Part shown: piece by piece, positions 1 through 64,000 of the stretch | Numbering within the stretch: the first letter of the stretch is position 1 | Layout: every line of letters begins with the position of its first letter | Assembly: GCA_964389465.1 (NCBI GenBank) | Contig: CAYMDK010000003.1 | Coordinates: forward strand, 4,148 to 68,147 | Reading direction: 5' to 3' | DNA length: 64,000 bases | Origin: an uncultured archaeon | GTDB lineage: Archaea > Thermoplasmatota > Poseidoniia > MGIII > CG-Epi1 | The notes under the pieces: generated by a model | What the model saw: only the letters and a program-made list of their open reading frames with translations | The model's database searches: none | Told to the model about the DNA's origin: nothing | Program-made: the position numbers and the translations under genes

Positions 1-23
1 AAGAAACTATCCCGGCGTAGTGG

Positions 24-560
24 CTATTCCCGCCGCCGGCGCCACGCCTTGCGCCGCTTGCGCTCGGCGAGCCGCCGGATGGTCGCCTCGGTCTCGCGCA
101 CCGGGATGATGAGCGGCAGAACCGCGATGACGCTGCCGAGCAGCAGCATCCCCAGCGCGGCGGCGAAGCGCGCCTGTATCAGCCACTCCAGGAAGACCGC
201 GACGCAGCCGGTGGCGAGTATCATCGTCGCCCAGGTCAGCCGCCGGTAGGCGTTCTCGCCGATGCCCCACTCGGGAGCGTCAATCGGCGTCTCGATGGCG
301 ATATCGGCCGGCGGCGGCTCGACCGCCGGCGGCGGCCACGCGCGCAGCACGACCCAGGTCAGCAGCGCGCCGAGCAGGATGAACGACACCTGCCCGAAGC
401 CGGGGTCACCGGTGCGGGTGGCGAGCCCGGCCAGCCCCAGCATCAGCAGCCAGGTCGCGGCGACGATGGAGTAGCGCAGTCGCATGTTTTCCGGCGGCGC
501 GGCGGGTGGGCTGGTGCTTTCGTCCGGCTCGCCGGCGTTGTCGCCGTCGCCGTCGGGCAT
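24..560 (-). CDS. Integral membrane protein (about 4 TM helices), last gene of the Rieske/cyt b operon
   Basis: ORF 24..647 trimmed to the ATG at 558-560, 4 nt downstream of the stop (565-567) of the preceding ferredoxin gene. Hydrophobic segments include IVAATWLLMLGLAGLA, VSFILLGALLTWVVL, ILATGCVAVFLEWL and LGMLLLGSVIAVLPLII. No family recognised. Confidence 0.5.
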   Translation of the reverse strand: MPDGDGDNAGEPDESTSPPAAPPENMRLRYSIVAATWLLMLGLAGLATRTGDPGFGQVSFILLGALLTWVVLRAWPPPAVEPPPADIAIETPIDAPEWGIGENAYRRLTWATMILATGCVAVFLEWLIQARFAAALGMLLLGSVIAVLPLIIPVRETEATIRRLAERKRRKAWRRRRE

Positions 561-564
561 GCGC

Positions 565-1413
565 TTACGCCCGTGCTTCCATCGTGATGGCTTCCACGGG
601 GCAGGCGAAGACGCAGAGCGTGCAGCCGGTGCAGGTATCTTCGACAATCAGCGCTTTCTTCGATTCGAACGCGTCGGTGCGTGTTTCGAGTTCCCACTCA
701 ATCATGTCAATCGATGCGAAGTTGCAGAAATAGACGCACTGCGTGCAGCCGATGCACTTGTCATTGTGCACCAGTGCGATGAATTCCTTGCCGCGCGAGA
801 GCGAGTCGAGCGTCTCCTTGCGGATTTCCTTGAAGAGCGGCTTCGCCTTTGCCATGCCGGTATCGGGCAGCTCCAGTCCCTCGAGCGACGCCTTCATGCG
901 CTTGTGCCACACGTCGGGTTTCGGCTCCCACGCTGGCGCCTCGACTGCCGGTTCGGTCGCAACGGCAGCGGCGGCTTCGGCCGGGGCTTCGCCCTCCATG
1001 GCGGCCGCTTCCGCGATTGCCGGGGCGGGCGCGGCATCCGCGCCCGCCATTGCCGCCTCGACGTCGCCCGGGTCGGTAATCAGTACCGCGTCGACCGGGC
1101 AGACCTCCTCGCAGGCGCGGCAGACGATGCAGTCGGGCTCGCGCGGCATGAACGGCTTGCGCTCGGACGCGGCGTGGCCGGGAGAATCAATCCACTCGTA
1201 GACGTCGACCGGGCAGGCGTCGATGCACGCCCCGTCGGCGATGCACATGTCGAAATCGACGCCGACAACGGTGCCCCAGATGCCGAGCTTGCCCGAGTCG
1301 AGGCCGCCGTAGGTGCCGTCCTGCGTCCAGATTTGTACCGGCTCGCTGTCGCCGTCGTGGGTCGCGGCCTGCTTCCAGGCGGAGAGGTATTGTCGGTCGA
1401 TGCCAGCAGCCAT
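565..1413 (-). CDS. Ferredoxin fusion: Sulfolobus/Thermoplasma-type dicluster ferredoxin, Ala/Glu-rich linker, second 2x[4Fe-4S] domain
   Basis: The N-terminal half (LGIWGTVVGVDFDMCIADGACIDACPVDVYEWIDSPGHAASERKP...DCIVCRACEEVCPVDAV) closely matches my memory of the Sulfolobus zinc-ferredoxin core; CxxDxxC suggests a 3Fe-4S site. The C-terminal half has CIGCTQCVYFC and CTGCTLCVFACP. Start ATG 1411-1413 overlaps the upstream stop (ATGA). Confidence 0.8.
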   Translation of the reverse strand: MAAGIDRQYLSAWKQAATHDGDSEPVQIWTQDGTYGGLDSGKLGIWGTVVGVDFDMCIADGACIDACPVDVYEWIDSPGHAASERKPFMPREPDCIVCRACEEVCPVDAVLITDPGDVEAAMAGADAAPAPAIAEAAAMEGEAPAEAAAAVATEPAVEAPAWEPKPDVWHKRMKASLEGLELPDTGMAKAKPLFKEIRKETLDSLSRGKEFIALVHNDKCIGCTQCVYFCNFASIDMIEWELETRTDAFESKKALIVEDTCTGCTLCVFACPVEAITMEARA

Positions 1414-2297
1414 CAGGCGGCTTCCTCGACAAGGCAGGCGGAGAGGAACTGCATCAGGTCCAGCATCTCGAACGAGTGGTTGTGTTCGCCGGGGTCCATG
1501 CGCTCCTCGTTGAGCAGGCACTGCATGTGCATGTAGCACTTGGGACAGCCGCCCAGCATCACCTGGATTTCGGCGTCGGTGCCCTGGTCCAGCCGTTTCT
1601 TGCGCACCGCCTTGGTCGCGTCGTTGCAGTACATCATCGACGAGACGCCGCAGCAGAGCGCCTTCTCGCGGCTGTTCTCCAGCTCGACCATCTCGGCGCC
1701 GTCCACCAACTGGATAAGGTCGCGCGGCGCGTCATATTCGCCCATCATGCGGCCGAGCCGGCACGGGTCGTGGAAGCTGACGCGCACCGGTTCGGGTGAC
1801 TTGAACTTGAGACCGCGCCCGCGCAGAGTCTGCGTGATGTGCTCGACCTGGATGCCTTGGCCGGGCAGGTCGTAGTCGACCGCGAAGGTGCGGTAGCCTT
1901 CGGCGCAGGTGACGACGAGGGTGCGGATGCCGCTCTCCTGCATGCGGCGCAGGTTGTGCGCCTTCAGCTCGTCAAAGACCTCGAGCTGTCCTTGCCAGAG
2001 CTGGTCGTGCCCGCAGCACTTGAACGAGTTCATGTCGAGAATCAGCGGGTCGATGCCGGCGGCGTTCATCAGTTTGATAGCCGCCGCCGCAATCGAGGCG
2101 TGGTCGGCATCGCCTTTGTTCAGGTGCGAGAACTTGACTTCGACGTCCATGAAGTCGACGCAGCCGGGGAAGTAGCCGTATTCGTGCTGCCGCTCGGGCT
2201 GCCACGGCGCTTCGTCGGGCGTGTTGGCGTCGTTGATTATCATGCGCTCGAAGAGCGGGTGCGGAATGGTGCGGGCGTAGGGTTTGGTGCGACTCAT
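1413..2297 (-). CDS. HdrB-like protein with two CCG (Cys-rich) domains
   Basis: Two CCG-type motifs (PGCVDF...FKCCGHDQ and HDPCRLG...ALCCGVSS...GGCPKCYMHMQC), as in HdrB, SdhE-type, GlpC and LutA proteins. ORF 1413..2405 trimmed to ATG 2295-2297, which overlaps the upstream stop (ATGA). Confidence 0.8.
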   Translation of the reverse strand: MSRTKPYARTIPHPLFERMIINDANTPDEAPWQPERQHEYGYFPGCVDFMDVEVKFSHLNKGDADHASIAAAAIKLMNAAGIDPLILDMNSFKCCGHDQLWQGQLEVFDELKAHNLRRMQESGIRTLVVTCAEGYRTFAVDYDLPGQGIQVEHITQTLRGRGLKFKSPEPVRVSFHDPCRLGRMMGEYDAPRDLIQLVDGAEMVELENSREKALCCGVSSMMYCNDATKAVRKKRLDQGTDAEIQVMLGGCPKCYMHMQCLLNEERMDPGEHNHSFEMLDLMQFLSACLVEEAA

Positions 2298-3355
2298 GTT
2301 GGGGCTCCTTGCAGCGCAATTGCGCGTTGCTCGAGGACGTAATCTACGTATTCGATATTTTGCGGGCAGATGGCGGTGCACATGCCGCAGGTGATGCACG
2401 ACCACATCGCGACGCCGTCGTGCTCGTTCTGGAAAGTGTTGAAGATGATGTTCAGCTCCTCCTCACCCTCGTTGGTGCGCACCGGGCAGATGTCGTCGCA
2501 GAGGCCGCACTGGTAGCAGCGGTTGAGCTTGAACTCGTAGATGCGCTGCGTGCGGCGGCTGGTAATCCCGTTGCGGTACAGGTCGAAGCGCTCCTCATCA
2601 CTCTGCGGGCGGGCGCCCTCGGCGCGCCGCCGGTCGAGCCAGAGGTAGGTCAGTCCGGCGCACGCGAGTGGCCCCCATAGCGTCACCTGCGCCAGCACGT
2701 CGGTCGTGACGACCGGGTAATAAAGCGCGATGTTGGCGTTGATGGAGTAGATGGAAAGCATCACGACGAAGGCGAGCCCCCAGACGCCAATCGAGGCGCG
2801 GACGGGGTCCTCGATGGGGCGCCGCGCGTGGCCGGAGTTGAGGACGTCCATCATTGAGTCCTTCGGCCCGGGGTCAATCAGGTACCCCAGTGCCCGGTCG
2901 ATGAACGGGACCGCGACGACCATGCCGACAATCATCCCCTGCACCAGCGTCCCCCACACCTTGGCGGTCATCAGGAAGAAATGGTAACCGAAAATAGTGA
3001 ACTCGATGTCCCACGCCACCTTCAGGCAGCCAAACGCCCAGAGCAGGTACCAGTCCGGCAGCGGTGGCGGGAAGGCGGTCGCGGCGGCCGGGTCGGCCGC
3101 CCGGTGCAATGGCGGTGGAATGAACGCCGCCAGGAAGAAGAGGATGGATGTAACGTATAGCGTCAGCACGCTGTCGCGTATCAATTCGTGGGGGTAGAGC
3201 GGCTCGCCCTTGGCGTGCGACGCCTCGAGTACCGAGTGCGCCTGCCGCGGCGTCTCACCCGTAAATTCGGTCTTGCGCCCGATGCGCTCGGCAGCATCCT
3301 CCGCCTGCCGCTCCTGCTGGTATTCACCAATCAGATTCCCGGTGTCGTCGTCCAT
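2294..3355 (-). CDS. Cytochrome b C-terminal (subunit IV-like) membrane domain fused to an HdrC-like 2x[4Fe-4S] domain
   Basis: Has the PDWYLLWAF (PEWY-type Qo-site) motif and four predicted TM helices. The C-terminus carries CYQCGLCDDICP and CITCGMCTAICP. ORF 2294..3586 trimmed to ATG 3353-3355, overlapping the cyt b stop (ATGA). Confidence 0.8.
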   Translation of the reverse strand: MDDDTGNLIGEYQQERQAEDAAERIGRKTEFTGETPRQAHSVLEASHAKGEPLYPHELIRDSVLTLYVTSILFFLAAFIPPPLHRAADPAAATAFPPPLPDWYLLWAFGCLKVAWDIEFTIFGYHFFLMTAKVWGTLVQGMIVGMVVAVPFIDRALGYLIDPGPKDSMMDVLNSGHARRPIEDPVRASIGVWGLAFVVMLSIYSINANIALYYPVVTTDVLAQVTLWGPLACAGLTYLWLDRRRAEGARPQSDEERFDLYRNGITSRRTQRIYEFKLNRCYQCGLCDDICPVRTNEGEEELNIIFNTFQNEHDGVAMWSCITCGMCTAICPQNIEYVDYVLEQRAIALQGAPT

Positions 3356-4302
3356 CAGTGCGGCTCCGCCTCCCCCTGTATCCAGACCAGCGCCATGTGC
3401 AGCACCATCAGCGCGATTCCCACGACGGGCAGCACGAAGACGTGCAGCCAGTACATTCGCAGCACGGTCGTGCCGGTAAGCTGCGTCCCGCCGAAGACGA
3501 GTTGCGCCATCGGCGGCCCCATCGCCGGGATGGAGGTCGCCATCTCGAGCCCGATTGACCCGGCGGCAAAGCCCAGTTCGTCCCACGGCAGCAGGTAGCC
3601 GGTGTAGCCGAAGAAAATAGTCACCATCAGCAGGATGGAGCCGAGTATCCAGTTCAGCTCACGGGGATTACGGTAGGCGCCGACGAAGTAGACCCGCATC
3701 ATGTGCAGGAATACCGCCGCGACCATGAAGTGCGCCGCCCAGTGGTGCACCGCGCGCATGATGTAGCCGAAAGTGACTTCGGTCATGATGAGTTCCATCG
3801 ACTCGTATGCCCCAGAGGTCATCTCGCCGGTGACGGGGTCCTCGACGAAATCGCCGTCAGGGACGTAGTAAAAACCGAGATAGATGCCGGTAATGGTCAG
3901 GATGATGAACGCCAGGAACGAAAGCCCGCCGAGGCAGTAGAAGGGATACCAGTACCAGACCGCCTTGACGTTGTAGCGCTCGGTGTGCGACTGCGGGAAG
4001 GTGCGGCCGCTCGACGGTAGCAGCGTGAAGACCACCGAGTAGTACTCACGCCGTGCCAGGCTGGCGTAGCGGTGCAGCGCGAACCGCTCGTCGAGCCAGC
4101 TCCAGGTCGACAGCAGCACCTGCGGCAGAGCCCCGGTCGCCCACAGGAACGCGAAGCCGACCACTGCGCCGACCAGCGAAAGGAAAATCAGCAGGAAGGT
4201 GTAATCGCGCATGAACTCCTCCAGCAGTGGCGTCTCGGCGCGGGCACTCCCGGCCAGCGCCAGCAGCGCGAGGGCGGTTGCAGCCGCTATTGTCGTTCTC
4301 AT
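3355..4302 (-). CDS. Cytochrome b6-type (N-terminal half) dihaem cytochrome b with an extra N-terminal two-helix extension
   Basis: Contains RAVHHWAAHFMVAAVFLHMMRVYF and RMYWLHVFVLPVVGIALMVLHM, i.e. two His pairs with b6/Bacillus-type 14-residue spacing in helix D. Also GYLLPWDELGFAAG. Start ATG 4300-4302 overlaps the Rieske stop (ATGA). Confidence 0.85.
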   Translation of the reverse strand: MRTTIAAATALALLALAGSARAETPLLEEFMRDYTFLLIFLSLVGAVVGFAFLWATGALPQVLLSTWSWLDERFALHRYASLARREYYSVVFTLLPSSGRTFPQSHTERYNVKAVWYWYPFYCLGGLSFLAFIILTITGIYLGFYYVPDGDFVEDPVTGEMTSGAYESMELIMTEVTFGYIMRAVHHWAAHFMVAAVFLHMMRVYFVGAYRNPRELNWILGSILLMVTIFFGYTGYLLPWDELGFAAGSIGLEMATSIPAMGPPMAQLVFGGTQLTGTTVLRMYWLHVFVLPVVGIALMVLHMALVWIQGEAEPH

Positions 4303-4976
4303 CCCTGTCCGCAGTATTTCAGCCACTCCAGTTTATCAGTTCGCCCGACCAGTCCGCCGTCGCGCTCGATGACTGGCACAATCGGCAGCCCGTAGGGCGC
4401 CGGCCCCTCGACCAGCTCGGCGACCATCACCTGCCGCCCCAGCTCGTCGGTGTCCTCGATAATCGTGAGAGGGTCGAAGCGGCTCAGGTGGCAGGGGCAG
4501 AGGAACATGGTCTCGTAGGCCGCTCCGCTGAGGCTGCTGACTCCCTCTTCCATAAAGACCGGCTTGCAGCAGAGGTGCGGGCACTTGTAGGTGTGGTACG
4601 CCATCATCATCGCATTGCCGCCATCATCGGGGATACCCCATTCGGCCATTGCCTCCTCGGCCGGCAGCTTGACCAGCGTCAGTACCACCTCGCAGCTTCC
4701 CAGCTCCTGCTCCAGCTCCTCCGGCGCCCAGGTCACCATCGCCGACTGGTTGAGCGCAAAATCCTCCTTGCGTGCGACCTTGCCCGCCAGCGGCTCGTAC
4801 CAGCTGCCCGGCTCCCGCCGCTTGTAGAGCAGCGTGTCGTACGCTGCCTCGGGGTCGCAGCGGATGACGGGCGGCGGCAGCAGAGTCATCAGCGCCGGCA
4901 CCGAGAGCGCGCCGGTTATGCCACCCCCGGCGAGCGTCAGGGCGCCCTTCAGGAAATCGCGTCGCGTTACCGTCAT
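4299..4976 (-). CDS. Rieske [2Fe-2S] iron-sulfur protein with twin-arginine signal
   Basis: N-terminal MTVTRRDFLKGALTLAGGG is a Tat motif. Cluster boxes are CPHLCC and CPCHLSRF. Confidence 0.85.
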   Translation of the reverse strand: MTVTRRDFLKGALTLAGGGITGALSVPALMTLLPPPVIRCDPEAAYDTLLYKRREPGSWYEPLAGKVARKEDFALNQSAMVTWAPEELEQELGSCEVVLTLVKLPAEEAMAEWGIPDDGGNAMMMAYHTYKCPHLCCKPVFMEEGVSSLSGAAYETMFLCPCHLSRFDPLTIIEDTDELGRQVMVAELVEGPAPYGLPIVPVIERDGGLVGRTDKLEWLKYCGQG

Positions 4977-4977
4977 C

Positions 4978-5313
4978 TCACCGCTCCAGCCGCGGCACGA
5001 CCTTGTCGCGGCGGCGCTTGGTTTCGAGGACGTCGGGCAGGAAGCTGCGGCGGTAGAGGTCGAGCATCAGCCCGAACGTCAGCATCGCCATCCCGATGAT
5101 GAATGAGAGGAAAGTCTGGTCCCATCCCTCAATCAGCCCGAAGATGAAGAGCGCGTCGTAGAGTAGCTGCACCACCATCAGCAGCATGATAATCGCGAAA
5201 ATCGAGAGCTGTTCCGGTGCCGGTGTCTCGTGCCGGATTGCGCCGAGCTGCTCGTCACCACGGGTGCCGAGCAGCTTCTGCGCGTCCGCCTGCGTCAGCT
5301 CACCGCGAGCCAC
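4978..5313 (-). CDS. Small two-TM membrane protein (accessory subunit candidate); start uncertain
   Basis: ORF 4978..5409 begins with TTG and would overlap the upstream gene by 80 nt. An in-frame GTG at 5311-5313 lies 16 nt after the upstream stop (5330-5332). TM segments are LSIFAIIMLLMVVQLLYDALFIFGL and FLSFIIGMAMLTFGLMLDL. Confidence 0.4.
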   Translation of the reverse strand: MARGELTQADAQKLLGTRGDEQLGAIRHETPAPEQLSIFAIIMLLMVVQLLYDALFIFGLIEGWDQTFLSFIIGMAMLTFGLMLDLYRRSFLPDVLETKRRRDKVVPRLER

Positions 5314-5329
5314 CTGCTCGAGGATTTCG

Positions 5330-6025
5330 TTAACCTCGGTAATTGGCGCTCCCCCCTCGTAGTACGATGTACGCCAGCAGCACGAAGACCAGCGTGATGG
5401 CGATGCCAATCAGGCCAATCCAGTACTGCTTCAGGCTGACCCCAAGCTCGTGGATGCCCGCTTCGTCCTCCAGCGCCTGCGGCGTCCCGAGCGAGACCGC
5501 CACCAGCCGGGTCCACCCGTCGCCGGCGTCGTTGCCCTTCTCGCCGTTGACGACGTTGAAATAGAGGGTCAGCACCACGTCGCCGCTGCCCTCGTCGGGC
5601 GCGGTCCACGCCACTGTCCAGTTGCGCTGGTCGTTCGAGTCAGCGTTGTGCGAGAGCAGGCGGCCGCCGTCGCCGGTCCAGAAACCGTCGCCGCCGGCGA
5701 AGCTGCCGTTGGTGACGCGCAGCAGGAAGCCGCCCGCTGCCACCGGGTCGGCAGCGTCGGTGACGCCGGAATCGGCGATGGCGAGGCTCAGGTTGTAGGT
5801 CATCCCGGGCTCGTAGCGCGCCGGGAAGCCCTCAAGCGACCAGAGGCCGGTCTCGCTCTGGTCGACGTTGTGACAGCTGCAGCCGTTCAGCATCACGTCG
5901 GCGGCCCAGTCCTCGCCGCCAGTGTCGCCGCCTCCGGAATACCCGAATGCGCTTCCGCCCGTCAGGAGTGCGGCTGAAAGCAGTGCGAAAATCAGTCCGA
6001 AATCACGCCTTTTTCGAAGAGCCAA
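5330..6025 (-). CDS. Signal-peptide plus C-terminal-anchor protein with a single CxxCH motif (candidate monohaem c-type cytochrome, cyt f/c1 analogue)
   Basis: TTG start. N-terminal ALRKRRDFGLIFALLSAALLTGGSAFG, then NGCSCHNV, then a Gly/Asp/Thr/Val-rich region (probably a beta-sandwich), then the C-terminal TM YWIGLIGIAITLVFVLLAYIVL. First gene of the Rieske/cyt b operon. Confidence 0.6.
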   Translation of the reverse strand: MALRKRRDFGLIFALLSAALLTGGSAFGYSGGGDTGGEDWAADVMLNGCSCHNVDQSETGLWSLEGFPARYEPGMTYNLSLAIADSGVTDAADPVAAGGFLLRVTNGSFAGGDGFWTGDGGRLLSHNADSNDQRNWTVAWTAPDEGSGDVVLTLYFNVVNGEKGNDAGDGWTRLVAVSLGTPQALEDEAGIHELGVSLKQYWIGLIGIAITLVFVLLAYIVLRGGSANYRG

Positions 6026-6065
6026 CGATAACCTCCGGCAAGGTCGTCCGCGAGGACGGCTCGCC

Positions 6066-6080
6066 CTATATAATGATATT
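6066..6080. promoter_or_regulatory. AT-rich TATA-like element in a divergent intergenic region
   Basis: ctatataatgatatt is the only AT-rich patch between the divergent starts at 6025 (-) and 6122 (+), about 40-55 nt from each. Confidence 0.3.
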
Positions 6081-6121
6081 GAGAAGCAAGGTCGCTTTTA
6101 GCACGCGCTGGTTGCCCCGTC

Positions 6122-7717
6122 ATGGGCCGGCCTCTCCCCCGGGTTGCGGGCGCACTCCTAGTCGCGGTGGCGCTGCTGTTGCGCTGGCCCCTGACGCCGC
6201 GACCAACCGGCAGCGACAGCTTCGAGTATTTCGTGCAGGTCGCGTCGCTACGTGATGCCGGAGCGATGGAGTGGCTACTCCATCCCGCGGCGTATTTCGG
6301 GCTCTACCCCGGCACATCCCCGTCAGGCCATCTGGTGGTGACCGCCGCGTTCGAGGAGGTGACGGGGCTCGGCTTCGAGGAGTCGTCGCTGCTGCTTTCG
6401 CTCGCCATCTCACTGCTCGGCGTCGCCGGGATGTGGCTGCTGGCGGGCGAGCTGGGCGTCTCGCCCGCAGCGCGCTGGCTGGCGGCGCTCTCGTTCGCGG
6501 TCGCGCCGCGCTTCATCACTTTCGCGCTCTGGCGGCTTTCGCTGCGCTATCTGATGGTGATGCTGCTGCCGCTCTTCCTCTGGGCGCTGCTGCGCAGCCA
6601 GCATCGCCGCTACGGCCGCCATCCGGCACGGCTCATCGCGCTGGGGCTCGCGCTGGGGCTGGCGCTGCCGGCGGTCCACCGTATGGGGCTGCTGCTGCCG
6701 GGCTTCCTGCTGGCGTTCGCGCTCGCGGCGGCGCTCAGCCGCTGGCAGGCGGGCGCGCTCGACCGCGAGCGCGCAGCGCGGCAGGGGGTCGCATTCTGCG
6801 CCGGGCTCGGACTCTACCTCGCCTACCTCTCCTACCTCGGCGGCACGCTCTACGCCCCGTCGGAGGGACTCTTCAGCGTCTACCTTTTTGAGGGCGAAAC
6901 GCTGCCGGTGCGGTTCGCCAACCTCGCGGTGCATTATGGGCTGCTCGGCGGGCCGCTGCTGCTGCTGGCGCTGCTCGGTGCGGGCGGCACACTCCAGCAG
7001 GGGCGCCCGGCGCTGGCGACATGGCTGGCGCTGGCGTGGCTGGCGCTCGGCGCCTACGTCATCCTCGACCGGATTTACCTCGTCTACCTGCTACTGGTCG
7101 GGATGTTGCTACTGGTCGGACCGGGCGCCGAGATGCTGCTGCGTGAGCTGCCATCCCGTCGTGGCCGAGCGGCGCTGGTGGCGGCGCTATTCGTGCTGTC
7201 GGGAGTCTCGGCCGCGGTCGATCTGCGCGAGCGCATTGACCACATGGAGCGGCCGGAGACTGGCTACAGCTACCACGTGCGCGAGCCGACCATTGCCGCC
7301 GCATTCTGGGGTAGCGCGCACGCCGACGGCGAACTCTTCGAGGCGAACGACATCAAGCGCACGCGGAGGGCCGATGCCTACTCCGGGCTAATCGCGACGC
7401 GCGACGCGGATGCACTGGCACAGGGCGTAATCGACCCGGCCGCGATGGAACTGGAATACCTCGGCTGGCGCGAACTCTACTTCGAGACGCTGGACCATCT
7501 CTGGACGTGGGAAAACCGGGGCGAATTCCACGAAAACATCTCGGCTGACCGCAGCCTCTCGCTGGTGAACCTTGCCTTTCCCGAGGCAGTCGGCAGTGCC
7601 AGCATTCCCGAGTCCATCGTTGGCAGCACCCACTACCGCTGGCTCGACTGGTTCTGCTATCGCACCTACGCCAGCAACGAGCTCGCTTTCTACTGGAGTT
7701 ACGGCTACGCGGTGTGA
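6122..7717 (+). CDS. Polytopic membrane protein with a C-terminal soluble domain (possible GT-C-type glycosyltransferase)
   Basis: 531-aa ORF with an ATG start and more than 10 hydrophobic helices, followed by a roughly 170-aa hydrophilic tail. Architecture resembles ArnT/PMT-like enzymes, but no diagnostic motif was confirmed. Confidence 0.5.
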   Translation: MGRPLPRVAGALLVAVALLLRWPLTPRPTGSDSFEYFVQVASLRDAGAMEWLLHPAAYFGLYPGTSPSGHLVVTAAFEEVTGLGFEESSLLLSLAISLLGVAGMWLLAGELGVSPAARWLAALSFAVAPRFITFALWRLSLRYLMVMLLPLFLWALLRSQHRRYGRHPARLIALGLALGLALPAVHRMGLLLPGFLLAFALAAALSRWQAGALDRERAARQGVAFCAGLGLYLAYLSYLGGTLYAPSEGLFSVYLFEGETLPVRFANLAVHYGLLGGPLLLLALLGAGGTLQQGRPALATWLALAWLALGAYVILDRIYLVYLLLVGMLLLVGPGAEMLLRELPSRRGRAALVAALFVLSGVSAAVDLRERIDHMERPETGYSYHVREPTIAAAFWGSAHADGELFEANDIKRTRRADAYSGLIATRDADALAQGVIDPAAMELEYLGWRELYFETLDHLWTWENRGEFHENISADRSLSLVNLAFPEAVGSASIPESIVGSTHYRWLDWFCYRTYASNELAFYWSYGYAV

Positions 7718-7720
7718 GTC

Positions 7721-7729
7721 TTTTAATAG
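7721..7729 (+). promoter_or_regulatory. TATA box candidate for rps15
   Basis: ttttaatag lies 29-37 nt upstream of ATG 7758. Confidence 0.4.
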
Positions 7730-7757
7730 AGGGTTAACTGCCGCCCACCTTCCAGCC

Positions 7758-8210
7758 ATGGCACGAATCTATGCCCGACGGAAAGGCCGTTCCGGCTCGA
7801 GCGCGCTGCCCCGCAGCGAGCACCCCGCCTGGTCCCCGAAACCGAAGGAGGTTGAGGAGCTAGTGGGCAAGCTCTCCAAGGAGGGGCTCTCAACGGCCGA
7901 AATCGGCATCCGGCTGCGCGACTCGCACGGCATCCCGAGCGTCAAGCTGGCGACCGGCAAGGCGGTCGCGGCCGTGGTGCGCGACGCCGATATGGCACCG
8001 GACCTCCCCGAGGACCTGACGAACCTGATGCGCAAGGCGGTGCGACTGGGCGAGCATCTCGAGGCCAACCGCAAGGACGTCCACAACCGGCGGGCGCTTC
8101 AGCTCACCGAGTCAAAGATACTGCGGCTGATGCGCTATTACAAGCGCAACAGCGTGTTGCCGGATGACTGGAAATACACCCTCGCCAACGCCAAGCTGCT
8201 GGTCGGGTGA
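7758..8210 (+). CDS. rps15: 30S ribosomal protein S15 (uS15)
   Basis: MARIYARRKGRSGS...IRLRDSHGIPSV...LQLTESKILRLMRYYK is the typical archaeal S15/S13e sequence. The internal ATG of ORF 7572..8210 is in frame. Confidence 0.95.
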   Translation: MARIYARRKGRSGSSALPRSEHPAWSPKPKEVEELVGKLSKEGLSTAEIGIRLRDSHGIPSVKLATGKAVAAVVRDADMAPDLPEDLTNLMRKAVRLGEHLEANRKDVHNRRALQLTESKILRLMRYYKRNSVLPDDWKYTLANAKLLVG

Positions 8211-9550
8211 CCCCTTCCGGCGGAACCGTGCCGCCGCTGGTGAAAGCGGCGCAACCACTGGCTGCACGACTGCGCGAAATCGAGCAGCCGGTGCGCGTCA
8301 TCGGTCACTACGACTGCGACGGACTGACTTCGTCGGCTATCCTGGTGCAGGCGCTGCTGCGGCTCGGGAAGCGTTTCCACCTCACCAACGTCCTCTCGCT
8401 GGCGCCCGGAGTCATCGAGCAGCTGAACCGCGAGGTGCCCGAGCTGGTGCTCTTCACCGACCTTGGCTCAGGTTACATGGACTTGCTCGCTGGCCTCGAG
8501 ACCGAGGCGCTGGTGGTCGACCACCACCTGCCGCAGGGCGAGGTTCCCGGCAGCGTCCTCGAGCTGAACGCCCACAAGGCGGGGGTTGACGGCAACCGCG
8601 AGGCGTCTGCCGCGAGCGCTGCCTTCGCGCTGGCGCTGGCGCTTGACGAGGCGAACCGCGACCTTGCCCCCATCGCACTGGCGGGCGCCTGCGGCGACCG
8701 CCAGATGGCTGGAGGCTGGCAGGGCTGGAATCTCGAAATAGCCAATATGGCTAACGAAGATAATTATTTAAAAGAAAAACAGCAGCTTCCGCTCCACGGC
8801 GCAACGCTGGCCGAGGCGCTGGCGGGGTCGCTCGAGCCGTACCTTGTCGGCGTCTCCGGGCAGCCCGCCGCGGCCGAAAGCGCCCTGCGCGAAATCGGCC
8901 TTGACCCCGCCGCGCCGCCGGATGGCCTCACGGCCGAGGAGGCGGCGCGGCTGGCGGACTGGCTGGCGCTGAAGCTGCTTGAGCAGGGCGCCGGGAGCGA
9001 GCAGCGCGAGCAACTTTTTGCGCCGAGCTACCAGCTTCCCGGGTGGAACTGTACCGTCTCCGAGCTGGCGTCACTGGTCGATGCCAGCGGCCGGCAGGAT
9101 GACACCTCGACCGGGATTGCGCTGCTGCTCGGCTCGGCGGAAGCGCGTGGCCGTGCGGGGGCGCATGAGCTGGCGCAGCGCGAGCAGCTGCTCGCACTGC
9201 TCGCCGCGGCGAAGTTCGAGCGCCGCAACGCCATCCAGCACTTCAGCACCAGCGAGCCGGCGCTGAAAGGCACGATTTGCGGGCTGGCGCTGGGCTACTT
9301 CCTCGACCGCTCGCTGCCTGCCATCGGCCTTTCGCCACGCGACGGCGAACTGATTGTCTCTTCGCGCGCGACGCCCGAGCTCATCGCGCGCGGGCTCAAT
9401 CTGGCCGAGGTGATGTCGCAGTCCGCCGGCAAGTGCGGCGGCATCGGCGGCGGCCACGCCATTGCGGCGGGCGCGACTGTCCCCCTCGACGCGGAAGAGC
9501 AATTCCTCGCTGCGGCCGACGAGCAGGTCGTCGCGCAGCTAGGGCTCTAA
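8207..9550 (+). CDS. RecJ-like DHH/DHHA1 phosphoesterase (archaeal Cdc45/GAN-type)
   Basis: Motifs GHYDCDGLTS, LVVDHH and GGGHAIAAG. GTG start overlaps the rps15 stop (GTGA). rps15-recJ-like adjacency is common in Euryarchaeota. Confidence 0.8.
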   Translation: MTPSGGTVPPLVKAAQPLAARLREIEQPVRVIGHYDCDGLTSSAILVQALLRLGKRFHLTNVLSLAPGVIEQLNREVPELVLFTDLGSGYMDLLAGLETEALVVDHHLPQGEVPGSVLELNAHKAGVDGNREASAASAAFALALALDEANRDLAPIALAGACGDRQMAGGWQGWNLEIANMANEDNYLKEKQQLPLHGATLAEALAGSLEPYLVGVSGQPAAAESALREIGLDPAAPPDGLTAEEAARLADWLALKLLEQGAGSEQREQLFAPSYQLPGWNCTVSELASLVDASGRQDDTSTGIALLLGSAEARGRAGAHELAQREQLLALLAAAKFERRNAIQHFSTSEPALKGTICGLALGYFLDRSLPAIGLSPRDGELIVSSRATPELIARGLNLAEVMSQSAGKCGGIGGGHAIAAGATVPLDAEEQFLAAADEQVVAQLGL

Positions 9551-9571
9551 TACCGCGGCAGCTGACCCCGC

Positions 9572-10312
9572 ATGGCGAACTGGCGGCTGCTGCTGGCGCA
9601 GGGAAAAACGCACCTTGTAAACCTCGATGCCGAGAAGCAGGAGCTGCCCGGGCTGGGCAGTTTCCGCTCGGCGGTGCTGTGCGATGCCCCCCTCGGCGAG
9701 GAGTTCGACCTGGTCGGCACCCCGGCGCGGCTGTTCGAGCCGACGCTGCCCGACCTCGAGGCGAACCTGTCGCGCGGCCCGCAGGTAATACTGCCGCGTG
9801 ACCTGGCGTGGATAATGTGGGCGCTTGCCCTTGAGCCGGGTAACATTGTGGTCGAGGCGGGTGGTGGCTCGGGCGGGCTGACGCTGGCGCTGGCGCGCGC
9901 GGTCGCCCCCGACGGACGAGTCGCGAGCTTCGAGCCGCGGCCGGCGCATCGGCAGGTGCTCGAGCGCAACCTGCAACGCACCCCGCACGCGGCACTGGTC
10001 GAGGTCATCCCGGAATCGCTGACGCCCGAAACTGAGCCCCGCGAATGCCACGCTGTTGCGCTCGACCTGCCGCAGCCGTGGGAGCTGGTTGGCTGGGCCG
10101 CCGCGTCGCTCGCCGCCGGCGGGCGGCTGGTGGCGTACCTGCCGACGACCCCGCAGGTGGCGCAGCTGCTGGCGGCGCTCGAGGGGTGGGGCGACCTGCA
10201 CGTCGTGGAAAACCTGCAACGCGAATGGGAGACGCGACCGCAGTCGCTGCGACCGCAACACCGTATGCTGGGACACACCGCTTTCATCGTCAGCGCGCGT
10301 CATTTCGGGTGA
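9572..10312 (+). CDS. trmI: tRNA (adenine-N1)-methyltransferase, TrmI/Gcd14 family
   Basis: Motifs RGPQVILPRDL, VVEAGGGSGGLT and RPQHRMLGHTAFIVSA. Confidence 0.8.
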   Translation: MANWRLLLAQGKTHLVNLDAEKQELPGLGSFRSAVLCDAPLGEEFDLVGTPARLFEPTLPDLEANLSRGPQVILPRDLAWIMWALALEPGNIVVEAGGGSGGLTLALARAVAPDGRVASFEPRPAHRQVLERNLQRTPHAALVEVIPESLTPETEPRECHAVALDLPQPWELVGWAAASLAAGGRLVAYLPTTPQVAQLLAALEGWGDLHVVENLQREWETRPQSLRPQHRMLGHTAFIVSARHFG

Positions 10313-10344
10313 AACCTTAACCCGCCGGCCCGACTGGCGCAGCG

Positions 10345-11262
10345 ATGGCCGAGAAGCTCATAATCATCGGGTCGGGGCCGGCCGGCTACACCGCCGGGCT
10401 CTACGCGTCGCGGGCGATGCTCGAGCCGCTGCTTTTCGCCGGTTACGCCAGTGGTGGGCAGCTGATGCTCACCAGTGATGTCGAGAATTACCCCGGCTAC
10501 CCCGAGGGCATACAGGGGCCGGAGATGATGATGCAGCTGCGCGCGCAGGCGGAGCGCTTCGGCAGCCGCATCCTCGACCGCAACGTCGATTCCGTCGACC
10601 TCTCACAGCGGCCGTTCGGGGTCACCAGCGGTGATGACTCCTGGGAAGCGGAGGCGCTCGTCATTGCGACCGGCGCCGAGGCAATCTGGCTCGGCGCTGA
10701 AAATGAAGAGGTGCACAAGGGGCGCGGGATTTCCACCTGCGCTACCTGCGACGGCGCCTTCTTCCGCGACAAGGAAGTCATGGTCGTTGGCGGTGGCGAT
10801 TCGGCGATGGAGGAAGCGACCTTTCTCACTCGTTTCTGCCCGAAGGTGACTGTCGTCCACCGGCGCGAGGGGTTGCGTGCGTCACAGATTATGGGGCAGC
10901 GCGCCCGTGACAATCCGCGCATTGCCTGGAAGCTCAACCGCACGGTCACCGGCTGGCTCGGTGACGAGGGCGACTTCAGCGGCGCGCGGCTGCGCTCGAC
11001 CGTCGATGGCAGCAAGGAGGATATCGCCTGCGACGGCGCGTTCATCGCCATCGGCCACAAGCCGATTACCAGTTTCCTCGGCGGGCAACTGGAGACCGAT
11101 GCCTCGGGTTACCTGCTCTGGAAGCAGCACACCATGACTTCCGTCGTCGGCGTTTTCGCGGCGGGTGACGTCGTTGACACGCGCTACCGGCAGGCGGTTA
11201 CCGCAGCCGGGATGGGCTGCATGGCGGCGATGGATGCCGAGAAGTGGCTCGAGGCGCAGTAG
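10345..11262 (+). CDS. trxB: Thioredoxin-disulfide reductase
   Basis: Contains IIIGSGPAGYTAG, the redox CATCDG motif and VVGGGDSAMEEA. Confidence 0.9.
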   Translation: MAEKLIIIGSGPAGYTAGLYASRAMLEPLLFAGYASGGQLMLTSDVENYPGYPEGIQGPEMMMQLRAQAERFGSRILDRNVDSVDLSQRPFGVTSGDDSWEAEALVIATGAEAIWLGAENEEVHKGRGISTCATCDGAFFRDKEVMVVGGGDSAMEEATFLTRFCPKVTVVHRREGLRASQIMGQRARDNPRIAWKLNRTVTGWLGDEGDFSGARLRSTVDGSKEDIACDGAFIAIGHKPITSFLGGQLETDASGYLLWKQHTMTSVVGVFAAGDVVDTRYRQAVTAAGMGCMAAMDAEKWLEAQ

Positions 11263-11291
11263 CGACTTTTATAGCGCTGTTCGGCACGCAC

Positions 11292-11300
11292 GCTTTTTAG
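11292..11300 (+). promoter_or_regulatory. TATA box candidate for the pilus-like locus
   Basis: ctttttag lies 23-31 nt upstream of GTG 11323. A second element, cttttatagcg, sits at about 11266-11276. Confidence 0.35.
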
Positions 11301-11322
11301 TCCCCCACCGCGTGGCGAATGC

Positions 11323-12315
11323 GTGAAGCGCCAGCTCCTGCCTCGCGACGAGGATGGTGTAAGCCAGGTCATTGGCACAATCCTGATTATGGTGATGATG
11401 GTCACCATTGTGGGTACTATGCTGGCATGGGGCATCCCGCAAATCCAGAACAATGAGGCGTGGGCGCAGTACGCGACAACGCGCTCCAACCTGCTCAACC
11501 TTGACGCTGATATGGACCAGGTGCTGCTACAGGGCGAGGGCGCTTCGCGCACCTCTACCGTCTCGCTTGGCTCCGGCAGTTTCACGCTGAAGGAGGCGCA
11601 GGAAGACCTGTTGCTCTGCTGGAGTACCGTTTCCTGGGCACAGCTTTCGGCGCGCAACGTGGAAGAGGGCGCCACAATCCTGCGTGTCGAGGACCTGACC
11701 GAGACTGCGGGCACGCTGACGGTCACCCTGACCTATCCCAACGGAACTATCTGGAGCGGTGAGACCGACGGCAACCGGCTGGGACCGATTCCGCCAGTGG
11801 TGGCTGGCTTGTCAGGGACCGCGGCCGCCGCGAATGGAACTGCCATCGGCGAGTTCCGCTACTACAAGCAGGATATCCTCTCCTACAAGTATCGCTCGAC
11901 CGCGGGGCAGTTCCAGATGCGGTTGTTCAACGGCGCGGTGCTGGCGCATGAACCGGGCGGCGGATACTACTTCGAGGACCGCCCGCTGGTGCGTGGCAGT
12001 GGAAATGTGGATGCGCTGTCGCTCTACCTTGTTTCTTACAACAACAGCGGCTCGCAGATGCGCAGCATGACTGGCCCCTCCAATTTTGACTTCTCGCTGC
12101 GCAATCAGGGCGGCAGCGATTCCGGGAGCATTGCAGCTTACAGCCTGCGTATTGTCGTGAAAGGCGATGCGCAGTATGCTACCTACGGCTTCTTCCAGTC
12201 CCAGTGGGGATTCAGCCGTGACCAGCAGTATGACGAGGTATATCTGACGCAGGTGACCTCGCTGGACCTTCGCCTGATGGAGAGGACGGTGCATGTATCG
12301 TTTGGATTGCGCTGA
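11323..12315 (+). CDS. Large pilin-like protein with class III signal peptide
   Basis: N-terminal RDEDGVSQVIGTILIMVMMVTIVGTML matches the archaeal type IV pilin N-terminal (DUF1628-type) pattern. The 330-aa body resembles the large minor-pilin-like proteins of haloarchaeal pil loci. Confidence 0.6.
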   Translation: MKRQLLPRDEDGVSQVIGTILIMVMMVTIVGTMLAWGIPQIQNNEAWAQYATTRSNLLNLDADMDQVLLQGEGASRTSTVSLGSGSFTLKEAQEDLLLCWSTVSWAQLSARNVEEGATILRVEDLTETAGTLTVTLTYPNGTIWSGETDGNRLGPIPPVVAGLSGTAAAANGTAIGEFRYYKQDILSYKYRSTAGQFQMRLFNGAVLAHEPGGGYYFEDRPLVRGSGNVDALSLYLVSYNNSGSQMRSMTGPSNFDFSLRNQGGSDSGSIAAYSLRIVVKGDAQYATYGFFQSQWGFSRDQQYDEVYLTQVTSLDLRLMERTVHVSFGLR

Positions 12316-12748
12316 GTCAGGCGCGCAGGAAATAGGTTTCATTTACACCTCGTTGCTGGCAGTACTGCTGCTGTCATCGGTGACCATGGCGGTCGCCGAC
12401 GTGCTGAAGGGCAACCACACCTTCACGGCACAGGAAGAGGTGGAACAGGTGGGTGTGCGACTACAGCAACTGGTTGAGGAGCTACTCGCGATGGTCCGTG
12501 CCTATCCCGGAATTGACGCCACTCTGAGTATTCCCGCCGCCACCGAGGAGCACGGTGTGCTCTACACGGTAATCGGTACCGAGACCGGCCTTAAAGTGGT
12601 CAGCAAGGCTCCTGTGGGGGGCCGATACATAGCAGATTTCCCGCTTGTGCCAGCCACGGCCATAGAGGGAAAAGTGTACTCTAGCACTGCTTATATAGTC
12701 GTGCAGTATGACGCAACATCCCAAGTGGTCACCCTGACCGCGGGATAG
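12293..12748 (+). CDS. Pilin-like small protein
   Basis: N-terminal AESGAQEIGFIYTSLLAVLLLSSVTMAV is a charged residue, small residue and hydrophobic helix. Overlaps the upstream gene by 23 nt. Confidence 0.45.
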   Translation: MYRLDCAESGAQEIGFIYTSLLAVLLLSSVTMAVADVLKGNHTFTAQEEVEQVGVRLQQLVEELLAMVRAYPGIDATLSIPAATEEHGVLYTVIGTETGLKVVSKAPVGGRYIADFPLVPATAIEGKVYSSTAYIVVQYDATSQVVTLTAG

Positions 12749-12758
12749 GCGAGTAAGG

Positions 12759-15035
12759 ATGGGAGCTGCCGGTGACTCGATTGACACGGAATCCGACCCT
12801 CTCGGTATGCTATCGCCGACTGAGGAAACGGTTGACGAGAGTCAGCTTTCATGGCGTGAAAAGCGGCGCCTGCGCAAGGAACGCAAGCAGCAGGAGAAAG
12901 CCCGCAAGGCGGCCGAGAAGGCTGGCGTCATCCACGACCTTGTCATGGACGACATCGAGCTGGGCGAGGATTTTGAGGAACTCGACACCTACCCCGTAAG
13001 GCCACCATTCTCCTACGTCCGCATCCTGTTCGACAAGCGTGATTATTCTCGCTTCTATTATGTCGTCGAACCCAAGGCGTCCGAACAGGAGCAGCAGGAC
13101 CTGCAGACCATCCAGGATGTGCTCCAGCGGGCGCTGAATATCAGCCGCGAAACCATCGAAGAGGGGCAGGACGAGTTCCTGCATCAGGCGGTTGACGACA
13201 TCCTCGACGCGTACCGGCTTCCGAGCCGCAAGAGCAACCGCGAGAAAATCCACTACTACATCGAGCGTGACCTGGTGGGCTACGGCAAGATTGACACCAT
13301 GATGCACGACCCGAACATCGAGGACGTTTCCTGTGACGGCCCCAATGTAGAGATATTCGTCTACCACCGGCGTTTCGAATCGCTACGCACCAACGTCCTC
13401 TGGCCCGACGAGTTCGAACTGGAGCGATACATCATCCGCATGGCGCAGCGGTGCGGGAAGCACATATCGATTGCCGAGCCGTTGCTGGACGCGACACTGA
13501 TGGACGGTTCACGTATCGTCATGACGCTGGGCCGTGAGGTCTCTACCAAGGGTTCAACCTTCACCATCCGGCGCTTCCGTGACGAACCGTTCACGCCGGT
13601 TGACCTGCTCGAGTTCAAGACTTTCTCTTCCATGCAGATTGCGTTCTTCTGGCTCGCGATGCAGTACGGCATGTCAATGCTTTTTGTCGGTGGTACTGCC
13701 TCTGGCAAAACTACCTCGCTCAACGCCTGCTCGCTCTTCCTGCCGTGGCAGCACAAGATTGTGAGCATTGAGGAAACGCGCGAGCTGAACCTGCCGCACC
13801 CCAACTGGATTCCCGGCTGTACCCGCGAGGGTTTCGGCGGCGAGTCCGCCATGGCGGGCGTCAAGGCGCCGGGGGTGGTCGATATGTACGACCTGCTGCG
13901 GGCAGCGCTGCGTGAGCGGCCGGAATACATCATTGTAGGGGAAATCCGTGGTGCCGAGGCGTACGTGCTGTTCCAGGCCATGGCGACGGGGCACACCACC
14001 TATTCCACCTTCCACGCCGACTCGATCCAGAGCCTGGTCCACCGGCTGGAGAACAAGCCGATTGAGATTCCGCGCGTGCTGATTCCGGCGCTCGACGCGA
14101 TTTCGATCCAGATCCAGACCCGCGTTGGCGGCAAGCGCGTGCGGCGGGGCAAGAACATCGTCGAGATTATCGGCATCGACCCCCACTCGCACGAGCTGCT
14201 GACCAACGAGGCGTTCCGCTGGGACAACTCGACCGATGAGTTCGTCTTCACCGGCAAATCCTATGTACTTGAGAAAATCATGATGAAGGCTAACCTGAAC
14301 CGCGTCGAAATCATGGACGAAATCAAGCGGCGGCAACTGGTCATTGAGTGGTGTCTCAAGAAGAGCATCCGTGACTTCCGCGACTTCGCCCGCGTGGTGT
14401 CCGAGTACTACGTCCACCCCGAGGACGTGATGCGCCGGGTCTACGCTGACCTGCAGGTGGGCGGCCGCAAGCGCCGCCGTAAGGTGAAGGAGCGTGACCT
14501 CGACCTGAGCGGTGCTGACGCAGCCGATGAGGGTGTCGATATCGCCGAGTTTCCGGCCGGGGTGCAGCAGAAGTTCCAGAAGCGGTTCGCCAAGGAAGAG
14601 GCGGCTCGGGCCAAGGCCGATGCCCGGGTGGCTGCTACCGAGGACGAGGGCAAGCGTGCCAAGCTGGAAGCGAAGGAAGCGGCCCGCCGCGCCAAGTCGG
14701 ACGCCTATCTCGAACGTGATATGCTGAAGGCACAAGCACGCTACGCCCCGCTGCGACAGTTGGCGCCTACTGCGGCTCACCTCGGAATCGGCGATGTTTC
14801 CAGCCTTTCCGTGCGTGAAGCGGGTCGACTGCTGAAGTCGTGTAATCGTGAGATTTCCGCTCGCACCAAGGCCGAAGCGCGGCAGGTCAAGCTCGCTTCC
14901 AGCCCGGACAAGCAGGCGAGCGCAGCAGCCAAGGAAGAGGCCCGGCAAGCCAAGGCTACGACCAAGCTGCAGGCTGAACTGGCGAAGCGCGTCGAGCGCT
15001 CGGCCAATCCGCGCTGGTGGCACCGGTGGTTCTAA
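12759..15035 (+). CDS. Type II/IV secretion (FlaI/ArlI/PilB-family) ATPase with about 200-aa Lys/Ala/Glu-rich C-terminal extension
   Basis: Walker A GGTASGKTTSLNA, plus IIVGEIRGAEAYVLFQAMATGH and TFHADS. After about residue 560 the sequence becomes KRRRKVKERD...AKEEAARAKADARVAA...KEEARQAKATTKLQAELAKR. Confidence 0.9.
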   Translation: MGAAGDSIDTESDPLGMLSPTEETVDESQLSWREKRRLRKERKQQEKARKAAEKAGVIHDLVMDDIELGEDFEELDTYPVRPPFSYVRILFDKRDYSRFYYVVEPKASEQEQQDLQTIQDVLQRALNISRETIEEGQDEFLHQAVDDILDAYRLPSRKSNREKIHYYIERDLVGYGKIDTMMHDPNIEDVSCDGPNVEIFVYHRRFESLRTNVLWPDEFELERYIIRMAQRCGKHISIAEPLLDATLMDGSRIVMTLGREVSTKGSTFTIRRFRDEPFTPVDLLEFKTFSSMQIAFFWLAMQYGMSMLFVGGTASGKTTSLNACSLFLPWQHKIVSIEETRELNLPHPNWIPGCTREGFGGESAMAGVKAPGVVDMYDLLRAALRERPEYIIVGEIRGAEAYVLFQAMATGHTTYSTFHADSIQSLVHRLENKPIEIPRVLIPALDAISIQIQTRVGGKRVRRGKNIVEIIGIDPHSHELLTNEAFRWDNSTDEFVFTGKSYVLEKIMMKANLNRVEIMDEIKRRQLVIEWCLKKSIRDFRDFARVVSEYYVHPEDVMRRVYADLQVGGRKRRRKVKERDLDLSGADAADEGVDIAEFPAGVQQKFQKRFAKEEAARAKADARVAATEDEGKRAKLEAKEAARRAKSDAYLERDMLKAQARYAPLRQLAPTAAHLGIGDVSSLSVREAGRLLKSCNREISARTKAEARQVKLASSPDKQASAAAKEEARQAKATTKLQAELAKRVERSANPRWWHRWF

Positions 15036-15958
15036 GCGGATTACAGTCGCTCAGCCTGCTCCTCTTCGGCTGGCTGGGTCGCTTGCTGACCAAGGATTCC
15101 TTCAAGCTCAAGCAACAGCTCGTGAAGGCGCGCATTCCGCTGCTGCCCGAAGGCTACGTTGCCCACGCCGTAATGCAGGTTTTCGCTACTTTCATCGCTG
15201 GGCTGGTGCTGGTGTTTGCTTTCATCGCCGTTGGCGTTCCATTCCTGGCGCAGATGACTGGTCCGGACGGCGAACCGATTATTGTTTCGGAATTCATACA
15301 GGCTATCCTGGCACTGGTGCTGGTTATCGTACTACCGTTGCTGATAGCGATGGTGAACTGGCTCGAGCCCGGACTGAGAGTCAGCTCGCGCGCCAAGGAC
15401 ATGGACCGCAAGCTGCCCTTCGCCGCCAGCTACACGGCAGCGATGGCGGCGGCTAATGCAACGCCGGCGATGATTTTCAAGTCGCTCGCCCGCAGTGAGG
15501 ATATCTACGGCGAGATTTCGAAGGATGCGGCCTGGATTTACCACTCTGTTGAGTTCATGGGTCGTGACCTAGTGACGACGCTCAAGGAGAGCGTCGAACG
15601 GTCGCCCTCGGAACGGTTTGCCGAGTTCCTGCAGGGAATTGTCGGCACGCTTACCTCGGGCGGTAACCTGAAGCTCTACTTCCTGAACCGGGCAGAATAC
15701 TACGCGCAGGCCAACCGGGTGCATGTCAAGAACGTCATCCAGCAGATGGCACTCTTTGCGGAAGCGTATGTGGTGATGGCAGTGGCACTTCCAATTTTCG
15801 CGATGATTATGGCCGTGATTACCTTCTGGGTTTCCGGGTCCGGGATGAAACTGGAGGAAGAGCACCTCTACATGATGGTCTTCCTGATGTTCCCGATGAT
15901 CCAGATTTTCTTCGCCTATATTTTCCTTGCACTGAGCAATGAGGTCGCAATTGATTAA
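15017..15958 (+). CDS. Type II secretion system F-domain membrane protein (FlaJ/TadC/PilC-like, first half)
   Basis: One T2SSF-like cytoplasmic domain (KLPFAASYTAAMAAANATPAMIFKSLA...FLQGIVGTLTSGGNL) flanked by TM helices. Overlaps the ATPase gene by 19 nt. Confidence 0.75.
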   Translation: MAPVVLSGLQSLSLLLFGWLGRLLTKDSFKLKQQLVKARIPLLPEGYVAHAVMQVFATFIAGLVLVFAFIAVGVPFLAQMTGPDGEPIIVSEFIQAILALVLVIVLPLLIAMVNWLEPGLRVSSRAKDMDRKLPFAASYTAAMAAANATPAMIFKSLARSEDIYGEISKDAAWIYHSVEFMGRDLVTTLKESVERSPSERFAEFLQGIVGTLTSGGNLKLYFLNRAEYYAQANRVHVKNVIQQMALFAEAYVVMAVALPIFAMIMAVITFWVSGSGMKLEEEHLYMMVFLMFPMIQIFFAYIFLALSNEVAID

Positions 15959-17145
15959 TGGCAGCTAATCTCGAGAAACGGGTCTACCGCGATGAGCGGA
16001 CCGGCAATAAGCGGCGCTGGATGACCTACCGCCTGGCGCAGAAGTGGCTCGAGGTGAAGGGAGGCAAGACTGACGTTACGGTCTATGTCGTTGTCTTCCT
16101 CTCACTGATGATGGGCGGTGCGTTCATCGCGCTGGGGCAGTTGAACCATCAGGCCGACCTGACAACGACCGTCACCGATTTCGACGGTGACTCGCAATTC
16201 GACAATCCGGAGGCCATGAACGATGGCCCCTTCACAATTACGCCCCACATGTATGGCCTTCCCTCGATTGCCAAGAACGAGAGTCGTGACGCTGACCCGC
16301 TGATTAACGGTATTGACGAAGATGTAGAAGCTATAACCTGGTATCGATACTATCCTGAAATTTCGACCATTGACTACTACGTTTTTGCGCTGATTGCGCT
16401 GATGCTGCCTTATGGCATCTGGGGCTGGCGTGAGGACAAGCTCCGGACGCGGGTCGAGGAGAAATTCCCCGACTTCCTGCGCGACCTTGCCGAGTACTGG
16501 AAGGGTGGTCTCAGTATGACCGTTGCTATCCAGACGCTGGCGCGGGGCGAATATGGCAACCTCAACGACGAAGTACACAAGATGTCAACCCAGATTTCGT
16601 GGGGTATTTCCTTCAGTGAAGTGCTGGGGATGTTTACTGAACGGGTCCGGTCGCCCATCGTGACGCGGGCGGTCCGCATGGTCGATGAGGCCAACCGCGC
16701 GGGAGGCCGCATTTCGGACATTCTTCTCGCTGCCTCGTATGATGCCAAGGAAATCAAGGCGCTCGAGACCGAGCGAGCACAGGAAGTTACCAGCTATATG
16801 ATGGTGGTATACGTTTCGTTTCTGGTCTACCTGATTATTATCCTCGTCCTGGCCAACACTTTCGTCCCGGCGATTGCCGATTCCGCCTCTGCCACCGGCT
16901 CAGAGGGTTCGATGTCCATTGGTAATCTGCAGGTGCGCAACCTGAACGAAGTCTGGATTTCGACTATATTCCTCTACAGCATAATTGTTCAGAGCATTGG
17001 CAACGGCATGGCGGCTGGTTTCATGTCCACTGGCAAGCTCTACTCGGCGTTCAACCGTTCCTCTATGTTGCTCTTCATCGGCTGGCTGGTCTTTGAAGTG
17101 ATGGGAATCGCCACATCAGTCATCAGCCCTGGTACCATCCTCTGA
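15958..17145 (+). CDS. Type II secretion system F-domain membrane protein (FlaJ/TadC/PilC-like, second half)
   Basis: T2SSF-like domain FPDFLRDLAEYWKGGLSMTVAIQTLA...RAVRMVDEANRAGGRISDIL with C-terminal TM helices. The ATG overlaps the preceding stop. Confidence 0.75.
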   Translation: MAANLEKRVYRDERTGNKRRWMTYRLAQKWLEVKGGKTDVTVYVVVFLSLMMGGAFIALGQLNHQADLTTTVTDFDGDSQFDNPEAMNDGPFTITPHMYGLPSIAKNESRDADPLINGIDEDVEAITWYRYYPEISTIDYYVFALIALMLPYGIWGWREDKLRTRVEEKFPDFLRDLAEYWKGGLSMTVAIQTLARGEYGNLNDEVHKMSTQISWGISFSEVLGMFTERVRSPIVTRAVRMVDEANRAGGRISDILLAASYDAKEIKALETERAQEVTSYMMVVYVSFLVYLIIILVLANTFVPAIADSASATGSEGSMSIGNLQVRNLNEVWISTIFLYSIIVQSIGNGMAAGFMSTGKLYSAFNRSSMLLFIGWLVFEVMGIATSVISPGTIL

Positions 17146-17146
17146 A

Positions 17147-17587
17147 ATGAAATTGTCCGGCTGCGCGGCGCAGATGCACGTGCTTGAGGTCCTGCTGGTC
17201 GCGACGCTCTTCACCTCGGCGGTCAACGTCGCGGTTGTCAGTCTGCCAGCCAGCGACGCGACCCGCGTTGGCGATGACAACTTGCGCTATCAGGGGATGC
17301 AGCTGCTGCAGGTACTCGATGAGTGGCAGACCGGCGCTGGCGAATCGACGCTTACAACCTGGCTCGGCGAGGATAACAGCAGCGCGCTGCAGTCGTACCT
17401 GGACGGCGGGCTGCCGGCGGCGGCGAGCTATCGCCTGACGGGGACGCATGGTGGGAGCAGTGAGACGCTGGTCGACCGCGGCGCGCCGCAAGGGACAGTG
17501 AGCATCGCTTTCCGGCTGGTCTGGGTCAGTTCCGAGCTGTGGGAGCTTGAACTGAGCCTCTGGTATGGCCCGCGGGGGGCGGCATGA
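17147..17587 (+). CDS. Pilin-like small protein
   Basis: N-terminal hydrophobic helix HVLEVLLVATLFTSAVNVAVV follows a short polar leader. Starts 2 nt after the platform gene. Confidence 0.45.
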   Translation: MKLSGCAAQMHVLEVLLVATLFTSAVNVAVVSLPASDATRVGDDNLRYQGMQLLQVLDEWQTGAGESTLTTWLGEDNSSALQSYLDGGLPAAASYRLTGTHGGSSETLVDRGAPQGTVSIAFRLVWVSSELWELELSLWYGPRGAA

Positions 17588-17964
17588 ACAACCGCGGCCA
17601 GATGCTGATGGTCGCTGGCCTGCTGATGACGCTGACGCTGCTCACAATCTCGATTTCGGTTTCCCATTCAGCCAATCTGGGCCGTTACCAGGGCGAGCGG
17701 CACGACCCGGCGCCGCTGCTGACTATGCTTGACGCGCACCTGCCGCCGGCGCTTGACGCGGAGCTGGATGGAGGCGCGACTGCCGAGGCGGCGTTCGCTG
17801 AGGCAGCCGGGGAGTTCGAGAACAGTTTCGCGGCGCACGGCTACGCGCTGGTGCTGAAGCTGGATTCAAGCAGTACCGATGGCAGCACGACAACCTTCAG
17901 TTATACCATCCTGCTCAACGACGGCTTGCTGGCTATCGAGTTAGAGCGGACAGCTACGGTCTAG
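17584..17964 (+). CDS. Pilin-like small protein with class III signal peptide
   Basis: MNNRGQMLMVAGLLMTLTLLTISI is an RGQ-type prepilin-peptidase site followed by a hydrophobic helix. Has an ATGA overlap with the upstream gene. Confidence 0.55.
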   Translation: MNNRGQMLMVAGLLMTLTLLTISISVSHSANLGRYQGERHDPAPLLTMLDAHLPPALDAELDGGATAEAAFAEAAGEFENSFAAHGYALVLKLDSSSTDGSTTTFSYTILLNDGLLAIELERTATV

Positions 17965-18254
17965 TCGCTGGAGAAAAAGCCGCGAATAACACCGCCCAGT
18001 GAGAGCAGTGCAGCCAAGAAGATGCCGGCAGTAATCAGCAGGTAGCCCAGCATGAGCTGCCCCTGCTGCATGTCCATGTCGGCCGCCACCAGCCCACCGC
18101 CCATCGCCTGCAGGCTGGTGAATCCGAAGTAGAAGCCAACCAGCACCAGCAGGCCCGAGATTGCAGAAAGTAAGACGCCTACATTGAGACCGTCGCTCTC
18201 GTCCGTGGGCGCCGGGGCGGTAAATTCAGGGTATTCTCCATCCTCTTCGGACAT
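17961..18254 (-). CDS. Small membrane protein (3 TM), acidic N-terminus
   Basis: 97-aa ORF with an ATG start. A TATA-like element lies 23-29 nt upstream. Its stop overlaps the convergent pilin-like gene stop (CTAG). Confidence 0.5.
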   Translation of the reverse strand: MSEEDGEYPEFTAPAPTDESDGLNVGVLLSAISGLLVLVGFYFGFTSLQAMGGGLVAADMDMQQGQLMLGYLLITAGIFLAALLSLGGVIRGFFSSD

Positions 18255-18276
18255 GCCCCCGAGGGGCTCTGGCCAG

Positions 18277-18283
18277 TTATAAA
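18277..18283 (-). promoter_or_regulatory. TATA box candidate (leaderless) for the 17961..18254 gene
   Basis: The minus strand reads tttataa, 23-29 nt upstream of ATG 18254. It abuts the pyrG stop. Confidence 0.45.
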
Positions 18284-18284
18284 C

Positions 18285-19880
18285 TTATGCTGCGTGCTCG
18301 AGCGCCGCACGTACCAGCCCCAGATGCAGTGGCGAAGGCGCGTCGGGACGCGACTTGAACTCGGGGTGGAATTGCGATGCGATGAAGTAGGGATGGCCCT
18401 GTAATTCCAGTACCTCCATGCGGCGGCCCGAGGTGTCGCGGCCGGTGAACCGCATACCTGCCGCCTCGATGCGCTCGATGTAGTCGGGATTGACCTCGAA
18501 GCGGTGGCGGTGCCGTTCCTGGATTGAGTCGCTGCCATAAAGCCCGCTCGCGACACCCTCGTCAAGCGCCACGTCGTGGTCGCCCAGCCGCATCGTGGCG
18601 CCCATTTCGGTCACCTCGCGCTGCTCGGGCAGCAGGTCCACCACCGGGTGTGGCGAATCCGGGTCGAGTTCGCTGGAATTTGCTCCTTCCAGCCCGAGCG
18701 CGTTGCGCGCAAATTCAACGACGGCGAGCTGGAAGCCGAAGCAGACGCCGAGATAGGGCACGCGATTTTCGCGTGCCCATTCCGCCGCCATGATTTTGCC
18801 TTCGGCACCGCGGTTGCCGAAGCCGCCCGGCACGACGACGCCATTGACGCCCTCCAGCGCCGTGGCGTTCCCCGCCTCTTCGAGGTCCGGCGCCTCGAGC
18901 CAGCGGATGCGGACGCGGCAATCCTCCAGCGCGCCAGCGTAGCGCAGTGTCTCCTCGTGCGAAATGTATGAATCCTTCAGGTCGGTATACTTGCCAATCA
19001 GCGCGATTTCCACTTCGTGCGTGCCATTGCTGACGCGCTCGGCAAAGTCCTGCCACTGCGTCATGTCGGGCTCGCGCCGCTTCAGTCCCAGCCGTTCCTC
19101 GATGAGTTGCGGGAATTGCTGCTCGACAAAGTGCATCGGGACATGGTAGATGGATTCAGCGTCGGGCGCCGAAATTACGTTCTCGGGCGGAATGTCGGCG
19201 AAAAAGGCAATCTTGGCCGCGATATCTGGCTCGAGCGGGTCGGTCGAGCGGCCGACGATTACGTCGGGCCGGATGCCGAGCCCCTGCAGCTCCTTAACCG
19301 AGTGTTGCGTCGGTTTGGTTTTCTGCTCGCCAACCGCGCCAATCACCGGCACCAGCGTGGTGTGGATAAACATCACGTCCTCGTGCCCCTGCTCGCGGTG
19401 CAGCTGCCGCACCGCCTCCATGAAAGGCATGGACTCAATGTCGCCTACTGTGCCTCCTAACTCAACGAGGCAAATCTCCGCCGAGGCGCTCTCGGCCGCG
19501 CCGCGTATCGAGTCGACAATTTCACGCACGACGTGTGGGATAATCTGGACCGTCTGCCCCAGATAGTCGCCGCGGCGTTCCTTATCTATTACGGAACGGA
19601 ATACCTTCCCGGTGGTGATATTGTGCGCCGCGGTGAGGTTGCAGTTGAGGAACCGTTCATAATTCCCGAGGTCAAGGTCAACCTCGGAGCCATCGGTCAT
19701 GACGAAGACTTCGCCATGTTCGTAAGGGTTCATGGTCCCCGCGTCGCAGTTCAGGTAGGGGTCCATCTTGACCGCGGTAACGCGGTATCCGGCCCGCTGC
19801 AGCAGCACGCCAATCGAGGAGGAGGTTACGCCCTTTCCAAGCCCGGAAAGGACACCGCCAGTCACAATGATGTACTTCAT
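18285..19880 (-). CDS. pyrG: CTP synthase
   Basis: MKYIIVTGGVLSGLGKG..., full synthetase domain, and a GATase domain with GVCFGFQ and HRHRFEVN. Confidence 0.97.
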   Translation of the reverse strand: MKYIIVTGGVLSGLGKGVTSSSIGVLLQRAGYRVTAVKMDPYLNCDAGTMNPYEHGEVFVMTDGSEVDLDLGNYERFLNCNLTAAHNITTGKVFRSVIDKERRGDYLGQTVQIIPHVVREIVDSIRGAAESASAEICLVELGGTVGDIESMPFMEAVRQLHREQGHEDVMFIHTTLVPVIGAVGEQKTKPTQHSVKELQGLGIRPDVIVGRSTDPLEPDIAAKIAFFADIPPENVISAPDAESIYHVPMHFVEQQFPQLIEERLGLKRREPDMTQWQDFAERVSNGTHEVEIALIGKYTDLKDSYISHEETLRYAGALEDCRVRIRWLEAPDLEEAGNATALEGVNGVVVPGGFGNRGAEGKIMAAEWARENRVPYLGVCFGFQLAVVEFARNALGLEGANSSELDPDSPHPVVDLLPEQREVTEMGATMRLGDHDVALDEGVASGLYGSDSIQERHRHRFEVNPDYIERIEAAGMRFTGRDTSGRRMEVLELQGHPYFIASQFHPEFKSRPDAPSPLHLGLVRAALEHAA

Positions 19881-19957
19881 GACTCAACGGGCCACGCGAT
19901 TGGCGCCCCCGGTTTAAGGCCGACGGCGCAGTTTTACCCCTCCACCGCTGCGGGCGT

Positions 19958-20851
19958 GTGGAACTGCACCGCCACTCGGAGCACCTTGCCTGGTTCGACC
20001 TGCAGCCGGATGGCATTCCCGACTTCATCACTATTTATATATGGCTCGACGAGAAAAATGCCGTAATCGAAACCGGCCCCGCCTGCGCGCTGGAGCACCT
20101 TATGGAGGGTATCGCAGCGGCCGGCCTCGCGCCGGAAGAGATTGACTGGGTGCTGCCGACGCATATCCACCTCGACCACTTCGGCGCCGGTGGCCACCTG
20201 CTGCACGAGCTGCCGAACGCGCGCACGCTAGTTCACCCGAAAGCGTTGAAGCACGTGCTCGACCCGCGGCGGCTCTGGGAAAGTAGCTGCACCTTTATGG
20301 GGAAAATTGCTGAACTGTACGGCGAGCCGCTTCCCGTTCCGCGGGACCGCGTCGCCGCCGTCGAGGACGGCGGCGTTGTCGACCTCGGCGCGACACGATT
20401 GCGTGCGCTGCACACGCCAGGCCATGCGCCGCACCACGTCGCGTGGGTCGCCGACCACGAAGTCTTCGTTGGCGACGCGCTCGGCCTCTGGTATCCAGAG
20501 CTGGACCGCGCATTTCCGGTCACGCCGCCGCGCTACGACCATGTGCTTGCCCTGAAGTCGCTTGACGCGCTGGCGGCGCTTGACGCGGAGTGGTTGCACT
20601 ACACCCACTTCGGCCCGCGCCCAGCCGGGAACGGCGCCGCCATTGTGCAAGTGCGCGAGGAGTTCGAGGCGTGGCTGGCGCTAGTCGCCGACGGTGTCGC
20701 TGTCGGCGAGGACGCGGCCGCGACGACGGCGCGGCTGCTGGCGGAGCGACCCCGGCTGGCGCAGACTGAGCCGGGAATGGGGCCGCATCAGGCCGGCATG
20801 CACCTCGGGTCGGTGCGCGGCATGCGCGGGTGGCTCGATGCGCAGTCATGA
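19958..20851 (+). CDS. MBL-fold metallo-hydrolase
   Basis: PTHIHLDHFG (HxHxDH), plus downstream HTPGHAPHH and YTHFG. GTG start. Confidence 0.75.
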   Translation: MELHRHSEHLAWFDLQPDGIPDFITIYIWLDEKNAVIETGPACALEHLMEGIAAAGLAPEEIDWVLPTHIHLDHFGAGGHLLHELPNARTLVHPKALKHVLDPRRLWESSCTFMGKIAELYGEPLPVPRDRVAAVEDGGVVDLGATRLRALHTPGHAPHHVAWVADHEVFVGDALGLWYPELDRAFPVTPPRYDHVLALKSLDALAALDAEWLHYTHFGPRPAGNGAAIVQVREEFEAWLALVADGVAVGEDAAATTARLLAERPRLAQTEPGMGPHQAGMHLGSVRGMRGWLDAQS

Positions 20852-21401
20852 AATCGAGGTAATTCCGGAGCCGTTCCCCTACGCAATCGTCCGTGACTTC
20901 CTCGACTTGCCCGCCGTCGCCGATGAACTGGAGTGGCTCGCCGGACAAAACTTCGAGCCGGGCGAAGCCGACCTGTTCAGCTACTCCTCGACGCACGAGC
21001 TGGGCGCAGCCCCGCAGCTGGCGGGGCTGCGCGGTGCGCTGGGTGACCCTGCCTGGCATTCCCGGGTTGCGCAGGCGTTCGACACGCCCTCGCTGCGCAG
21101 CCTCGACCTCGCCGCCTACGTCTACGCGCAGGGCGATTTCCTGCTGCCGCACGACGACCGTGTCGAGGGGCGGCAAGTCGCCTGGTCGCTGCACCTGACG
21201 CGAGGGCTGCGCGAGCAGGACGGTGGGGCACTCGAGCTGTTCGACGCGGCCGGCGAACTCGCCGGCCGCGTCGTGAAGCGCATCGTCCCCGAGTTCAACT
21301 CGCTGGTGCTGTTCCGCGTTTCGCCACGGTCGTGGCACCAGGTCGCCGAGGTAGTCGGCGACGTGCAGCGGCTGACAGTGACGGGGTGGTACCATGGCTG
21401 A
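20838..21401 (+). CDS. 2OG-Fe(II) oxygenase (prolyl-4-hydroxylase/Tpa1-like fold)
   Basis: GDFLLPHDD (HxD) and a distal His in PRSWHQV, ending TGWYH. The internal ATG of ORF 20694..21401 overlaps the MBL gene by 14 nt. Confidence 0.7.
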   Translation: MRSHEIEVIPEPFPYAIVRDFLDLPAVADELEWLAGQNFEPGEADLFSYSSTHELGAAPQLAGLRGALGDPAWHSRVAQAFDTPSLRSLDLAAYVYAQGDFLLPHDDRVEGRQVAWSLHLTRGLREQDGGALELFDAAGELAGRVVKRIVPEFNSLVLFRVSPRSWHQVAEVVGDVQRLTVTGWYHG

Positions 21402-21954
21402 ATCCACCATCGCGCCTGCGTGGCGCGACCCCGGCGCGCTGGCGGCCGTCAGCGAGCAGATGGCGCGCGAACGCGTCGTGCAGCTCTCCGGTTTCCTCAC
21501 GGGTTCGTCGCCGCCGCTGCCGCCCGCCGGGCAGCTCGAGTGCGAGGAGCGCCCCGGATTCGCAGTCCGCGCGACCGGGCCGCCGCTATTCGCCGATTTC
21601 TGGCGCTCGCCCGCGCTGGCAAGGTGGCTGGCCCACACGACCGGTGCGCGCTGGGAGTTGCGCGACTGCCGCCACGAGCGCTACGGCGCGGGCGACTATT
21701 CGCTGCTGCACGACGCAGAGGAAGAGGGCGAGCGGCTGCTGCTCGCCCTTGACCTGACGCGGCGACCACAGGCGCTACTCGGTGGCTTCCACATCTTTAG
21801 CTTCGCCGACGGGGTGCAGGCGACCTGCGAGCGCGAGACCGGTGCGCTGCTGCTGGCACGGCTCGGCGCCGGCGACCTGGATTGCTTACGCTACGTCAGC
21901 CGGCTCTCGCAGGGAGTGGTACGACTGGAGTGCGCGCGCTTCGAGCTAAGCTGA
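21394..21954 (+). CDS. Paralogue of the preceding 2OG-oxygenase with a degenerate metal triad
   Basis: Aligns as GDYSLLHDAEEEG versus GDFLLPHDDRVEG, so the Asp of HxD is replaced by Ala. No His at the distal-His position. Overlaps the upstream gene by 8 nt. Confidence 0.45.
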   Translation: MAESTIAPAWRDPGALAAVSEQMARERVVQLSGFLTGSSPPLPPAGQLECEERPGFAVRATGPPLFADFWRSPALARWLAHTTGARWELRDCRHERYGAGDYSLLHDAEEEGERLLLALDLTRRPQALLGGFHIFSFADGVQATCERETGALLLARLGAGDLDCLRYVSRLSQGVVRLECARFELS

Positions 21955-22019
21955 AGTTGTAAAAATGGGGTCTGCCGGGCGACACTACTAGCACAGCTAG
22001 CGCCGCTCACGGCAGGGGT

Positions 22020-22040
22020 GGGGCGGCTGTGGGCCGCCCC
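22020..22040. terminator. GC-rich hairpin between convergent genes
   Basis: ggggcggc tgtgg gccgcccc followed by tgttt. Lies between the 21954 (+) and 22067 (-) gene ends. Confidence 0.35.
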
Positions 22041-22066
22041 TGTTTGGCTGTTCAGCCCCGTCAGGT

Positions 22067-22567
22067 CTATGACAGCGGGGTGTCGTAGCCGATGGTGTCG
22101 CCGGTGGGCTCGAACTTGAGACGGAACTTGTAGTCGTCTACCGAGTTCGTGTTCTCGAGGTCTGAGCCGGATTCACCGGGATGGACCTCGAACTTGTCGC
22201 CCGGGCTCAGCTTGCCATCGAAGTCGTTGTCGACGAAGATGACACCCTTGCCCTCACCGGCATAATAGCCGTAGACTTCCGATACCAGGCCATCACTGAC
22301 AGTGTTGCCCTGGATGTCCAGCAGGTACCAGTGGACCGAGTTCACCGAGACTTGCGGGTTAATCTTGATCAGTTCAACGATCCAGACGTCCCCTGAGGTC
22401 TTGGTTGCCATGGTGCTGCCGGTCGGCGCGTTCTTCGTGGTGCCACCCAGGAAGCTGGAGGCCCACACATATAGCACAGCGGCTAGCACGACCGTAATTG
22501 CGACCATCAGGATGACCGCAATCACAGGTGAAACCGCCTGCTCATCGTTCACAATTCTGCGTTTCAT
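22067..22567 (-). CDS. Archaeal type IV pilin (DUF1628-type N-terminus), candidate major pilin
   Basis: MKRRIVNDEQAVSPVIAVILMVAITVVLAAVLYVWA is a textbook class III signal peptide. ORF 22067..22612 trimmed to ATG 22565-22567. Confidence 0.75.
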   Translation of the reverse strand: MKRRIVNDEQAVSPVIAVILMVAITVVLAAVLYVWASSFLGGTTKNAPTGSTMATKTSGDVWIVELIKINPQVSVNSVHWYLLDIQGNTVSDGLVSEVYGYYAGEGKGVIFVDNDFDGKLSPGDKFEVHPGESGSDLENTNSVDDYKFRLKFEPTGDTIGYDTPLS

Positions 22568-22653
22568 GGTTATGTCCTCTGCCCGTAGGCAGGTATCAGG
22601 GAGGACAGTCACCCGATATATACGTTGCGCTCACGCCCCCGACGATAGCCGTC

Positions 22654-23157
22654 TCAGCCCCGCCGTAGCACGAATACCGCAGCCAGTACCAGGATTCCGG
22701 TCAGCGCGACGCCGCCCCACGCCAGTTGCAGCGCCCATGCGGGCGTCGCCTCCTTGTCCTCGGCATGGATTGGCGGCGGCCGCACGACCGTTTCGTAGCT
22801 GGCCCAGATCGAGTCATCCTCGCCGGCGAAAGTGATGCTGAATTCCGCTTCGCCTTCACCCAGTTCGTGCGCGTCGGCGGGCGCCTGCCAGAAGAAGCTC
22901 CAGCCGTTGTCCGCAGCGCCGAATTGCAACTCGTGCGCCTCACCCTCGCCGAATTCATCCACGGCCGATAGCGAGCCGTTTGTGGTCGTGATTACGCTCC
23001 CCGTCACCGCGTCAGGGTCGCTCACTGTCAGCGTGACCTCGTACACCGCGCCGAGGGCGTAGTCGAGCGGCAGTCCGTCGACGCGATAGGTCGCCTCGCC
23101 GTTAGCCGCCGTAGCGATAAGCAACAGCACCAGCGTGCCGTATAGAATTCGCATCAT
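22654..23157 (-). CDS. Secreted, C-terminally anchored protein; Cys-free paralogue of the CxxCH domain
   Basis: Signal peptide MMRILYGTLVLLLIATAANG and C-terminal TM WGGVALTGILVLAAVFVL. The core aligns with 5330..6025 (GLPLDYALGAVYEVTLTVSD versus GFPARYEPGMTYNLSLAIAD; WSFFWQAP versus WTVAWTAP). Confidence 0.55.
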   Translation of the reverse strand: MMRILYGTLVLLLIATAANGEATYRVDGLPLDYALGAVYEVTLTVSDPDAVTGSVITTTNGSLSAVDEFGEGEAHELQFGAADNGWSFFWQAPADAHELGEGEAEFSITFAGEDDSIWASYETVVRPPPIHAEDKEATPAWALQLAWGGVALTGILVLAAVFVLRRG

Positions 23158-23175
23158 CCGTCGATTTAGTTCCCC

Positions 23176-23182
23176 TATTTAA
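23176..23182 (-). promoter_or_regulatory. TATA box candidate (leaderless) for 22654..23157
   Basis: The minus strand reads ttaaata, 19-25 nt upstream of ATG 23157. Confidence 0.4.
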
Positions 23183-23185
23183 TGT

Positions 23186-23845
23186 TCAGCGGGCGAGCCC
23201 GCGCTGTTCGAGCCCTGTCAACAGCAGCCGCACCTCGGCTTCGCGCAGTCCCAGTGCAGCAGCGGCGCCCTCGATGGTGTAGCTCGGGTTCTGCAGCATG
23301 TGGTGCAGCAGTCGCCGCTCGTCATAGCTGCAGTCCGCCTTACGGCTGCAGCGCCCCACCTCGCGGTTCAGCTCGCTGATTAGCGCCAGCAGTTGCTGTC
23401 GCTCCTGTTCGTGGTCCTGTAGTGAGTGCCGCAAGTCCTCGCCGACGCGCGCCAGCAGGTCCATGCGGGCGCTCGGCTCCATGCCACGTGCCTCGGCGAT
23501 GGCATTGCGTATGCGCAGTTGCTCGGCTCCCAGCTCGGCGTCCTCGACCATCGGCGCCGCCTGCTCGCGGAAAGTCGTGGGGCCGACGTCGATATGCAGC
23601 GAGACCGAGCGCGAAGCGCGGTAGACGCGCCGGTTGGGACCGCGGTCGCTCGGTTCGTCGCGCGAGGCGACCATGCCGTGCTCCTCGAGGATGCGCAGGT
23701 GCTTGACCACTGCCTGCTGGCTGACGTCGATTTCGCGCGACAGCTGCAACGGGTAGAGTCGCTCGCGGGAGAGCAGCTGCAGGATGCGCCGCCGCGTCGG
23801 GTTTTCGAGCAGGTAGAACAGGTCGTCTATTTCCTCCAGCGACAT
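23186..23845 (-). CDS. ArsR-family winged-helix transcriptional regulator with long C-terminal extension
   Basis: LLENPTRRRILQLLSRERLYPLQLSREIDVSQQAVVKHLRILEEHGMV. Confidence 0.75.
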   Translation of the reverse strand: MSLEEIDDLFYLLENPTRRRILQLLSRERLYPLQLSREIDVSQQAVVKHLRILEEHGMVASRDEPSDRGPNRRVYRASRSVSLHIDVGPTTFREQAAPMVEDAELGAEQLRIRNAIAEARGMEPSARMDLLARVGEDLRHSLQDHEQERQQLLALISELNREVGRCSRKADCSYDERRLLHHMLQNPSYTIEGAAAALGLREAEVRLLLTGLEQRGLAR

Positions 23846-23903
23846 ATCAACCTCCGGTTGTCTACCGTATGTTGTAATGCGCTTTATAAGATTGTGTCAG
23901 CGC

Positions 23904-26900
23904 TCAGGAAGGGGGCGGACCGACCTGCCCGCAGCCGGGGCAGTGCAGTGTCTCCCCGTCGGGGGCAAAGATGGTGCCGCAGCCGTTGCACGCCAGTTCT
24001 TCCCCGGCGGCGGTGAAGGGCGACGCGACCTCCGTCAGCGCCGGGCCGGCGGCCACGGGCGGCGGCCGGGTGAACCACCAGGCCGCCGCTCCGCCGCCGA
24101 TGATAGCCAGCGCCACGCCCGCCAGTAACAGCACCGGGATTCCGCCCCCGCCTCCCGTCTCGCTCCCGTCAGCCGGCGGCTTGACTGCCGGCGAGAGGTC
24201 AACTGTCGCCTCAACCGCGGGCGATAGCTGTCCCCTGCGGTCGACTGCCACGACGCGGTAAATCCAGAGCTGTTCGGCCGGCGGCTGGTCGACGTATGTC
24301 AGGTACCCCTCGCTGGCGGCCAGTGTCGCGAGCAGGTCGCCGGTGGCGTTGGGCGAATCCTTGCGGATGACGTGATACTCGACCACGTCTTCCGAGGCTG
24401 AATAGAGGAACCGTAGCTGCGCCGTTCCGTCGGGCGCCAGCGTTAGCTGGAAGCTGCGTGGGGCGGAGGGCGGGGTGCGGTCGACCAGCGTTGCGGCGTC
24501 GTAGCCGCTCCACGCAATCGTGATAACTTCACCCTCGCCCGGCAGATAGCCGCTGGCGCCGTTGCCGAACTGGATGGTGGCGGTCGCGGTGTCGTAGAAG
24601 AACTGGCTGCTGAGCACCATCCCCGGCACGTCGCTGCGCACCAGTTCCACCAGGCCAGCACGCACGCTGAGTTGCGGGTCACCCTGCTGGACGATGGCGG
24701 GGAGGGGCAGCGCGAACGCCTGCCCCGGGTTGCCGTCGCCGCTGTAACTGGCGGTGAGCGCGTTGCGGTCGGCGATATTGCCCGCCGCGTCGACCGGCGT
24801 GTAGCGGAAGAAGTAGGCGTAGCCGTCATCGACGTCGAAGTCGTGCGACTGCGTCGAGTTCCAGCTGCCGAGCTCCTGCCACGCCCAGATGGCGGTCAGT
24901 AGCTGCTCTTCGGCGATGCGCGCGTAGCTGAGGTTATAGCTGGTGGAGTCGTCCTCCGACGGCAGAAGCGCTACCGCCAGCTCGCCAGTCAGTGGCGCCA
25001 GCGGAGCGAGGACTCCCGTCGGGGACGCGGTGTCGATGACCACGCTGACTTGCGGTTCCGCGGGAACGTCGCGGTTGCCCGCGTCATCACTCACGATGAC
25101 GCGGAAGGCATGGCTGCCATCGGCAGTCACGTAGTAATCGAAGCGCGTCTCGAGCGAGTCGGCGAGTAGTGTCTCCCACGCGCTGCCGTCTAGGGAATGC
25201 TGCAAGTCGTAGCCCGCAAGGTCGCTGGCGCTGCTCTCCCAGCTCAGCTCGAGGTAGTCGGTGCTGAGCAGCGCGCCGGCCGGGTCGCTGGAAACGGCGA
25301 CCGTCGGCGGAGTCGTGTCGACCAGTGTCTCGGTATCGTTGCGTCCCGCCTTGTCCTCCAGCAGTCCGTCGTCGTCGAGGCCAATGGCCCGGAACTGGAA
25401 GCTGCGGCCATCCTCACCCAGCGAGAAGATTCCGCTCCCGCTGCCGAGCGGGTTGTCCTCGTCCTCGGCCGTGAATACCTGCCACACCTGCCACTCCTCC
25501 CAGCCGCCGCTGCCGTTGTCACGGCGGTATTCGATGGTCACCGTCAGGGTGTCGTTGCCGAGCACTTCGTCGAGGCGATACCATTCGGCGACCTCCCACT
25601 CAACGAGGAACGAGGTCGAGTTGACGAGTGGATCCGTTATAGCCTCCGTAACAGGACGCAGTGTGTCAGGCACAACATAGAGCAGTGCAGTCAGCTCAAT
25701 CCATTTAGTGAGTTGTTCGGTCGAGTTGCGCGAAATTACAGTAACATTGAAACCGCCACGCGCGTCTCCCTCGATAAGGTCGCGCATGGTGACATTAATG
25801 TAACCTATTGCCCCTTCTCCAACAACGCTGTGCATTCCAGCGGTAGTGTAGTTAAGGATCGTAAAGTTGTAGGTGTCGTTCAGTGTGACAGTCATGTCAT
25901 ATGTATCTCCAATGTTTCCCAGATTGGTAATCCAGATTTCAAAAGTGTAGTTAGTATCGTCCGGAATCTGCTTGTTGCTAATGGGAGCCGTGACAGAGAA
26001 ATTATAGGTTGGCAGCACCTCCATTTCCAGTTCCAGTGGTAGTGGAACAAAATCCCAGGCAGCGGATTGGGAGAAAACAGCTACGATTTCCTCATCAAAC
26101 CACTGGGTGTTTCCAGTTTCCCGGACTACTGACGCCAGGACATTTTCGCCCTCCTGTAGGAGTTCGGGTCCAAACAAGGTTTCATCGTTCCAGTAATTCG
26201 CGGTGTGGCCCTGACCCTGCCGCATGTCATTGAACACTATCTGGCCGTTCAGGTAGTAGGTCCCGTAGTTGTTTGCAGCCGTGTTAAGGCTCAAACTCGC
26301 TCCCTCGTAGTCAGAGACATTGGTGATTGTGAAAATATGGCGGAAGTAGGCGTAACTGTTGCCTTGCCAGACGGTGTTGTTGTCTACATTGCCTATGTCG
26401 GTATCTCCGAAGGGTGCCGGGTCAAGGGTCCAGTTGTTATCATAGTCGAAGTCCAGTTCGGTCCAGCTGATGTCGCATTCATAATCTGGGTCGTCGGGTT
26501 CATCGTTGTCCGTGCAATAGTAGAGTCGTGTGTTACTGCTATTGGAATGGGCCCACCACCATTCTGTATCGTTATCCCGGCCACTCAGGACTACAGTCTC
26601 CCTGAATTCACTATAGTACTGAGATTTGGCACTCATGAACACAGAGTAATTCCCAGCCAATGTCTCCCTGTCCGGAATTATTTCAAGGGTAGCGTTTCCG
26701 CTCTCTCCAGGCTGCAGGTGAAGTATGTTGGGCGTAAGCGTCCAATCCCAATTGTAGAAAATACCTGAGGCTGAGAGGGTGAAATTATCTTCTACGTCGC
26801 CTTCGTTGGTGACAGTTAGATTGTACCTGAAAATATCTGTAATATTTCCTACAACATGGCTTGATTCCACAGTAAGATTGTACGCATAGAACCCAATGTG

Positions 26901-27893
26901 TATTGTGCGATTCAGGGTATTGTTGTCCTCATCGCTTTCCACAACATCTTGCCCAGCATCAGCCATAGCTCTGAGAGAAAAGTCTCCGAGCGCTTCCGGA
27001 GTCCAGTAGAACACACTTTCAGCCGTAGCATTGGGCGCCAGTTCAGTTATGGTAGTATTCCCCAGCTCCTCACCCTCGATTTCCAGCGTGACACTGAAGC
27101 TCTCAGCGGTTTCGTTTCCCACGTTGGAAGTAATCACCCTCAGCCACAGGTCATCACCGAGGATAATCGGTTTTTCCCTCCAGGACTGGACGTTGACCAC
27201 GAGCTCGACATCAAGCCACTGATCAGGGTCCCCACCCCAAGTGCTATCTCTTCCTAGTATGGCAAGTACGTTGTCACCTTCGACTAGCCAATCTTGATTA
27301 GGCCCTGACTGGGAGCCTCCGTCATAGGTTAGTTCATTGTTCCAGTATGCAGTGTCTCCTTGGTAACAATTATTATTGTTCTGGTAAGAATAGCAGTCTC
27401 GAATAAGGTTCCCGTTCAGGTAGGCGACATAGTAGTTATTGTAGGCCAGGTTCAGGGTTGCACTGATTGCATCATACTCATCATTGTAAGTAAAGTGATG
27501 GCGAATTATGACGTGGTCATTCAGATTATCCTCTGTTTGCCACATCGTGCCCGGACTGGCACCGGCCTGGTCATTATTGCCGAAGGGTGCTGCTCCTGAA
27601 TTCCAGGGTGCGTCGTCAAAATTCTTCGCATACCAGTTTTCAGGGATACACGATTGCTCGTCGCAGTCGTCATCGTCATCATCGTAAAAATTATACTTGT
27701 ATACAGTGCCAGCATCTCGTCCGCTCTGGACGATGGTAACTGGATCACCCGTCTCAAAGTCATTAGTGTAGTCCAGAGCAGTAACCGTCAGGTCCGCTCC
27801 GTCTCCCGTTGCAGACGCGGCCGCCAGTGAAAACAGGAACAAAAACGCGAGCGCGGTGAGTGAATTTCGTAATGTCCTGAGCATGATACTCAT
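23904..27893 (-). CDS. Giant (1329 aa) cell-surface glycoprotein-like protein: signal peptide, two jelly-roll carbohydrate-binding-like modules, CARDB-like and Fn3-like domains, C-terminal TM and cytoplasmic zinc ribbon
   Basis: ORF 23904..28025 trimmed to ATG 27891-27893 (MSIMLRTLRNSLTALAFLFLFSLAAASATG). CARDB-like signature LRVITSNVGNETAESFSVTL...ESDEDNNT. Fn3-like PPSAPRSF...EYHVIRK. TM GIPVLLLAGVALAIIGGGAAAWWF. Tail CNGCG...CPGCG. Very many NxS/T sequons. Confidence 0.85.
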   Translation of the reverse strand: MSIMLRTLRNSLTALAFLFLFSLAAASATGDGADLTVTALDYTNDFETGDPVTIVQSGRDAGTVYKYNFYDDDDDDCDEQSCIPENWYAKNFDDAPWNSGAAPFGNNDQAGASPGTMWQTEDNLNDHVIIRHHFTYNDEYDAISATLNLAYNNYYVAYLNGNLIRDCYSYQNNNNCYQGDTAYWNNELTYDGGSQSGPNQDWLVEGDNVLAILGRDSTWGGDPDQWLDVELVVNVQSWREKPIILGDDLWLRVITSNVGNETAESFSVTLEIEGEELGNTTITELAPNATAESVFYWTPEALGDFSLRAMADAGQDVVESDEDNNTLNRTIHIGFYAYNLTVESSHVVGNITDIFRYNLTVTNEGDVEDNFTLSASGIFYNWDWTLTPNILHLQPGESGNATLEIIPDRETLAGNYSVFMSAKSQYYSEFRETVVLSGRDNDTEWWWAHSNSSNTRLYYCTDNDEPDDPDYECDISWTELDFDYDNNWTLDPAPFGDTDIGNVDNNTVWQGNSYAYFRHIFTITNVSDYEGASLSLNTAANNYGTYYLNGQIVFNDMRQGQGHTANYWNDETLFGPELLQEGENVLASVVRETGNTQWFDEEIVAVFSQSAAWDFVPLPLELEMEVLPTYNFSVTAPISNKQIPDDTNYTFEIWITNLGNIGDTYDMTVTLNDTYNFTILNYTTAGMHSVVGEGAIGYINVTMRDLIEGDARGGFNVTVISRNSTEQLTKWIELTALLYVVPDTLRPVTEAITDPLVNSTSFLVEWEVAEWYRLDEVLGNDTLTVTIEYRRDNGSGGWEEWQVWQVFTAEDEDNPLGSGSGIFSLGEDGRSFQFRAIGLDDDGLLEDKAGRNDTETLVDTTPPTVAVSSDPAGALLSTDYLELSWESSASDLAGYDLQHSLDGSAWETLLADSLETRFDYYVTADGSHAFRVIVSDDAGNRDVPAEPQVSVVIDTASPTGVLAPLAPLTGELAVALLPSEDDSTSYNLSYARIAEEQLLTAIWAWQELGSWNSTQSHDFDVDDGYAYFFRYTPVDAAGNIADRNALTASYSGDGNPGQAFALPLPAIVQQGDPQLSVRAGLVELVRSDVPGMVLSSQFFYDTATATIQFGNGASGYLPGEGEVITIAWSGYDAATLVDRTPPSAPRSFQLTLAPDGTAQLRFLYSASEDVVEYHVIRKDSPNATGDLLATLAASEGYLTYVDQPPAEQLWIYRVVAVDRRGQLSPAVEATVDLSPAVKPPADGSETGGGGGIPVLLLAGVALAIIGGGAAAWWFTRPPPVAAGPALTEVASPFTAAGEELACNGCGTIFAPDGETLHCPGCGQVGPPPS

Positions 27894-27923
27894 CTTCCCG
27901 GGGAGCGCGTCAGTGCGCGCGGG

Positions 27924-27931
27924 GATATAAG
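27924..27931. promoter_or_regulatory. TATA-like element in the divergent region between the giant surface gene and the MFS gene
   Basis: gatataag lies 31-38 nt from ATG 27893 (-) and about 45 nt from GTG 27975 (+). Confidence 0.35.
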
Positions 27932-27974
27932 TGCGTTCTACTGCGCCGGCTCCCTGCGGTCGCCGGTTTCGTGG

Positions 27975-29345
27975 GTGCAGGCTGTTATCCACCCCTCGCC
28001 TGCGGGGCCGGTGAAGCCGCTCCACATCCTGATGCTGACGATGTTCGTCGACCTGGCGGGGTTCGCGATGTTCATCCCGCTGCTGAACTACATCGTGGCC
28101 GAGCTGGGCGGTAGCATCCTCACGGTGGGGCTGCTGATTACCGCCTTTTCGCTGGCGCAGTTCGTATGCCTGCCGGCGTGGGGGCGGTTGAGCGACCGCA
28201 TCGGCCGCCGGCCAGTCATCATGCTCGGCCTCGGCGGCGCGGCGGTGGCGTACGCTGTGTTCGGGCTGGCCGACCCGGCGCTCGGGCTCAGCGACGACAA
28301 CCGCCTCCTGCTGGGGGTGCTGTTTCTGTCACGCATCATGCTGGGGGTGATGAGCGCCAACTACGCCGCCGCGTATGCCTACGTGGCGGACGTGACGCCG
28401 CCCGAGGAGCGCGCGCAGGGGATGGGGCTGCTCGGCGTCGCCTTCGGGCTGGGGTTCGTCTGCGGGCCGGCGCTGGGCGGGCTGCTGGGGCAGTGGGGCT
28501 TCTGGCTGCCGGCGTTCTTCGGGTCGGGGCTGGCGCTGCTGAACCTCTTCTGCGCCTGGCGCTGGCTGCCCGAGTCGCTCCCGCCAGGCCACGTGGTGCG
28601 GCCGCGCGTCTCGCCGGGGGAAGCGCTGCGCGAGACCGTGGCGTACCTGCGGCAGCCGCGCTTGGGATTGCTGCTGGTAATCTTCACGCTCTACCTGCTG
28701 GCGTTCTCAATTATCTTCGGCACCTTCGTCGAGTTCTCGAAGGAGCGCATCGGCCTGCCGGTGCGGCTCTCCGGGGTCCTGTTCGCCTACATGGGTGGCG
28801 TCAGCATCGTGACGCAGGGCGGCCTCGTCGGCCCGGCGGTGCGCCGCTGCGGCGAAGCGTGGACCTCGCGCGCGGGCGCGCTGCTGATGCTGCTCGGTAT
28901 GGGCTATATTCCCTACACCACGACGCTCGAAGGCGTTGCGCTGGCAACGACGATTTTCTCGCTCGGCAGCGGCTTCATCCAGCCGACGCTCAACGCGCTG
29001 ATTTCGCGCGCGGTGGGGCCGCAGGAGCAGGGGACGGTGCTGGGGCTGAGCCAGTCGCTGGGCGCGCTGTCGCGTGCCATCGGGCCGCTGCTCGGCACCT
29101 CGCTCTGGACGCTGCTCGGCTACGCGGCGCCGTTCCGCCTCGCGTCGCTCACCTTCGCGTTGGTGCTGGTGCTGATGCTGCAGGTGGGGCAGTCGCGTCG
29201 CGCCGTGGTGCAGCAGAGCGCGCTGCTCTTCGCCGGCTTCAGCCTCGCGCTCTGGGCCATCTCGTCCTCGGCGGAGCTGGACCGGCTGGCACTCGTTGCA
29301 GCTGCGGCGGCTTTGGTCGGGGCGTTGCTAACCCGGAAGCAGTAG
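27975..29345 (+). CDS. MFS transporter (TetA/drug-H+ antiporter-like)
   Basis: 12 or more TM helices. The loop 2-3 motif is GRLSDRIGRRPVIMLG. GTG start; the true start may be slightly downstream. Confidence 0.85.
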   Translation: MQAVIHPSPAGPVKPLHILMLTMFVDLAGFAMFIPLLNYIVAELGGSILTVGLLITAFSLAQFVCLPAWGRLSDRIGRRPVIMLGLGGAAVAYAVFGLADPALGLSDDNRLLLGVLFLSRIMLGVMSANYAAAYAYVADVTPPEERAQGMGLLGVAFGLGFVCGPALGGLLGQWGFWLPAFFGSGLALLNLFCAWRWLPESLPPGHVVRPRVSPGEALRETVAYLRQPRLGLLLVIFTLYLLAFSIIFGTFVEFSKERIGLPVRLSGVLFAYMGGVSIVTQGGLVGPAVRRCGEAWTSRAGALLMLLGMGYIPYTTTLEGVALATTIFSLGSGFIQPTLNALISRAVGPQEQGTVLGLSQSLGALSRAIGPLLGTSLWTLLGYAAPFRLASLTFALVLVLMLQVGQSRRAVVQQSALLFAGFSLALWAISSSAELDRLALVAAAAALVGALLTRKQ

Positions 29346-29969
29346 TTCGAGCAAGCCGTCGAGCGACTCGTCGGGCAGGTGGTGCGTCGCCGCCGCGATG
29401 ACTCGCTCGTCGTCGGTGTTGACCGCGACGCTGGTCCCCGCGAGCGCGAACAGGTCCAGATCGACCACCGTATCGCCGACCGCCGCCACCTCCTCGCGCG
29501 CGGCGTGATGGCGTGCCATTACGCCCCGCATCACCGGCGCCTTGGCGTGGCCGCTGACGCGAATATCGCCCTGCAGCCCCGCGGGCGAATCGAACAGCGA
29601 GTTGGCGTGCGCTTCCGCCATGCCCCACTCCGCCGCCAGCTTCTGCGCGAGATAGTCTATGCCGCCCGAGATAATCGCGGTCGCGACTCCCGCTGCGTGC
29701 AGCCCGGCGACCGCCTCGGCGGCGCCCGGCAGCAGTTCGGCTCCGTCGAGCGCACCGTTGACCGTCGCCGCGTCAACGGGGCCGCCGTGAGCGGCGGCCC
29801 AGAGCGCAAGGTCGGTGGCGACGAACTCGGCGTCGCTGACTTCGTGCCGCAGGTAGCGCGCGAGCATCTCGGAATTGTCGGTGCCGAAATGGTCGTGCAG
29901 CAGCCCCCACGACGACTTGGGGCGCAGCAGCGTCCCGTCCATGTCGAAGACGACGAGCTTGAGCGTCAT
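29328..29969 (-). CDS. HAD-IB hydrolase (phosphoserine phosphatase-like)
   Basis: Motifs VVFDMDGTL, ISGG and AVGDTVVDLDLF. The 3' end overlaps the convergent MFS gene by 18 nt. Confidence 0.8.
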   Translation of the reverse strand: MTLKLVVFDMDGTLLRPKSSWGLLHDHFGTDNSEMLARYLRHEVSDAEFVATDLALWAAAHGGPVDAATVNGALDGAELLPGAAEAVAGLHAAGVATAIISGGIDYLAQKLAAEWGMAEAHANSLFDSPAGLQGDIRVSGHAKAPVMRGVMARHHAAREEVAAVGDTVVDLDLFALAGTSVAVNTDDERVIAAATHHLPDESLDGLLELLLPG

Positions 29970-29971
29970 GG

Positions 29972-30268
29972 CTAACCGAAGCTGGAGCTGAAGCGGTCGC
30001 CCTGCCCCGCCTGGCGGTCGAACATCTGCTTCATCTGCTCGCGCGAGACCGAGTGCGCCTTCTCGGCCATCTCGAAAGATTCCTTCGCGCCATCCTTGTC
30101 CATCTCGATGCGGAAGCTCAGGCCGGAGAAGACCAGCGCCTCCTTGCCTTCGCCGGGGAAAACCGCCAGCACCCCCACTTCGGGATTGGACTGGAACTTG
30201 ACTTTTTCGAAAACCTGCGTCTCGCCGTCGCCCGGCAGGAATACGGTAATCCTCTTCGCCCTGAACAT
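29972..30268 (-). CDS. Hypothetical small soluble protein
   Basis: 98-aa ORF with an ATG start, 2 nt upstream of the HAD gene. A TATA-like element lies 20-31 nt upstream. No family recognised. Confidence 0.45.
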   Translation of the reverse strand: MFRAKRITVFLPGDGETQVFEKVKFQSNPEVGVLAVFPGEGKEALVFSGLSFRIEMDKDGAKESFEMAEKAHSVSREQMKQMFDRQAGQGDRFSSSFG

Positions 30269-30287
30269 GGAGCGCGGCAGCCTCTAT

Positions 30288-30299
30288 CCTAAATTAGGG
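30288..30299 (-). promoter_or_regulatory. TATA box candidate for 29972..30268
   Basis: The minus strand reads cctaatttagga, 20-31 nt upstream of ATG 30268. Confidence 0.4.
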
Positions 30300-30434
30300 T
30301 TTGCGCCTCGCCCCCCATGCGAGCTGGCCTCTGCGCCGAGTGCAGCGCGCCCGCCCTCACCGCTTGCCGCGGCTGTTCAGCGATGCTTTGCGGCGATTGC
30401 CGCAGTGTCCATAGTTGCAGCGCAAAGCTGGGCT

Positions 30435-30445
30435 GAATTTATTAC
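30435..30445 (+). promoter_or_regulatory. TATA box candidate for 30466..31086
   Basis: gaatttattac lies 21-31 nt upstream of ATG 30466. Confidence 0.4.
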
Positions 30446-30465
30446 ACGGCGCGCCTGCGCGGGCG

Positions 30466-31086
30466 ATGCAGCGGCTGACGCTGGGCGACTGCACGCTCGC
30501 CATCTTCCCGACGGTCAAGGGGCTGGCGAGCGAGCTGCCGGGGCTGGAGGCGGCGTGGGCCGCGGCGCGCCCGCAGGCGCTGGCGCTGGCCGTCAGCCCC
30601 GGCGAGGTCGCGGGGCTCCGCGAGTGGGACGGCGAGCCGTTCGACATCTCGGGCTGGGAAGAGCTCTACGGGCTGGCGCTGCGCCAGGTGGCGGGCGACG
30701 ACGGCGTGCGCCTCCCGCCGCCCGCCCTCCGCCGCGCGCTGGCGCTGGCCGATGACGCCGGCGTTCCCGTGGAGGCGCTCGACCTGCCGGAGGAGGAGTT
30801 CACCACGCTCTTCACGGAATCGGTATCGACCTGGCAGTGGTTCCGGAAGGACCGGCTCGAGAAGCGGCTCCGCAAGCGCGGCTTCGAGGCGGCGACGCCG
30901 CAGGAACTCGCGCTCGAGATGGACCGCCACCTGTGCACGTTGAGCGGCTACGCCGGCGTCGAGCGCGGCCGCGAGGCGGAGATGGCGCGACGGCTGCGCG
31001 AGGCGTGTGCGGAGCGGCAGCGCGTGCTGGCGGTCATCGAGCTGCCGCGCGTCGCGGGGGTCGTGGATTTGCTGCCCCAAGCCTAA
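30466..31086 (+). CDS. Hypothetical protein, weak TraB/GumN-like resemblance
   Basis: ORF 30415..31086 trimmed to an ATG preceded by a TATA-like box. The N-terminus LAIFPTVKGLASE loosely resembles the TraB-family LGTAHVS start. Family call is tentative. Confidence 0.4.
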   Translation: MQRLTLGDCTLAIFPTVKGLASELPGLEAAWAAARPQALALAVSPGEVAGLREWDGEPFDISGWEELYGLALRQVAGDDGVRLPPPALRRALALADDAGVPVEALDLPEEEFTTLFTESVSTWQWFRKDRLEKRLRKRGFEAATPQELALEMDRHLCTLSGYAGVERGREAEMARRLREACAERQRVLAVIELPRVAGVVDLLPQA

Positions 31087-31109
31087 AGCACCCCCCATAA
31101 TCCGCGCCC

Positions 31110-31185
31110 GGGCTCGTGAGGTAGTCCGGAATCCTACTGGGCTTCGGACCCAGGTACGGGGGTTCAAATCCCCCCGGGCCCGCCA
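31110..31185 (+). tRNA. tRNA-Arg (anticodon TCG), encoded CCA
   Basis: Hand-folded. Acceptor GGGCTCG/CGGGCCC (one G:U pair), anticodon stem CTGGG/CCCAG with loop CTTCGGA, T arm GGGGG-TTCAAAT-CCCCC, discriminator G, then CCA. Confidence 0.85.
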
Positions 31186-31186
31186 T

Positions 31187-31206
31187 GCACTGCCTCGAGG
31201 CAGTGC
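31187..31206. repeat. Perfect 20-nt palindrome immediately 3' of tRNA-Arg
   Basis: gcactgcc tcga ggcagtgc begins 2 nt after the CCA end. Confidence 0.7.
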
Positions 31207-31242
31207 AACGCCGGGGAATTGGAGTCGCGATTTTGATGGACC

Positions 31243-31253
31243 TTTTTATTTTT
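31243..31253 (+). terminator. Oligo-T tract (archaeal terminator candidate)
   Basis: tttttattttt, in the gap between tRNA-Arg and the convergent crotonase gene. Confidence 0.4.
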
Positions 31254-31349
31254 GGTCAAGCAACCGGCCGGCGGCGAGCAGCCGTCGGCCGAGGTTGCGC
31301 CGTGAGCGGAGCGAACAGGTTTTGCGAGCCCGCCAGCGCCCGCTATTTC

Positions 31350-32123
31350 CTATGCGAAATCGGGCTCCCGCCCTTCGAGGAAGGCGGTGATGCCCTCGAC
31401 CGCGTCGCCGGCGTTGCCGGAATCGCGGTTGCGCTCGCTCTCCAGCTCGAGCTGCTCCTCGGCGGTGAGGTTGTCGGCCGCCGCGAGCAGCCGCTTGGTT
31501 TCGCCCATCGCCTGCGTCGGTCCGGCGGCGAGCCGCTGCGCCTCAGTCATCGCGAATTCCGCCAGCTCCCCGTCGGGAACGAGGTGGTGCACCAGCCCCC
31601 ACTCGCGCATCTCGGCGCCGCTGAGCGTACGCTCGCCGAAGAAGAGCGCCTGCGTGCGGCTGAGGCCGATGAGCCGCGGCAGCAGGTAGGTCGCGCCCCC
31701 GGCCGGGACGAAGCCGCGCTTGAAGTGTGCCGAGAGCAGCTGTGCCGACTCGGCTGCGATGCGCACGTCGCCCGCCAGCGCCATGCCGATGGCGCCTCCG
31801 GCAACGATGCCGTTGATGGCGGTGACGACTGGCTTGCGCATCGTCAGCATCGCGCTGACCGTGTCGTGCAACTGGTCGGTCAGCTGGTAGAACAGGTCGC
31901 CCGCGCGCGGCAGGTGCTTGCCCATCTCGCCGACGTCGCCGCCGCTCGAGAAGGCGCGGCCGTTGCCGGTCAGCAGCAGGCAGCGCACCGACGCGTCGGT
32001 CGCCGCGGATTCCACGGCGTTGCAGATGTCGGTCGCCATTGCGAGAGTGAGCGCGTTCAGCTTCGCGGGCCGGTTGAGCGTGATGATCCGCACCGCCCCC
32101 TCATTGCGTGTCTCGACAGCCAT
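31350..32123 (-). CDS. Enoyl-CoA hydratase/isomerase (crotonase) family protein
   Basis: VRIITLNRPAKLNAL...LLLTGNGRAFSSGGDVGEM...INGIVAGGAIGMALAGD. ORF trimmed to ATG 32121-32123. Confidence 0.85.
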   Translation of the reverse strand: MAVETRNEGAVRIITLNRPAKLNALTLAMATDICNAVESAATDASVRCLLLTGNGRAFSSGGDVGEMGKHLPRAGDLFYQLTDQLHDTVSAMLTMRKPVVTAINGIVAGGAIGMALAGDVRIAAESAQLLSAHFKRGFVPAGGATYLLPRLIGLSRTQALFFGERTLSGAEMREWGLVHHLVPDGELAEFAMTEAQRLAAGPTQAMGETKRLLAAADNLTAEEQLELESERNRDSGNAGDAVEGITAFLEGREPDFA

Positions 32124-32204
32124 GCGCCGGCCGCAGGGCAGGGGGTCCAAAAGGGTGCCGGTTTCCCAAACAGATAAATCCCAACCCACTGGTCAGGTCC
32201 AGAA

Positions 32205-33026
32205 ATGGCGATGGGGTTCCCGGCTCGGTTATTCTCGGTAATTCTTAGAGTTTCACCAGGCCGTATTCGCAATTGGATGTGGAAATGGTGGTATCAGAGG
32301 CTGGCTAAAGCGCATCGCAGGTCTGATTTTCGTTTTATGAACTATGGGTACAAGGATGACAAGGGCCCCCAACTGTCCAGGGAAGACGAACCAAATCGAC
32401 TGTTCATCCAGCTCTATCATATGAATATCCGAGACATTGATTTGCAGGGGAAAGAAGTCCTTGAGGTGGGATCCGGGAGAGGAGGGGGTGCTTCCTGGAT
32501 AGCGAAGTATTGTGAACCCGAATCATTAGTTGGAGTTGATTTTTCCAAAGAGGCTGTTAGACTGTCCCGGAAATGGTATTCCGAACAGGAAAATCTTTCT
32601 TTCATAGAAGGTAATGCGGAATCCCTGTCTATGAATGATTCGGCTTTTGACGTGGTTTACAATGTCGAATCATCTCATTGTTATGGAAACATGAGAGCCT
32701 TTGCAGAGGAGGTTAATCGTGTCCTCCGGGCGGGCGGGCATTTCTGCTGGACCGATTTCAGAGATGAAGAAACCATGCAGAAAGTTCAATCCATATTCGT
32801 TGATTCTGGTTTTAAGCTGGTTTCAAAAAAGGAAATTACCAGAGAGGTTCTAGCTGCACTGGATGAGATAAATGAAGTGAAAATCGAGCAAATCAGGGAG
32901 AATGTTCCGAAATCAATTAGAAAAAGTTTTGAGACGTTCGCAGGTGTCCAGGGAACTCCAGTGTATGAAGGATTCCAGTCAGGCAGTTTGCATTATCACA
33001 GATACCTGCTTGTCAAGCTTGGATAA
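32205..33026 (+). CDS. Class I SAM-dependent methyltransferase (low-GC, probably horizontally acquired)
   Basis: Motif I VLEVGSGRGGGASW, then DVVYNVESSHCY. From memory this resembles the mycobacterial phthiotriol/phenolphthiotriol dimycocerosate O-methyltransferase family. By eye the gene is roughly 45 percent GC, against flanks near two-thirds. Confidence 0.85.
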   Translation: MAMGFPARLFSVILRVSPGRIRNWMWKWWYQRLAKAHRRSDFRFMNYGYKDDKGPQLSREDEPNRLFIQLYHMNIRDIDLQGKEVLEVGSGRGGGASWIAKYCEPESLVGVDFSKEAVRLSRKWYSEQENLSFIEGNAESLSMNDSAFDVVYNVESSHCYGNMRAFAEEVNRVLRAGGHFCWTDFRDEETMQKVQSIFVDSGFKLVSKKEITREVLAALDEINEVKIEQIRENVPKSIRKSFETFAGVQGTPVYEGFQSGSLHYHRYLLVKLG

Positions 33027-34269
33027 TCCGGCTCCGCGCCGCCAGCCCCAGCACCACGAACACCGCTAACGGCGAGACCGCCGGCACCGGCTGGTTCGGG
33101 ATATCTGGAAGCGGCGTGCCGACTTCGAGCGTCACCACCCCGTCAGCGTCCACATCGCGCTCGGGGTTGCGCAGGATGCGCTCGTAGCGCAGCTGCGAGT
33201 CATGCCAGTCGACCGTGGCGGTCTCGCCCGGCTCGAGCTGCGGCAGGATTATGCCGCCGGCCGACAGATTGTAGGCGGCGCCCCAGCCGTCGTTGCGCAC
33301 CGTCAGCTCACCGGGGCCGGTGGCGATAACCACCGGGCGGCCGCCCAGTTTCAGCAGGTTTTCCCACGCCATGTCGTACATCAGCAGCTCGTTCGCCAGC
33401 TCCTGCCGCAGCGTCGAATCCTCGACGGGCGACCACTGCATGGTGGTCACCTCGACAATCACGCTGATGGCGCCGCGCGCGCCGTAGCCCCACGCGATGG
33501 ATTCGCCGGCGCCCGACGGGTCGCGGTAGGCGAGCCCCGAGACGTTTGTCGACTCGTTCAGGAAGCGCTCGTAGAGCGCCCAGTCGGCAATCGGCACCGC
33601 TAAATCGCCGGTAATCTTCCACGGTAGCACGATGTCGTTCGAGCCGGTGTGCCCCGAGAAGTAGGCGTAGACGTTCAGGCTGCGCATCAGCGCCATGTTG
33701 TCCTGCGTCTCGCCCTCGCTCCCGGCGCTCGGCCCGCGATAGGTGCCCGACGCGGGGCAGGATCCGCGAGTGTCGCTGGTGCCGTAGGCACCCCACATCC
33801 AGGGGTAGTTGCGGTTCAGGTCGACGCCGTTCCAGTTGTTGCGGCAGTCCTGCAGGTGTCCGTCGGTGTTCATGATAGGCGTCACTACCAGCCGCTTGCC
33901 CGCCAGGTAACCGGGGTCGGCCGTCGACCGCTCTAGCACGTCCTGCAGGAACAGGAACGCCGCCTCGGAAGACATCCCCTCGTTGCCGTGGTGGGCGCCG
34001 TCGATGTAGAAGGTCGGCAGCGCCGCCAGCTCCGCCTCGGAGAGCGTGGTGATGTTCAGCGCGACATCGACCGAGAAAATCTCCAGCCCGAGCGGCCCGC
34101 TGCTGCTGCCGTGCTCGCTGTAGATTGCGATAGCGGGATACTGCGCCGCGAGCGCCTCGGTGTCGTCGCGCAGTTCGTAGTAGCTGTGCAGCCGCTCGAG
34201 CGCCTCGGCCTGCGGCGTGAGCGCCAGCAGCGTCAGCCCGAGCAGCGTCGCCAGCAGCAGGAATCGCAC
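33013..34269 (-). CDS. M14-family zinc carboxypeptidase, secreted with C-terminal membrane anchor
   Basis: Signal peptide MRFLLLATLLGLTLLALTPQAEA. Zn motif IDGAHHGNE, later FSGHTG. C-terminal TM VSPLAVFVVLGLAA. Confidence 0.8.
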   Translation of the reverse strand: MRFLLLATLLGLTLLALTPQAEALERLHSYYELRDDTEALAAQYPAIAIYSEHGSSSGPLGLEIFSVDVALNITTLSEAELAALPTFYIDGAHHGNEGMSSEAAFLFLQDVLERSTADPGYLAGKRLVVTPIMNTDGHLQDCRNNWNGVDLNRNYPWMWGAYGTSDTRGSCPASGTYRGPSAGSEGETQDNMALMRSLNVYAYFSGHTGSNDIVLPWKITGDLAVPIADWALYERFLNESTNVSGLAYRDPSGAGESIAWGYGARGAISVIVEVTTMQWSPVEDSTLRQELANELLMYDMAWENLLKLGGRPVVIATGPGELTVRNDGWGAAYNLSAGGIILPQLEPGETATVDWHDSQLRYERILRNPERDVDADGVVTLEVGTPLPDIPNQPVPAVSPLAVFVVLGLAARSRIIQA

Positions 34270-34361
34270 GCTCCGCCAGCCTGCGCCGGGGATTAACCTT
34301 GTCCCGCGGCGGCGCGGCGAGTTCGCCGCGCCGCCTTTATGGCGGGGCGCGCTGGCGCAGC

Positions 34362-35096
34362 ATGAGCGGAACGCTCGACGGCAAGGTCGCGCTGGTGACC
34401 GGCGGCGGCACCGGCATCGGCCGCGCCATCGCCGTGCGGTTCGCCGCCGAAGGCGCGCGCGTCGCCATCTGCGGCCGGCGCGACGCGCCGCTGCGCGAAA
34501 CCGCGGCTGCCTGCGGAGTGCAGTGGCTGGTCGCCGACGTCTCCGACAGCGACAGCGTCGCGGCGCTGGCGGAATGGCTCGGGGCGGAGTTCGAGCGGGT
34601 CGACATCGTCGTCAACAATGCCGGGCTGTTCCTGCCGGGCTCGGTCGCGACGACCAGCGAAGCTGACTGGGATGCGGTCGTCGATACCAACCTGAAAGGC
34701 CCTTGGCTCGTCTCGCGCGCGCTGCTGCCGCTGCTGCCGGACGGCGGCTGCATCCTGAATATCGGCTCGACGCTCGGTCTGCGCGGCATCCCCGACGCGG
34801 CCGCCTACTGCGCCGCAAAAGGCGGGCTCGTGAACCTGACGCGCGCGATGGCGCTCGAACTGGCGCCGCGCATGCGGGTCAACTGCATCTGCCCCGCAGT
34901 GGTCGAGACGCCGATGGCGACCGACCGCATTGACGCTGGGACCGAAGACCGCGATGAGATGAATAGCGTGCAGCCGATGGGCCGCATGGGCCAGCCGGCA
35001 GAAATCGCCGCGATGGCGCTGCACCTCTGCGGCCCGGAAGCGGGCTGGACCACCGGCTCGATAGTCGCGGTCGATGGCGGCGTGACGGCCGAATAG
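34362..35096 (+). CDS. SDR-family oxidoreductase
   Basis: GKVALVTGGGTGIGRAIA, NNAG and YCAAKGG (YxxxK). The internal ATG of ORF 34299..35096 was used. Confidence 0.9.
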   Translation: MSGTLDGKVALVTGGGTGIGRAIAVRFAAEGARVAICGRRDAPLRETAAACGVQWLVADVSDSDSVAALAEWLGAEFERVDIVVNNAGLFLPGSVATTSEADWDAVVDTNLKGPWLVSRALLPLLPDGGCILNIGSTLGLRGIPDAAAYCAAKGGLVNLTRAMALELAPRMRVNCICPAVVETPMATDRIDAGTEDRDEMNSVQPMGRMGQPAEIAAMALHLCGPEAGWTTGSIVAVDGGVTAE

Positions 35097-35108
35097 TTCT
35101 CGACGACC

Positions 35109-35120
35109 GCTATAAAAGTA
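35109..35120 (-). terminator. T-rich tract downstream of tRNA-Tyr
   Basis: The minus strand reads tacttttatagc, starting 5 nt after the tRNA 3' end. Confidence 0.3.
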
Positions 35121-35124
35121 GAAC

Positions 35125-35243
35125 TGGTCCCGCCTCCCGGATTTGAACCGGGGACCTGCCGGTATCTGCGGCCTCCCGTTCTCACGGGACTTCAGGTTTA
35201 ACCCCTACAGCCGGCCGCTCTAGCCAGTCTGAGCTAAGGCGGG
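35125..35243 (-). tRNA. tRNA-Tyr (anticodon GTA) with a 41-nt intron at the canonical 37/38 position, encoded CCA
   Basis: Hand-folded from the reverse complement. Acceptor CCCGCCT/AGGCGGG (C1:G72, the archaeal/eukaryal Tyr identity pair). D arm GCTC-AGACTGGCTA-GAGC. Anticodon stem GCCGG...CCGGC with loop CTGTAG|intron|A. T arm CCCGG-TTCAAAT-CCGGG. Exons are 35243..35205 and 35163..35125. Confidence 0.85.
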
Positions 35244-35268
35244 TGCGGCTGCATTTGCCGGCACTATA

Positions 35269-36513
35269 TCAGGGTTCAGGCTGTGGCTCGTCGTACGCCA
35301 GCCCGCGGCGCAGCAGTTCGCGCACCAGCAGCAGGCAGGCGACCAGCACCAGCCCCAGCGCGACCCACGAGTTGGTCGCCATCTGCGGGTCGTCGGGGAA
35401 GATGAACGGCAGCGTCGCGGCAGCGTTCCAGGCACCGTGGACGATGACGCCGCCAAGATAGGCAGCCGGCACGACCCGGTTTGCCGGCCAGTCGCCGCGT
35501 TGTGACAGCGCCAGCGCGAAGCCGACCAGTGCCGGGCCGACTGCGTGCAGCACCGTCGAGCCGACGCCTCGCGCGAAGGCGTTGATGGTCCAGGCGTCGG
35601 CGCCATACCATATCAGCACCAGCAGGTCGTAGAGCATGTTCTCTATCATCGCGAAACCCATCCCGCACGCGGCGCCGTAGAGCACCCCCTCGTAGGGCGT
35701 CCGCAGCCGGCTCATCACGAACAGCAGGCCGAGCGGCTTCAGCGCCTCCTCGACCAGTGGCGCGACTACCGTCACCAGCAGGATTTCGGCCCGGCCGACC
35801 GCGCCGCCCTCGAGCATCAGCATTGGGTCCGCCCCCAGCAGCCGCCCGCCGGCATCGTTGAGCAGGCTCGCCGGCAGCGTCGCGAACATGCCCCACGAGA
35901 GCGCAATCAGCACCAATCGCTGCGGCTCGGGCTCGCTGTGCGTGCGACGGTAGATATAGCTCACCCAGAGCAGTGCCGGGAACGAGAAGGCGGCGACGAA
36001 CGCCAGCGGGAAGAGCAGCAGGAATTCGCCCTTCTCGGCGAGCACCGCGACCCCCAGCGCAATCGCCATCAGGAAGCCGAGCAGCAGCCACTTGGCCGCC
36101 GGCAGCTCGAGCGGCTGGCTCGGGACTGGCTGAATCCAGGGCGGCTCCGCCAGTTCCTCGGGTGGCGCCATTTCCGGCAGCGGCAGGTCGTCCTCGGGGA
36201 GTTCGCGGTGGTAGTAGCGCTCGCCCTGCCCCGGCAGGAAGTAGCCGCGGAAGGGCGGCAGCCCGCCGCCCTTCCGCGACGGGATGAAGAGCAGCGGCCG
36301 CGGCATCTTCTGCAGCAGCGCCCCGACGATGAGCGCGCCCGAGCAGAGCATGATGAGCATGAAGAAGGGCAGCAGCGGCACCGCGGGCAGTAGCAGCGGC
36401 GTCCCGTCCTGCTCGAGCGGGACAAAGTAGAGATACGCCAGTTGCCCCCCCATCAGCAGCAGCAGGTTGCCCAGCACCAGTCCGTAGATGCGGAAGAGCC
36501 CTCGTGGCAGCAC
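35269..36513 (-). CDS. PrsW-family intramembrane metalloprotease-like protein
   Basis: Polytopic membrane protein with VVAPLVEEALKPLG, GFAMIENMLY and STVLHAVGPAL (PrsW-type EExxK, ExN and H motifs). The N-terminal start is uncertain. Confidence 0.65.
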   Translation of the reverse strand: MLPRGLFRIYGLVLGNLLLLMGGQLAYLYFVPLEQDGTPLLLPAVPLLPFFMLIMLCSGALIVGALLQKMPRPLLFIPSRKGGGLPPFRGYFLPGQGERYYHRELPEDDLPLPEMAPPEELAEPPWIQPVPSQPLELPAAKWLLLGFLMAIALGVAVLAEKGEFLLLFPLAFVAAFSFPALLWVSYIYRRTHSEPEPQRLVLIALSWGMFATLPASLLNDAGGRLLGADPMLMLEGGAVGRAEILLVTVVAPLVEEALKPLGLLFVMSRLRTPYEGVLYGAACGMGFAMIENMLYDLLVLIWYGADAWTINAFARGVGSTVLHAVGPALVGFALALSQRGDWPANRVVPAAYLGGVIVHGAWNAAATLPFIFPDDPQMATNSWVALGLVLVACLLLVRELLRRGLAYDEPQPEP

Positions 36514-36534
36514 CCCGCGCCAGCTGCTGCCCCG

Positions 36535-37506
36535 TTAAGCGGTTTCGTCCAGCGACTTCAGCTGCGCGACGCACCCTTGCCGCGCCATCGCCAGCAGCGC
36601 GTCGGGGTCGCCCTGCGCCTTGAAGCCAGCCGCCCCCGGATGGCCGCCGGCCGACCCGGATTGCTCCTCGGCCAGCGCCTCGAGCAGCTGTGCCAGGTTC
36701 AGCCCCGCCTCGATGGCCGCGCTCGACGCGCGGCTCGAAATCCGGACTTGCCCCTTCCTGTTGCCCGAAGCGGCGAGCGCGACGTCGGCGCCAAGCGCGA
36801 CCATCAGCCGCGCCGTCCCCGATTCGAACGAGCCGGTGCGGGTCGTCGCCAGCAGCCATTTGCCCTCCTGCGAAAACTTGAGCCGCTGCGCCGCCTTCAG
36901 GAACATCGTGCGCTGCTGCTGCGGTCGCACGCGGTCGAGCAGGACCATCGCCTGGCGGGGTTCCCCGCCGGCAGCGGCGAGCGTGTGCGCCACCGCGAAG
37001 CTGTCGGCGCTCGCGTGGCGGAAGTGGCCGGTGTCAGCGTAGACGCCGGCGAGCAGCGGCAACGCCATTTGCGGCGTCAGCTTGATGCCCAGCTCCGGAA
37101 TCAGGCGAGTCACGATTTCGGCGGTGCTTTTCGCCTCCGGCTCGTGTATTAGCAACGTCCCCGCAGGCCATTCGCCGGCGGTCTGGTGATGGTCAATCAC
37201 CACGACGCTGCTACACTCGGGTAGCGGTGCGCAGTGTTCTGGATTGGACGTATCGACCACGACGACAGTGCCGTCCCAGCTCGCCGGCGGCCGCGCCTCG
37301 ATTTCGACCTCGAGCCGCTCCGCCATCACCTTGCCAGCGGCGCTCAGCCCGTCGGTGGCGGAGATACGCGCGCCCGGGAACGCCGCCGCGAGCGCGATGG
37401 CGCAGCCGACCGAGTCGGCGTCACCGTGGTGGTGGACCAGCAGCAGCAGCTCGCGCGCGAGCGCCGCCTCCAGCGCGGCGGGGTCAGGACCCGGCACTGG
37501 GACCAC
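36535..37506 (-). CDS. DHH/DHHA1 phosphoesterase (NrnA-like oligoribonuclease/pAp phosphatase)
   Basis: Motifs HHHGDADSVGCA, VVVVDTS, VIDHHQ, DTGHFRHA and GGHPGAAG. Confidence 0.8.
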   Translation of the reverse strand: MVPVPGPDPAALEAALARELLLLVHHHGDADSVGCAIALAAAFPGARISATDGLSAAGKVMAERLEVEIEARPPASWDGTVVVVDTSNPEHCAPLPECSSVVVIDHHQTAGEWPAGTLLIHEPEAKSTAEIVTRLIPELGIKLTPQMALPLLAGVYADTGHFRHASADSFAVAHTLAAAGGEPRQAMVLLDRVRPQQQRTMFLKAAQRLKFSQEGKWLLATTRTGSFESGTARLMVALGADVALAASGNRKGQVRISSRASSAAIEAGLNLAQLLEALAEEQSGSAGGHPGAAGFKAQGDPDALLAMARQGCVAQLKSLDETA

Positions 37507-37867
37507 CCGGCCCCTGCAGCCGCTGCAGCACTGGCGTCAGCCGGGTCTGCATCTCCTGTAGCTGGATATTCAGCTTCTCAATCTGCGTCTTGAGCGTCTT
37601 GGTGCGCAGCTCGAGCGTCTCCTGCTCTTCCTTCAGGTCGCTCTTCAGCTTCTCCAGGTCGTCGACGCGCACCATGATGGCGCCGCTGGCGCGGTAGAGC
37701 GGCGTGTCGGCCGCGACTTCGCCCAGCTCCTCCAGCGTGCGCTCGGTCTCGCGCACCGCCATCTCGACCTGCGACTGCTGCTGCGCCAGCGCCTGCGCCT
37801 GCTGCCGCAGCTGCTCGAACTGCTCCAGCTGCTGCTGCACATCGTCGGGAATCGCGTCAGTCGCCAT
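37484..37867 (-). CDS. pfdB: Prefoldin beta subunit
   Basis: Coiled-coil/hairpin/coiled-coil pattern (QQQLEQFEQLRQQ...LYRASGAIMVRVD...LKTQIEKLNIQLQEMQ). Occupies the conserved position in the exosome superoperon. Confidence 0.85.
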   Translation of the reverse strand: MATDAIPDDVQQQLEQFEQLRQQAQALAQQQSQVEMAVRETERTLEELGEVAADTPLYRASGAIMVRVDDLEKLKSDLKEEQETLELRTKTLKTQIEKLNIQLQEMQTRLTPVLQRLQGPGGPSAGS

Positions 37868-38087
37868 CTTCAGCCACCTGCTGCGCGCAAGCGGCCCAGC
37901 CTAAAAAAGAATTGAGCGCGGCGCGCAGGCTCACCATGTCTTCGGCCTCGAGCTCGAGCCGCAGCCGTTCGCCGGCGCTGCTCATCTCCAGCTTGACTTT
38001 GGGGACGCCCGCCTCCACTTCGGGTGCGAGCGCAGCCGCGACCGATGCCGTGCAGGGGCCGGTGCGCAGGTCGAGCGAAGCGCGCAT
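37857..38087 (-). CDS. KEOPS subunit Pcc1-like small protein
   Basis: 76 aa: MRASLDLRTG...RLRLELEAEDMVSLRAALNSFLGW. Sits in the position between rpoP and pfdB typical for Pcc1. The ATG overlaps the rpoP stop (ATGA). Confidence 0.5.
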   Translation of the reverse strand: MRASLDLRTGPCTASVAAALAPEVEAGVPKVKLEMSSAGERLRLELEAEDMVSLRAALNSFLGWAACAQQVAEDGD

Positions 38088-38227
38088 CAGTCCGACAGGA
38101 CAGTCTTCTTGGTCGAAGGGCGCTTTTTGTAGAAAATCTTGTTGCCGCACTTGCGACAGGTGAGCCCGAGCGTTTCGAGGTCCATCTCGAGCGTGGTGCC
38201 GCAGACCGAGCACTTGTAGTTGACCAT
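38087..38227 (-). CDS. rpoP: DNA-directed RNA polymerase subunit P (Rpo12)
   Basis: MVNYKCSVCGTTLEMD...LTCRKCGNKIFYKKRP, a zinc ribbon of 46 aa. Confidence 0.8.
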   Translation of the reverse strand: MVNYKCSVCGTTLEMDLETLGLTCRKCGNKIFYKKRPSTKKTVLSD

Positions 38228-38457
38228 TACTTCTCCACCGGGGTCGGGTAGTAAGCGCCGCTGGCGAACTCGAGTCCGCAGCTGCGGCAGCGGTAGATGC
38301 CGGTCGAGACGCGCCGCACGCGCTGCTTGGTGCACTCGGGGCAGGCGTGCCACTTGCGCTGCTTCGCCTCGACCGAGCCGATGCGTCGCCTTACGGAGAC
38401 GCCGTAGCGCGGGCCGAAGCGGCCGGTGCTGCCAACCTTGCGGGTTCTCTGACTCAT
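38227..38457 (-). CDS. rpl37ae: 50S ribosomal protein L37Ae (eL43)
   Basis: [19 protein letters not shown]...CPECTKQRVRRVSTGIYRCRSCG. The ATG overlaps the rrp42 stop. Confidence 0.9.
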   Translation of the reverse strand: MSQRTRKVGSTGRFGPRYGVSVRRRIGSVEAKQRKWHACPECTKQRVRRVSTGIYRCRSCGLEFASGAYYPTPVEK

Positions 38458-39242
38458 TTCGTGGCCTCTTTCAGCGCCTTGCGCAGAGCCTTGTCGGCGG
38501 TACGCGCGGTCTTGACTGAAGCCTTGATTTCGTCGGGGGTGAAGGCGCCGCTGTAACCTTTCTGCATCGCCCGCAGGTTGCCGTTCTCGTCGTGCGCCAC
38601 GGTCAGCCGGGCGTTCATCACCGTCTCCTCGTCGTGGTTCGGGTCGAGCACGATTGCTTCCCCGAGCTTGGCGAAGGTGCAGGAGATGGGCCAGCAACTG
38701 ATGGGCAGGTCGACGTCCTTGTCGGCGATGGAGTGCTGGACGTTCGGGATTTTCGCGTTCCCGAGCGCCGATGCCGCGGCGAGCGTGCAGCAGTCGAACA
38801 GGTTGCCGCCGTGGTCCAGGATATGCATGTCGATGAAGACAATCCACACCTTTTCGCCGTGCTCGATGCAGAGTCCCTCGAAGTCAATCATCTGCGACTC
38901 GCGGATACCCCGGTCGACGACGCGCGCCAGCTCGATGGCGGGCTCACGCGGCGGCCCCGGCTCGAACTGTTCCGAAGCCAGGCACGCCAGTTCGGCGGTG
39001 GTGGTCATGCTGCCGCGTCCCGGGGAATCGGGGTAGGGCGTCCCAACCAGCAGCTTGACGCCGCACATCACTGTGGTATCGCCCAGGCTGACGCGCGATG
39101 ACCCCTCGGCGGTGCCGATGAGTCCCGTCTCGATGCTGACCTCGCGGAACTCGTTGGTGCCGCGTCCGTCGGTGCGCTTGCCGTCTGCGGCGAGCTTCTC
39201 GATGTGCCCGCGCATCAGGTTGGCTACTGTAGCGGCGCTCAT
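38454..39242 (-). CDS. rrp42: Exosome complex protein Rrp42 (RNase PH-like, non-catalytic)
   Basis: [41 protein letters not shown]. Follows rrp41 with a 4-nt overlap. Confidence 0.9.
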
Positions 39243-39964
39243 GCGTTGCCTCCGTAGCGGTTGGCAAGTGCCGCCCGCTGGATTTCATAAAGGTCCATGC
39301 AGCCCTTGTAGGCCATGTCGAGCGCCTGCTCGAACTCCTCGGGAGTCAGGTGGCCGTCCAGCTGGAGCAGCACCACTTCGCCCGTCGAAGGCACGATGGC
39401 GAGCGGAAGGTCCGCCTGCCCGTAGTTATCTTCTTCCTTGTTCAGGTCAAGCACGACGGTGTCGCTCACCTTGCCCGCCGCGCAGGACGGGATGATGTCG
39501 CGCATCGGGATGCCGGCGTCAGCCAGCGCGACCGATGCCGCTGTCAGCGCCGCACAGCGGGTGCCGGCGTGCGCCTCGACCACCTGCATGTCCACCCGGA
39601 TGGCGGCACGCGGGAACTGCTCGACCATCACGACGCGCTCCAGCGCCTGCGAGACGATGTAGGAAATTTCGCTCGAGCGGCGGTCGTAGCCGGGCCGCTT
39701 GCGGTCGTTGACGCTGAAAGGCGCCATGGTGTAGCGCGCCTGCACGATGGCGCGGTCCTGCTGCTGCTTGTGGCGCGGGTGGCACTCGATGGGGCCGAAG
39801 ACCCCGGCGTACACCTTGTTGTTACCCCACTCCAGGTAGCATGACCCGTCGGCGCGGTTCAGCACGCCGGCTTCGATGCGCACGTCGCGCAGTTCGTCTG
39901 GCTTGCGACCGTCAAGTCGCTTCCCCTTCTTGATAAATTCGATATCGCTGTTTCCGCCTGCCAT
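39239..39964 (-). CDS. rrp41: Exosome complex exonuclease Rrp41 (RNase PH-like)
   Basis: [43 protein letters not shown] and [21 protein letters not shown]. Confidence 0.92.
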
Positions 39965-39968
39965 GTTT

Positions 39969-40640
39969 TCACTCCAGTAGTTTTTCGATTTTCTCCGTCA
40001 GCCCGCTGCTAGTCGCCTCGCGGGAAATAGTCTCGACTGCCTCCTGTGCGCGGGCAATCTGCTCGGATTCGCCATCAATCCAGATGCGACCATTCTGGCC
40101 GACCTGCATGCGGCATCCCGTCTTTTCGCGAATGAGCGTAATCATCGCCCCCTGCTTGCCAATCACGCGGCTCACGCGCGATGGCGAAATGTGGACGATG
40201 GTGCCGGCGTAGAGCTTGCGACAGTCGTCCTTCTTGAGCGTGACCTGGTGGCTGCCGCTGCCGTCAACCATGAACACCTCGGCCAGCGCCGCGTCACCGA
40301 TGCCGATGAAGCTGGCGGTATCACCGAAGTCCACTTTCCAGTCGGTCTCGCTGTGGTGCAGCATCGAGTTCTGGAACGCGCCGATGTTCATGCGCCAGAG
40401 CGAAGGACCGGTCTCGACGCAGACTGCGATAACCTTGTCGCCGACGCGCGGGCTGTAGCGCCCCGCTATTGGCTGGACGTTGGTATAGCCGGAACTCTCG
40501 CTCGGAAAACCGAGCACGGCGGCGTGCGCCTCCCCGCCGCGGCTGAAGGTTCCGGAGCCGGCCTTCTGGCCCGCTTCCAGCTTGTCGCCCGGCAGCAGGA
40601 CAGACCTGCCGCTGGCTTGTTTAGATGAAGATGGATTCAT
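39969..40640 (-). CDS. rrp4: Exosome complex RNA-binding protein Rrp4 (S1 + KH)
   Basis: S1-like [15 protein letters not shown] and KH-like [30 protein letters not shown]. Confidence 0.9.
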
Positions 40641-40737
40641 AACTGTTCACTCCTCTTTCTGTCTTGCGTGTGTCGGCGCGGACCTGCTGCGGTATTTGAA
40701 GCTTGGCCTGTTGCGGACGCGTCGCACGCGCCTTGCG

Positions 40738-41433
40738 CTATAGCTGCTTGACTTCGGCGGTGCCGTGCGTCAGCGAGCCGAGCCGGTCGAGCAGGTCGGC
40801 GTGCGCGCCAGCCGACAGTTCGAGCACCGCAATCCAGCTGCCGTCCGACTGGTACTCTTCCTGCGTGATGGTCGCCAGTGCCTTCATCTCGCCATAGCAG
40901 CGGCCGACGTGCTGCGCCGGAATCCGGACGGCGACGCGCATCTTCTCGAACGAAATCGGCAGCAGCGGCCGCAGCGCCTTCACCGCGCGCTCGACCTGCC
41001 GCTCGAGCGCTTCGAGCGGGTCGACCATGAACTTCGCTTCGGCCAGCGCGTTCTCGATGCGTTGAGGCGGGTGCGGCGCGCCGGTCTGCGGGTTCATCGC
41101 GGCAGAAGCGATGTGCGCCACCAGCTGCTTGTGCCGCTGCTCGACCAGTTCCTTGCGCTGCGCCGCGGTGAGCTGGATGTCGCCCCGCTCGAGGATGGCG
41201 GTGCAGACCGCTTCCAGCTCAAGCGTGCCGAAGGCTTCCTGCACCGCCCCGTCGCCGGCATGCTCGCCCTTGGCCGAGTCGCTCCAGATGCCCTCGGTCG
41301 CGAGCGCGTTGTCCCAGTCAATTTCGCCATTTTCGCGGAACGCCTGCGCCGCCTCGGGGTCTACCAGGATTTCGAACTTGTGGCCGCCGGATTCGAGGCG
41401 CGCAATTACCGCCTCGTCCAGCGACACCATCAC
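40738..41433 (-). CDS. Ribosome maturation protein SBDS/Sdo1
   Basis: [26 protein letters not shown]...[12 protein letters not shown]. Has a 4-nt overlap with psmA. Confidence 0.9.
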
Positions 41434-42143
41434 TTGGCCTTGGCGACCGCCTTCTTCACATCAGCCTTGGAGAGGGTGTGGAAAGCCTGCTTCGCGGAGA
41501 CCACGGCAACCTCGATGACTTCCGGCTTGAGCTTGTGCTCGTTGGCCGCCGCTAGCGCCTTCAGGCCGAGGGCAACCGCCTGCGCTTGCGTCATATTTTC
41601 CTTGTAGCTGTCCTCGAAGACTTCCATGACCTCGTTGCGGCCGGCACCGATGCCGCCTGCCTTGTACGCCATCATCGCGCCCGAAGGGTCGGTCTCGTAG
41701 AGATGCGGCCCCGATTCGTCAACACCCGCCATGAGCATCGCGGTCCCGAAAGGCCGCACGCCGCCGTACTGGGTGTAGCTCTGCTTGAAGTCGCAGAGTT
41801 TCTTGACCAGCGCCTCGACCGGGATTTTCTCCTCGTAGTTGAAGGCGTTAACCTGACACTCGACCCGCGCGCGGTCGACCAGCGCCCGCGCGTCGGCGAC
41901 CAGCCCCGAAGTGGCGCAGCCGACGTGGTCGTCAATCTTGAACATTTTTTCAATAGAGTCGGGTTCGATGAGCTTCGAGCTGAGTCGCTTGTCGACAATC
42001 AGCACTACGCCATCCTTGAACTTGACGCCGACGGTCGTGGTGCCACGCTTGACCGCCTCGCGGGCGTACTCGACCTGGAAGAGTCGCCCGTCGGGCGAGA
42101 ATACGGTGATGGCGCGGTCATACGCCATGTGGCCTGCCTGCAT
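41430..42143 (-). CDS. psmA: Proteasome alpha subunit
   Basis: [32 protein letters not shown]. Confidence 0.95.
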
Positions 42144-42183
42144 TGAAATCGGCGCGTCACCGTCGCTGGAGTGCTAAATAGGT

Positions 42184-43293
42184 ATGGTCGCGCACAATCA
42201 TTTAACGCCATGCGGCTGCGCCCGCGTGCGCCCTGCCTTCCTGCTCGCCGCCCTGCTGCTCGCCGCCGGCTGCCTCGACGCCGGGCCGGGGACGCTGGAG
42301 GGCATCGAGATTGCGGTGCCGGAAGGCGTCATCGAGGGCGACCCGGCGCAATTCGGCCTGCTCGGTTCGCAGCCGTCGGGAGCGAAATATTACTGGGAGT
42401 TCGGTGACGGCAACGGCGTTGTCGGCGCGGCACCGGCCCACACTTACGCCGACGAAGGCAGCTACACAGTGCTGCTGACCGCCGTCGGTTCCGACGGTGC
42501 GACCGGCGCGGCGAGCGCCAGCGTCGAAATCATGCACCGCAATGAGCCGCCAACCGCTGACGCTGGTCCCGGGTTGGCGGCGCGTGTGCACGAGCAACTG
42601 CGGTTTGACGGCTCCAACTCGAGCGACCCCGAAGGCGTCCTTGCCTGGGCATGGGACTTTGGCGACGGCGCACTCGGCTCGGGCGCGCGGCCGTTCCACA
42701 ACTACTCGGCGCCCGGCAACTACTCGGTCACGCTGGTTGTCACTGACGCCGAGAACCTCACCGCCACCGCCACGACCTGGGCCGAGGTGCGGATGCGCAA
42801 CTACAGCGTCGGCTTCAGCGAGACCACCCGCACGGTGACCGTCCCGGGCTACACGGCGGAGGGCGACCTGACCGAATGGCTCGAAACGCTGCCCTACAAC
42901 GTCACCAGCGTCACGCTTCACCTCGAGTGGAGCGAGGACGAGGCGGCGGATGCGCTGGGGCTCTTCCCCGACGACTTCGAGCTGCGGGGCAACAGCGCCT
43001 GGGGCGCCCGCGAGACGGCGCGCTCGACCAGCGGCGACCTCTCGGTCAACTTCACGGTCCTCGACTCTATTCCGGCCGACCGCGAGATGGAGGGTGAATC
43101 TGGTGCCGACATCTACGCGCAGTTGCTGGCGGGCGGTGACTTCAGCGCCAAGGGGCGCGGCGACTGGACGCTGGCGGTAACCTGCCACAACGCTCCCTCT
43201 GTCGGGCTGCTACTGGACCTTGACGACGGCAACGACTGGGTGCTGACACTCCAGTACAGCTACTACTTCGCGACCGTGGTCGAGCTGGCCTGA
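42184..43293 (+). CDS. Secreted lipoprotein-like protein with two PKD domains
   Basis: Lipobox-like LLLAAGC. PKD signatures YYWEFGDGNG...HTYADEGSYTVLLTA and WAWDFGDGA...HNYSAPGNYSVTLVVTD. Confidence 0.75.
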   Translation: MVAHNHLTPCGCARVRPAFLLAALLLAAGCLDAGPGTLEGIEIAVPEGVIEGDPAQFGLLGSQPSGAKYYWEFGDGNGVVGAAPAHTYADEGSYTVLLTAVGSDGATGAASASVEIMHRNEPPTADAGPGLAARVHEQLRFDGSNSSDPEGVLAWAWDFGDGALGSGARPFHNYSAPGNYSVTLVVTDAENLTATATTWAEVRMRNYSVGFSETTRTVTVPGYTAEGDLTEWLETLPYNVTSVTLHLEWSEDEAADALGLFPDDFELRGNSAWGARETARSTSGDLSVNFTVLDSIPADREMEGESGADIYAQLLAGGDFSAKGRGDWTLAVTCHNAPSVGLLLDLDDGNDWVLTLQYSYYFATVVELA

Positions 43294-43295
43294 AA

Positions 43296-44642
43296 CTACT
43301 CGCCTTCCCCTTCCAGTTTCAGCAGCTCGGCGAAATATTCGAGCGTTGCGAGCGCCGGCCCGTACTGTGTGTTGCTGCGGTTGGCGCTGCGCAGTGGCTC
43401 GTACGCTTGTCGCACCGCCCCCTCGATGTCGTCCGGGTTGGACTTGCGCGCGAGGTAGTAGCGGCAGACTGCCAGGTTGTGCCAGCCGCGCGGCTCGTCC
43501 GGCGCGACCTGTGTTGCGCGCTCGTAGTGCTCGGCGGCGCGCGCGAAGCGGCCCCCTCGCCAGGCGACATTCCCGAGCCGCAGGTAGTTGCGCACATCCT
43601 CCTTGCCCATCTCGGCGGCGAATTCGCGGAATTCGCCGCCTTCGCCCGTCGTGCCGACCGCTGGCGGCGTGGCGCTGCCGGGCTCGTAGTCGCCCAGTCC
43701 GCTGGTGTCAGGCTCGATGTCGCCGAACATGCCGAAACCGAACAGGCTATCCTCCCCGGGCTGCGCCGTGGGGGCTGGTGCCGCTGCCGGCGTGGCCGTG
43801 TCGGTCGCGTCCATCTGGTAGGCGACCACATCGGTGCCGCTGCCGGCGACCACCAGTGCGAGGCTCGCGCTGCAGCCCACCGAGGTCAGCTCGCCGCCCG
43901 GCCGCCGCACCGCCAGCGCGTCGCCCGCCGGCGAGAGCCGGTAGATGCAGCCGTCGTGCGAGGCGGCAAGCACCCCGCCGTCGGCGGTCGGGCAGACTGC
44001 ACGCACGTAGCCGTCAGTCAGGTATTCCCAGCGCTCCTCGCCGCTGCCGTCGAGGCAGTGCACCTTGCGGTCCCAGCCGCCGAGGAAGACGCGTCCGCCA
44101 TCCTCGCTGATGGCGGCGTCCCAGAGCGAGTCGCCGCGCTTCTTCTGCCACTGCAAGGCGCCCTCGCCATCGAGGCAGAAGAGCTGCTCGTCCCCGCAGG
44201 CGATAATCCGCGACCCGGCCCGCGAGACGCTGACGCCGACCATCGCGCGCGCGGTTTCGTATTCCCATACGAGGATGCCGCCATCGGTATAGAACGCGAC
44301 CGAGTCGCCGGTGCCGGTGGCGATGAAGCTGCCGCCGGGGTCCATCGCTAAAGACCAGACCGACTTGCCGAGCGGCTGCTCCCACTCGAGCTCCCCCGCA
44401 CGGCTGAACATCCGCAGCTGGCAATCCTTGCTGCCGCACACAATCCGCTGTCCGTCGCGCGAGACCGCGACGCCGTGGATGCCTTCGCCCAGCTTGCGCT
44501 GCCACAGCAGCGCCCCATCGCCGTCGGAGACAGTGAGGTTTCCGTTGCGGTCCCCCGCAACTACGGTCGAGCCATCGGCGGCGACCGCAAGGCTGAGGGC
44601 CGGGCCGGGCAGGACCAGCCGGAATCGGGACGCTTCGGGCAT
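43296..44642 (-). CDS. Beta-propeller (PQQ/WD40-like repeats) protein with C-terminal TPR domain
   Basis: Seven to eight repeats of the form DG..V.G..D..L...D..G...W. The C-terminus is LGNVAWRGGRFARAAEHYERATQVAPDEPRGWHNLA. ORF trimmed to ATG 44640-44642. Confidence 0.65.
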   Translation of the reverse strand: MPEASRFRLVLPGPALSLAVAADGSTVVAGDRNGNLTVSDGDGALLWQRKLGEGIHGVAVSRDGQRIVCGSKDCQLRMFSRAGELEWEQPLGKSVWSLAMDPGGSFIATGTGDSVAFYTDGGILVWEYETARAMVGVSVSRAGSRIIACGDEQLFCLDGEGALQWQKKRGDSLWDAAISEDGGRVFLGGWDRKVHCLDGSGEERWEYLTDGYVRAVCPTADGGVLAASHDGCIYRLSPAGDALAVRRPGGELTSVGCSASLALVVAGSGTDVVAYQMDATDTATPAAAPAPTAQPGEDSLFGFGMFGDIEPDTSGLGDYEPGSATPPAVGTTGEGGEFREFAAEMGKEDVRNYLRLGNVAWRGGRFARAAEHYERATQVAPDEPRGWHNLAVCRYYLARKSNPDDIEGAVRQAYEPLRSANRSNTQYGPALATLEYFAELLKLEGEGE

Positions 44643-44729
44643 GGGCGGCGGCGCAGGCCCTGAGCTATTTATCCGCTTGCCCCGCCACCAGTTTTCTGTA
44701 TGCTGGAAGGGGTGCTTTACCGAACAAGT

Positions 44730-44743
44730 AAATTTAAATAAAG
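44730..44743. promoter_or_regulatory. AT-rich TATA-like element between divergent genes
   Basis: aaatttaaataaag lies about 85-90 nt from both starts (44642 - and 44828 +). The distance is long for leaderless mRNAs, so confidence is low. Confidence 0.3.
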
Positions 44744-44827
44744 TCCTTGCGTGTGAACTGTCTGCGAGAGTGGCCAGTCCAACCGCTAAGGGAGGGCTTT
44801 CCTGTCTCACGCAACAAAGGTGTAAAC

Positions 44828-47800
44828 ATGCTGACACGTCGGCCCGAAAAGCTTCTGGCAGGAATACTGATGGTCACAGTGGTGGCCGTAATCATGGCGG
44901 GCTATGTCGAAGGCTCCCTGTTTGGCATAATCGAAACCGGTTATTCCGGCGCACCGGGCGACGATGACTGCACCTCCTGCCATGGCGATACAGACCCCAA
45001 CTCGGGCGGTTCGCAGGACATAATGTTCAGTGTCGCCGAGTACATACCGGGCGAAGATGTTGATATAAACGTCAACGTGAGCGGCGGTGGCCATGGGAAG
45101 TTCGGCTTCGAGATGGTTGTTATCGATGGTAACGGCGACTCGGTTGGCAATTTTTCGATTACGGTGGGTGACACCAACCTCAGCACCGCGTCAGACACCT
45201 ATGACTACATCATGAGCAACGCCAACGATGACGGCGTCGGCTACATGGTCTGGGACTTCGCTTGGTCACCTTCGGACTACCATGGGGATGTCACCTTCTA
45301 CGTCGCCAGTATGAGCTGTATCTGGGATGAGGATGAGTGTCAGGTGGGCGACGAGGAAGCATGGGATCAGAGCTATGCGCTGGTCCAGCAGAACCGCGCC
45401 CCGACCCTGACCGGCGGTCAGGTCTCCCCGGGAGCCGCCAGCTGGCCTGTCTCCGCGAGTGACACGGTGGTTTTCCAGGTCACCTACACCGATGAAGATG
45501 ACGACGCTCCCAGTGAGGTGCTGCTCTTCGTTGATGGTATTGGCTATTCCATGTCCTCCTCCAGCAGCAACGACGGTGATTACACCAACGGTGAGAATTA
45601 CGAATACACCTTCGATCAGGCGGGCGACCTCGGCCTCGGAATGCATACTTACTACTTCACCAGTTCTGACGGGGAGGATGGCGTAACCACCACTACCTCT
45701 AACGGCCCGCGGGTCAACGATGAGCCGGTGCTGAGCGCGATTGCGGCGACACCCTCAACGGTACAGCTGCCAATTAATTCCGCCACGATAACGGTAATCT
45801 ACACAGATGACAACAACCAGGCACCCGGTTCGATTACGCTCTGCGTCGGCGACGATAACCTGAGTGACGGCTGTGGTGGCACTGAAGTCGCAATGAGCGC
45901 CTCGGCGGGCGGCGACGGTGACTACACCAACGGTGAGCAGTACGAGTACACGCAGGTCTTCCCGGGTGGCAAGACGGTATTCGCTGCCAGCGCCAGTGAT
46001 GGCATGGACGACTCCAACACAGTTGCCGGCTCGGTCTGGGTCCGCACCGACATCCCGTGGCTCACCGACGCGGCAGTCTCCCCGACCAGTGGTGGCGAGG
46101 GCGATGACTTCAGTTTCTCGGTTCGCTACCACGAGTACAATGGCACCAACGCCTCGACCATCAGCGTGACGGTCGGTAGCAACTCCTTCTCGCTATCACG
46201 GACTAACGACTCGGAGAGCCCGGCTGACGCCGCTGGCGCCGAGTACGCCTACACTGGCGCCATGGCGTGGGGCGCTCACAGCGTGGCCTTCGACGCCAAC
46301 AACGGTGTCAACGATGCCGCGCAGCTCTCGGGCAGCTCGATTGCGGTCAACGATGCCCCCGCCTTCACCGCCAACGGCACTGCGACGCGCGTCAACGACA
46401 CCTACACTTTCACCGCCAGCGTCAGTGACGTTAACGAGGATGACGGCGACTCGCTGACCGTCTGGGCCGACATTGCGGACCACGGAATCCTGTTCCTTGT
46501 CAGCAACAACGACGGCACCTACTCGGCGAGCCTCGACCTGTCTGACCTGATTGACCGCGGCGGCGACCGCACGGCGACTTTCGGCGCCGAGGACAGCATC
46601 GGGGTGGCCGCGACCGGTGACGCCGGCACTGACACATTCTTCGTCGACTATGTCGGCGGCGCAGACCTAGACGAGCCGGCAGACACCTCGGGCGCGCCGG
46701 GCGACCGCACGGTCACCTTCACGATTACCAACAGCGGCAACGCCGATGACACCTACACGATTAGCGCCAGCGACGTTGCGTTTTGGGATTTGAGCTACCC
46801 GGCAACGGTTGACGTAGCCTACAACAGCTCAGCCACCTTCGACCTGACGGTCAGCGTCCCCTTCCTGGCTTACGGCGTATTGAACCAGCTCGACGTCGAT
46901 ATCGCGTCGCAGAACAACGGCACCGCGACCGATGCGCACAGCATGATGTATTCAGTCGGGCTAGTGCAGGGCGTCGCAGTCACTGCAGTTTCCAGCACGC
47001 AGGAGGGCGCACCGGACAGTTCCACGAGCCACACCTTCACGGTGCAGAACACCGGTAACTACGATAACACGTTCGCAATTTCAACCAGCAGCAGCTGGTC
47101 TTCAGATGCTTCCTCCAGCGGGATGTCACTCAGTATGGGTGAAGTGCGGCTGGTCACGGTCACGCACGACGTCCCCGCAGGCGCAGCGCACGGCGCGAGC
47201 GATACGGTCACGCTCACCGCGACCGGCGGCGCCAGCGCCAGCGACTCGGCCGACAGCAGCGCCGGGCTCGTGACCGGCTCGAGCATTTCGCTCGGAACGG
47301 TTTCAGCAGCGTATCCGGGCGACTCCTTCCAGGTTTCCGGCACCGTCACCAACACAGGTAACGGTGACGCGAGCTATGGCTTTGGTATCAGCGGCAACAG
47401 CGAGGCCAATGGCTGGGCGTCGCTGAACGCCACCTCTACCGGTGTTCTCGCCGCGGGTGGCAGCTTCGACTTCCGCGTCTGGATTGACGTCCCTGAAGAT
47501 ATTCCGGCTGGCGGCAGCTACTCAATCTCGGTCTCCACCGATGATGACAGCGCGAGCGCGACACTCGGCATCGCCAGCGACGCGCGCAGCGCAGGCGTGA
47601 GCGCGGCTGACGACAGCTTCCTGCTCAACCCCGGCACCTCGGCGACCACAGTCGTCACGGTGACCAACACCGGCAACGTTGCGACCAGCTACACCATCGT
47701 CGTCACCGACGGTCACGATAACCTGCGCTTCTCAACCACCAGCTTCCGCATCGCCAAGAGCGGTTTCCAGACGGTCCAGTTGACCGTCATGGTCCCGGCT

Positions 47801-49294
47801 GGCGCGACCGCAGCGAGCTCCGCCGGCTTCACGGTCACGCCGTCAATTGACGGTACTGGCGCTTCGCAGGCCATCTCGATTACTCCCAACCTGCCGCAGG
47901 ACACTTCCGGCTGGTTGCTCAGCACGGACGATACCATGGCTGGCTCCCCGCACACCTTCACGCTCTCCGGCGCCGACAGCGCGCTTGCGATAGACTGGGA
48001 TTTCGGCGACGGCAGCAGCATGGCTGACGGCGGCGCCTCGCAGGACCACACCTATGACATGGCGGGCGACTACACCATCTCGCTGGTCGCCACCGACGGC
48101 CTTGGACAGGTAACAAGTTTCAGCGCGGCGGTAACCGCCGGTAACAGCGCACCCTCGGTCCCGGCACCTTCGGTGAGCGAGGACGAGGGTATCACGATTG
48201 ACGGGAACACCGTCCGCGTGGTCGAGGAGCAGGCGGTCGAGTTTGTCCTGGCGGTCCCGACCGATGGCGACGGCAGCATTGCGATGCTGGTGGTCGACTT
48301 CGGCGACGGCTCGCAAATTTCCTTCAGCGGCAGTGACCTGACTGGTCAGGGCACGCTGAACCTGAAGCACGCCTATGCGGCGCCCGGCACCTATCAGGTG
48401 CAGGTCACCGCAGTTGACAATTCTGGTGCGGTGACTACCACAGTGGCTCAGGAAGTGGTGGTGGCGGAAGCCGAAAACGCCATTACGGTCGACAACTGGA
48501 ATCGCAGCTTCGCCCTGTTGGTGGGTGGGCTCGTTCTGGGCCTGCTAATGGCCGCCGCAGCGTATAATGTCCGCACGAGCGGATTCACTGGTGAAAGCAT
48601 GAACAAGCAAGAAAGAGCCCGTCTGTCAGAAGTCGAACAGCGCCTTGAGATCTCCAAAGGTCGCGAGGAACTGCTCGAGGTAGCAGCTTACGACGCATCC
48701 CGCGTCGCGACCAAGATGGAGGCCCACCTTTCGGCCTTCAACGAAATACTGGTCAAAGCCCAGCAGATTGCCGCCACCGAGCGGCTAGCCGAACTGGAGG
48801 CGGCCGAGGCAGCCGAAACTGCGGCAGCGGAGCAGCTCGAGCTTGACTTGGCCGACCCGGATATGGAGTTGCTCGCCGAGCGGTTCCACGGTACGCTGAC
48901 CAAGCTGGTCGACACCCGCACCGACCTAGGGCAGATTGAGGAACAGCTGGCTTACGTGCTCAAGATGGAGCGCGACGAGCAGTTCGCCAAGCTGACCGAG
49001 ATTACCGAGGCGTACGAATCAACCCAGCGTAAGATTGAGGCCATAGAATCTGTCCGCGCCGCGCGCGAAGAGGCGCGGGAGGAGACGAACCTGATGGACC
49101 TCCTGAGCGGCGGCGGTGCTGCAGCTGCTCCTGACGAGGACTTCGGTTTCGCTGACGACTACGACGACGAGCTGGGCGATGACGAAGAGGAGTACGAGGT
49201 CGAAATCTACGAGGACGAGGACGGCTCGTTCTACTACATCGACCCCGACTCGGGCGAAGAAGTTCCCTGCGACGAAGACGGCAACCCGCTCTGA
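44828..49294 (+). CDS. Giant (1488 aa) surface protein: N-terminal anchor/signal, CxxCH domain, many Ig-like (CARDB/COG1470-type) and PKD modules, TM helix, about 240-aa cytoplasmic coiled-coil and acidic tail
   Basis: ORF 44747..49294 trimmed to ATG 44828 (MLTRRPEKLLAGILMVTVVAVIMAG). Contains DDDCTSCHGD. Repeated xTVxNTGNxxDTY modules. PKD signatures IDWDFGDGS...HTYDMAGDYTISLVATD and VVDFGDGS...HAYAAPGTYQVQVTAVD. TM FALLVGGLVLGLLMAAAAY. Tail rich in heptad-like E/A/L/K, ending DDYDDELGDDEEEYEVEIYEDEDG. Confidence 0.85.
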   Translation: MLTRRPEKLLAGILMVTVVAVIMAGYVEGSLFGIIETGYSGAPGDDDCTSCHGDTDPNSGGSQDIMFSVAEYIPGEDVDINVNVSGGGHGKFGFEMVVIDGNGDSVGNFSITVGDTNLSTASDTYDYIMSNANDDGVGYMVWDFAWSPSDYHGDVTFYVASMSCIWDEDECQVGDEEAWDQSYALVQQNRAPTLTGGQVSPGAASWPVSASDTVVFQVTYTDEDDDAPSEVLLFVDGIGYSMSSSSSNDGDYTNGENYEYTFDQAGDLGLGMHTYYFTSSDGEDGVTTTTSNGPRVNDEPVLSAIAATPSTVQLPINSATITVIYTDDNNQAPGSITLCVGDDNLSDGCGGTEVAMSASAGGDGDYTNGEQYEYTQVFPGGKTVFAASASDGMDDSNTVAGSVWVRTDIPWLTDAAVSPTSGGEGDDFSFSVRYHEYNGTNASTISVTVGSNSFSLSRTNDSESPADAAGAEYAYTGAMAWGAHSVAFDANNGVNDAAQLSGSSIAVNDAPAFTANGTATRVNDTYTFTASVSDVNEDDGDSLTVWADIADHGILFLVSNNDGTYSASLDLSDLIDRGGDRTATFGAEDSIGVAATGDAGTDTFFVDYVGGADLDEPADTSGAPGDRTVTFTITNSGNADDTYTISASDVAFWDLSYPATVDVAYNSSATFDLTVSVPFLAYGVLNQLDVDIASQNNGTATDAHSMMYSVGLVQGVAVTAVSSTQEGAPDSSTSHTFTVQNTGNYDNTFAISTSSSWSSDASSSGMSLSMGEVRLVTVTHDVPAGAAHGASDTVTLTATGGASASDSADSSAGLVTGSSISLGTVSAAYPGDSFQVSGTVTNTGNGDASYGFGISGNSEANGWASLNATSTGVLAAGGSFDFRVWIDVPEDIPAGGSYSISVSTDDDSASATLGIASDARSAGVSAADDSFLLNPGTSATTVVTVTNTGNVATSYTIVVTDGHDNLRFSTTSFRIAKSGFQTVQLTVMVPAGATAASSAGFTVTPSIDGTGASQAISITPNLPQDTSGWLLSTDDTMAGSPHTFTLSGADSALAIDWDFGDGSSMADGGASQDHTYDMAGDYTISLVATDGLGQVTSFSAAVTAGNSAPSVPAPSVSEDEGITIDGNTVRVVEEQAVEFVLAVPTDGDGSIAMLVVDFGDGSQISFSGSDLTGQGTLNLKHAYAAPGTYQVQVTAVDNSGAVTTTVAQEVVVAEAENAITVDNWNRSFALLVGGLVLGLLMAAAAYNVRTSGFTGESMNKQERARLSEVEQRLEISKGREELLEVAAYDASRVATKMEAHLSAFNEILVKAQQIAATERLAELEAAEAAETAAAEQLELDLADPDMELLAERFHGTLTKLVDTRTDLGQIEEQLAYVLKMERDEQFAKLTEITEAYESTQRKIEAIESVRAAREEAREETNLMDLLSGGGAAAAPDEDFGFADDYDDELGDDEEEYEVEIYEDEDGSFYYIDPDSGEEVPCDEDGNPL

Positions 49295-49434
49295 ATCTGG
49301 AGTGGTGGTGGCCGCTGCAGGCGCGCCTTGAACGTGAGTTCGGCCACGACCCGCGACGTGAATCGGTAGCGCTGCGGCTGCTGCAACGACTCGGCCGCCC
49401 GTCAGGCGAACTGCCGCGATTCCGGGGCCGCAGC

Positions 49435-49923
49435 GTGCTCGTCGTCGGTGCGGGTCTGCGTCCGGACGAAACGCTTCCGCGCGGCGCGCTGGTTGCCGCT
49501 GATGGCGCCGTGCGTGGTTGCCGTGAGCGCGGCCGCGTGCCAGCGCTGGTGGTGAGCGACCTCGACGGCTACCGCGACGACTTGCGCTGGGTCCTCGCTG
49601 GCGGTGCGGCGCTGGTGGTCCACGGCCATGGCGATAACCTCGCGGCGCTCGGCGAATGGCTGCCGCGGCTGCGGCCGGCGGCGCTGACCGCGAGGCGCTC
49701 CGCCCCGGGCGTCGCGTGCTGGGGCGGCTTTACCGACGGCGACCGTGCGGTGCTGGCGGCGCTCGCCATGGGCGCGCGCCGCGTGCGACTGGCGGGCTTC
49801 AGCTTCGACGCTGTGGGCCCCTACTCGGGGCGCAGCCGCGGGCGGCTCAAACGCAAGAAGCTGGCGTGGGCGCAGCGCATATTGCGAGCGGCGGCGCGGG
49901 AATATCCAGCGTTTGAGTTCTAG
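49435..49923 (+). CDS. 6-hydroxymethylpterin diphosphokinase MptE-like (DUF115) protein; true start probably upstream
   Basis: Motifs VVSDLDG, VHGHGDN and GFTDGDRAVL. The reading frame stays open upstream to the stop of the preceding gene and encodes an MptE-like N-terminus (see findings). Confidence 0.6.
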   Translation: MLVVGAGLRPDETLPRGALVAADGAVRGCRERGRVPALVVSDLDGYRDDLRWVLAGGAALVVHGHGDNLAALGEWLPRLRPAALTARRSAPGVACWGGFTDGDRAVLAALAMGARRVRLAGFSFDAVGPYSGRSRGRLKRKKLAWAQRILRAAAREYPAFEF

Positions 49924-50672
49924 CCCACCAACCGGATGAAAGCGTCCTCGAGCGTGGGGCTCGAGGTCGAGCTGAGCAGCTCCGGCACGGTCCCGACCGA
50001 GAGCAGCCGCCCATGGTCGATGACCGCGATACGGTCGCAGAGTGACGCGGCCATCTCGGTGATGTGGGTTGAGAGCAGCACTGTATGGCCGCCCTGCGAG
50101 AGGTTGCGCACCCACTCCTTCAGCAGCCGCGTGTAGCGCGGGTCGAGCCCGGCCGCCGGCTCGTCGAGCAGCACCACTTCGGGGTCGTGGACCAGCGTCA
50201 TCGCAATCGCCAGCTTCTGTCGCATTCCCTTCGAGTAGGTGCCGACCTCCGCCTGCATCTGCCCCTCCAGGCCAAGCGCCTTGCCGTAGTATTCGGCACG
50301 CTGCTGCAGGAGCTTGGGCGAGAGCTTGCGCAGCGCCCCGACCAGCTCGAGCATCTCCGCACCGGTCAGCCGGTCGTAGAGCACCGGATTTTCGGGGAGG
50401 TAGCCCAGCATCGCCTTCGCCTGCAGCGGCTTGCGCGCCATGTCTATTCCCCCCACCGTCACGCTGCCGCGGGTCGGCTTGAGCAGCCCGCAGAGCATCT
50501 TGATAGTCGTCGACTTCCCGGCGCCATTGCTGCCGAGCAGCCCGAATACTTCACCGCGGTGGACCTCGAAGCTGACGTCGCGCACCGCGCACAATTTCCC
50601 GTAGTAGCGCGTGAGCCCCCGGACCTGAATCACTGCGACCCATTCCTGCCCGGCTAAATAGGCGCGGCCCAT
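49920..50672 (-). CDS. ABC transporter ATP-binding protein (ABC-2/NatA-like), no adjacent permease
   Basis: Walker A GSNGAGKST, signature YSKGMRQK, Walker B VVLLDEP. ORF trimmed to ATG 50670-50672. Confidence 0.85.
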   Translation of the reverse strand: MGRAYLAGQEWVAVIQVRGLTRYYGKLCAVRDVSFEVHRGEVFGLLGSNGAGKSTTIKMLCGLLKPTRGSVTVGGIDMARKPLQAKAMLGYLPENPVLYDRLTGAEMLELVGALRKLSPKLLQQRAEYYGKALGLEGQMQAEVGTYSKGMRQKLAIAMTLVHDPEVVLLDEPAAGLDPRYTRLLKEWVRNLSQGGHTVLLSTHITEMAASLCDRIAVIDHGRLLSVGTVPELLSSTSSPTLEDAFIRLVG

Positions 50673-50746
50673 TCGGGGCCAATGGCCGGGGCTGCGCTCC
50701 AGTCGATTGAGGGCGGGACACTGCTGGTGCGGCTGGAGGCGCAGCG

Positions 50747-51142
50747 TTGAACGACGCCGAGCGGCTCGAGGCGCTGGAGCGCTGGCTCGAAAAAATCGAG
50801 GAATTCCCGGGGCCAATCATCATCGAGGGCCAGCGCGACATCGCCGCGCTGGCCCGCTTCTGCGAGCTGCAGCTGGTCTCGCTCAACAGCGGCAACTCGG
50901 TGCTGCAGACCATCGAGAGGCTGGCTGCGCAACTTGGGTCGCGCGGTCGCTTCGCCATCCTCACCGACTGGGACCGCACCGGCGGCCGGCTGGCGCGCAA
51001 GCTCGCTGAGCTGGGCCGCGGCAGCGACCTGCAGCCCGACCTGGAACTGCGGCGCGAGCTGGCGCTGATTTCGCGCGGCGATATCAGCTGCGTCGAGGAG
51101 CTGCCGGCGCTGGAGCGCAAGCTGCGCAGCCGTCAGGCTTAA
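50747..51142 (+). CDS. Small Toprim-domain protein (UPF0292/COG1658-like)
   Basis: IIIEGQRDIAAL and ILTDWDRTGGRLA are Toprim E and DxD motifs. TTG start. Confidence 0.6.
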   Translation: MNDAERLEALERWLEKIEEFPGPIIIEGQRDIAALARFCELQLVSLNSGNSVLQTIERLAAQLGSRGRFAILTDWDRTGGRLARKLAELGRGSDLQPDLELRRELALISRGDISCVEELPALERKLRSRQA

Positions 51143-51172
51143 ACCGCAGCAGGCCTCCGCCGCGCCGGTCGC

Positions 51173-52519
51173 ATGGAAGCATCATTGTCCGGAACCGCTG
51201 CACCCGCCGCGCACGGTATCGCGGCGACCAGCGTCCACGAAATATTGCGCCGGCACCAGCTGGTTGACGGCTTTGATGTCGTACTCGACCTGGAGCGGTC
51301 GCACGGCGCCTGGCTCTACGACGCGCGCACTGAGTCGGAATTCCTCGACTGCTTCACCTGCTTCGCCTCGTGGCCGGTGGGGTACAACCACCCGCTGCTG
51401 CAGACCCCGGAATTCCTCGATCGGGTGCGCGCGGTTGCGACCGCCAACCCTGCCAACTCGGACTTGTACACGCGCGAGATGGCTGGCTTCGTCGAAGCGT
51501 TCGCGACCCGCGCCACCCCCCCGGGCTTCCCGTACCATTTCTGGGTCGCCGGCGGCGCGCTGGCGGTCGAAAACGCGCTCAAGACGGCGTTCGACTGGAA
51601 GGCGCGCAAGCTGGGGCGCACTGACTTTGGGGCCGACGTAAACGACCTTGTAATCCTGCACCTGCGCGATGCATTCCACGGCCGCAGCGGCTACACCCTC
51701 TCACTCACCAACACCGTCCCCGACAAAATCGGGCTCTTCCCCAAGTTCGACTGGCCGCGGGTCCACAACCCGACTATCGAGTTCGGCCCCGACGGCGAGG
51801 TCGCCAACGACATCGCCGCCGAGGAAGCACGCGCTTGCGCCGAAATCGAGGCCGCCTTCGCGCAGCACGGCGACCGCATCGCCGCGATCATCCTCGAGCC
51901 GCTGCAGGGCGAAGGCGGCGACAACCACTTCCGCCCCGAATTCTTCGCGGCGTTGCGCGACTACGCCGACTCGCGCGAAGCGCTGCTGATTTACGACGAA
52001 GTGCAGACCGGCTTCTGGGGGTCGGGCAAGCCGTGGCTCTGGCAGCACCACGGCGTCGCGCCCGACATCGTCGCCTTCGGCAAGAAGACGCAGGTTTGCG
52101 GCATCTACTGCTCGGAGCGCATCGACGAAGTCGCCGACAATGTATTCCAGATGTCGGGCCGCATCAACTCCACTTTCGGCGGCAACCTGATGGACATGGT
52201 GCGCTGCCACCGTTTCCTCGACATTATCGAAGCCGAAGGCCTCGGCGAGAACGCGGCCGTGCGGGGCGCCGAGTTGCTGGTCGCGCTGCGTGCTCTCGCG
52301 CGCGAGACCGGTAGCTTCAGCAACGTGCGCGGCGTCGGCAGCCTCATCGCGTTTACGCTGCCGTCGCCCGGAAAGCGCGACGCCATGATGGCGTCGCTGG
52401 CGGAGCAGAAAGTGCTGGCGCTCAAGTCGGGCCCCGCTTCGGTTCGCTTCCGGCTGCCGCTCGTCATCTCGGCCGACGAGATTGCGGAGCTGCTTTCGCG
52501 TGTCCGCGCCGCGCTCTAG
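51173..52519 (+). CDS. lat: L-lysine 6-transaminase (lysine epsilon-aminotransferase), class III PLP enzyme
   Basis: Long colinear similarity to actinobacterial LAT as I remember it: VHEILRRHQLVDGFDVVLDL, FHGRSGYTLSLTNT, FPKFDWPR, EPLQGEGGDNHFRPEFF, DEVQTG, PDIVAFGKKTQVCG. Confidence 0.88.
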   Translation: MEASLSGTAAPAAHGIAATSVHEILRRHQLVDGFDVVLDLERSHGAWLYDARTESEFLDCFTCFASWPVGYNHPLLQTPEFLDRVRAVATANPANSDLYTREMAGFVEAFATRATPPGFPYHFWVAGGALAVENALKTAFDWKARKLGRTDFGADVNDLVILHLRDAFHGRSGYTLSLTNTVPDKIGLFPKFDWPRVHNPTIEFGPDGEVANDIAAEEARACAEIEAAFAQHGDRIAAIILEPLQGEGGDNHFRPEFFAALRDYADSREALLIYDEVQTGFWGSGKPWLWQHHGVAPDIVAFGKKTQVCGIYCSERIDEVADNVFQMSGRINSTFGGNLMDMVRCHRFLDIIEAEGLGENAAVRGAELLVALRALARETGSFSNVRGVGSLIAFTLPSPGKRDAMMASLAEQKVLALKSGPASVRFRLPLVISADEIAELLSRVRAAL

Positions 52520-54036
52520 GCCAGCTCGCCGACGGCCGCCTCGACCGCGCTGGTGATGTCGGGCGAGCGCAGCAGCGGCACCAGCCGGTTGTGGTCGCGG
52601 TAGAGCGGCCGGTCCTCGTCAAGGTGCGAAACGTGCTTGCGGATTACCCTGCGTGCGGCAGCGGTGCCGGCCGCCGGCTCGTCGCCGCGCAGGTCGAGTG
52701 CCTGCGCGGCAGCCATCATTTCGATGGCGAGCACGCCGAAGCAGTTGTCGAGAATCTGCTGTGCCTTCTGCATCGTGGTCAGCCCCATCGAGACGAAATC
52801 CTCCTGGTCGGCCGCGGCGGGGATTGACTGGTTGACGGCGGGGTGCGACAGGATGCGCGCCTCGACAATCAGCGCGTCGGCGGTATACTGCGCCAGCATC
52901 ATCCCCGAGTGGAGCCCCGGCTTCTCGGCCAGGAAGGGCGGCAGCCCCGCCGAGAGCGCCGGGTTGGTGAGCCGGTTCAGCCGCCGCTCGCTCAGTACGG
53001 CAATCATGCTGAGCCCGGTCGCGACCATCTCCAGCGGCAGCGCGACCGGCGTGCCCTGGAAGTTGGCGCCCGTGAGCACCTCTTTCTCCTCGGTAAGGAA
53101 GACAGGATTGTCGCCGACGCCGTTCAGCTCGGTCTCCACTTCGCCGACACCGTGGCGCACTGCGTCGCGCAGTGCGCCCGCCACCTGCGGCGTCGAGCGC
53201 ATCGAGTAGGCGTCCTGCACCTTCTCGCCGTGCGCCGCCAGGATGGGGCTGTCTGCCATCAGCTTCCGCAAGTTGCCTGCCACTTCCTGCGCGCCGCGGA
53301 AGCCGCGCAGTTCGTGCAGTCGCGCGTCGTACGGCTTCTGGTTGGCGAGCAGCGCCTCGAGCGTCATCGCCGCGGCGATGTCGTGCAGCCTGCACCAGTG
53401 CTGCGCGTCGTGCAACAGCAGTGCCGCCCACGCCGTCAGCACGTTCGAGCCGTTAATCAGCGCCAGCCCGTCGCGAGCCTCGAGCGCCAGCGGCTCCAGC
53501 CCTGCTTTCGCCAGCGCCGCCGCGGCGTCCATGCGCTCGCCGCGGTAGAACGCCTCGCCCTCGCCCATCAGGCAGAGCGCCACCTGCGACATCGGCGCCA
53601 GGTCGCCGCACGCACCCACGGAACCTTTCTCGCACGCAACCGGCGTCACCCCCGCGTTCAGCGCGCCGACGAGCGCGTCGGTCACCGCCGGGCGCCCCCC
53701 GGAGTGGCCGTGGCAGTGGACATTGGCGCGGCCGCACATCGCGCCGCGCACGACCGCCGCCGGCAGCGGCTCGCCGATGCCGGCGGCGTGCGAATAGACC
53801 AGGAAGCGCTGGAAGTCGCGCAGCTCGTCGGGCGTCAGCGTATGCTCGGAGAACTCGCCGATGCCGGTGGTGATGCCATACATCACCTCGTGCGCGGCGA
53901 TTTTCTCTTCCAGCATGGCACGGCTGGCGGCGATACGCTTCCGCGCCGCGGGCGCCAGCGCGACGTTCGCTCCGTCGCGTGCGACCTGCGCCAGCGCCTC
54001 AATCGTGAGTGACTTGCCGTCAAGCTCGACTTTCAC
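52516..54036 (-). CDS. hutH: Histidine ammonia-lyase (aromatic amino acid lyase family) with Ala-Cys-Gly at the MIO position
   Basis: YGITTGIGEF and GSVGACGDLAPMS (canonical GSVGASGDLAPL), plus NGSN, QDAYSMR and EDFVSMG. Confidence 0.9.
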   Translation of the reverse strand: MKVELDGKSLTIEALAQVARDGANVALAPAARKRIAASRAMLEEKIAAHEVMYGITTGIGEFSEHTLTPDELRDFQRFLVYSHAAGIGEPLPAAVVRGAMCGRANVHCHGHSGGRPAVTDALVGALNAGVTPVACEKGSVGACGDLAPMSQVALCLMGEGEAFYRGERMDAAAALAKAGLEPLALEARDGLALINGSNVLTAWAALLLHDAQHWCRLHDIAAAMTLEALLANQKPYDARLHELRGFRGAQEVAGNLRKLMADSPILAAHGEKVQDAYSMRSTPQVAGALRDAVRHGVGEVETELNGVGDNPVFLTEEKEVLTGANFQGTPVALPLEMVATGLSMIAVLSERRLNRLTNPALSAGLPPFLAEKPGLHSGMMLAQYTADALIVEARILSHPAVNQSIPAAADQEDFVSMGLTTMQKAQQILDNCFGVLAIEMMAAAQALDLRGDEPAAGTAAARRVIRKHVSHLDEDRPLYRDHNRLVPLLRSPDITSAVEAAVGELA

Positions 54037-54056
54037 GCGCGGTCACCTCGCCCGGA

Positions 54057-54064
54057 TTATAAAG
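54057..54064. promoter_or_regulatory. TATA box between divergent hutH and TPR genes
   Basis: ttataaag (near-palindromic) lies 21-28 nt upstream of the hutH ATG 54036 (leaderless geometry) and about 50 nt upstream of GTG 54110. Confidence 0.45.
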
Positions 54065-54109
54065 CGCTGTTCGGGGCAGCGGATTTTAACTGCCCCTCGC
54101 TGGCGGCCC

Positions 54110-55231
54110 GTGCCTATCGACGACAGCAACCATGCCGACGAGCTGCGCGTGGAAGGGCTGGCCGAGCTCAAGCTGGGCCACTACCGCCGCGCCCGCCGCA
54201 CGCTCGAGAAGGCACTGGCCGCCAAGCCGGGAAGCAAGCGGCTGCGACACGACCTCGGCAAGGTGCACCTCGCGGCGGGGCAGCCGGAAGCGGCGCTGGC
54301 GGAGCTCGACCAGATTCCCGATGCGGTCTCGCACTCGGAAATCATGTGGAAGGACCGCGCGCTGGCGCAGTTGCTGCTCGGCAACCCCGCCGAAGCGCTG
54401 GCGTGCGCCGAGCGGTCGCTCGAGCAGAAGCCGCGCTACATTGCTGCGCACGTCCTGAAGGCGCGTGCGCAGCAGGCGCTCGGCGACGGCGAAGGTGCGC
54501 TGGCGACGCTCGATGCGGTTGCTCGCGGGAAACCGGACCGCGAGCTGCTCTACCGTCGCGGCAAGCTACTCCACGCAATGGGGCGCTACAACGACGCTTT
54601 GCAGGATTTCGACGCCATCCTCGAACGGCGGCCGCGCGATACGGCGGCGCTCGAGGCGAAGGGGCTGGCGCACGACCAGCTCGACGAGCCGGGCGCGGCG
54701 GCGGAGGCGCTGCAGCAGAGCCTCGAGGCAGAGGATGAAGTCGTCTACAACGACCGCGGCGTCGCGCTCTCGCGGCTGGGCTACAACCACCGCGCCATCG
54801 AGAGCTACCGACGCGCGCTGGCGGCCAATCCGCGCTACGCCACCTGCTGGTTCAATCTTGGCAAGGCGCTATTCCGCGTCGGCAATCTCAAGGAGGCGCT
54901 GCAGGCGTTCACCCGCGCGACCGAACTCGACCCGCGCAACCGCTCGGCGTGGAACAACCGCGGCGTGACGCTACGGCAGCTCAACCGCATCGAGGAGACC
55001 ATCCCGTGCTACGAGCGCGCCATCGAGCTGAAGGAGGATTACGCCTGGGCGTGGCACAACAAGGGCTACGCGCTCGAGCTGCTCGACCGCCCCCGTGAGG
55101 CGCTCGAATGCTACCGGAACACGCTGGTGCACGAGTCGGGTCACGAACACCACGACGGCTCCGAGTGGGAACAGCTGCTCAAAGACACCGAAAAGGCTAT
55201 CGCGCGCATCGAGCTGATACTCGAGAAGTAG
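54110..55231 (+). CDS. TPR-repeat protein
   Basis: ORF 53861..55231 trimmed to the first in-frame GTG beyond the antisense overlap with hutH. Multiple 34-aa TPR units (for example AWNNRGVTLRQLNRIEETIPCYERAIELKEDY). Confidence 0.7.
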   Translation: MPIDDSNHADELRVEGLAELKLGHYRRARRTLEKALAAKPGSKRLRHDLGKVHLAAGQPEAALAELDQIPDAVSHSEIMWKDRALAQLLLGNPAEALACAERSLEQKPRYIAAHVLKARAQQALGDGEGALATLDAVARGKPDRELLYRRGKLLHAMGRYNDALQDFDAILERRPRDTAALEAKGLAHDQLDEPGAAAEALQQSLEAEDEVVYNDRGVALSRLGYNHRAIESYRRALAANPRYATCWFNLGKALFRVGNLKEALQAFTRATELDPRNRSAWNNRGVTLRQLNRIEETIPCYERAIELKEDYAWAWHNKGYALELLDRPREALECYRNTLVHESGHEHHDGSEWEQLLKDTEKAIARIELILEK

Positions 55232-56959
55232 ATGGCTGACGTCGCGGAGCTGGTCGAACAGGGCGAGGCACTGGTGCGCGAGGGGAAGCTCCGCAAGGCA
55301 ATCAGCTGCTTCCGCCGGGCGGTGGACCTGGCGCCGGAGGACCCTTCGCTCCACAACAGCATCGGCATGGCCGAGATGGCGCGCCGCAACCCCGGGCGGG
55401 CGTTGCGCGCCTACCAGCAGGCGTGCGAGCTGGCGCCCGACATCGCGCGCTACCACGTGCGCCGCGGCGACGCGCTACAGCGGCTCGAGCGCTTCGCGCA
55501 GGCAGTCGAGGCGTACGCGCGAGCGCTGGAGCTGGAGCCGCGCAATGCACCGGCGTGGAACAACCGCGGTTTCGCCAACTTCATGCAGGACCGCTGGAAC
55601 GAGGCGCTGCGCTGCTACGACGAGGCGATGCGCGCCGATCCGACCTACGCGGTGGCGTGGTACAACTATGGCTACACGCTGCAGCTCTCGGGGCGGCTGG
55701 AGGACGCCAAGGATTACTACCAGCGCGCAGTGGAACTGGACCCGCGTGACAAGATTGCGTGGAACAATCTCGCCAACGTCCAGTATAACCAGGGCGAATA
55801 CGAATTATCCATCGAGTTATACCAGAAGTCGCTTGATATCGACCCGGAATACGTCATTGCCGTCAACAACATCGGCAATGCCCTGGACCACCTGCACCGC
55901 TACGAGGAGGCCATCGAGTACCACGAGCTGTCGCTCGAGCTTGACCCGACTTTCCACTACGCCTGGATGGCCAAGGGCCGCGCGCTGGCGCGGCTCGGCC
56001 GCCCCGAAGAGGGGCTTGAATTCCTGGAAACGGCGCTCGAGCTCGAGGACGGGGACCCCGACTACCACGAGGCGCTGGCGCGCTGCCTGCTGGCGCTTGG
56101 CCGTCCCGACGAGGCGCGGCGCATCTTGAATCTTGGCTTAGCGGCTGATGGCCAGCACGTTCTCTGCTGGGTCGCGCTGGGCGACAGCAGCCGCGACCGC
56201 GGCGAGACCCGGCATGCGCTGCAGTGCTATGACGAGGCGGTGCGCGCGATGGACAACCAGGCGCGCAACCGCATGCGCGACCTGGACTGGATTGAGAAAG
56301 GCAAAATACTGGTCAACGCCGGGATGTCGGGCGAGGCGGAGCGACAGTATACCAACGCGCTGGTCGCGCATCCCGAGTCGGCGCGCGCGCGCTTCCGGCT
56401 GGCGGAGTCGCTGCTCGAGCTGGACCGCAACGAGCAGGCGCTGCCGCTCATCGAAAACGCGCTCGAGCTGCAGCCCGGCTCGCGCGCTGGCCGGCTGCTG
56501 CTGGCGCGTGCACAGGAGTGGGCCGCAGCGCGAAAAACGCTCGCTGAATTACAGGCAGAGTTTCCCGACGACGAGAATATAAAACGCCAGCTGGGGCTGC
56601 ATCTTGCCCCGCACGAGCCGGAAGCGGCGCTGGAGCACCTGTCGCTCGACGACCCCGCTGCGGCACTGGCGTGCTGTGGCTGTCTGCGCGCGCTCGACCG
56701 CAGCCGCGAAGCACAGGCTGCGGCCGAAGCCGCGACGGCGCTCGCGCCGTCACGGCTCGAAGCGTGGCTGGCGCTGGGCTGGAGCGCGCTCGAAGCAGGT
56801 GCCCCGAAGCGTGCCGCCGAAGCGTTCGACGGCGCGCTCGGCTGCGGGGAAGCCGACCCGGAAGCGCTGGCGGGCAAGGCGGCCGCGCTCGAAGCGCTCG
56901 GCAAGCCGGCCGACGAATTGCGGCGGCTGTTAGCGGAAACGGAGCCGGAACTGGCCTAG
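55232..56959 (+). CDS. TPR-repeat protein
   Basis: At least 12 TPR units (AWNNRGFANFMQDRWNEALRCYDEAMRADPTY and others). The ATG immediately follows the preceding stop. Confidence 0.8.
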   Translation: MADVAELVEQGEALVREGKLRKAISCFRRAVDLAPEDPSLHNSIGMAEMARRNPGRALRAYQQACELAPDIARYHVRRGDALQRLERFAQAVEAYARALELEPRNAPAWNNRGFANFMQDRWNEALRCYDEAMRADPTYAVAWYNYGYTLQLSGRLEDAKDYYQRAVELDPRDKIAWNNLANVQYNQGEYELSIELYQKSLDIDPEYVIAVNNIGNALDHLHRYEEAIEYHELSLELDPTFHYAWMAKGRALARLGRPEEGLEFLETALELEDGDPDYHEALARCLLALGRPDEARRILNLGLAADGQHVLCWVALGDSSRDRGETRHALQCYDEAVRAMDNQARNRMRDLDWIEKGKILVNAGMSGEAERQYTNALVAHPESARARFRLAESLLELDRNEQALPLIENALELQPGSRAGRLLLARAQEWAAARKTLAELQAEFPDDENIKRQLGLHLAPHEPEAALEHLSLDDPAAALACCGCLRALDRSREAQAAAEAATALAPSRLEAWLALGWSALEAGAPKRAAEAFDGALGCGEADPEALAGKAAALEALGKPADELRRLLAETEPELA

Positions 56960-58077
56960 TGCGAGATGGCGGCTTCCAGTACCTGCTCGACCTTCTCGGC
57001 GACGCGCGGCCATGCGAATTCGTGTTCGGCGCGTTCGCGTCCGCGGGCGCCCATCTGCCGCGCCCGTTCCGGATAGTCCCAGATGTCCTCCAGCGCCCCG
57101 GCCAGCGCGACGGGGTCGAGCGGCTCGACGATGTGCCCCTCCTCGCCGGTGATGACGTCGCGCACGCCGGGGATGTCGCTCAACACGAGCGGCTTGCCCG
57201 ATGCCATGCCTTCAAGGCCGACGATACCGAACGCCTCGAGCCGCGACGTCGACGGCAGCACGACGGTATCGCAGGCGGCGTAGTAGGCGGGCAGCCCCGC
57301 GTCGCCGATGGGGCCGGCGAAGACCACCCGCTCCCCAAGCCCCTTGCTACGCACCAGCCCCTCGAGCCAGCCGCGGTAGGGGCCATCGCCCACCACCACC
57401 AGCCGTCCCCGCTCGAGCCGCGACAGCGCGCGAACCAGAATGTCTACCCCCTTGTGCGGCACCAGCCGTCCCACGAAGAGCACCAGCGGCTCGCCTGCGG
57501 GCGATAGCCGGTTGCGGATATGCTCGCCGTTGTTCGAAGGGTGGAAGCGGTCGGTGTCGACCGCGTTCGGCACCACCTCCACCTCCCGGTTCCAGAGCGC
57601 GCGCGATGTGGCGGCGTAGCTCTCGGTCGTCGAGATGATGCGCTTCGCGGCCTGCAGCGGCCGCTGCCCGGCATAGCGCTGGTAGCTGCGCACCATCAGC
57701 GAGCCGAGCCGGCCGCGCAATTCCAGGTCGCAGTGGTAGGTGATGACCAGCGGCTTCCCCGCGCGCGCTGCGCCACGCGCGGCGAACAGTTCGGTGAAGG
57801 GGGGCGGCGAGTGGACATGCACCACGTCCGCTTCGGTCGCGGCGACATGCCCGCCGAAACCGGGGGCGACAGGGGTGTTGAACAGGTTCAGCCACTGCGT
57901 CACCCGGTTCACCGGCAGGCCGCGCACCGTCTCCCGCTCGGGCATGCGCGCGTAGCGTGCGGTGAGCACCTCGACGGTGTGGCCGCGCTGCTGCAGGTGC
58001 ATCGACAGCCCCAGCACGTGCGACTCGACGCCGCCGTAGTGGGGGTGGAAGTAGGGCGTTACTTCGAGAATCCGCAT
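56956..58077 (-). CDS. Glycosyltransferase family 4
   Basis: MRILEVTPYFHPHYGGVESHV... and the C-terminal EAFGIVGLEGMASGKPLV (E(x7)E) motif. Confidence 0.85.
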   Translation of the reverse strand: MRILEVTPYFHPHYGGVESHVLGLSMHLQQRGHTVEVLTARYARMPERETVRGLPVNRVTQWLNLFNTPVAPGFGGHVAATEADVVHVHSPPPFTELFAARGAARAGKPLVITYHCDLELRGRLGSLMVRSYQRYAGQRPLQAAKRIISTTESYAATSRALWNREVEVVPNAVDTDRFHPSNNGEHIRNRLSPAGEPLVLFVGRLVPHKGVDILVRALSRLERGRLVVVGDGPYRGWLEGLVRSKGLGERVVFAGPIGDAGLPAYYAACDTVVLPSTSRLEAFGIVGLEGMASGKPLVLSDIPGVRDVITGEEGHIVEPLDPVALAGALEDIWDYPERARQMGARGRERAEHEFAWPRVAEKVEQVLEAAISH

Positions 58078-59291
58078 CAGAGTATCCGGGAGCCGGCCGC
58101 CCAGCTGCCGGAGACGACGCGTCCGGGGCCGACAATCGTTCCTTCACCCAGGATGGTGCCGACGTTTAGCGAAGCATTGATGCCAGTCTTCACGTCGTCA
58201 CCCAGGATGACTCCCAGCTTGCGCAGCCCGCTGTCAACCCGCTCGCCCCGGATGATTGCGTAGATGTTGGCGCCGTCGTGCCGCAGGTTGGCAACCTTGG
58301 TCCCCGAGCCAAGGTTGCAGTTACGCCCCAGGATAGAATCACCGACGTAATTGTGGTGCGGAGCCTTCGCGCCCGCCATCAGGATTGAATTCTTCACTTC
58401 CGAAGCAGCGCCCACTTTTGCCCCGGCACCGAGCATGGTCGCGCCGCGGATGCTGGCGTTCGGCCCGACGGTCGCGCCGGGGCCGACCCATACCGGGCCT
58501 TCGATGCGGCTGCCCGCCTTGACCATCGCGCCGGTGGCGACGTGCACCGCTCCCTCCAGCACCGCGCCTTCCTCGACGGTGCCCTCGATGGATGGCTCCA
58601 TCCGCGCGAGTAGCAGCGCGTTCGCCGTCAGCAGGTCCCACGGCCGCCCCAGGTCGAGCCAGTCGCCCTCAACATCGACGACGGCAACGTCCGGCGCGAC
58701 CGCCTCCAGTGCGGTCGTCAGCTCGTATTCGCCGCGCGGCGACCGCTCCAGCGCATCCAGTGCGGCGAAGATGGAAGGCGCGAAGCGGTAGATGCCGGCG
58801 TTGGCCTTGCCCGGTCCCTCAGCGTCTTTCTCGACGATGCCCGCCAGTTTTCCCTTGCGCGCCTTGACCAGTCCGTAGCTGCTGCAGTCGGTGACCTGCG
58901 CGACCGCCATGGCGTGCTCGCCCTCGGCTGCGGCGAGCGCCCGTAGCGTCCCGGCCGTGACGAGCGTGTCGCCATTCAGGCAGAAGATATCGCCATCCAG
59001 TTTCCCGGCCGCCTGCGCCACTGCATGGCCGGTGCCGAGCTGTTCTTCCTGCACCAGAAATTCCAGCGCCAGCCCGAAGCGCTGTCCGTCGCCGAGCGCT
59101 TCGTGTACTTCGCGCATGCGGTAGCCCACCAGCACCGCTACGCGCTTGACTCCAACTTCGGCCAGCGCGCGCAGCTGGTGCTCCAGAAACGGGGCGCCGC
59201 CGGCCGGCAGCAGCGGCTTCGGCAGCCGCGCCGTCAGCGGACGCATGCGGGTGCCCCGACCCGCCGCCAGGATGAGCGCCAGTTCAGCCAA
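58077..59291 (-). CDS. Bifunctional sugar-1-phosphate nucleotidylyltransferase/acetyltransferase (archaeal GlmU-like)
   Basis: LILAAGRGTRMRPLT..PKPLLP at the N-terminus. The C-terminal half is left-handed beta-helix hexapeptide repeats. Confidence 0.85.
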   Translation of the reverse strand: MAELALILAAGRGTRMRPLTARLPKPLLPAGGAPFLEHQLRALAEVGVKRVAVLVGYRMREVHEALGDGQRFGLALEFLVQEEQLGTGHAVAQAAGKLDGDIFCLNGDTLVTAGTLRALAAAEGEHAMAVAQVTDCSSYGLVKARKGKLAGIVEKDAEGPGKANAGIYRFAPSIFAALDALERSPRGEYELTTALEAVAPDVAVVDVEGDWLDLGRPWDLLTANALLLARMEPSIEGTVEEGAVLEGAVHVATGAMVKAGSRIEGPVWVGPGATVGPNASIRGATMLGAGAKVGAASEVKNSILMAGAKAPHHNYVGDSILGRNCNLGSGTKVANLRHDGANIYAIIRGERVDSGLRKLGVILGDDVKTGINASLNVGTILGEGTIVGPGRVVSGSWAAGSRIL

Positions 59292-61005
59292 GGAATTCCT
59301 CCAGCTTCACTCGCAGCCGTTCGTTCACGAGCGCGCCGTCAACCCGGCCGCGGAACTCGCCCATCACGGCTCCCATCAACGGTCCCACCGCCTCCATTCC
59401 GCGCTGCTGCACAAAGTCCTTGCGCTCTGTGAGCAACTGTTCGATAAACGCATCCAGCTCGCCCGCACCGCTCACTGCCTGTTCCGGCAGCGTTTCGCCG
59501 CGCGCTAGCGCCGCGAGTGCGTCATCGACGCCCTCCTTCACCAGTTTGCCATCAGCGACCGCCGCGAGCAACTCTCCGAGCGCCGCCCCGCTGGGCGCCG
59601 GCAGTCCCGCCTTGCGCAGCTCGGGCAGCTGGTGCAGCAGCAGTCGCGCCACCGCCTTGGGCGGGCCGCCCGCTGCGACGAGCGAGTGGAAGCGCGCGTC
59701 CAGACTGGCGCGCACCAGCTGCTCCGCCTGCTGCGCGCCGAGCGGCAACGCCGCGGTGCGCTCTGCGAGCGTCGGCGGCAGTTCGACCGCGTTCCCGGCC
59801 AGCGGCAGCGGTGGAATATCGGTCTCGGGATACATACGCGCCGCGCCCGGCATGGGGCGCAGGTAACGGCTGTCGCCCTCGGCCAGCACGCGTCGGACCT
59901 CGTGCGGCACGCCGCCCTGCCGCGCACGGTCGCAGGCGCGCTCCAGCGCCGCCGTGGCAACTCTTTTTTTCTCGAAGACCAGTATAAAAGCGTCCGCTTC
60001 CCCGCAACCGAGCTCCGCGGCGACCGCCGCCGCCTCGTCAGCCGAGACGCCCTGCGCCGGCAGTTCGTCGCTATGCAGCAGCCCCGCCACGCCGGCGCGA
60101 CGCGCGTGGTCCGCCAGCTCGCGCCCCAGCCGCGGATGGCCTGCCGGGGATTCGGGCGAGCCGAGCAGGCCGGCCCAGCCCGGCAGCCGGCAGCCCCACG
60201 CCTCGCGCGGCTTCTGCAACAGCGCCGTAATTTCCGTGGCGGGGCCGGGCTCGCACGCCTCGATGGCGGCGAGCGTTGCTTGTCGTTCCATCTCGCGCTC
60301 GACGACCTGCGGCATTGTTCCGAGGTCCTGGAAACCTTTCAGCTCGACCCGCACCCCCTGGGGAATCGAGACGTTCAAATCCTGTCTTATGGTCCCGAGT
60401 CCGCGCCGGACGCGGCAGGCGCGCAGCAGTTGCCCCAGCGCGCGCGCCGCCGCCTGCACCGCCTCGGGAGTGTGGAGCTGCGGCGCGGTCGAAATCTCGA
60501 GCAGCGGCACCCCCAGCCGGTCTAGCAGGAATTCATCGTTGCCGTCACCGCGCCGGCAGGAGTCCTCCTCCAGGCAGAGCTGCTCGATGTCGACGCTGCC
60601 GCCGTCGTAGTCGAGCCGGCCGCCAGTGGCGACCAGTGCGGTGCGCTGGAAGCCGGTGGTATTGGAGCCGTCGACGACCACCTTGCGCATGAAATGCACC
60701 TCCTCGAGCGGCTGCGCGCCGAGCAGTCCGGCGACCTGCAGTGCGACCTCGACCGCCTCCGGGTTGGGGCCGCGCGGCGGCTCCTCGTCCGCCTCGACCA
60801 GACAGTTGCCGTTACCCTGATGGTAGCCGAAATCACGCACGTTTTCGGCCGCGGCTGCCGCGTCGACCTGCCCCATCTCGCTGGCGGTCGCGTGCAGCTG
60901 CCGGCTGAAGCCGGGGTCGGGGCTGCCGTCGGCGGCGGGGCAGCTGCAGAAGAGCTTGCCGCAGTCGAGCTGCTGGTGCACCTCGAGCCCTGCCGTCAGC
61001 GTCAC
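59284..61005 (-). CDS. gatE: Glutamyl-tRNA(Gln) amidotransferase subunit E
   Basis: GLEVHQQLD.GKLFCSCP, CLVEADEEPP, GFQRTALVATGG and a C-terminal GatB/YqeY-like tail. GTG start overlaps the upstream stop. Confidence 0.9.
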   Translation of the reverse strand: MTLTAGLEVHQQLDCGKLFCSCPAADGSPDPGFSRQLHATASEMGQVDAAAAAENVRDFGYHQGNGNCLVEADEEPPRGPNPEAVEVALQVAGLLGAQPLEEVHFMRKVVVDGSNTTGFQRTALVATGGRLDYDGGSVDIEQLCLEEDSCRRGDGNDEFLLDRLGVPLLEISTAPQLHTPEAVQAAARALGQLLRACRVRRGLGTIRQDLNVSIPQGVRVELKGFQDLGTMPQVVEREMERQATLAAIEACEPGPATEITALLQKPREAWGCRLPGWAGLLGSPESPAGHPRLGRELADHARRAGVAGLLHSDELPAQGVSADEAAAVAAELGCGEADAFILVFEKKRVATAALERACDRARQGGVPHEVRRVLAEGDSRYLRPMPGAARMYPETDIPPLPLAGNAVELPPTLAERTAALPLGAQQAEQLVRASLDARFHSLVAAGGPPKAVARLLLHQLPELRKAGLPAPSGAALGELLAAVADGKLVKEGVDDALAALARGETLPEQAVSGAGELDAFIEQLLTERKDFVQQRGMEAVGPLMGAVMGEFRGRVDGALVNERLRVKLEEFLG

Positions 61006-61964
61006 GGTGGCGGATGCTCGCCCGTTTTAAAGGAAAAGGCGTGTTTCTGTCGCTGCAGCAGCACCAGCGCGGTGAACCCGAGCAGCGGCCCCACCAGCAG
61101 GAAGCCAAGCGCGAGCGCGCTGAAGAGCGCTCCCAGCTGCGCCGCCAGGAATGAAGTGCGCTGCCACGCGGCCCACGCGCCGCCGAGCCCGATGAGCGAG
61201 AAGGCGAGCATCAGGAACGGGCACCAGGCGAACATCGAGCGCCAGAGCCCCTGCACCGGCTGTTCTTGCTCCGTGGCGCTGCCTTCGCCCTCGAGCAGCG
61301 TGAAGCTGAACAGGTTCACGCCGGCGGTGGGTTCCATGTCAGGGTCCTGCTCGGGGACGAACACCTCGCTGGTGGCGTTGCGATGCCCCCTCGCGGCGAC
61401 CTCGAGCGTGCGCATGCCGCTGCTGACGACCGTCGTGTAGGTTCCCGGCGCGCTCGCCGTAAGGTTGGCGAGCACGTCGTCGACCAGCAGCGTCACGTTG
61501 GCGAGCGGCCCGGTGGTGTTGGCGACTTCGACCGTGATGCGAACCTGCTGCCGCCCGTCATATTCCTCGGGCATGACATGGATGCCCCAGGCGGTCGCCA
61601 GCCCGGTGAGCGACGCCGCCAGGATTAGCAGCGCAATCGCAAGCGTCCCGCCCGCCGTCGGTTGCGCGCGCAGCGGCGGCCCGCGGTAGGGGGGGTAATC
61701 GTTCGGGACCGCCGGCGGCGCGGTGTCTGTAGCGGGCGCGCCCGGCGAGTCACCAGCCGCGCCCGGTCGCCGTGCGGGGGGGCGCCGCGTCCCGGCTGGC
61801 GCTGCGGGGCCGGCGGGGACGACCTTCACTGCATCTCCATCCGGCAGGAACTCGAGCGCGCTGTGGCATTCGCGGCAGCTGCTGGTCGCGCTGGCGTCAC
61901 CGTCGGGCAGGAGGATGGACTGCTCACCCTGACAGACTGGGCATTCGAAGGCGTGGCGGTGCAT
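61002..61964 (-). CDS. Membrane protein with N-terminal zinc ribbon, Pro-rich linker, extracytoplasmic beta-domain and C-terminal TM bundle
   Basis: Zinc ribbon CPVCQGE...CRECH. TM TLAIALLILAASLTGLATAW, then three C-terminal TM helices. First gene of the gatE operon. Confidence 0.55.
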   Translation of the reverse strand: MHRHAFECPVCQGEQSILLPDGDASATSSCRECHSALEFLPDGDAVKVVPAGPAAPAGTRRPPARRPGAAGDSPGAPATDTAPPAVPNDYPPYRGPPLRAQPTAGGTLAIALLILAASLTGLATAWGIHVMPEEYDGRQQVRITVEVANTTGPLANVTLLVDDVLANLTASAPGTYTTVVSSGMRTLEVAARGHRNATSEVFVPEQDPDMEPTAGVNLFSFTLLEGEGSATEQEQPVQGLWRSMFAWCPFLMLAFSLIGLGGAWAAWQRTSFLAAQLGALFSALALGFLLVGPLLGFTALVLLQRQKHAFSFKTGEHPPP

Positions 61965-62411
61965 CTACGCCACTTCGGGGCCGGCCGTCGAGCCCCGGGC
62001 TTCGCCCTTGCCTTTCTGGAACTTGACCTGTGGCACCTCGACTTTGACCGGCGGCGGCAGGCCGAGCTTGCGCGCCAGCACGAAAACCTCGAACGAGCCC
62101 TGCGACAGGACCGCGTTGTGCACCTCCTCGGCGGCGCCGTCGGGCATCTTGTGCTCGCGCTCCCAGAGCTTCTGCACTTCCCGCGCGCTCCCGCCGTCGC
62201 CGCTGGCGTAGCTGACTTCGCCGTCGAGCTGAATCATTCCCAGTCCGCCGTAGGTTACGGTGTAGCGATATTCGACCGTCGCGCGCTCCTTGTCTGTGGC
62301 GCGAATCGAGAGCACGGTGGTGTTGTGGTCAATGCGCACCTGCTGCGGCCGCCCGCTGCGGCGATGGCGTCGCGCCTCGATGCCTGTGATGCGGAAGCCG
62401 CTGACGCCCAT
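61965..62411 (-). CDS. Hypothetical soluble protein
   Basis: 148-aa ORF with an ATG start. Its stop abuts the start of the next gene. A TATA-like gattaaac lies 20-27 nt upstream. No family recognised. Confidence 0.5.
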   Translation of the reverse strand: MGVSGFRITGIEARRHRRSGRPQQVRIDHNTTVLSIRATDKERATVEYRYTVTYGGLGMIQLDGEVSYASGDGGSAREVQKLWEREHKMPDGAAEEVHNAVLSQGSFEVFVLARKLGLPPPVKVEVPQVKFQKGKGEARGSTAGPEVA

Positions 62412-62430
62412 GCGGCCGCCACCAGCGCCG

Positions 62431-62438
62431 GTTTAATC
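62431..62438 (-). promoter_or_regulatory. TATA box candidate for 61965..62411
   Basis: The minus strand reads gattaaac, 20-27 nt upstream of ATG 62411. Confidence 0.3.
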
Positions 62439-62459
62439 ACCTTTGCGCCGGCGGCCACC

Positions 62460-62469
62460 TTTTTTTTAA
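62460..62469 (+). promoter_or_regulatory. T-rich TATA-like element for 62490..62918
   Basis: ttttttttaa lies 21-30 nt upstream of GTG 62490. Confidence 0.3.
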
Positions 62470-62489
62470 GCCGCGCCCGTCCGCGGCGC

Positions 62490-62918
62490 GTGGACCCGCG
62501 CTTCGTAGTGGTCAGCCTGCTGCTGCTGACCGCGACGCCGAGTTGCCAGGAGCCGAACCCGGCACGCACCATCGTCAGCCTGCAGCTCGACTGGGATGGC
62601 GAGCAGGCGTGGGTCTACCTCTACTCGACACCACGGGCGCGGATGGACAACCTGACCATCGCCTTCGGGAACGATACGCTGCGCGAGCCGGAGGTCTACG
62701 CATTGCAGCGCGCGACCGACGCGGTCGAGTTCAGCCTCACGGTCGAGGCGGAGCTCTCGGGCGTCTCCTGGGGCTTCAGCGGTAACATCACGCTGGAGGA
62801 TCAGGGGCTTGAAGAACCGGAGTACCACGCGCTGGTCGAAATTCCTGTCGAGGAGGGCGAGCCGGACGAAGAGGACTGGGGGCTGCCGCGCAGCCGCCCG
62901 CTGGAGCGGCTGCCATGA
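62490..62918 (+). CDS. Putative secreted lipoprotein
   Basis: This is the 3' part of ORF 61662..62918; the 5' part is antisense to real genes. An in-frame GTG at 62490 gives VDPRFVVVSLLLLTATPSC, a lipobox-like signal. Confidence 0.45.
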   Translation: MDPRFVVVSLLLLTATPSCQEPNPARTIVSLQLDWDGEQAWVYLYSTPRARMDNLTIAFGNDTLREPEVYALQRATDAVEFSLTVEAELSGVSWGFSGNITLEDQGLEEPEYHALVEIPVEEGEPDEEDWGLPRSRPLERLP

Positions 62919-63256
62919 ACCTGCTGCGCGCGCCACTCAGCTTCCAGTTCACCATCGCCGCCGTGAGCGCGCTGCTGCTCTACCTGGTGCTGTTCCAGCT
63001 GAACGTCATTGATTTCTCCGTGGGCGAGCTGCTCGCCTTCTACACCTTCTCGGTTTTCACGGTGACGCTCTTCGCGGTGCTGGGCGGGGTGCTGCTGGGG
63101 ATGTTCATCGCTACGCGCGCGCTCTCGAGCCAGGGATTCACGCCGTTCGAGGTTTCGATGCTCAAGCTGCGCGATGATGTGCGCAACCTGCGCGAGGAGG
63201 TGCGCCAGCTGCGCGCGCCGGAAGAGGGCGAATCTGAAGAGGAATCTTCGGAGTAA
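62915..63256 (+). CDS. Small membrane protein (3 TM) with charged C-terminal helix
   Basis: 113-aa ORF. Has an ATGA overlap with the upstream gene. Confidence 0.55.
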   Translation: MNLLRAPLSFQFTIAAVSALLLYLVLFQLNVIDFSVGELLAFYTFSVFTVTLFAVLGGVLLGMFIATRALSSQGFTPFEVSMLKLRDDVRNLREEVRQLRAPEEGESEEESSE

Positions 63257-63260
63257 CCGT

Positions 63261-63270
63261 TTTATAAAAA
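63261..63270 (+). promoter_or_regulatory. TATA box (leaderless geometry) for the 63290 gene
   Basis: tttataaaaa lies 20-29 nt upstream of ATG 63290. Confidence 0.5.
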
Positions 63271-63289
63271 TCGCGGGGGGTGGCCGTGC

Positions 63290-64000
63290 ATGTCTCGCGC
63301 GACTCTGTCCGGCGTCATCTTCATTCTGGCGCTGATGCTGCTCTCACCTCTGGCTGGCCTCAGCCTGCCCGGTTCCGATAGCGGACTGCACCCGGCCAGC
63401 AACCCGGACGCAGGCCGCGACCACGGTTCGTACAGTGTAGAAATCTACCCGGCCGGTGAAATCGGCCCCGGCGATGACCAGTTGACACGTAACCAGAGCC
63501 GCAGCTTTGAGTTCACGGTCGAGAATACTGGCAGCGATGCTGATACCTACGATATCACGGCGGTCTGGACCGACAATAACAATCTGGGCTGGAACTGCGT
63601 AGCCGACGTAGATTCGGTTTCGCTCGCGGCTGGCGCGACCGCGTCAGTCGAGTTCACTTTCTCGACCCCGCGCGCCAGTGTTTACGACGGCGCTGAGAAG
63701 CAGTTCAAGCTGAATGCTACTTCCACCAACGAAACCACGGTGAGCGACAGCGAGGATTTCAACATCCGTATTGACATGAGCCACGCTGTCGACCTCACAG
63801 TCCGTGGTGAAGCGTCAAAGTCAGCCGAACGCGGTGACATGGTGCGTTTCCAGCTTGACCTGACCAATGTTGGAGACAATGGCGACAGCTACCGCGTCTC
63901 GCTGACCCACGTACCATGGGACTGGAGCGCTGACACGGACACGGTCAACATAAACAATGTTGCGGCTGGCGAGCAGCGCAGTTTCTACGTCGATGTCGAC
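63290..64000 (+). CDS. Secreted protein with CARDB/COG1470-type Ig-like modules (5' partial, runs off the window)
   Basis: Own translation, absent from the ORF track because there is no stop: MSRATLSGVIFILALMLLSPLAGLS...FEFTVENTGSDADTYDITAVW...FQLDLTNVGDNGDSYRVSLT. The frame is open for 237 codons to the window end. Confidence 0.65.
   Translation, partial: MSRATLSGVIFILALMLLSPLAGLSLPGSDSGLHPASNPDAGRDHGSYSVEIYPAGEIGPGDDQLTRNQSRSFEFTVENTGSDADTYDITAVWTDNNNLGWNCVADVDSVSLAAGATASVEFTFSTPRASVYDGAEKQFKLNATSTNETTVSDSEDFNIRIDMSHAVDLTVRGEASKSAERGDMVRFQLDLTNVGDNGDSYRVSLTHVPWDWSADTDTVNINNVAAGEQRSFYVDVD

Follow-up and report, generated by a model that had tools for sequence, protein, structure and literature searches.

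An archaeal fusion of a subunit-IV-like cytochrome b half to an HdrC-like dicluster domain, and a possible cytoplasmic Fe–S arm on its Rieske/cytochrome b complex

In this study, we asked whether an archaeal reading frame that appears to join the C-terminal half of a cytochrome b to a domain for two [4Fe-4S] clusters encodes a genuine protein, and what such a protein could contribute to the Rieske/cytochrome b complex encoded with it. In the window, by which we mean the whole stretch of 64,000 nucleotides that was analysed, this frame is one unbroken ORF on the minus strand, with its ATG at 3355 and its TGA at 2294-2296 (Table 1). A search at E<=1e-3 gave 131 homologues, nearly all of which, among the matches listed (120), are full length with 341-378 aa and 62-95% identity, and in the family alignment none of the eight cluster cysteines varies, nor does the Qo motif. 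Given these homologues and this invariance, the ORF is a genuine gene, not one that arose by chance in DNA of 65% GC. An earlier note on this DNA had proposed that the cytochrome b half and the dicluster domain form a single polypeptide which is not an accidental read-through. Every string it quoted is present in the protein (PDWY, VLTLYVTSILFFLAAFI, WGTLVQGMIVGMVVAVPFI, IGVWGLAFVVMLSIYSI, VTLWGPLACAGLTYLWL, CYQCGLCDDICP and CITCGMCTAICP), and both proposals are upheld, as PDWY and the two cluster motifs lie in a single ORF at 82 of the 85 related loci, which come from independent assemblies, where the note had looked to homologues split by a stop codon at the junction as the contrary sign. 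The three exceptions are a locus with one in-frame stop (L050), one that is truncated by a contig end and one that is unrelated. The stop in L050, which is a MAG, falls within an extra transmembrane insert, away from the fusion junction, and we found no support for an artefact of assembly or annotation in which two distinct genes had been joined by accidental read-through; in view of the homologue set and the intact loci we reject this explanation, the probability of which is practically nil. The fusion is genuine and selected.

Table 1. Features of the fusion gene and of the conserved gene cluster in the window
Feature	Residues	Coordinates	Strand	Remarks
Exported protein, 231 aa, C-terminal anchor, choice-of-anchor V domain		5330..6025	minus	invariant GCSCH
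DUF7318 small membrane protein (start codon uncertain)		4978..5409	minus	kept in almost every related cluster
Rieske [2Fe-2S] protein, Tat signal, 225 aa		4299..4976	minus	cluster boxes CPHLCC, CPCHLS
b6-type cytochrome b, N-terminal half, 323 aa		3355..4326	minus	PF00033 5e-37; NCBIfam cytochrome b6 8e-54
Fusion protein, 353 aa: cytochrome b helices E-H (subunit-IV-like), linker, HdrC-like 2x[4Fe-4S] domain		2294..3355	minus
n-side segment GEPLYPHELIRD before helix E	50-61	3173..3208	minus	alignment, invariance
Transmembrane helix E, VLTLYVTSILFFLAAFI	63-79	3119..3169	minus	hydropathy, AF2 helix 55-77, PDB alignments
Qo-site motif PDWY, p side	100-103	3047..3058	minus	in all 82 fused ORFs
Transmembrane helix F, WGTLVQGMIVGMVVAVPFI	134-152	2900..2956	minus	hydropathy, AF2, alignment
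Transmembrane helix G, IGVWGLAFVVMLSIYSI	189-205	2741..2791	minus	hydropathy, AF2, alignment
Transmembrane helix H, VTLWGPLACAGLTYLWL	224-240	2636..2686	minus	aligns with QcrB about 405-433
Basic/helical linker ending in conserved YEFKLNR	241-279	2519..2635	minus	alignment, AF2
First cubane-cluster motif C280-x2-C283-x2-C286-x3-C290-P, CYQCGLCDDICP	280-291	2483..2518	minus
Second cubane-cluster motif C320-x2-C323-x2-C326-x3-C330-P, CITCGMCTAICP	320-331	2363..2398	minus
Helix after second cluster, QNIEYVDYVLEQRAIAL		2312..2362	minus	aligns with HdrC segment RDIAPTDVIMAMRNLAF
HdrB-like protein, 294 aa, two CCG / non-cubane-cluster domains		1413..2297	minus	start overlaps fusion stop (ATGA)
Polyferredoxin, 282 aa		565..1413	minus	Zn-ferredoxin-like CxxDxxCxxxCP domain, Ala/Glu/Pro-rich linker, 2x[4Fe-4S] domain
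Small polytopic membrane protein (start uncertain)		24..560	minus	final conserved gene of cluster

Taken by itself, the window protein scores under every curated family cut-off of Pfam and NCBIfam, and its cytochrome b half is invisible to Pfam, with no PF00032 match at E<0.01, so that family profiles were needed; more distant family members pass the PF00032 gathering threshold (P0138, 48.7 bits versus 20.7). The public annotations of the fusion are mutually inconsistent ("PreA subunit", "ferredoxin", "cytochrome b/c subunit" and "4Fe-4S dicluster domain-containing protein"). Compared with the PDB, the family profile matched actinobacterial QcrB (E=6.6e-16, spanning helices E-H), Rhodobacter cytochrome b (3e-13) and the b6f subunit IV PetD (8.5e-10), and the top seven Foldseek matches of the AF2 model were all actinobacterial QcrB. 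On the n side, R60-D61 of the fusion is aligned with K251-D252 of Rhodobacter sphaeroides cytochrome b; D252 is a Qi-site ligand, and Asp61 is the Qi-site Asp of the fusion. The Qo motif P[ED]W[YF] follows helix E in the form PDWY, which has been correlated with the use of menaquinol (PMC4122944), and the fusion has as neighbours a Rieske gene and the gene of a b6-type cytochrome b with four helices and four histidines, which is the context of a PF00032 protein. A PetD-type protein has the three helices E, F and G and a C-terminus on the p side, whereas the fusion has four helices. The earlier note had seen in the fourth an extra helix and an adaptation to the fusion that brings the chain back to the cytoplasm. 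The return to the cytoplasm stands, but the helix is not extra, as it aligns with helix H of the eight-helix cytochromes b such as QcrB, nor is it peculiar to the fusion, since unfused relatives including a Haloarculaceae protein have it too. On these two observations it was not acquired for the fusion and is the ancestral eighth helix (H) of cytochrome b. The unfused relatives end in '...YENKLSRNYYRIR', which we read as a remnant of 'YEFKLNRCYQCG', and a remnant of the YEFKLNR motif is retained in relatives that consist of the subunit-IV-like part only; the unfused (haloarchaeal-type) proteins thus appear to be truncated forms of the fusion rather than its precursor.

The best Fe–S match of the family profile in the PDB was HdrC (7.9e-10), covering HdrC 30-116 including the trailing helix. 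As in HdrC, two CxxCxxCxxxCP motifs are followed by a helical segment after the second, and an HdrB-type CCG partner is provided by the overlapping, adjacent 2xCCG gene, which is fused in relatives. However, the curated HdrC cut-offs of TIGR03290 and NF041779 are not reached (37.8 bits versus 160 and 27.6 bits versus 350), and by these scores the domain is classed as HdrC-like and not as an HdrC orthologue. The number of helices that precede it is even, namely four, or eight in soil Thermoplasmata, the flank 'DRRRAEGAR' stands after helix H, and the Rieske partner has a Tat signal. Judged by these three features the Fe–S domain must be cytoplasmic, which is where the earlier note had placed it. 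AF2 reached a pLDDT of 45 with 15 close homologues and of 64 with 33 more diverse sequences, and the Fe–S domain of the model is of low confidence (pLDDT about 52-70), too uncertain for fold comparison or distance estimates.

The earlier note gave no strand and overlooked the operon context (Rieske, b6-type cytochrome b, HdrB-like and polyferredoxin genes). The order of the genes is putative acceptor, DUF7318, Rieske, b6-type cytochrome b, fusion, HdrB-like CCG protein, polyferredoxin and small membrane protein, and the operon is translationally coupled: at the 5' junction of the fusion, its start codon and the stop of the cytochrome b gene have one base in common (TGATG), and at the 3' junction its stop overlaps the start codon of the CCG-domain gene (ATGA). 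The 231-aa GCSCH protein, which has the same position as a cytochrome c in L077, would putatively accept the electrons that leave the Rieske protein. The b6-type cytochrome b has four haem histidines, and its C-terminus coincides with the b6/subunit IV split point. It also contains, in 'FYCLGG', a CxGG motif with the candidate haem ci cysteine. This cysteine is replaced by Ser in 30 of 80 loci, so that haem ci cannot be essential to an Fe–S arm; the idea of haem ci as an obligatory docking haem was rejected on this ground.

Downstream of the fusion, the HdrB-like protein matched Pfam CCG (1.3e-19) and TfrB (2.4e-25) as well as TmcB and DsrK, and in a single-sequence search its only solved match was MsEMO/EtfD (PDB 9OJN, 6.9e-16). 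Its second CCG motif has five of five cysteines, 100% conserved, and the first retains four conserved cysteine ligands with a compensated C95/C134 swap; besides the one complete five-Cys motif, C224 and C260 are also invariant. In both proteins, that is for the eight cubane cysteines of the fusion as for the CCG motifs, selection thus acts on the cofactor sites. The ATGA overlap, together with the fusion of the HdrB-like domain into the same chain in nine of the 82 single-ORF loci, argues for a physical coupling of the HdrB-like protein to the fusion. The polyferredoxin is similar to Zn-ferredoxin and RnfB, and the window cluster has it instead of an HdrA gene; HdrA, the partner of HdrC in the CoM-S-S-CoB heterodisulfide reductase, is absent there. 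Neither the cluster nor the part of the window sampled outside it contains ETF genes or other obvious donors.

The operon is conserved across Poseidoniia and other Thermoplasmatota and was detected in 198 species-representative genomes; the best 80 of the 198 are nearly all Thermoplasmatota and have the same gene order, with a Rieske gene in the related loci as in the window. A profile search of proteins with the distant alignment returned at least 29 proteins, and the scan of genome contigs was far more informative. In several proteins (P0121/125/128/130/131/137/138/139), PF00032, the dicluster domain and 2xCCG are found in one chain. Two apparent bacterial occurrences, L013 ('Nitrosomonadaceae') and L042 ('Chloroflexota'), were rejected as probable mis-binned contigs, since they carry a Poseidoniia-type cluster at about 60% amino-acid identity. 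Type B loci are those of soil Thermoplasmata, and Type C relatives, to which the HdrA-like genes are confined, have HdrA-like and MvhD/FlpD-like genes in place of the polyferredoxin gene. Type D loci (L069 and L077) have the fused dicluster domain with no adjoining HdrB-like or polyferredoxin gene, which would be in keeping with a domain that acts as a redox sensor or as a structural or assembly element with no net electron flux. This is nevertheless very unlikely, because in most lineages the genes of the HdrB-like protein and the polyferredoxin are conserved together and translationally coupled, with repeated fusion of the HdrB-like domain, all of which favours a chain for electron transfer.

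The fusion, its homologies and topology, its operon and its conservation across Thermoplasmatota are established by the above results. We now turn to the direction in which such a chain would run. The module most likely represents, as we infer, an HdrCB/EMO-like Fe–S arm between cytoplasmic carriers and the n-side haem or Qi site, and we think that inward is the most likely direction. The fusion is the latter half of a split b6-type cytochrome b, in which the PDWY loop of Qo lies outside and the Qi Asp inside, with a cytoplasmic C-terminus extended into an HdrC-type domain that carries two [4Fe-4S] clusters of the cubane type. The quinol oxidase core would consist of the Rieske protein exported by Tat, a two-haem cytochrome b of four helices that may also bind haem ci, DUF7318 and the exported acceptor, while the fused domain would serve as the anchor and first relay of an n-side arm, completed by the HdrB-like non-cubane-cluster protein and the polyferredoxin that are both encoded directly downstream. 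This arm could trade electrons between the n-side haem(s) and cytoplasmic carriers, for which the candidates are reduced ferredoxin, entering through the tethered ferredoxin-like domain, and a flavoprotein docked on the HdrB-like clusters in the way that ETF docks on EMO/EtfD. Low-potential cytoplasmic electrons would then pass through the Fe–S clusters and haem bH/ci to menaquinone at Qi, and complex III would double as a ferredoxin (or flavoprotein):quinone reductase with quinol oxidation at Qo continuing. This direction is favoured by the match of the HdrB-like protein to MsEMO/EtfD, in which the same [cubane]-[non-cubane] module delivers the electrons of ETF to haem b and menaquinone (bioRxiv 10.64898/2026.08.18.745454), and by the similarity of the polyferredoxin to Zn-ferredoxin and RnfB. 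Independently, Diamond et al. (2022; PMC9038741) suggested for Angelarchaeales that ferredoxin enters through the hdrD-like and rnfB-like genes next to complex III. Relatives without the arm (haloarchaeal type) retain the core, and this, together with the retained Qi Asp, makes the arm an accessory to a Q cycle that functions. A Rieske/cytochrome b complex with a cytoplasmic HdrC/HdrB-like/polyferredoxin arm that leads electrons inward to menaquinone has, in our judgement, an even chance of being correct.

Several observations weigh against this reading. A plain wire from ferredoxin to haem would need no HdrB-like subunit, and clusters of the HdrB type are catalytic in Hdr, DsrK and TfrB. In addition, the HdrA-like and MvhD/FlpD-like genes that replace the polyferredoxin gene in some relatives give a gene content characteristic of Hdr and Qmo systems that bifurcate or confurcate, and such systems can operate in both directions. 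The Ser in place of the haem ci cysteine, the low confidence of the modelled Fe–S domain and the window protein's scores under all curated cut-offs count against it as well. Electrons might instead flow outward, whereby of the two electrons from quinol oxidation at Qo one would go through the Rieske protein to oxygen and the other through the b haems and the fused cubanes to a cytoplasmic acceptor. This could be a disulfide at the HdrB-like non-cubane clusters, in a redox loop of the HdrDE/DsrMK type, or ferredoxin reached through the polyferredoxin and driven by bifurcation at Qo, a mechanism that has been proposed for the Rieske/cytochrome b complexes of anammox bacteria. HdrDE and DsrMK are established precedents for outward flow, and consistent with it are the similarity of the HdrB-like subunit to the catalytic thiol/disulfide enzymes TfrB, TmcB and DsrK, its complete CCG motif with the two further invariant cysteines, and the HdrA-like and MvhD-like partners of the Type C relatives. 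Conversely, the Qi Asp is conserved, so that quinone, the potential of which is far above that of typical HdrC-type clusters, would compete with the arm for the same electrons; the core is retained in relatives that lack the arm; and we know of no high-flux cytoplasmic disulfide acceptor in Marine Group II/III. These organisms have moreover been described as obligate aerobic heterotrophs (PMC6336850). A further point for the outward direction is that bacteria have cytochromes b which carry fused domains of the 4Fe-4S and MvhD types and work in other complexes (Kao & Hunte, 2014). All in all we consider outward flow rather unlikely, though well short of negligible.

A further explanation is that of a thiol (or other substrate):quinone oxidoreductase that uses the cytochrome b merely as a membrane anchor, in which the HdrB-like site would oxidize a cytoplasmic dithiol and the polyferredoxin would be a second, independent input. 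The HdrB-like protein is similar to TfrB, the CCG domains of which oxidize thiols in thiol:fumarate reductase, and in HdrABC it is HdrC that forms the junction between HdrA and HdrB; yet the conserved cluster holds no candidate thiol carrier or related gene, and the non-cubane clusters of EMO can be simple relays, which makes this quite improbable.

The archaea of Marine Group II/III belong to the most abundant ones in the plankton, and the fusion probably gives their "complex III" an additional electron port on the inner side of the cell. Genome surveys of these groups report no more than "a cytochrome b and a Rieske protein but lack canonical bc1" and an orphan "RnfB" (PMC6336850). A complex III that consists of a b6-type core with a built-in HdrCB/polyferredoxin arm would explain both remarks, and the arm would be a plausible route to reoxidize ferredoxin or flavoprotein electrons from the catabolism of protein and lipid. 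Searches of the literature for an earlier account of the fusion gave nothing beyond a passing remark by Diamond et al. (2022) on hdrD-like and rnfB-like genes at the complex III of soil Thermoplasmata, and the PDWF-FeS clade of bacteria. The locus brings together three subjects that had been dealt with apart from one another, namely the Rieske/cytochrome b complexes, the Hdr/EMO-type modules with non-cubane clusters and the split cytochrome b of haloarchaea, and offers a natural system in which to test n-side electron entry into a b6-type complex. More broadly, and only tentatively, we suggest a Rieske/cytochrome b complex with a low-potential branch wired to the cytoplasm in one direction or the other, of which the haloarchaeal complex III would be a truncated descendant. 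Should the outward version apply, bifurcation at the Qo site would make low-potential reducing power, as reduced ferredoxin or thiols, from quinol, and this in archaea that count among the most abundant of the ocean. The inward version would be the first natural hard-wired 'FQR' pathway from ferredoxin to Qi and a structural answer to the question of ferredoxin:plastoquinone reductase activity in b6f-type complexes, which has long been debated.

Among known systems, the haloarchaeal halocyanin-Rieske/cytochrome b cluster shares with the window the b6/subunit IV split, a four-helix second subunit, PDWY, a DUF7318 neighbour and an upstream gene for an acceptor other than cytochrome c, and the family profile recovers a Haloarculaceae homologue. 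The haloarchaeal protein stops at '...NLNRRYYRLRPPK', precisely where the first cluster motif of the window protein starts, and its cluster is without the Fe–S domain, the HdrB-like gene and the polyferredoxin gene, all three of which are present in the window. The split haloarchaeal cytochrome b has 4+4 helices, and, unlike the cytochrome b of the window, it is without the CxGG cysteine (Baymann et al., 2012; PMC3509893). With PetD and the C-terminal half of QcrB or bc1 cytochrome b, the fusion has in common homologous helices E, F and G, an ef loop that contains the Qo motif, an n-side segment that includes the Qi Asp, and a gene directly after the b6-type gene. PetD has three helices and no C-terminal domain, compared with the four helices and Fe–S domain of the fusion, QcrB and bc1 cytochrome b are unsplit, and all of these proteins are without Fe–S clusters.

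EMO/EtfD (9OJN) and HdrDE resemble the window system in combining a membrane b-haem subunit with cytoplasmic HdrC-like two-cubane and HdrB-like domains, in this order, and as in EMO the ligand set of the distal cluster is variable in the HdrB-like protein. Their membrane part is a haem-binding bundle of the NarI/HdrE type, whereas the fusion contributes a haem-free, bc-type E-H half with Qo and Qi sites, with the haems on the separate b6-type subunit, and the polyferredoxin is an added subunit. In QmoC, DsrMK and TmcBC of sulfate reducers an Hdr-type Fe–S module is similarly wired to a quinone-reactive cytochrome b; QmoC itself is a fusion of an HdrC domain with a cytochrome b, and the HdrA-like partners of the Type C relatives resemble QmoAB. 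However, these cytochromes b are of a different family, the domain order of QmoC is opposite to that of the fusion, the NCBIfam qmoC match is only 1.5e-4 and far under its cut-off, and the window organisms are aerobes without sulfate reduction.

The 'PDWF-FeS' clade comprises cytochromes b that have a Qo motif and are fused to a 4Fe-4S-binding domain and MvhD, from which it was concluded that a whole cytochrome b can serve other complexes (Kao & Hunte, 2014; PMC4122944). It is confined to a few bacteria, with PDWF and no Rieske gene, while the window and its relatives have PDWY, a Rieske gene that is always present, and an HdrB-like protein and a polyferredoxin as partners. Finally, in Angelarchaeales cytochrome b was noticed to have one hdrD-like and one rnfB-like gene as neighbours, in an account that is silent on the cytochrome b::dicluster fusion, on its topology and on its Marine Group II/III distribution (Diamond et al., 2022; PMC9038741). 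In that case a plastocyanin-like copper protein is the acceptor, and this 'complex III-like locus' probably belongs to the same family as that of the window, as a Type B locus of soil Thermoplasmata.

The fusion is a single ORF of 353 codons on the minus strand, with its ATG at 3355 and its TGA at 2294-2296, and every string quoted in the earlier note was found in its translation: four hydrophobic stretches (residues 63-79, 134-152, 189-205 and 224-240 of the full-length protein), the Qo motif PDWY (residues 100-103) and the two cluster motifs CYQCGLCDDICP (residues 280-291) and CITCGMCTAICP (residues 320-331). As the window has a G+C content of 65% and long ORFs in many frames, ORF length by itself is weak evidence, and it is conservation among homologues that identifies the fusion as a real gene. 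Among 5.8 billion proteins searched, 131 homologues were recovered at E<=1e-3; of the 120 listed, almost all span the full length (341-378 aa, 62-95% identity), and those whose source organism is named come from marine group II/III euryarchaeotes or Thermoplasmatota. Fifteen of them were aligned, and this alignment shows no variation at the Qo motif, at any of the eight cluster cysteines or over most of the Fe-S domain. The proposal that the two halves form one uninterrupted reading frame also holds at related loci, since PDWY and two complete cluster motifs lie in a single ORF at 82 of 85, nine of which include the HdrB-like part as well. Of the other three, one is unrelated (an Acidobacteriota Hdr-like locus), one is cut by a contig end and one (L050, about 1-1270, from one MAG) has a single in-frame stop within an extra transmembrane insert, which may reflect a sequencing error, gene decay or a genuine split of the gene.

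Pfam assigned 4Fe-4S dicluster families alone to the window protein (residues 277-334) and did not detect a cytochrome b domain in it; the PF00032 threshold is passed by more distant family members such as P0138 (48.7 bits versus 20.7). A family profile built from 29 members and searched against all PDB sequences matched actinobacterial QcrB (E 6.6e-16; profile 28-205 to QcrB about 246-433, helices E-H), Rhodobacter/Paracoccus cytochrome b (E about 3e-13) and b6f subunit IV (E 8.5e-10). The top Fe-S match was HdrC (5ODC_C, E 7.9e-10; residues 30-116, with the helix that follows the second cluster), followed by the Mycobacterium smegmatis ETF:menaquinone oxidoreductase MsEMO/EtfD (9OJN, E 1.9e-8), NdhI (E 8.8e-8) and FwdF (E 2.9e-7). 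In the N-terminal profile, the family's P-H-E-x-x-R-D aligns with P-Y-F-I-I-K-D252 of Rhodobacter sphaeroides cytochrome b, whose Asp252 is a Qi-site ligand in bc1; the window protein has R60-D61 here, and at least 90% of the family retain the Asp. An AlphaFold model (33 sequences, pLDDT 64), whose Fe-S part is too uncertain for use, has helices at 55-77, 131-160, 184-212 and 218-248, and its sole confident Foldseek matches were seven actinobacterial QcrB chains (probability 1.0).

Because the Rieske protein encoded upstream carries a twin-arginine signal, the PDWY loop is placed on the outside, as in all such complexes. It had been suggested that the fourth helix returns the C-terminus to the cytoplasm, and this is supported by the even helix count, the basic flank after helix H (DRRRAEGAR) and the higher frequency of Lys/Arg in inside than in outside loops. 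The same helix had been regarded as an addition, a view that does not hold, as this helix aligns with QcrB helix H and is found in unfused relatives including a Haloarculaceae protein; a haloarchaeal split cytochrome b of 4+4 helices was reported already by Baymann et al. 2012 (PMC3509893). In soil Thermoplasmata relatives an additional stretch of about 130 residues separates helix H from the Fe-S domain; in the cleanly resolved cases it forms four further helices, giving eight in total, again an even number.

The fusion gene belongs to a tightly packed cluster of eight genes, all on the minus strand (see table), with overlaps of 1 base (cytochrome b/fusion), 4 bases (fusion/HdrB-like) and 1 base (HdrB-like/polyferredoxin).

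Features of the window, with the eight-gene cluster first
Feature	Position	Strand
Exported, anchored 231-aa protein, choice-of-anchor V domain	5330-6025	-
DUF7318 small membrane protein	4978-5409	-
Rieske protein	4299-4976	-
b6-type cytochrome b; four haem histidines, FYCLGG, ends at b6/subunit IV split point	3355-4326	-
Fusion	2294-3355	-
HdrB-like protein, two CCG domains	1413-2297	-
Polyferredoxin	565-1413	-
Small membrane protein	24-560	-
531-aa polytopic membrane protein (no Pfam family on record for L001 homologue)	6122-7717	+
Archaeal ribosomal protein S15	7760-8210	+
Archaeal type IV pilus/archaellum-type ATPase (T2SSE, PilB3_C) and T2SSF membrane protein	12759-17145	+
CTP synthase	18285-19880	-
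tRNA-Arg(TCG), sole RNA gene found in window	31110-31185	+

The identical gene order occurs on the distant 343-kb contig L001, where the proteins are 32-84% identical to those of the window (fusion about 73%) and the genes for the 531-aa protein and S15 flank the cluster likewise, so that synteny reaches beyond the operon. One genome per species was scanned, and 198 of these genomes contained relatives; the best 80 are almost all Thermoplasmatota, including Marine Group II and III, Poseidoniia, soil and groundwater Thermoplasmata and MAGs labelled Methanomassiliicoccales, together with one Bathyarchaeia and one 'Halobacteria' MAG. The nearest relative of the window is a Candidatus Thalassarchaeaceae MAG (84-99% amino-acid identity across the cluster). 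Two contigs binned as Nitrosomonadaceae (L013) and Chloroflexota (L042) carry a whole Poseidoniia-type cluster with about 60% amino-acid identity to the window and are probably mis-binned archaeal contigs.

The architecture varies among these loci: Type A (Poseidoniia) matches the window, Type B (soil Thermoplasmata) has the four additional helices ahead of the Fe-S domain, Type C is a single chain that runs from helices E-H through the dicluster domain into the two CCG domains, and Type D (L069, L077) has the fusion but no adjoining HdrB-like gene. At L077 a membrane-anchored CxxCH cytochrome c occupies the slot of the 231-aa protein. Type C fusions are followed by a polyferredoxin gene or by split HdrA-like genes and a FlpD/MvhD-like gene, the latter in some Thermoplasmata and one Bathyarchaeia MAG. 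Two HdrA-like genes each are present at L004 (1211-6254) and L006 (4347-9312), one is visible before the contig end at L007, and at L012 the HdrA-like/FlpD-MvhD-like genes lie about 1.4 kb downstream; at these four loci they constitute a Qmo/Hdr-like flavoprotein module on a Rieske/cytochrome b core. At most HdrA-bearing loci, L007 and L012 excepted, the N-terminal cytochrome b subunit (650-1074 aa) has a large extracellular extension, with a Big_5 domain at the P0130 locus. Proteins consisting of helices E-H only, including that of Haloarculaceae, end in YENKLSRNYYRIR or NLNRRYYRLRPPK, which is the conserved lead-in YEFKLNRCYQCG broken off where the first cluster motif begins. Seven such four-helix relatives without Fe-S motifs close with a degenerate version of the lead-in (P0291, P0288, P0286, P0287, P0133, P0136 and P0140, one named Haloarculaceae), and judged from this remnant the haloarchaeal PetD-like subunit may be a truncated derivative of the fused form.

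The top curated match of the HdrB-like protein is TfrB (2.4e-25), followed by LdhH, TmcB and DsrK, and its sole solved relative by single-sequence search is MsEMO (9OJN, 6.9e-16). Among 83 sequences the second CCG motif (C179, C215, C216, C251, C254), C224 and C260 are invariant, as are C46, C94 and C131 of the first, whose fourth cysteine comes from C95 or from C134: CC...CAEG is found in the window lineage and Type B and CS...CAEC in most Poseidoniia, while Type C has both cysteines in six of eight sequences and Val at position 95 in the other two. The distal cluster of EMO shows the same kind of ligand variation. The polyferredoxin combines a CxxDxxCxxxCP + CxxCxxCxxxCP domain of 3Fe/4Fe type, resembling Thermoplasmatales zinc ferredoxin (3.7e-18), with an invariant 2x[4Fe-4S] domain resembling RnfB, NuoI and PorD. 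An Ala/Glu/Pro-rich linker of roughly 70 residues joins the two, giving the protein the look of a flexibly tethered ferredoxin; genome surveys of Marine Group II probably refer to this protein when they list an orphan 'RnfB' (PMC6336850).

On the Rieske side, Pfam gave no Rieske-domain match at E<0.01, and the protein has atypical cluster boxes (C-P-H-L-C-C and C-P-C-H-L-S-R-F); the Ser is present and the Tyr is replaced by Phe, which suggests a middle-range potential. The CxGG motif, FYCLGG in the window protein, is the haem ci site of b6f and Firmicutes enzymes. In the b6-like subunit, 48 of 80 related loci (window, bathypelagic MGIII, Types B, C and D) retain this candidate cysteine, whereas 30, all epipelagic Poseidoniia, have Ser, a pattern suggesting lineage-specific loss of a covalent n-side haem. 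The 231-aa protein has a choice-of-anchor V domain that scores 66.5 bits against a cut-off of 42, together with a signal peptide and a membrane anchor at the C-terminus. Across 36 Poseidoniia loci its G-C49-S-C51-H52, H126 and H192 show conservation of at least 92%; CxCH differs from the standard haem c motifs. This protein is likely the Rieske electron acceptor, a slot filled by a plastocyanin-like or halocyanin copper protein in Angelarchaeales and haloarchaea (Diamond et al. 2022, PMC9038741; Baymann et al. 2012, PMC3509893).

Taken together, a b6-type Rieske/cytochrome b complex carries two cubane clusters at the cytoplasmic end of helix H, and these are tied genetically, and covalently in relatives, to an HdrB-like non-cubane-cluster domain, with a conserved polyferredoxin. 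PDWY suggests a menaquinol-type substrate (PMC4122944). The fused clusters would link redox carriers in the cytoplasm with the n-side haem(s), and we favour inward electron flow, in which electrons would pass from a donor through the Fe-S clusters and haem bH/ci to menaquinone at Qi. Since the Qi Asp is kept and lineages without the arm (fused dicluster domain, HdrB-like protein and polyferredoxin) retain the core, the arm is accessory to a working Q cycle, which argues for this direction, as does the tethered-ferredoxin appearance of the polyferredoxin. Two further reasons are that, with Qi present, quinone would take electrons from haem bH ahead of low-potential clusters, and that in EMO the same module passes electrons inward from ETF (bioRxiv 10.64898/2026.08.18.745454). 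The main rival, outward flow to a disulfide or ferredoxin as in HdrDE/DsrMK or the anammox type, is credible in view of the resemblance of the CCG domain to TfrB/DsrK and the HdrA/MvhD partners in Type C. The inward direction was also guessed for Angelarchaeales, from gene adjacency alone (Diamond et al. 2022, PMC9038741).

In a literature search we did not find described the E-H::HdrC fusion itself, the triple fusion E-H::HdrC::HdrB, the spread across Poseidoniia and other Thermoplasmatota or the relation to the haloarchaeal PetD-like protein. Every component family of the system is already known: hdrD-like and rnfB-like neighbours of complex III have been mentioned once (Diamond et al. 2022, PMC9038741), and Fe-S domains are fused to cytochrome b in a few bacteria without Rieske proteins, the PDWF-FeS clade (Kao & Hunte 2014, PMC4122944).

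Follow-up and report, generated by a model that had tools for sequence, protein, structure and literature searches.

The window, by which we mean the whole 64-kb stretch of DNA that was analysed, comes from an uncultured archaeon of the class Poseidoniia, probably Marine Group III, and carries on its minus strand the following genes and putative start signals.

5330-6025, minus strand: candidate haem subunit gene encoding a choice-of-anchor V (CoA-V)/Reeler-like CxCH protein; open reading frame of 231 aa plus stop
6031-6036, minus strand: Shine-Dalgarno-like GGAGGT, 5 nt 5' of the TTG start of the CoA-V gene
6067-6073, minus strand: possible TATA-like box TTATATA, about 45 nt upstream of the CoA-V gene, the operon's first, proposed from consensus resemblance only
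4978-5409, minus strand: DUF7318 two-helix membrane protein (PF24002, E 2.1e-13)
4299-4976, minus strand: Rieske iron-sulfur protein with the Tat leader TRRDFLKG (TIGR01409, E 6e-5) and weak Rieske family matches over CPCH
3355-4326, minus strand: b6-type cytochrome b, N-terminal half (PF00033, E 5e-37)
2294-3355, minus strand: subunit IV-like cytochrome b half fused to a 2x[4Fe-4S] domain (bc1_QcrB C-terminal part, E 5e-10; Fer4, about 1e-10)

As the original prediction had stated, the CoA-V gene is the first of the operon. The cluster is co-directional, and the DUF7318, Rieske, cytochrome b, and subunit IV-ferredoxin genes follow it. The TTG is the only start codon among its first 30 codons. 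The start of the DUF7318 gene is uncertain, being either the TTG at 5409, which gives an 80-nt overlap with the CoA-V gene, or the GTG at 5313, the sole other in-frame start. The cytochrome b gene matched the cytochrome b6 model NF002990 with an E value of 8e-54, under the cut-off of that model. There are 73 close homologs of the CoA-V protein and these, where named, are from Poseidoniia/Thermoplasmatota. The order CoA-V, DUF7318, Rieske, and cytochrome b was found in 30 of 30 loci of its own family, and the same order from CoA-V to cytochrome b was found in 14 of 14 ortholog loci from two other Poseidoniia families at 26-34% identity, so that the order is kept class-wide in 44 of 44 ortholog loci. 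DUF7318 is always the next gene after CoA-V, and in one case (P0077) the CoA-V protein is fused to a DUF7318-like helix pair. The only RNA contigs that cover parts of the region, at the CoA-V gene (5288-5741) and also at Rieske/cytochrome b, come from one hydrothermal-vent library and belong to a relative that is about 92% identical; this does not prove transcription of the operon, and stretches that are not covered carry no information.

Within the CoA-V gene the following features were placed.

5942-6025, minus strand: predicted signal peptide, residues 1-28, a hydrophobic leader with predicted cleavage after A-F-G
5927-5941, minus strand: predicted mature N-terminus Y29-S-G-G32-G, family pattern X-(S/P)-x-G
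5870-5884, minus strand: G48-C49-S50-C51-H52 (CxCH), proposed haem c attachment site, codons GGC TGC AGC TGT CAC
5471-5869, minus strand: predicted beta-sandwich, Reeler-like/cytochrome f large-domain-like, residues 53-185, from the AlphaFold2 strands
5648-5650, minus strand: His126 in the family motif T-H-T, alternative candidate sixth haem ligand
5360-5434, minus strand: C-terminal transmembrane anchor, residues about 198-222 (Q-Y-W-I-G-L...)
5333-5359, minus strand: cytoplasmic tail R-G-G-S-A-N-Y-R-G, invariant in orthologs

The signal peptide and the C-terminal membrane anchor that had been proposed earlier are borne out by the hydrophobic leader and by a helix at residues 198-225 in the AlphaFold2 model, and the body, which had been thought to be probably all-beta, is modelled as a single all-beta sandwich with a mean pLDDT of 88. 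The predicted cleavage site was placed three residues ahead of the invariant G32, which is present at this constant distance in 124 of 125 aligned sequences. The residue at -1 to this site is A, G, or S in 121 of 124 family sequences and that at -3 is small or aliphatic; after the site, the first residue is variable and the second is S or P. This outer-face export pattern, a hydrophobic leader with a -1/-3 signal-peptidase pattern, is family-wide and points to ordinary Sec export with cleavage. The leader does contain RKRRDFGL, as had been noted, but the likeness of this sequence to a Tat motif is not kept: the paired arginines occur only in the closest relatives and are absent in orthologs at 41-56% identity and in MGII orthologs, the ortholog leaders having REKRDLGL, KQKGTYAL, RNTMNYSL, and SSRSDVVM at this position. 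In a profile search the TAT_signal model did not match the CoA-V protein, unlike the adjacent Rieske protein. Tat export of the CoA-V protein was rejected because the twin arginines are not conserved. A Tat leader had been considered odd for a protein needing periplasmic haem attachment, and this oddity falls away since ordinary Sec export with cleavage is in no conflict with such attachment. In the anchor, residues Q200, Y201, W202, and L205 are invariant in orthologs, and in the tail 22 orthologs all keep R223, G224, G225, S226, Y229, R230, and G231, the tail of MGII orthologs being the related R-Y-G-F-S-x-x-Y-x-G-R. The tail may be in contact with another subunit.

The motif NGCSCHNV had been described as one CxxCH, but it reads C49-S50-C51-H52, that is, CxCH with one residue between the cysteines, which is not the canonical CXXCH of c-type cytochromes. 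CxCH is not counted among the recognised haem c motifs, and a CXCH variant is reportedly not matured by the E. coli Ccm system. By itself CxCH is also not beyond chance, as it occurs in 16 of 7,290 crude ORFs of the genome, and it is meaningful in the CoA-V protein because it is conserved. A loss of the cysteines and histidine in orthologs, which the original prediction had considered, was not seen: the motif is invariant in 22 of 22 orthologs and, at about 30% identity, is found in every one of the 13 full-length MGII orthologs, a 14th ORF having been read N-terminally truncated. Among family representatives it is present in 125 of 151. In an alignment of 125 diverse sequences no columns other than C51, H52, and G99 are invariant; C49 is conserved to at least 90% there and does not vary in any operon ortholog. 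Spacing variants at the same column are CxxCH (4 of 151), Cx4CH, Cx6CH, and AxCH, the last in P0080 and P0146. A fixed Cys-His with a first Cys that is movable or dispensable is typical of haem c sites, and the CoA-V protein probably carries covalent haem on its Cys-x-Cys-His site. The same AxCH variants, and the consideration that cysteines separated by a single residue may be unable to reach both vinyl groups, would also suit haem that is bound otherwise, either by one thioether via Cys51 or as non-covalent haem b on His52, with Cys49 used elsewhere. Cytochromes with a single-Cys XXXCH exist in euglenozoan mitochondria and are a precedent for one thioether. We think that haem binding of this kind is unlikely, considering how strictly C49 is kept, above all in the operon orthologs.

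When the protein was compared with known families, NF041895 (choice-of-anchor V) matched residues 20-172 on profile positions 3-145 of 150 with 66.5 bits against a curated cut-off of 42 (E 2.7e-18). Pfam Reeler (PF02014) gave 14.2 bits, below its gathering cut-off of 21 (E 0.067), and the PF02014 model was touched by 58 of 125 family members at E values up to 10, the best being 1.8e-7. By score the CoA-V protein is a distant relative of Reeler and not a member. With the family profile, the F-spondin reeler alone was matched among PDB sequences (E 1.3e-3), and in the ESM Atlas the matches were to its own family only, auto-named "Reelin domain-containing protein". A core of G-C-x-C-H, T-H-T, and W...W-x-A-P is shared with 536 representative NF041895 clusters. 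NF041895 has no functional annotation, being named only for its variable cell-surface anchors, and most of its members end in sorting signals (PGF-CTERM, LPXTG, Por tail), whereas the CoA-V protein has a subunit-type anchor, a conserved cytoplasmic tail, and a place in a respiratory operon. A keyword search of the literature for choice-of-anchor V, the CXCH motif, cytochrome f with reeler, or archaeal reelin-domain cytochromes found nothing relevant. The naming of the family for surface anchors, the metazoan Reeler domain, which is without cofactor (PMC4429474), and a Reeler-like paralog of 167 aa in the 64-kb window, in which the motif is absent altogether, are what would be expected of a non-redox structural or assembly subunit, or of a co-transcribed generic surface protein, whose cysteines are paired in a disulfide or hold a structural metal. 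We consider this very improbable in view of the invariance of the C-H and the N-terminal pattern, the class-wide operon link that is held at about 30% identity, and, as described below, the fusion to COX1 and a Ccm system that would otherwise be without a substrate.

A search with the predicted structure had been proposed, and against 48,161 PDB representatives the model found cytochrome f as its best match, at ranks 1 and 2 with Z scores of 10.6 and 9.8 over 142-143 aligned residues, the next match after cytochrome f having a Z score of 8.3. In the top match residues 31-183 of the predicted model were superposed on chain residues 1-248 (143 residues, rmsd 3.4), and with the modelled anchor included 178-180 residues align to cytochrome f. 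By VIA-align, cytochrome f residue 1 falls at model residue 31-32. Structural matches to the F-spondin reeler, a non-haem protein, had Z scores of 8.1-10.0, which is about as good as cytochrome f, and the beta-sandwich is a common fold, which weakens the fold argument for kinship with cytochrome f. Also among the fold matches is the copper-binding YcnI beta-sandwich (Z 7.0), and this bears on another reading of the site, namely, that CxCH together with His126 binds a metal, most plausibly copper, making the protein a blue-copper-like carrier or a copper-handling/chaperone module for the complex and the oxidase. Copper proteins such as halocyanin and sulfocyanin are frequent partners of Rieske/cytochrome b complexes in archaea. 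Two Cys and two His are conserved in the CoA-V protein and a CoA-V domain is fused to the copper enzyme COX1. However, YcnI lies well below cytochrome f, no cupredoxin signature or Pfam copper family match was found, the spacing of the first Cys ranges from 1 to 6 residues, with Ala replacing it in some sequences, which a metal site would tolerate poorly, and about 6% of sequences have Gln in place of His126, two MGII operon orthologs (L055 and L056) among them. A copper site therefore seems improbable to us.

Cytochrome f (PetA) is like the CoA-V protein in having a cleaved signal peptide, a beta-sandwich body, and a single C-terminal membrane anchor, in having a Cys...Cys-His that follows the mature N-terminus by about 20 residues (from Y29 to C49 in the CoA-V protein and from Y1 to C21 in cytochrome f), and in a Y-P N-terminus that parallels the X-(S/P) of the family. 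Both are encoded together with a Rieske protein, a split cytochrome b of the b6 type, and subunit IV. Cytochrome f differs in that it has CxxCH and not CxCH, in that it has a small domain, inserted in the large one, that is absent here (231 aa compared to about 285 mature residues), in that only 143 of its about 250 soluble residues align to the model, in that His126 has no known counterpart in it, and in that its host is cyanobacterial and not archaeal. To our knowledge, no relatives of cytochrome f have been described outside oxygenic phototrophs. The cytochrome f models NF002736 and Pfam Apocytochr_F did not match the CoA-V protein at E values up to 1, while true cytochromes f score 458-561 bits on NF002736. 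Conversely, NF041895 was not matched by cytochrome f sequences, which therefore do not account for a weak NF041895 signal in the Synechococcus control. When the 125-sequence family alignment was compared by hhalign with 20 cyanobacterial cytochromes f, fetched by a degenerate GRIVCANCH pattern, the GCSCH site was set in register with VCANCH at a probability of 32% (P 5e-4), and most of this signal came from the motif. With 33.8, the real score was above all 200 full column shuffles (maximum 23.2), but when the VCANCH block was kept intact 2 of 150 shuffles reached it. The signal beyond the motif is marginal and therefore homology to cytochrome f is not claimed on sequence.

The absence of cytochrome c maturation genes from the window had been pointed out before, and indeed none is present in these 64 kb (contig C3), the Ccm matches being all on other contigs. 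The rest of the genome does have them: CcmB, CcmC, CcmE (CPSKY), and CcmF, an archaeal-type System I, were found on contigs C2, C17, and C22. An archaeal CXXXY CcmE has been shown to be functional in Methanosarcina (PMC9084895). Classical cytochrome c domains (PF00034 and PF13442) were not found in the source genome, which is 89.6% complete so that one could be missed, and in a crude ORF scan of this genome no exported CxxCH protein was seen other than the CoA-V paralog. In the 101 Poseidoniia genomes PF13442 is present in only two, and the match in one of these (G045) lies on a 1.5-kb contig and is possibly contamination. Among 201 Thermoplasmatota genomes, the Ccm family PF01578 is present in 69 of 70 with a CoA-V domain compared to 38 of 131 without it, counts that are not phylogenetically independent. 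This nesting of the CoA-V domain almost entirely in Ccm-bearing genomes speaks against the copper reading, and the link to Ccm argues for covalent attachment, a further point against haem that is bound otherwise.

Paralogs of the CoA-V module are found in other settings, one of them in the window.

44885-45319, plus strand: paralogous CoA-V module with canonical CxxCH (DDDCTSCHGD); NF041895, E 2.5e-19

This module lies at the N-terminal end of a surface protein of 1,515 aa (gene 44747-49294), which has PKD and Ig-like domains downstream. A further paralog, with NGCNCH, is fused to COX1 (oxidase subunit I) behind COX2. Three other Poseidoniia genomes have this arrangement as well, as does one genome of another family. 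In caa3-type oxidases a cytochrome c domain is the built-in electron entry, which is the role we propose for the COX1-fused paralog, although that fusion is on subunit II and the one here is on subunit I. The cytochrome c domain of caa3 oxidases and cytochrome c1 have the class I all-alpha fold, CxxCH, and Met ligation. Cytochrome c1 would nonetheless share with the CoA-V protein the same functional slot, that of a membrane-anchored, outward-facing haem protein accepting from the Rieske cluster. PF02167 (cytochrome c1), PF00034, and PF13442 gave no signal in the CoA-V protein, and its model is all-beta.

A published parallel is found in Desulfurococcales, where Igni_0579/0759 and Igni_1052 are predicted to be reelin-N-fold monohaem cytochromes c and are called hypothetical (Kletzin et al. 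2015, PMC4429474). By that description these archaeal proteins are likewise small and exported and were modelled on the reelin-N domain of F-spondin. Close to the N-terminus there is a Cys/Cys/His site, a C-terminal helix is present in some of them, and a conserved downstream His111 has been proposed as the distal ligand, just as His126 is a candidate here (PMC4429474). They differ in having canonical CxxCH, and neither a Rieske/cytochrome b operon link nor a resemblance to cytochrome f was described for them (PMC4429474).

The original prediction had put forward a haem protein in the cytochrome c1/f position, and what stands of it is the position, the all-beta body unlike class I cytochromes c, and the candidacy for covalent haem, while the canonical CxxCH does not. 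The reading that we favour, with somewhat better than even confidence, is that the Poseidoniia Rieske/cytochrome b complex ("complex III") has the CoA-V CxCH protein as its third redox subunit, on the outer face, and that this protein bears haem in the role of cytochrome f/c1. On this proposal Sec would export the protein and the leader would be cut after residue 28, one C-terminal helix would anchor it, and its conserved cytoplasmic tail and DUF7318 would tie it to the complex. Archaeal Ccm would then attach a single haem by covalent bonds at C49-x-C51-H52, and His52 would be its proximal ligand. For the sixth ligand there are two candidates. One is the alpha-amino group of Tyr29, by analogy with that of Tyr1 in cytochrome f, and the X-S/P-x-G position kept in 124 of 125 sequences would be compatible with an N-terminal amine. 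The other is His126, for which the proposed look for a conserved distal Met or His gave a mixed answer: it is at least 90% conserved, but some orthologs have Gln in its place, and either candidate may supply the ligand. Once quinol has been oxidised, the haem would accept an electron from the mobile Rieske cluster, and the electron may then pass to cupredoxins, genes for which are present, to the COX1-fused CoA-V domain, or to both.

Marine Group II/III archaea, which are uncultured, rank among the most abundant surface-ocean heterotrophs. MGII has been reported to have cytochrome b and Rieske but to be without a canonical bc1 (PMC6336850). The CoA-V protein is a testable candidate for the missing electron-accepting subunit, and the COX1-fused paralog is a candidate for the electron entry of the oxidase. 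If haem is bound, CxCH would be a new natural haem c motif, one that searches by the CxxCH pattern, such as the archaeal survey in PMC4429474, systematically miss, and the numbers of c-type cytochromes counted in archaea and bacteria would have to be revised, the family alone having 536 representative clusters. The resemblance to cytochrome f also gives a route to asking where cytochrome f came from. A wider possibility, which we put forward only tentatively and regard as doubtful, is that the choice-of-anchor V/Reeler-like family is a large unrecognised class of CxCH beta-sandwich c-type cytochromes matured by archaeal Ccm, of which cytochrome f is a divergent member. If this were true, the f-type subunit would not be a cyanobacterial invention but would share its origin with the archaeal Rieske/cytochrome b subunit, and in Poseidoniia respiration the CoA-V module would be the electron carrier in general use, working for complex III and the oxidase as well as for surface proteins.

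The gene for the choice-of-anchor V (CoA-V) protein has 231 codons, and the TTG at 6025 is the sole possible start within its first 30 codons; GGAGGT precedes it by 5 nt and a TTATATA box by about 45 nt. The assembly is 1.26 Mb in size, 65% G+C and 89.6% complete, and close homologs, where the source gives a name, are from "Candidatus Poseidoniia archaeon" or Thermoplasmatota. The genome belongs to another order than the two large Poseidoniia families and is therefore probably of Marine Group III. Four genes on the same strand come after the focal gene, as follows:

Window 6025-5330, minus strand: focal CoA-V protein
Window 4978-5409, minus strand: DUF7318 two-helix protein (PF24002, E 2e-13)
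Same strand, downstream of the focal gene, in the operon: Rieske protein with a Tat signal
Same strand, downstream of the focal gene, in the operon: b6-type cytochrome b
Same strand, downstream of the focal gene, in the operon: subunit IV-like protein fused to a 2x[4Fe-4S] domain

CoA-V, DUF7318, Rieske and cytochrome b follow one another in this order in all 30 loci from 30 genomes of the organism's own family (48-88% identity) and, with the subunit IV-Fer4 gene coming next, in all 14 ortholog loci of two other large Poseidoniia families (26-34% identity). G-C-(T/L)-C-H was kept in all 13 full-length orthologs of these 14, the remaining ORF (locus L044) having been read from an internal ATG and thus being without its N-terminus, and a related anchor and tail were found in all 14. 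In one RNA library, from a hydrothermal-vent sample, contigs of a relative about 92% identical covered parts of the operon. At least five studies have metagenome runs, from marine and brine samples, with DNA near-identical to window 3300-6150. The DUF7318 gene is without a good start: a start at TTG 5409 would give an 80-nt overlap with the preceding gene, and the next in-frame start, GTG 5313, comes only after a stretch whose conservation in relatives begins at about residue 18. The gene may use a non-standard start or be translationally coupled. In family member P0077 the CoA-V protein is fused to two extra helices matching DUF7318 (BLASTP E 3.5e-5), and P0076 and P0086 apparently have the same fusion, which by Rosetta-stone reasoning hints that the two proteins lie together. 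The cytoplasmic tail beyond the anchor helix is unusually conserved, reading RGGSANYRG (window 5333-5359, minus strand) in the focal protein and RYGFSxxYxGRSNLLRLRIKHLRRGDQ(L) in the MGII orthologs (L044-L057). Such conservation suggests that the tail touches a partner in the cytoplasm, perhaps the Fe-S domain fused to subunit IV.

The original prediction was a candidate c-type cytochrome in the cytochrome c1/f position. The observation is confirmed in part, with its motif mis-stated and its Tat idea failing, and the interpretation is partly supported. The predicted signal peptide, all-beta body and C-terminal helix were all borne out. In an AlphaFold2 model (mean pLDDT 88) the leader forms a helix over residues 3-21, the strands fall within 62-179, and a further helix spans 198-225. 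The motif had been read as CxxCH, but in NGCSCHNV (C49-S-C51-H52) a single residue separates the cysteines, which makes it CxCH. As for the Tat-like leader RKRRDFGL, orthologs read REKRDLGL, KQKGTYAL, RNTMNYSL or SSRSDVVM at this place, and the TAT_signal model did not match the focal protein, in contrast to the adjacent Rieske protein. CxCH alone carries no weight because 16 of 7,290 crude ORFs of the genome have one. The focal protein matched NCBIfam NF041895 ("choice-of-anchor V") at 66.5 bits against a cut-off of 42, and Pfam Reeler at only 14 bits. An exhaustive phmmer search with E up to 1e-3 gave 536 representative clusters. Only C51, H52 and G99 were invariant when 125 diverse members were aligned, which bears out the conservation of the Cys-His pair among homologues; G32, G48, C49, P68, Y77, F100, G107, H126, W136, W140, P143, N157, V159, G161, D169 and W171 were at least 90% conserved. 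Among 151 sequences CxCH was present in 125 and CxxCH, at the same place, in 4, and Cx4CH, Cx6CH and AxCH also occur at this position in the alignment. In natural haem c sites (CXXCH, CX3CH, CX4CH, CX15CH, XXXCH) the Cys-His pair is fixed, and the first Cys can move or be dispensed with. Judged by sequence, the putative haem site of the family shows the pattern of these sites. A metal site or a disulfide is hard to reconcile with this pattern.

The top Foldseek match was the F-spondin reeler domain (E 2e-7), with cytochrome f at about 2e-4. When Foldseek's list was realigned with VIA-align, cytochrome f came first (Z 10.0-10.6, 143 residues aligned) and reeler second (Z 9.7-10.0); model residues 31-185 lay on cytochrome f chain 1-250, with 178-180 residues aligned when the anchor helix was included. 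In a scan of 48,161 PDB representatives that was independent of Foldseek, cytochrome f took ranks 1 and 2 (Z 10.6 and 9.8), followed by cohesin (Z 8.3) and reeler (Z 8.1). In the predicted model the match starts at residue 1 of cytochrome f and covers its N-terminal segment with the haem motif, whereas the small domain of cytochrome f is missing from the focal protein. When the family was compared by hhalign with a profile of 20 cyanobacterial cytochromes f, GC-xCH fell onto VCANCH and the alignment extended over the first strands as far as GGF/GGL (P 5e-4, probability 32%). The score of 33.8 was higher than that of all 200 column shuffles (maximum 23.2), but when the six motif columns were kept and the rest shuffled, the mean was 24.2 and the real score was reached in 2 of 150 trials, which shows that the motif supplies most of the signal. 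Cytochrome f did not match the NF041895 model, nor did the focal protein match cytochrome f models. We conclude that the focal protein looks like cytochrome f and probably works like it, although its membership in the cytochrome f family is unproven. The control genomes of Synechococcus elongatus and Deinococcus radiodurans gave weak NF041895 matches below the cut-off (E up to 0.01), and since cytochrome f does not match this model, the one in Synechococcus elongatus is something else. The contig of locus L087 (CAMUZI010000037.1, labelled as an uncultured Clostridia bacterium MAG) encodes a cytochrome f of plant type and appears to be chloroplast DNA that was binned with a bacterial MAG.

The sixth haem ligand of cytochrome f is the alpha-amino group of residue 1. 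In the CoA-V family, 121 of 124 sequences have A, G or S four residues ahead of the near-invariant G32, and a small or aliphatic residue stands six ahead of it; this matches signal peptidase's -1/-3 rule and would make the mature protein start three residues before G32. At the predicted mature start the first residue varies (Y, R, F, L, N, S, H, K), the second is S or P and the fourth is the invariant Gly, and the full-length ones among the 14 MGII orthologs have the same pattern. The retrieved cyanobacterial cytochromes f begin A-x-A|Y-P-F-W-A-Q, and Y29 stands 20 residues ahead of C49 just as Y1 does ahead of C21 in cytochrome f. This spacing is compatible with f-type ligation at the predicted N-terminus but is not proof of it. 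An alternative candidate ligand is His126 (T-H-T). About 6% of members, two of the MGII operon orthologs among them, have Gln at this position, and this speaks slightly against His126 being an essential axial ligand.

Cytochrome c maturation (Ccm) genes, which had been sought beyond the window, were found in the genome: it encodes CcmF (668 aa), CcmC, CcmE with the archaeal C-P-S-K-Y, and CcmB. In Methanosarcina the streamlined archaeal Ccm is functional and requires the CXXXY cysteine (PMC9084895). As for other substrates, neither PF00034 nor PF13442 had a match in this genome, and the only exported CxxCH protein seen in a crude ORF scan of it was a 1,515-aa CoA-V paralog; PF13442 occurred in 2 of 101 Poseidoniia genomes, one of them on a 1.5-kb contig. 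Among 201 Thermoplasmatota genomes sampled, NF041895 was present in 70 and PF01578 in 107, the two together in 69 of the 70, and PF01578 in 38 of the 131 genomes without the domain, counts that overstate independence because the genomes are related. Every Ccm-less family named in the tallies was also without the NF041895 domain.

The 1,515-aa paralog (window 44747-49294, plus strand) is a surface protein with a diverged CoA-V module at its start, followed by PKD and Ig-like domains; this module has a canonical CxxCH (DDDCTSCHGD), but neither the histidine of T-H-T nor the usual pattern at the N-terminus. A 167-aa exported, membrane-anchored Reeler-like protein (window 22654-23157, minus strand) adjoins a pilin-like gene; it matches NF041895 below the cut-off (E 5e-7) and the Cys-His motif is absent from it. 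Elsewhere in the genome, at L005 (contig C1:41167-44604, minus strand), a signal peptide and a CoA-V domain (NGCNCH) with the N-terminal pattern of the focal protein are fused to the N-terminus of COX1, haem-copper oxidase subunit I (E 4.5e-152), and the fusion gene lies directly behind COX2. This COX2, CoA-V-COX1 arrangement was also found in G066, G002 and G026 and in G200, a genome of another, non-Poseidoniia Thermoplasmatota family. Cupredoxin genes are present in the genome. One of them (L009/L011, contig C1:45986-47419, plus strand), about 2 kb away from the oxidase genes, encodes a 559-aa protein that has two copper domains of plastocyanin type and is a candidate for the carrier between the two complexes.

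MGII has been described as without a canonical bc1 (Tully 2019, PMC6336850). Kletzin et al. (2015, PMC4429474) used the CxxCH pattern to search archaea and predicted, as hypothetical, monohaem cytochromes c of reelin-N fold in Desulfurococcales, in which a conserved His is the candidate distal ligand. This is the closest prior description, but those proteins have the canonical motif and no tie to complex III or cytochrome f. A literature search found no paper that deals with NF041895 or describes CxCH as a motif for haem. As the domain is tied to complex III by the operon and to complex IV by the fusion, it is best explained as an electron-transfer module. The best explanation of the focal protein is that it is a cytochrome f-like subunit of an archaeal b6f-like complex, probably with covalently bound haem.
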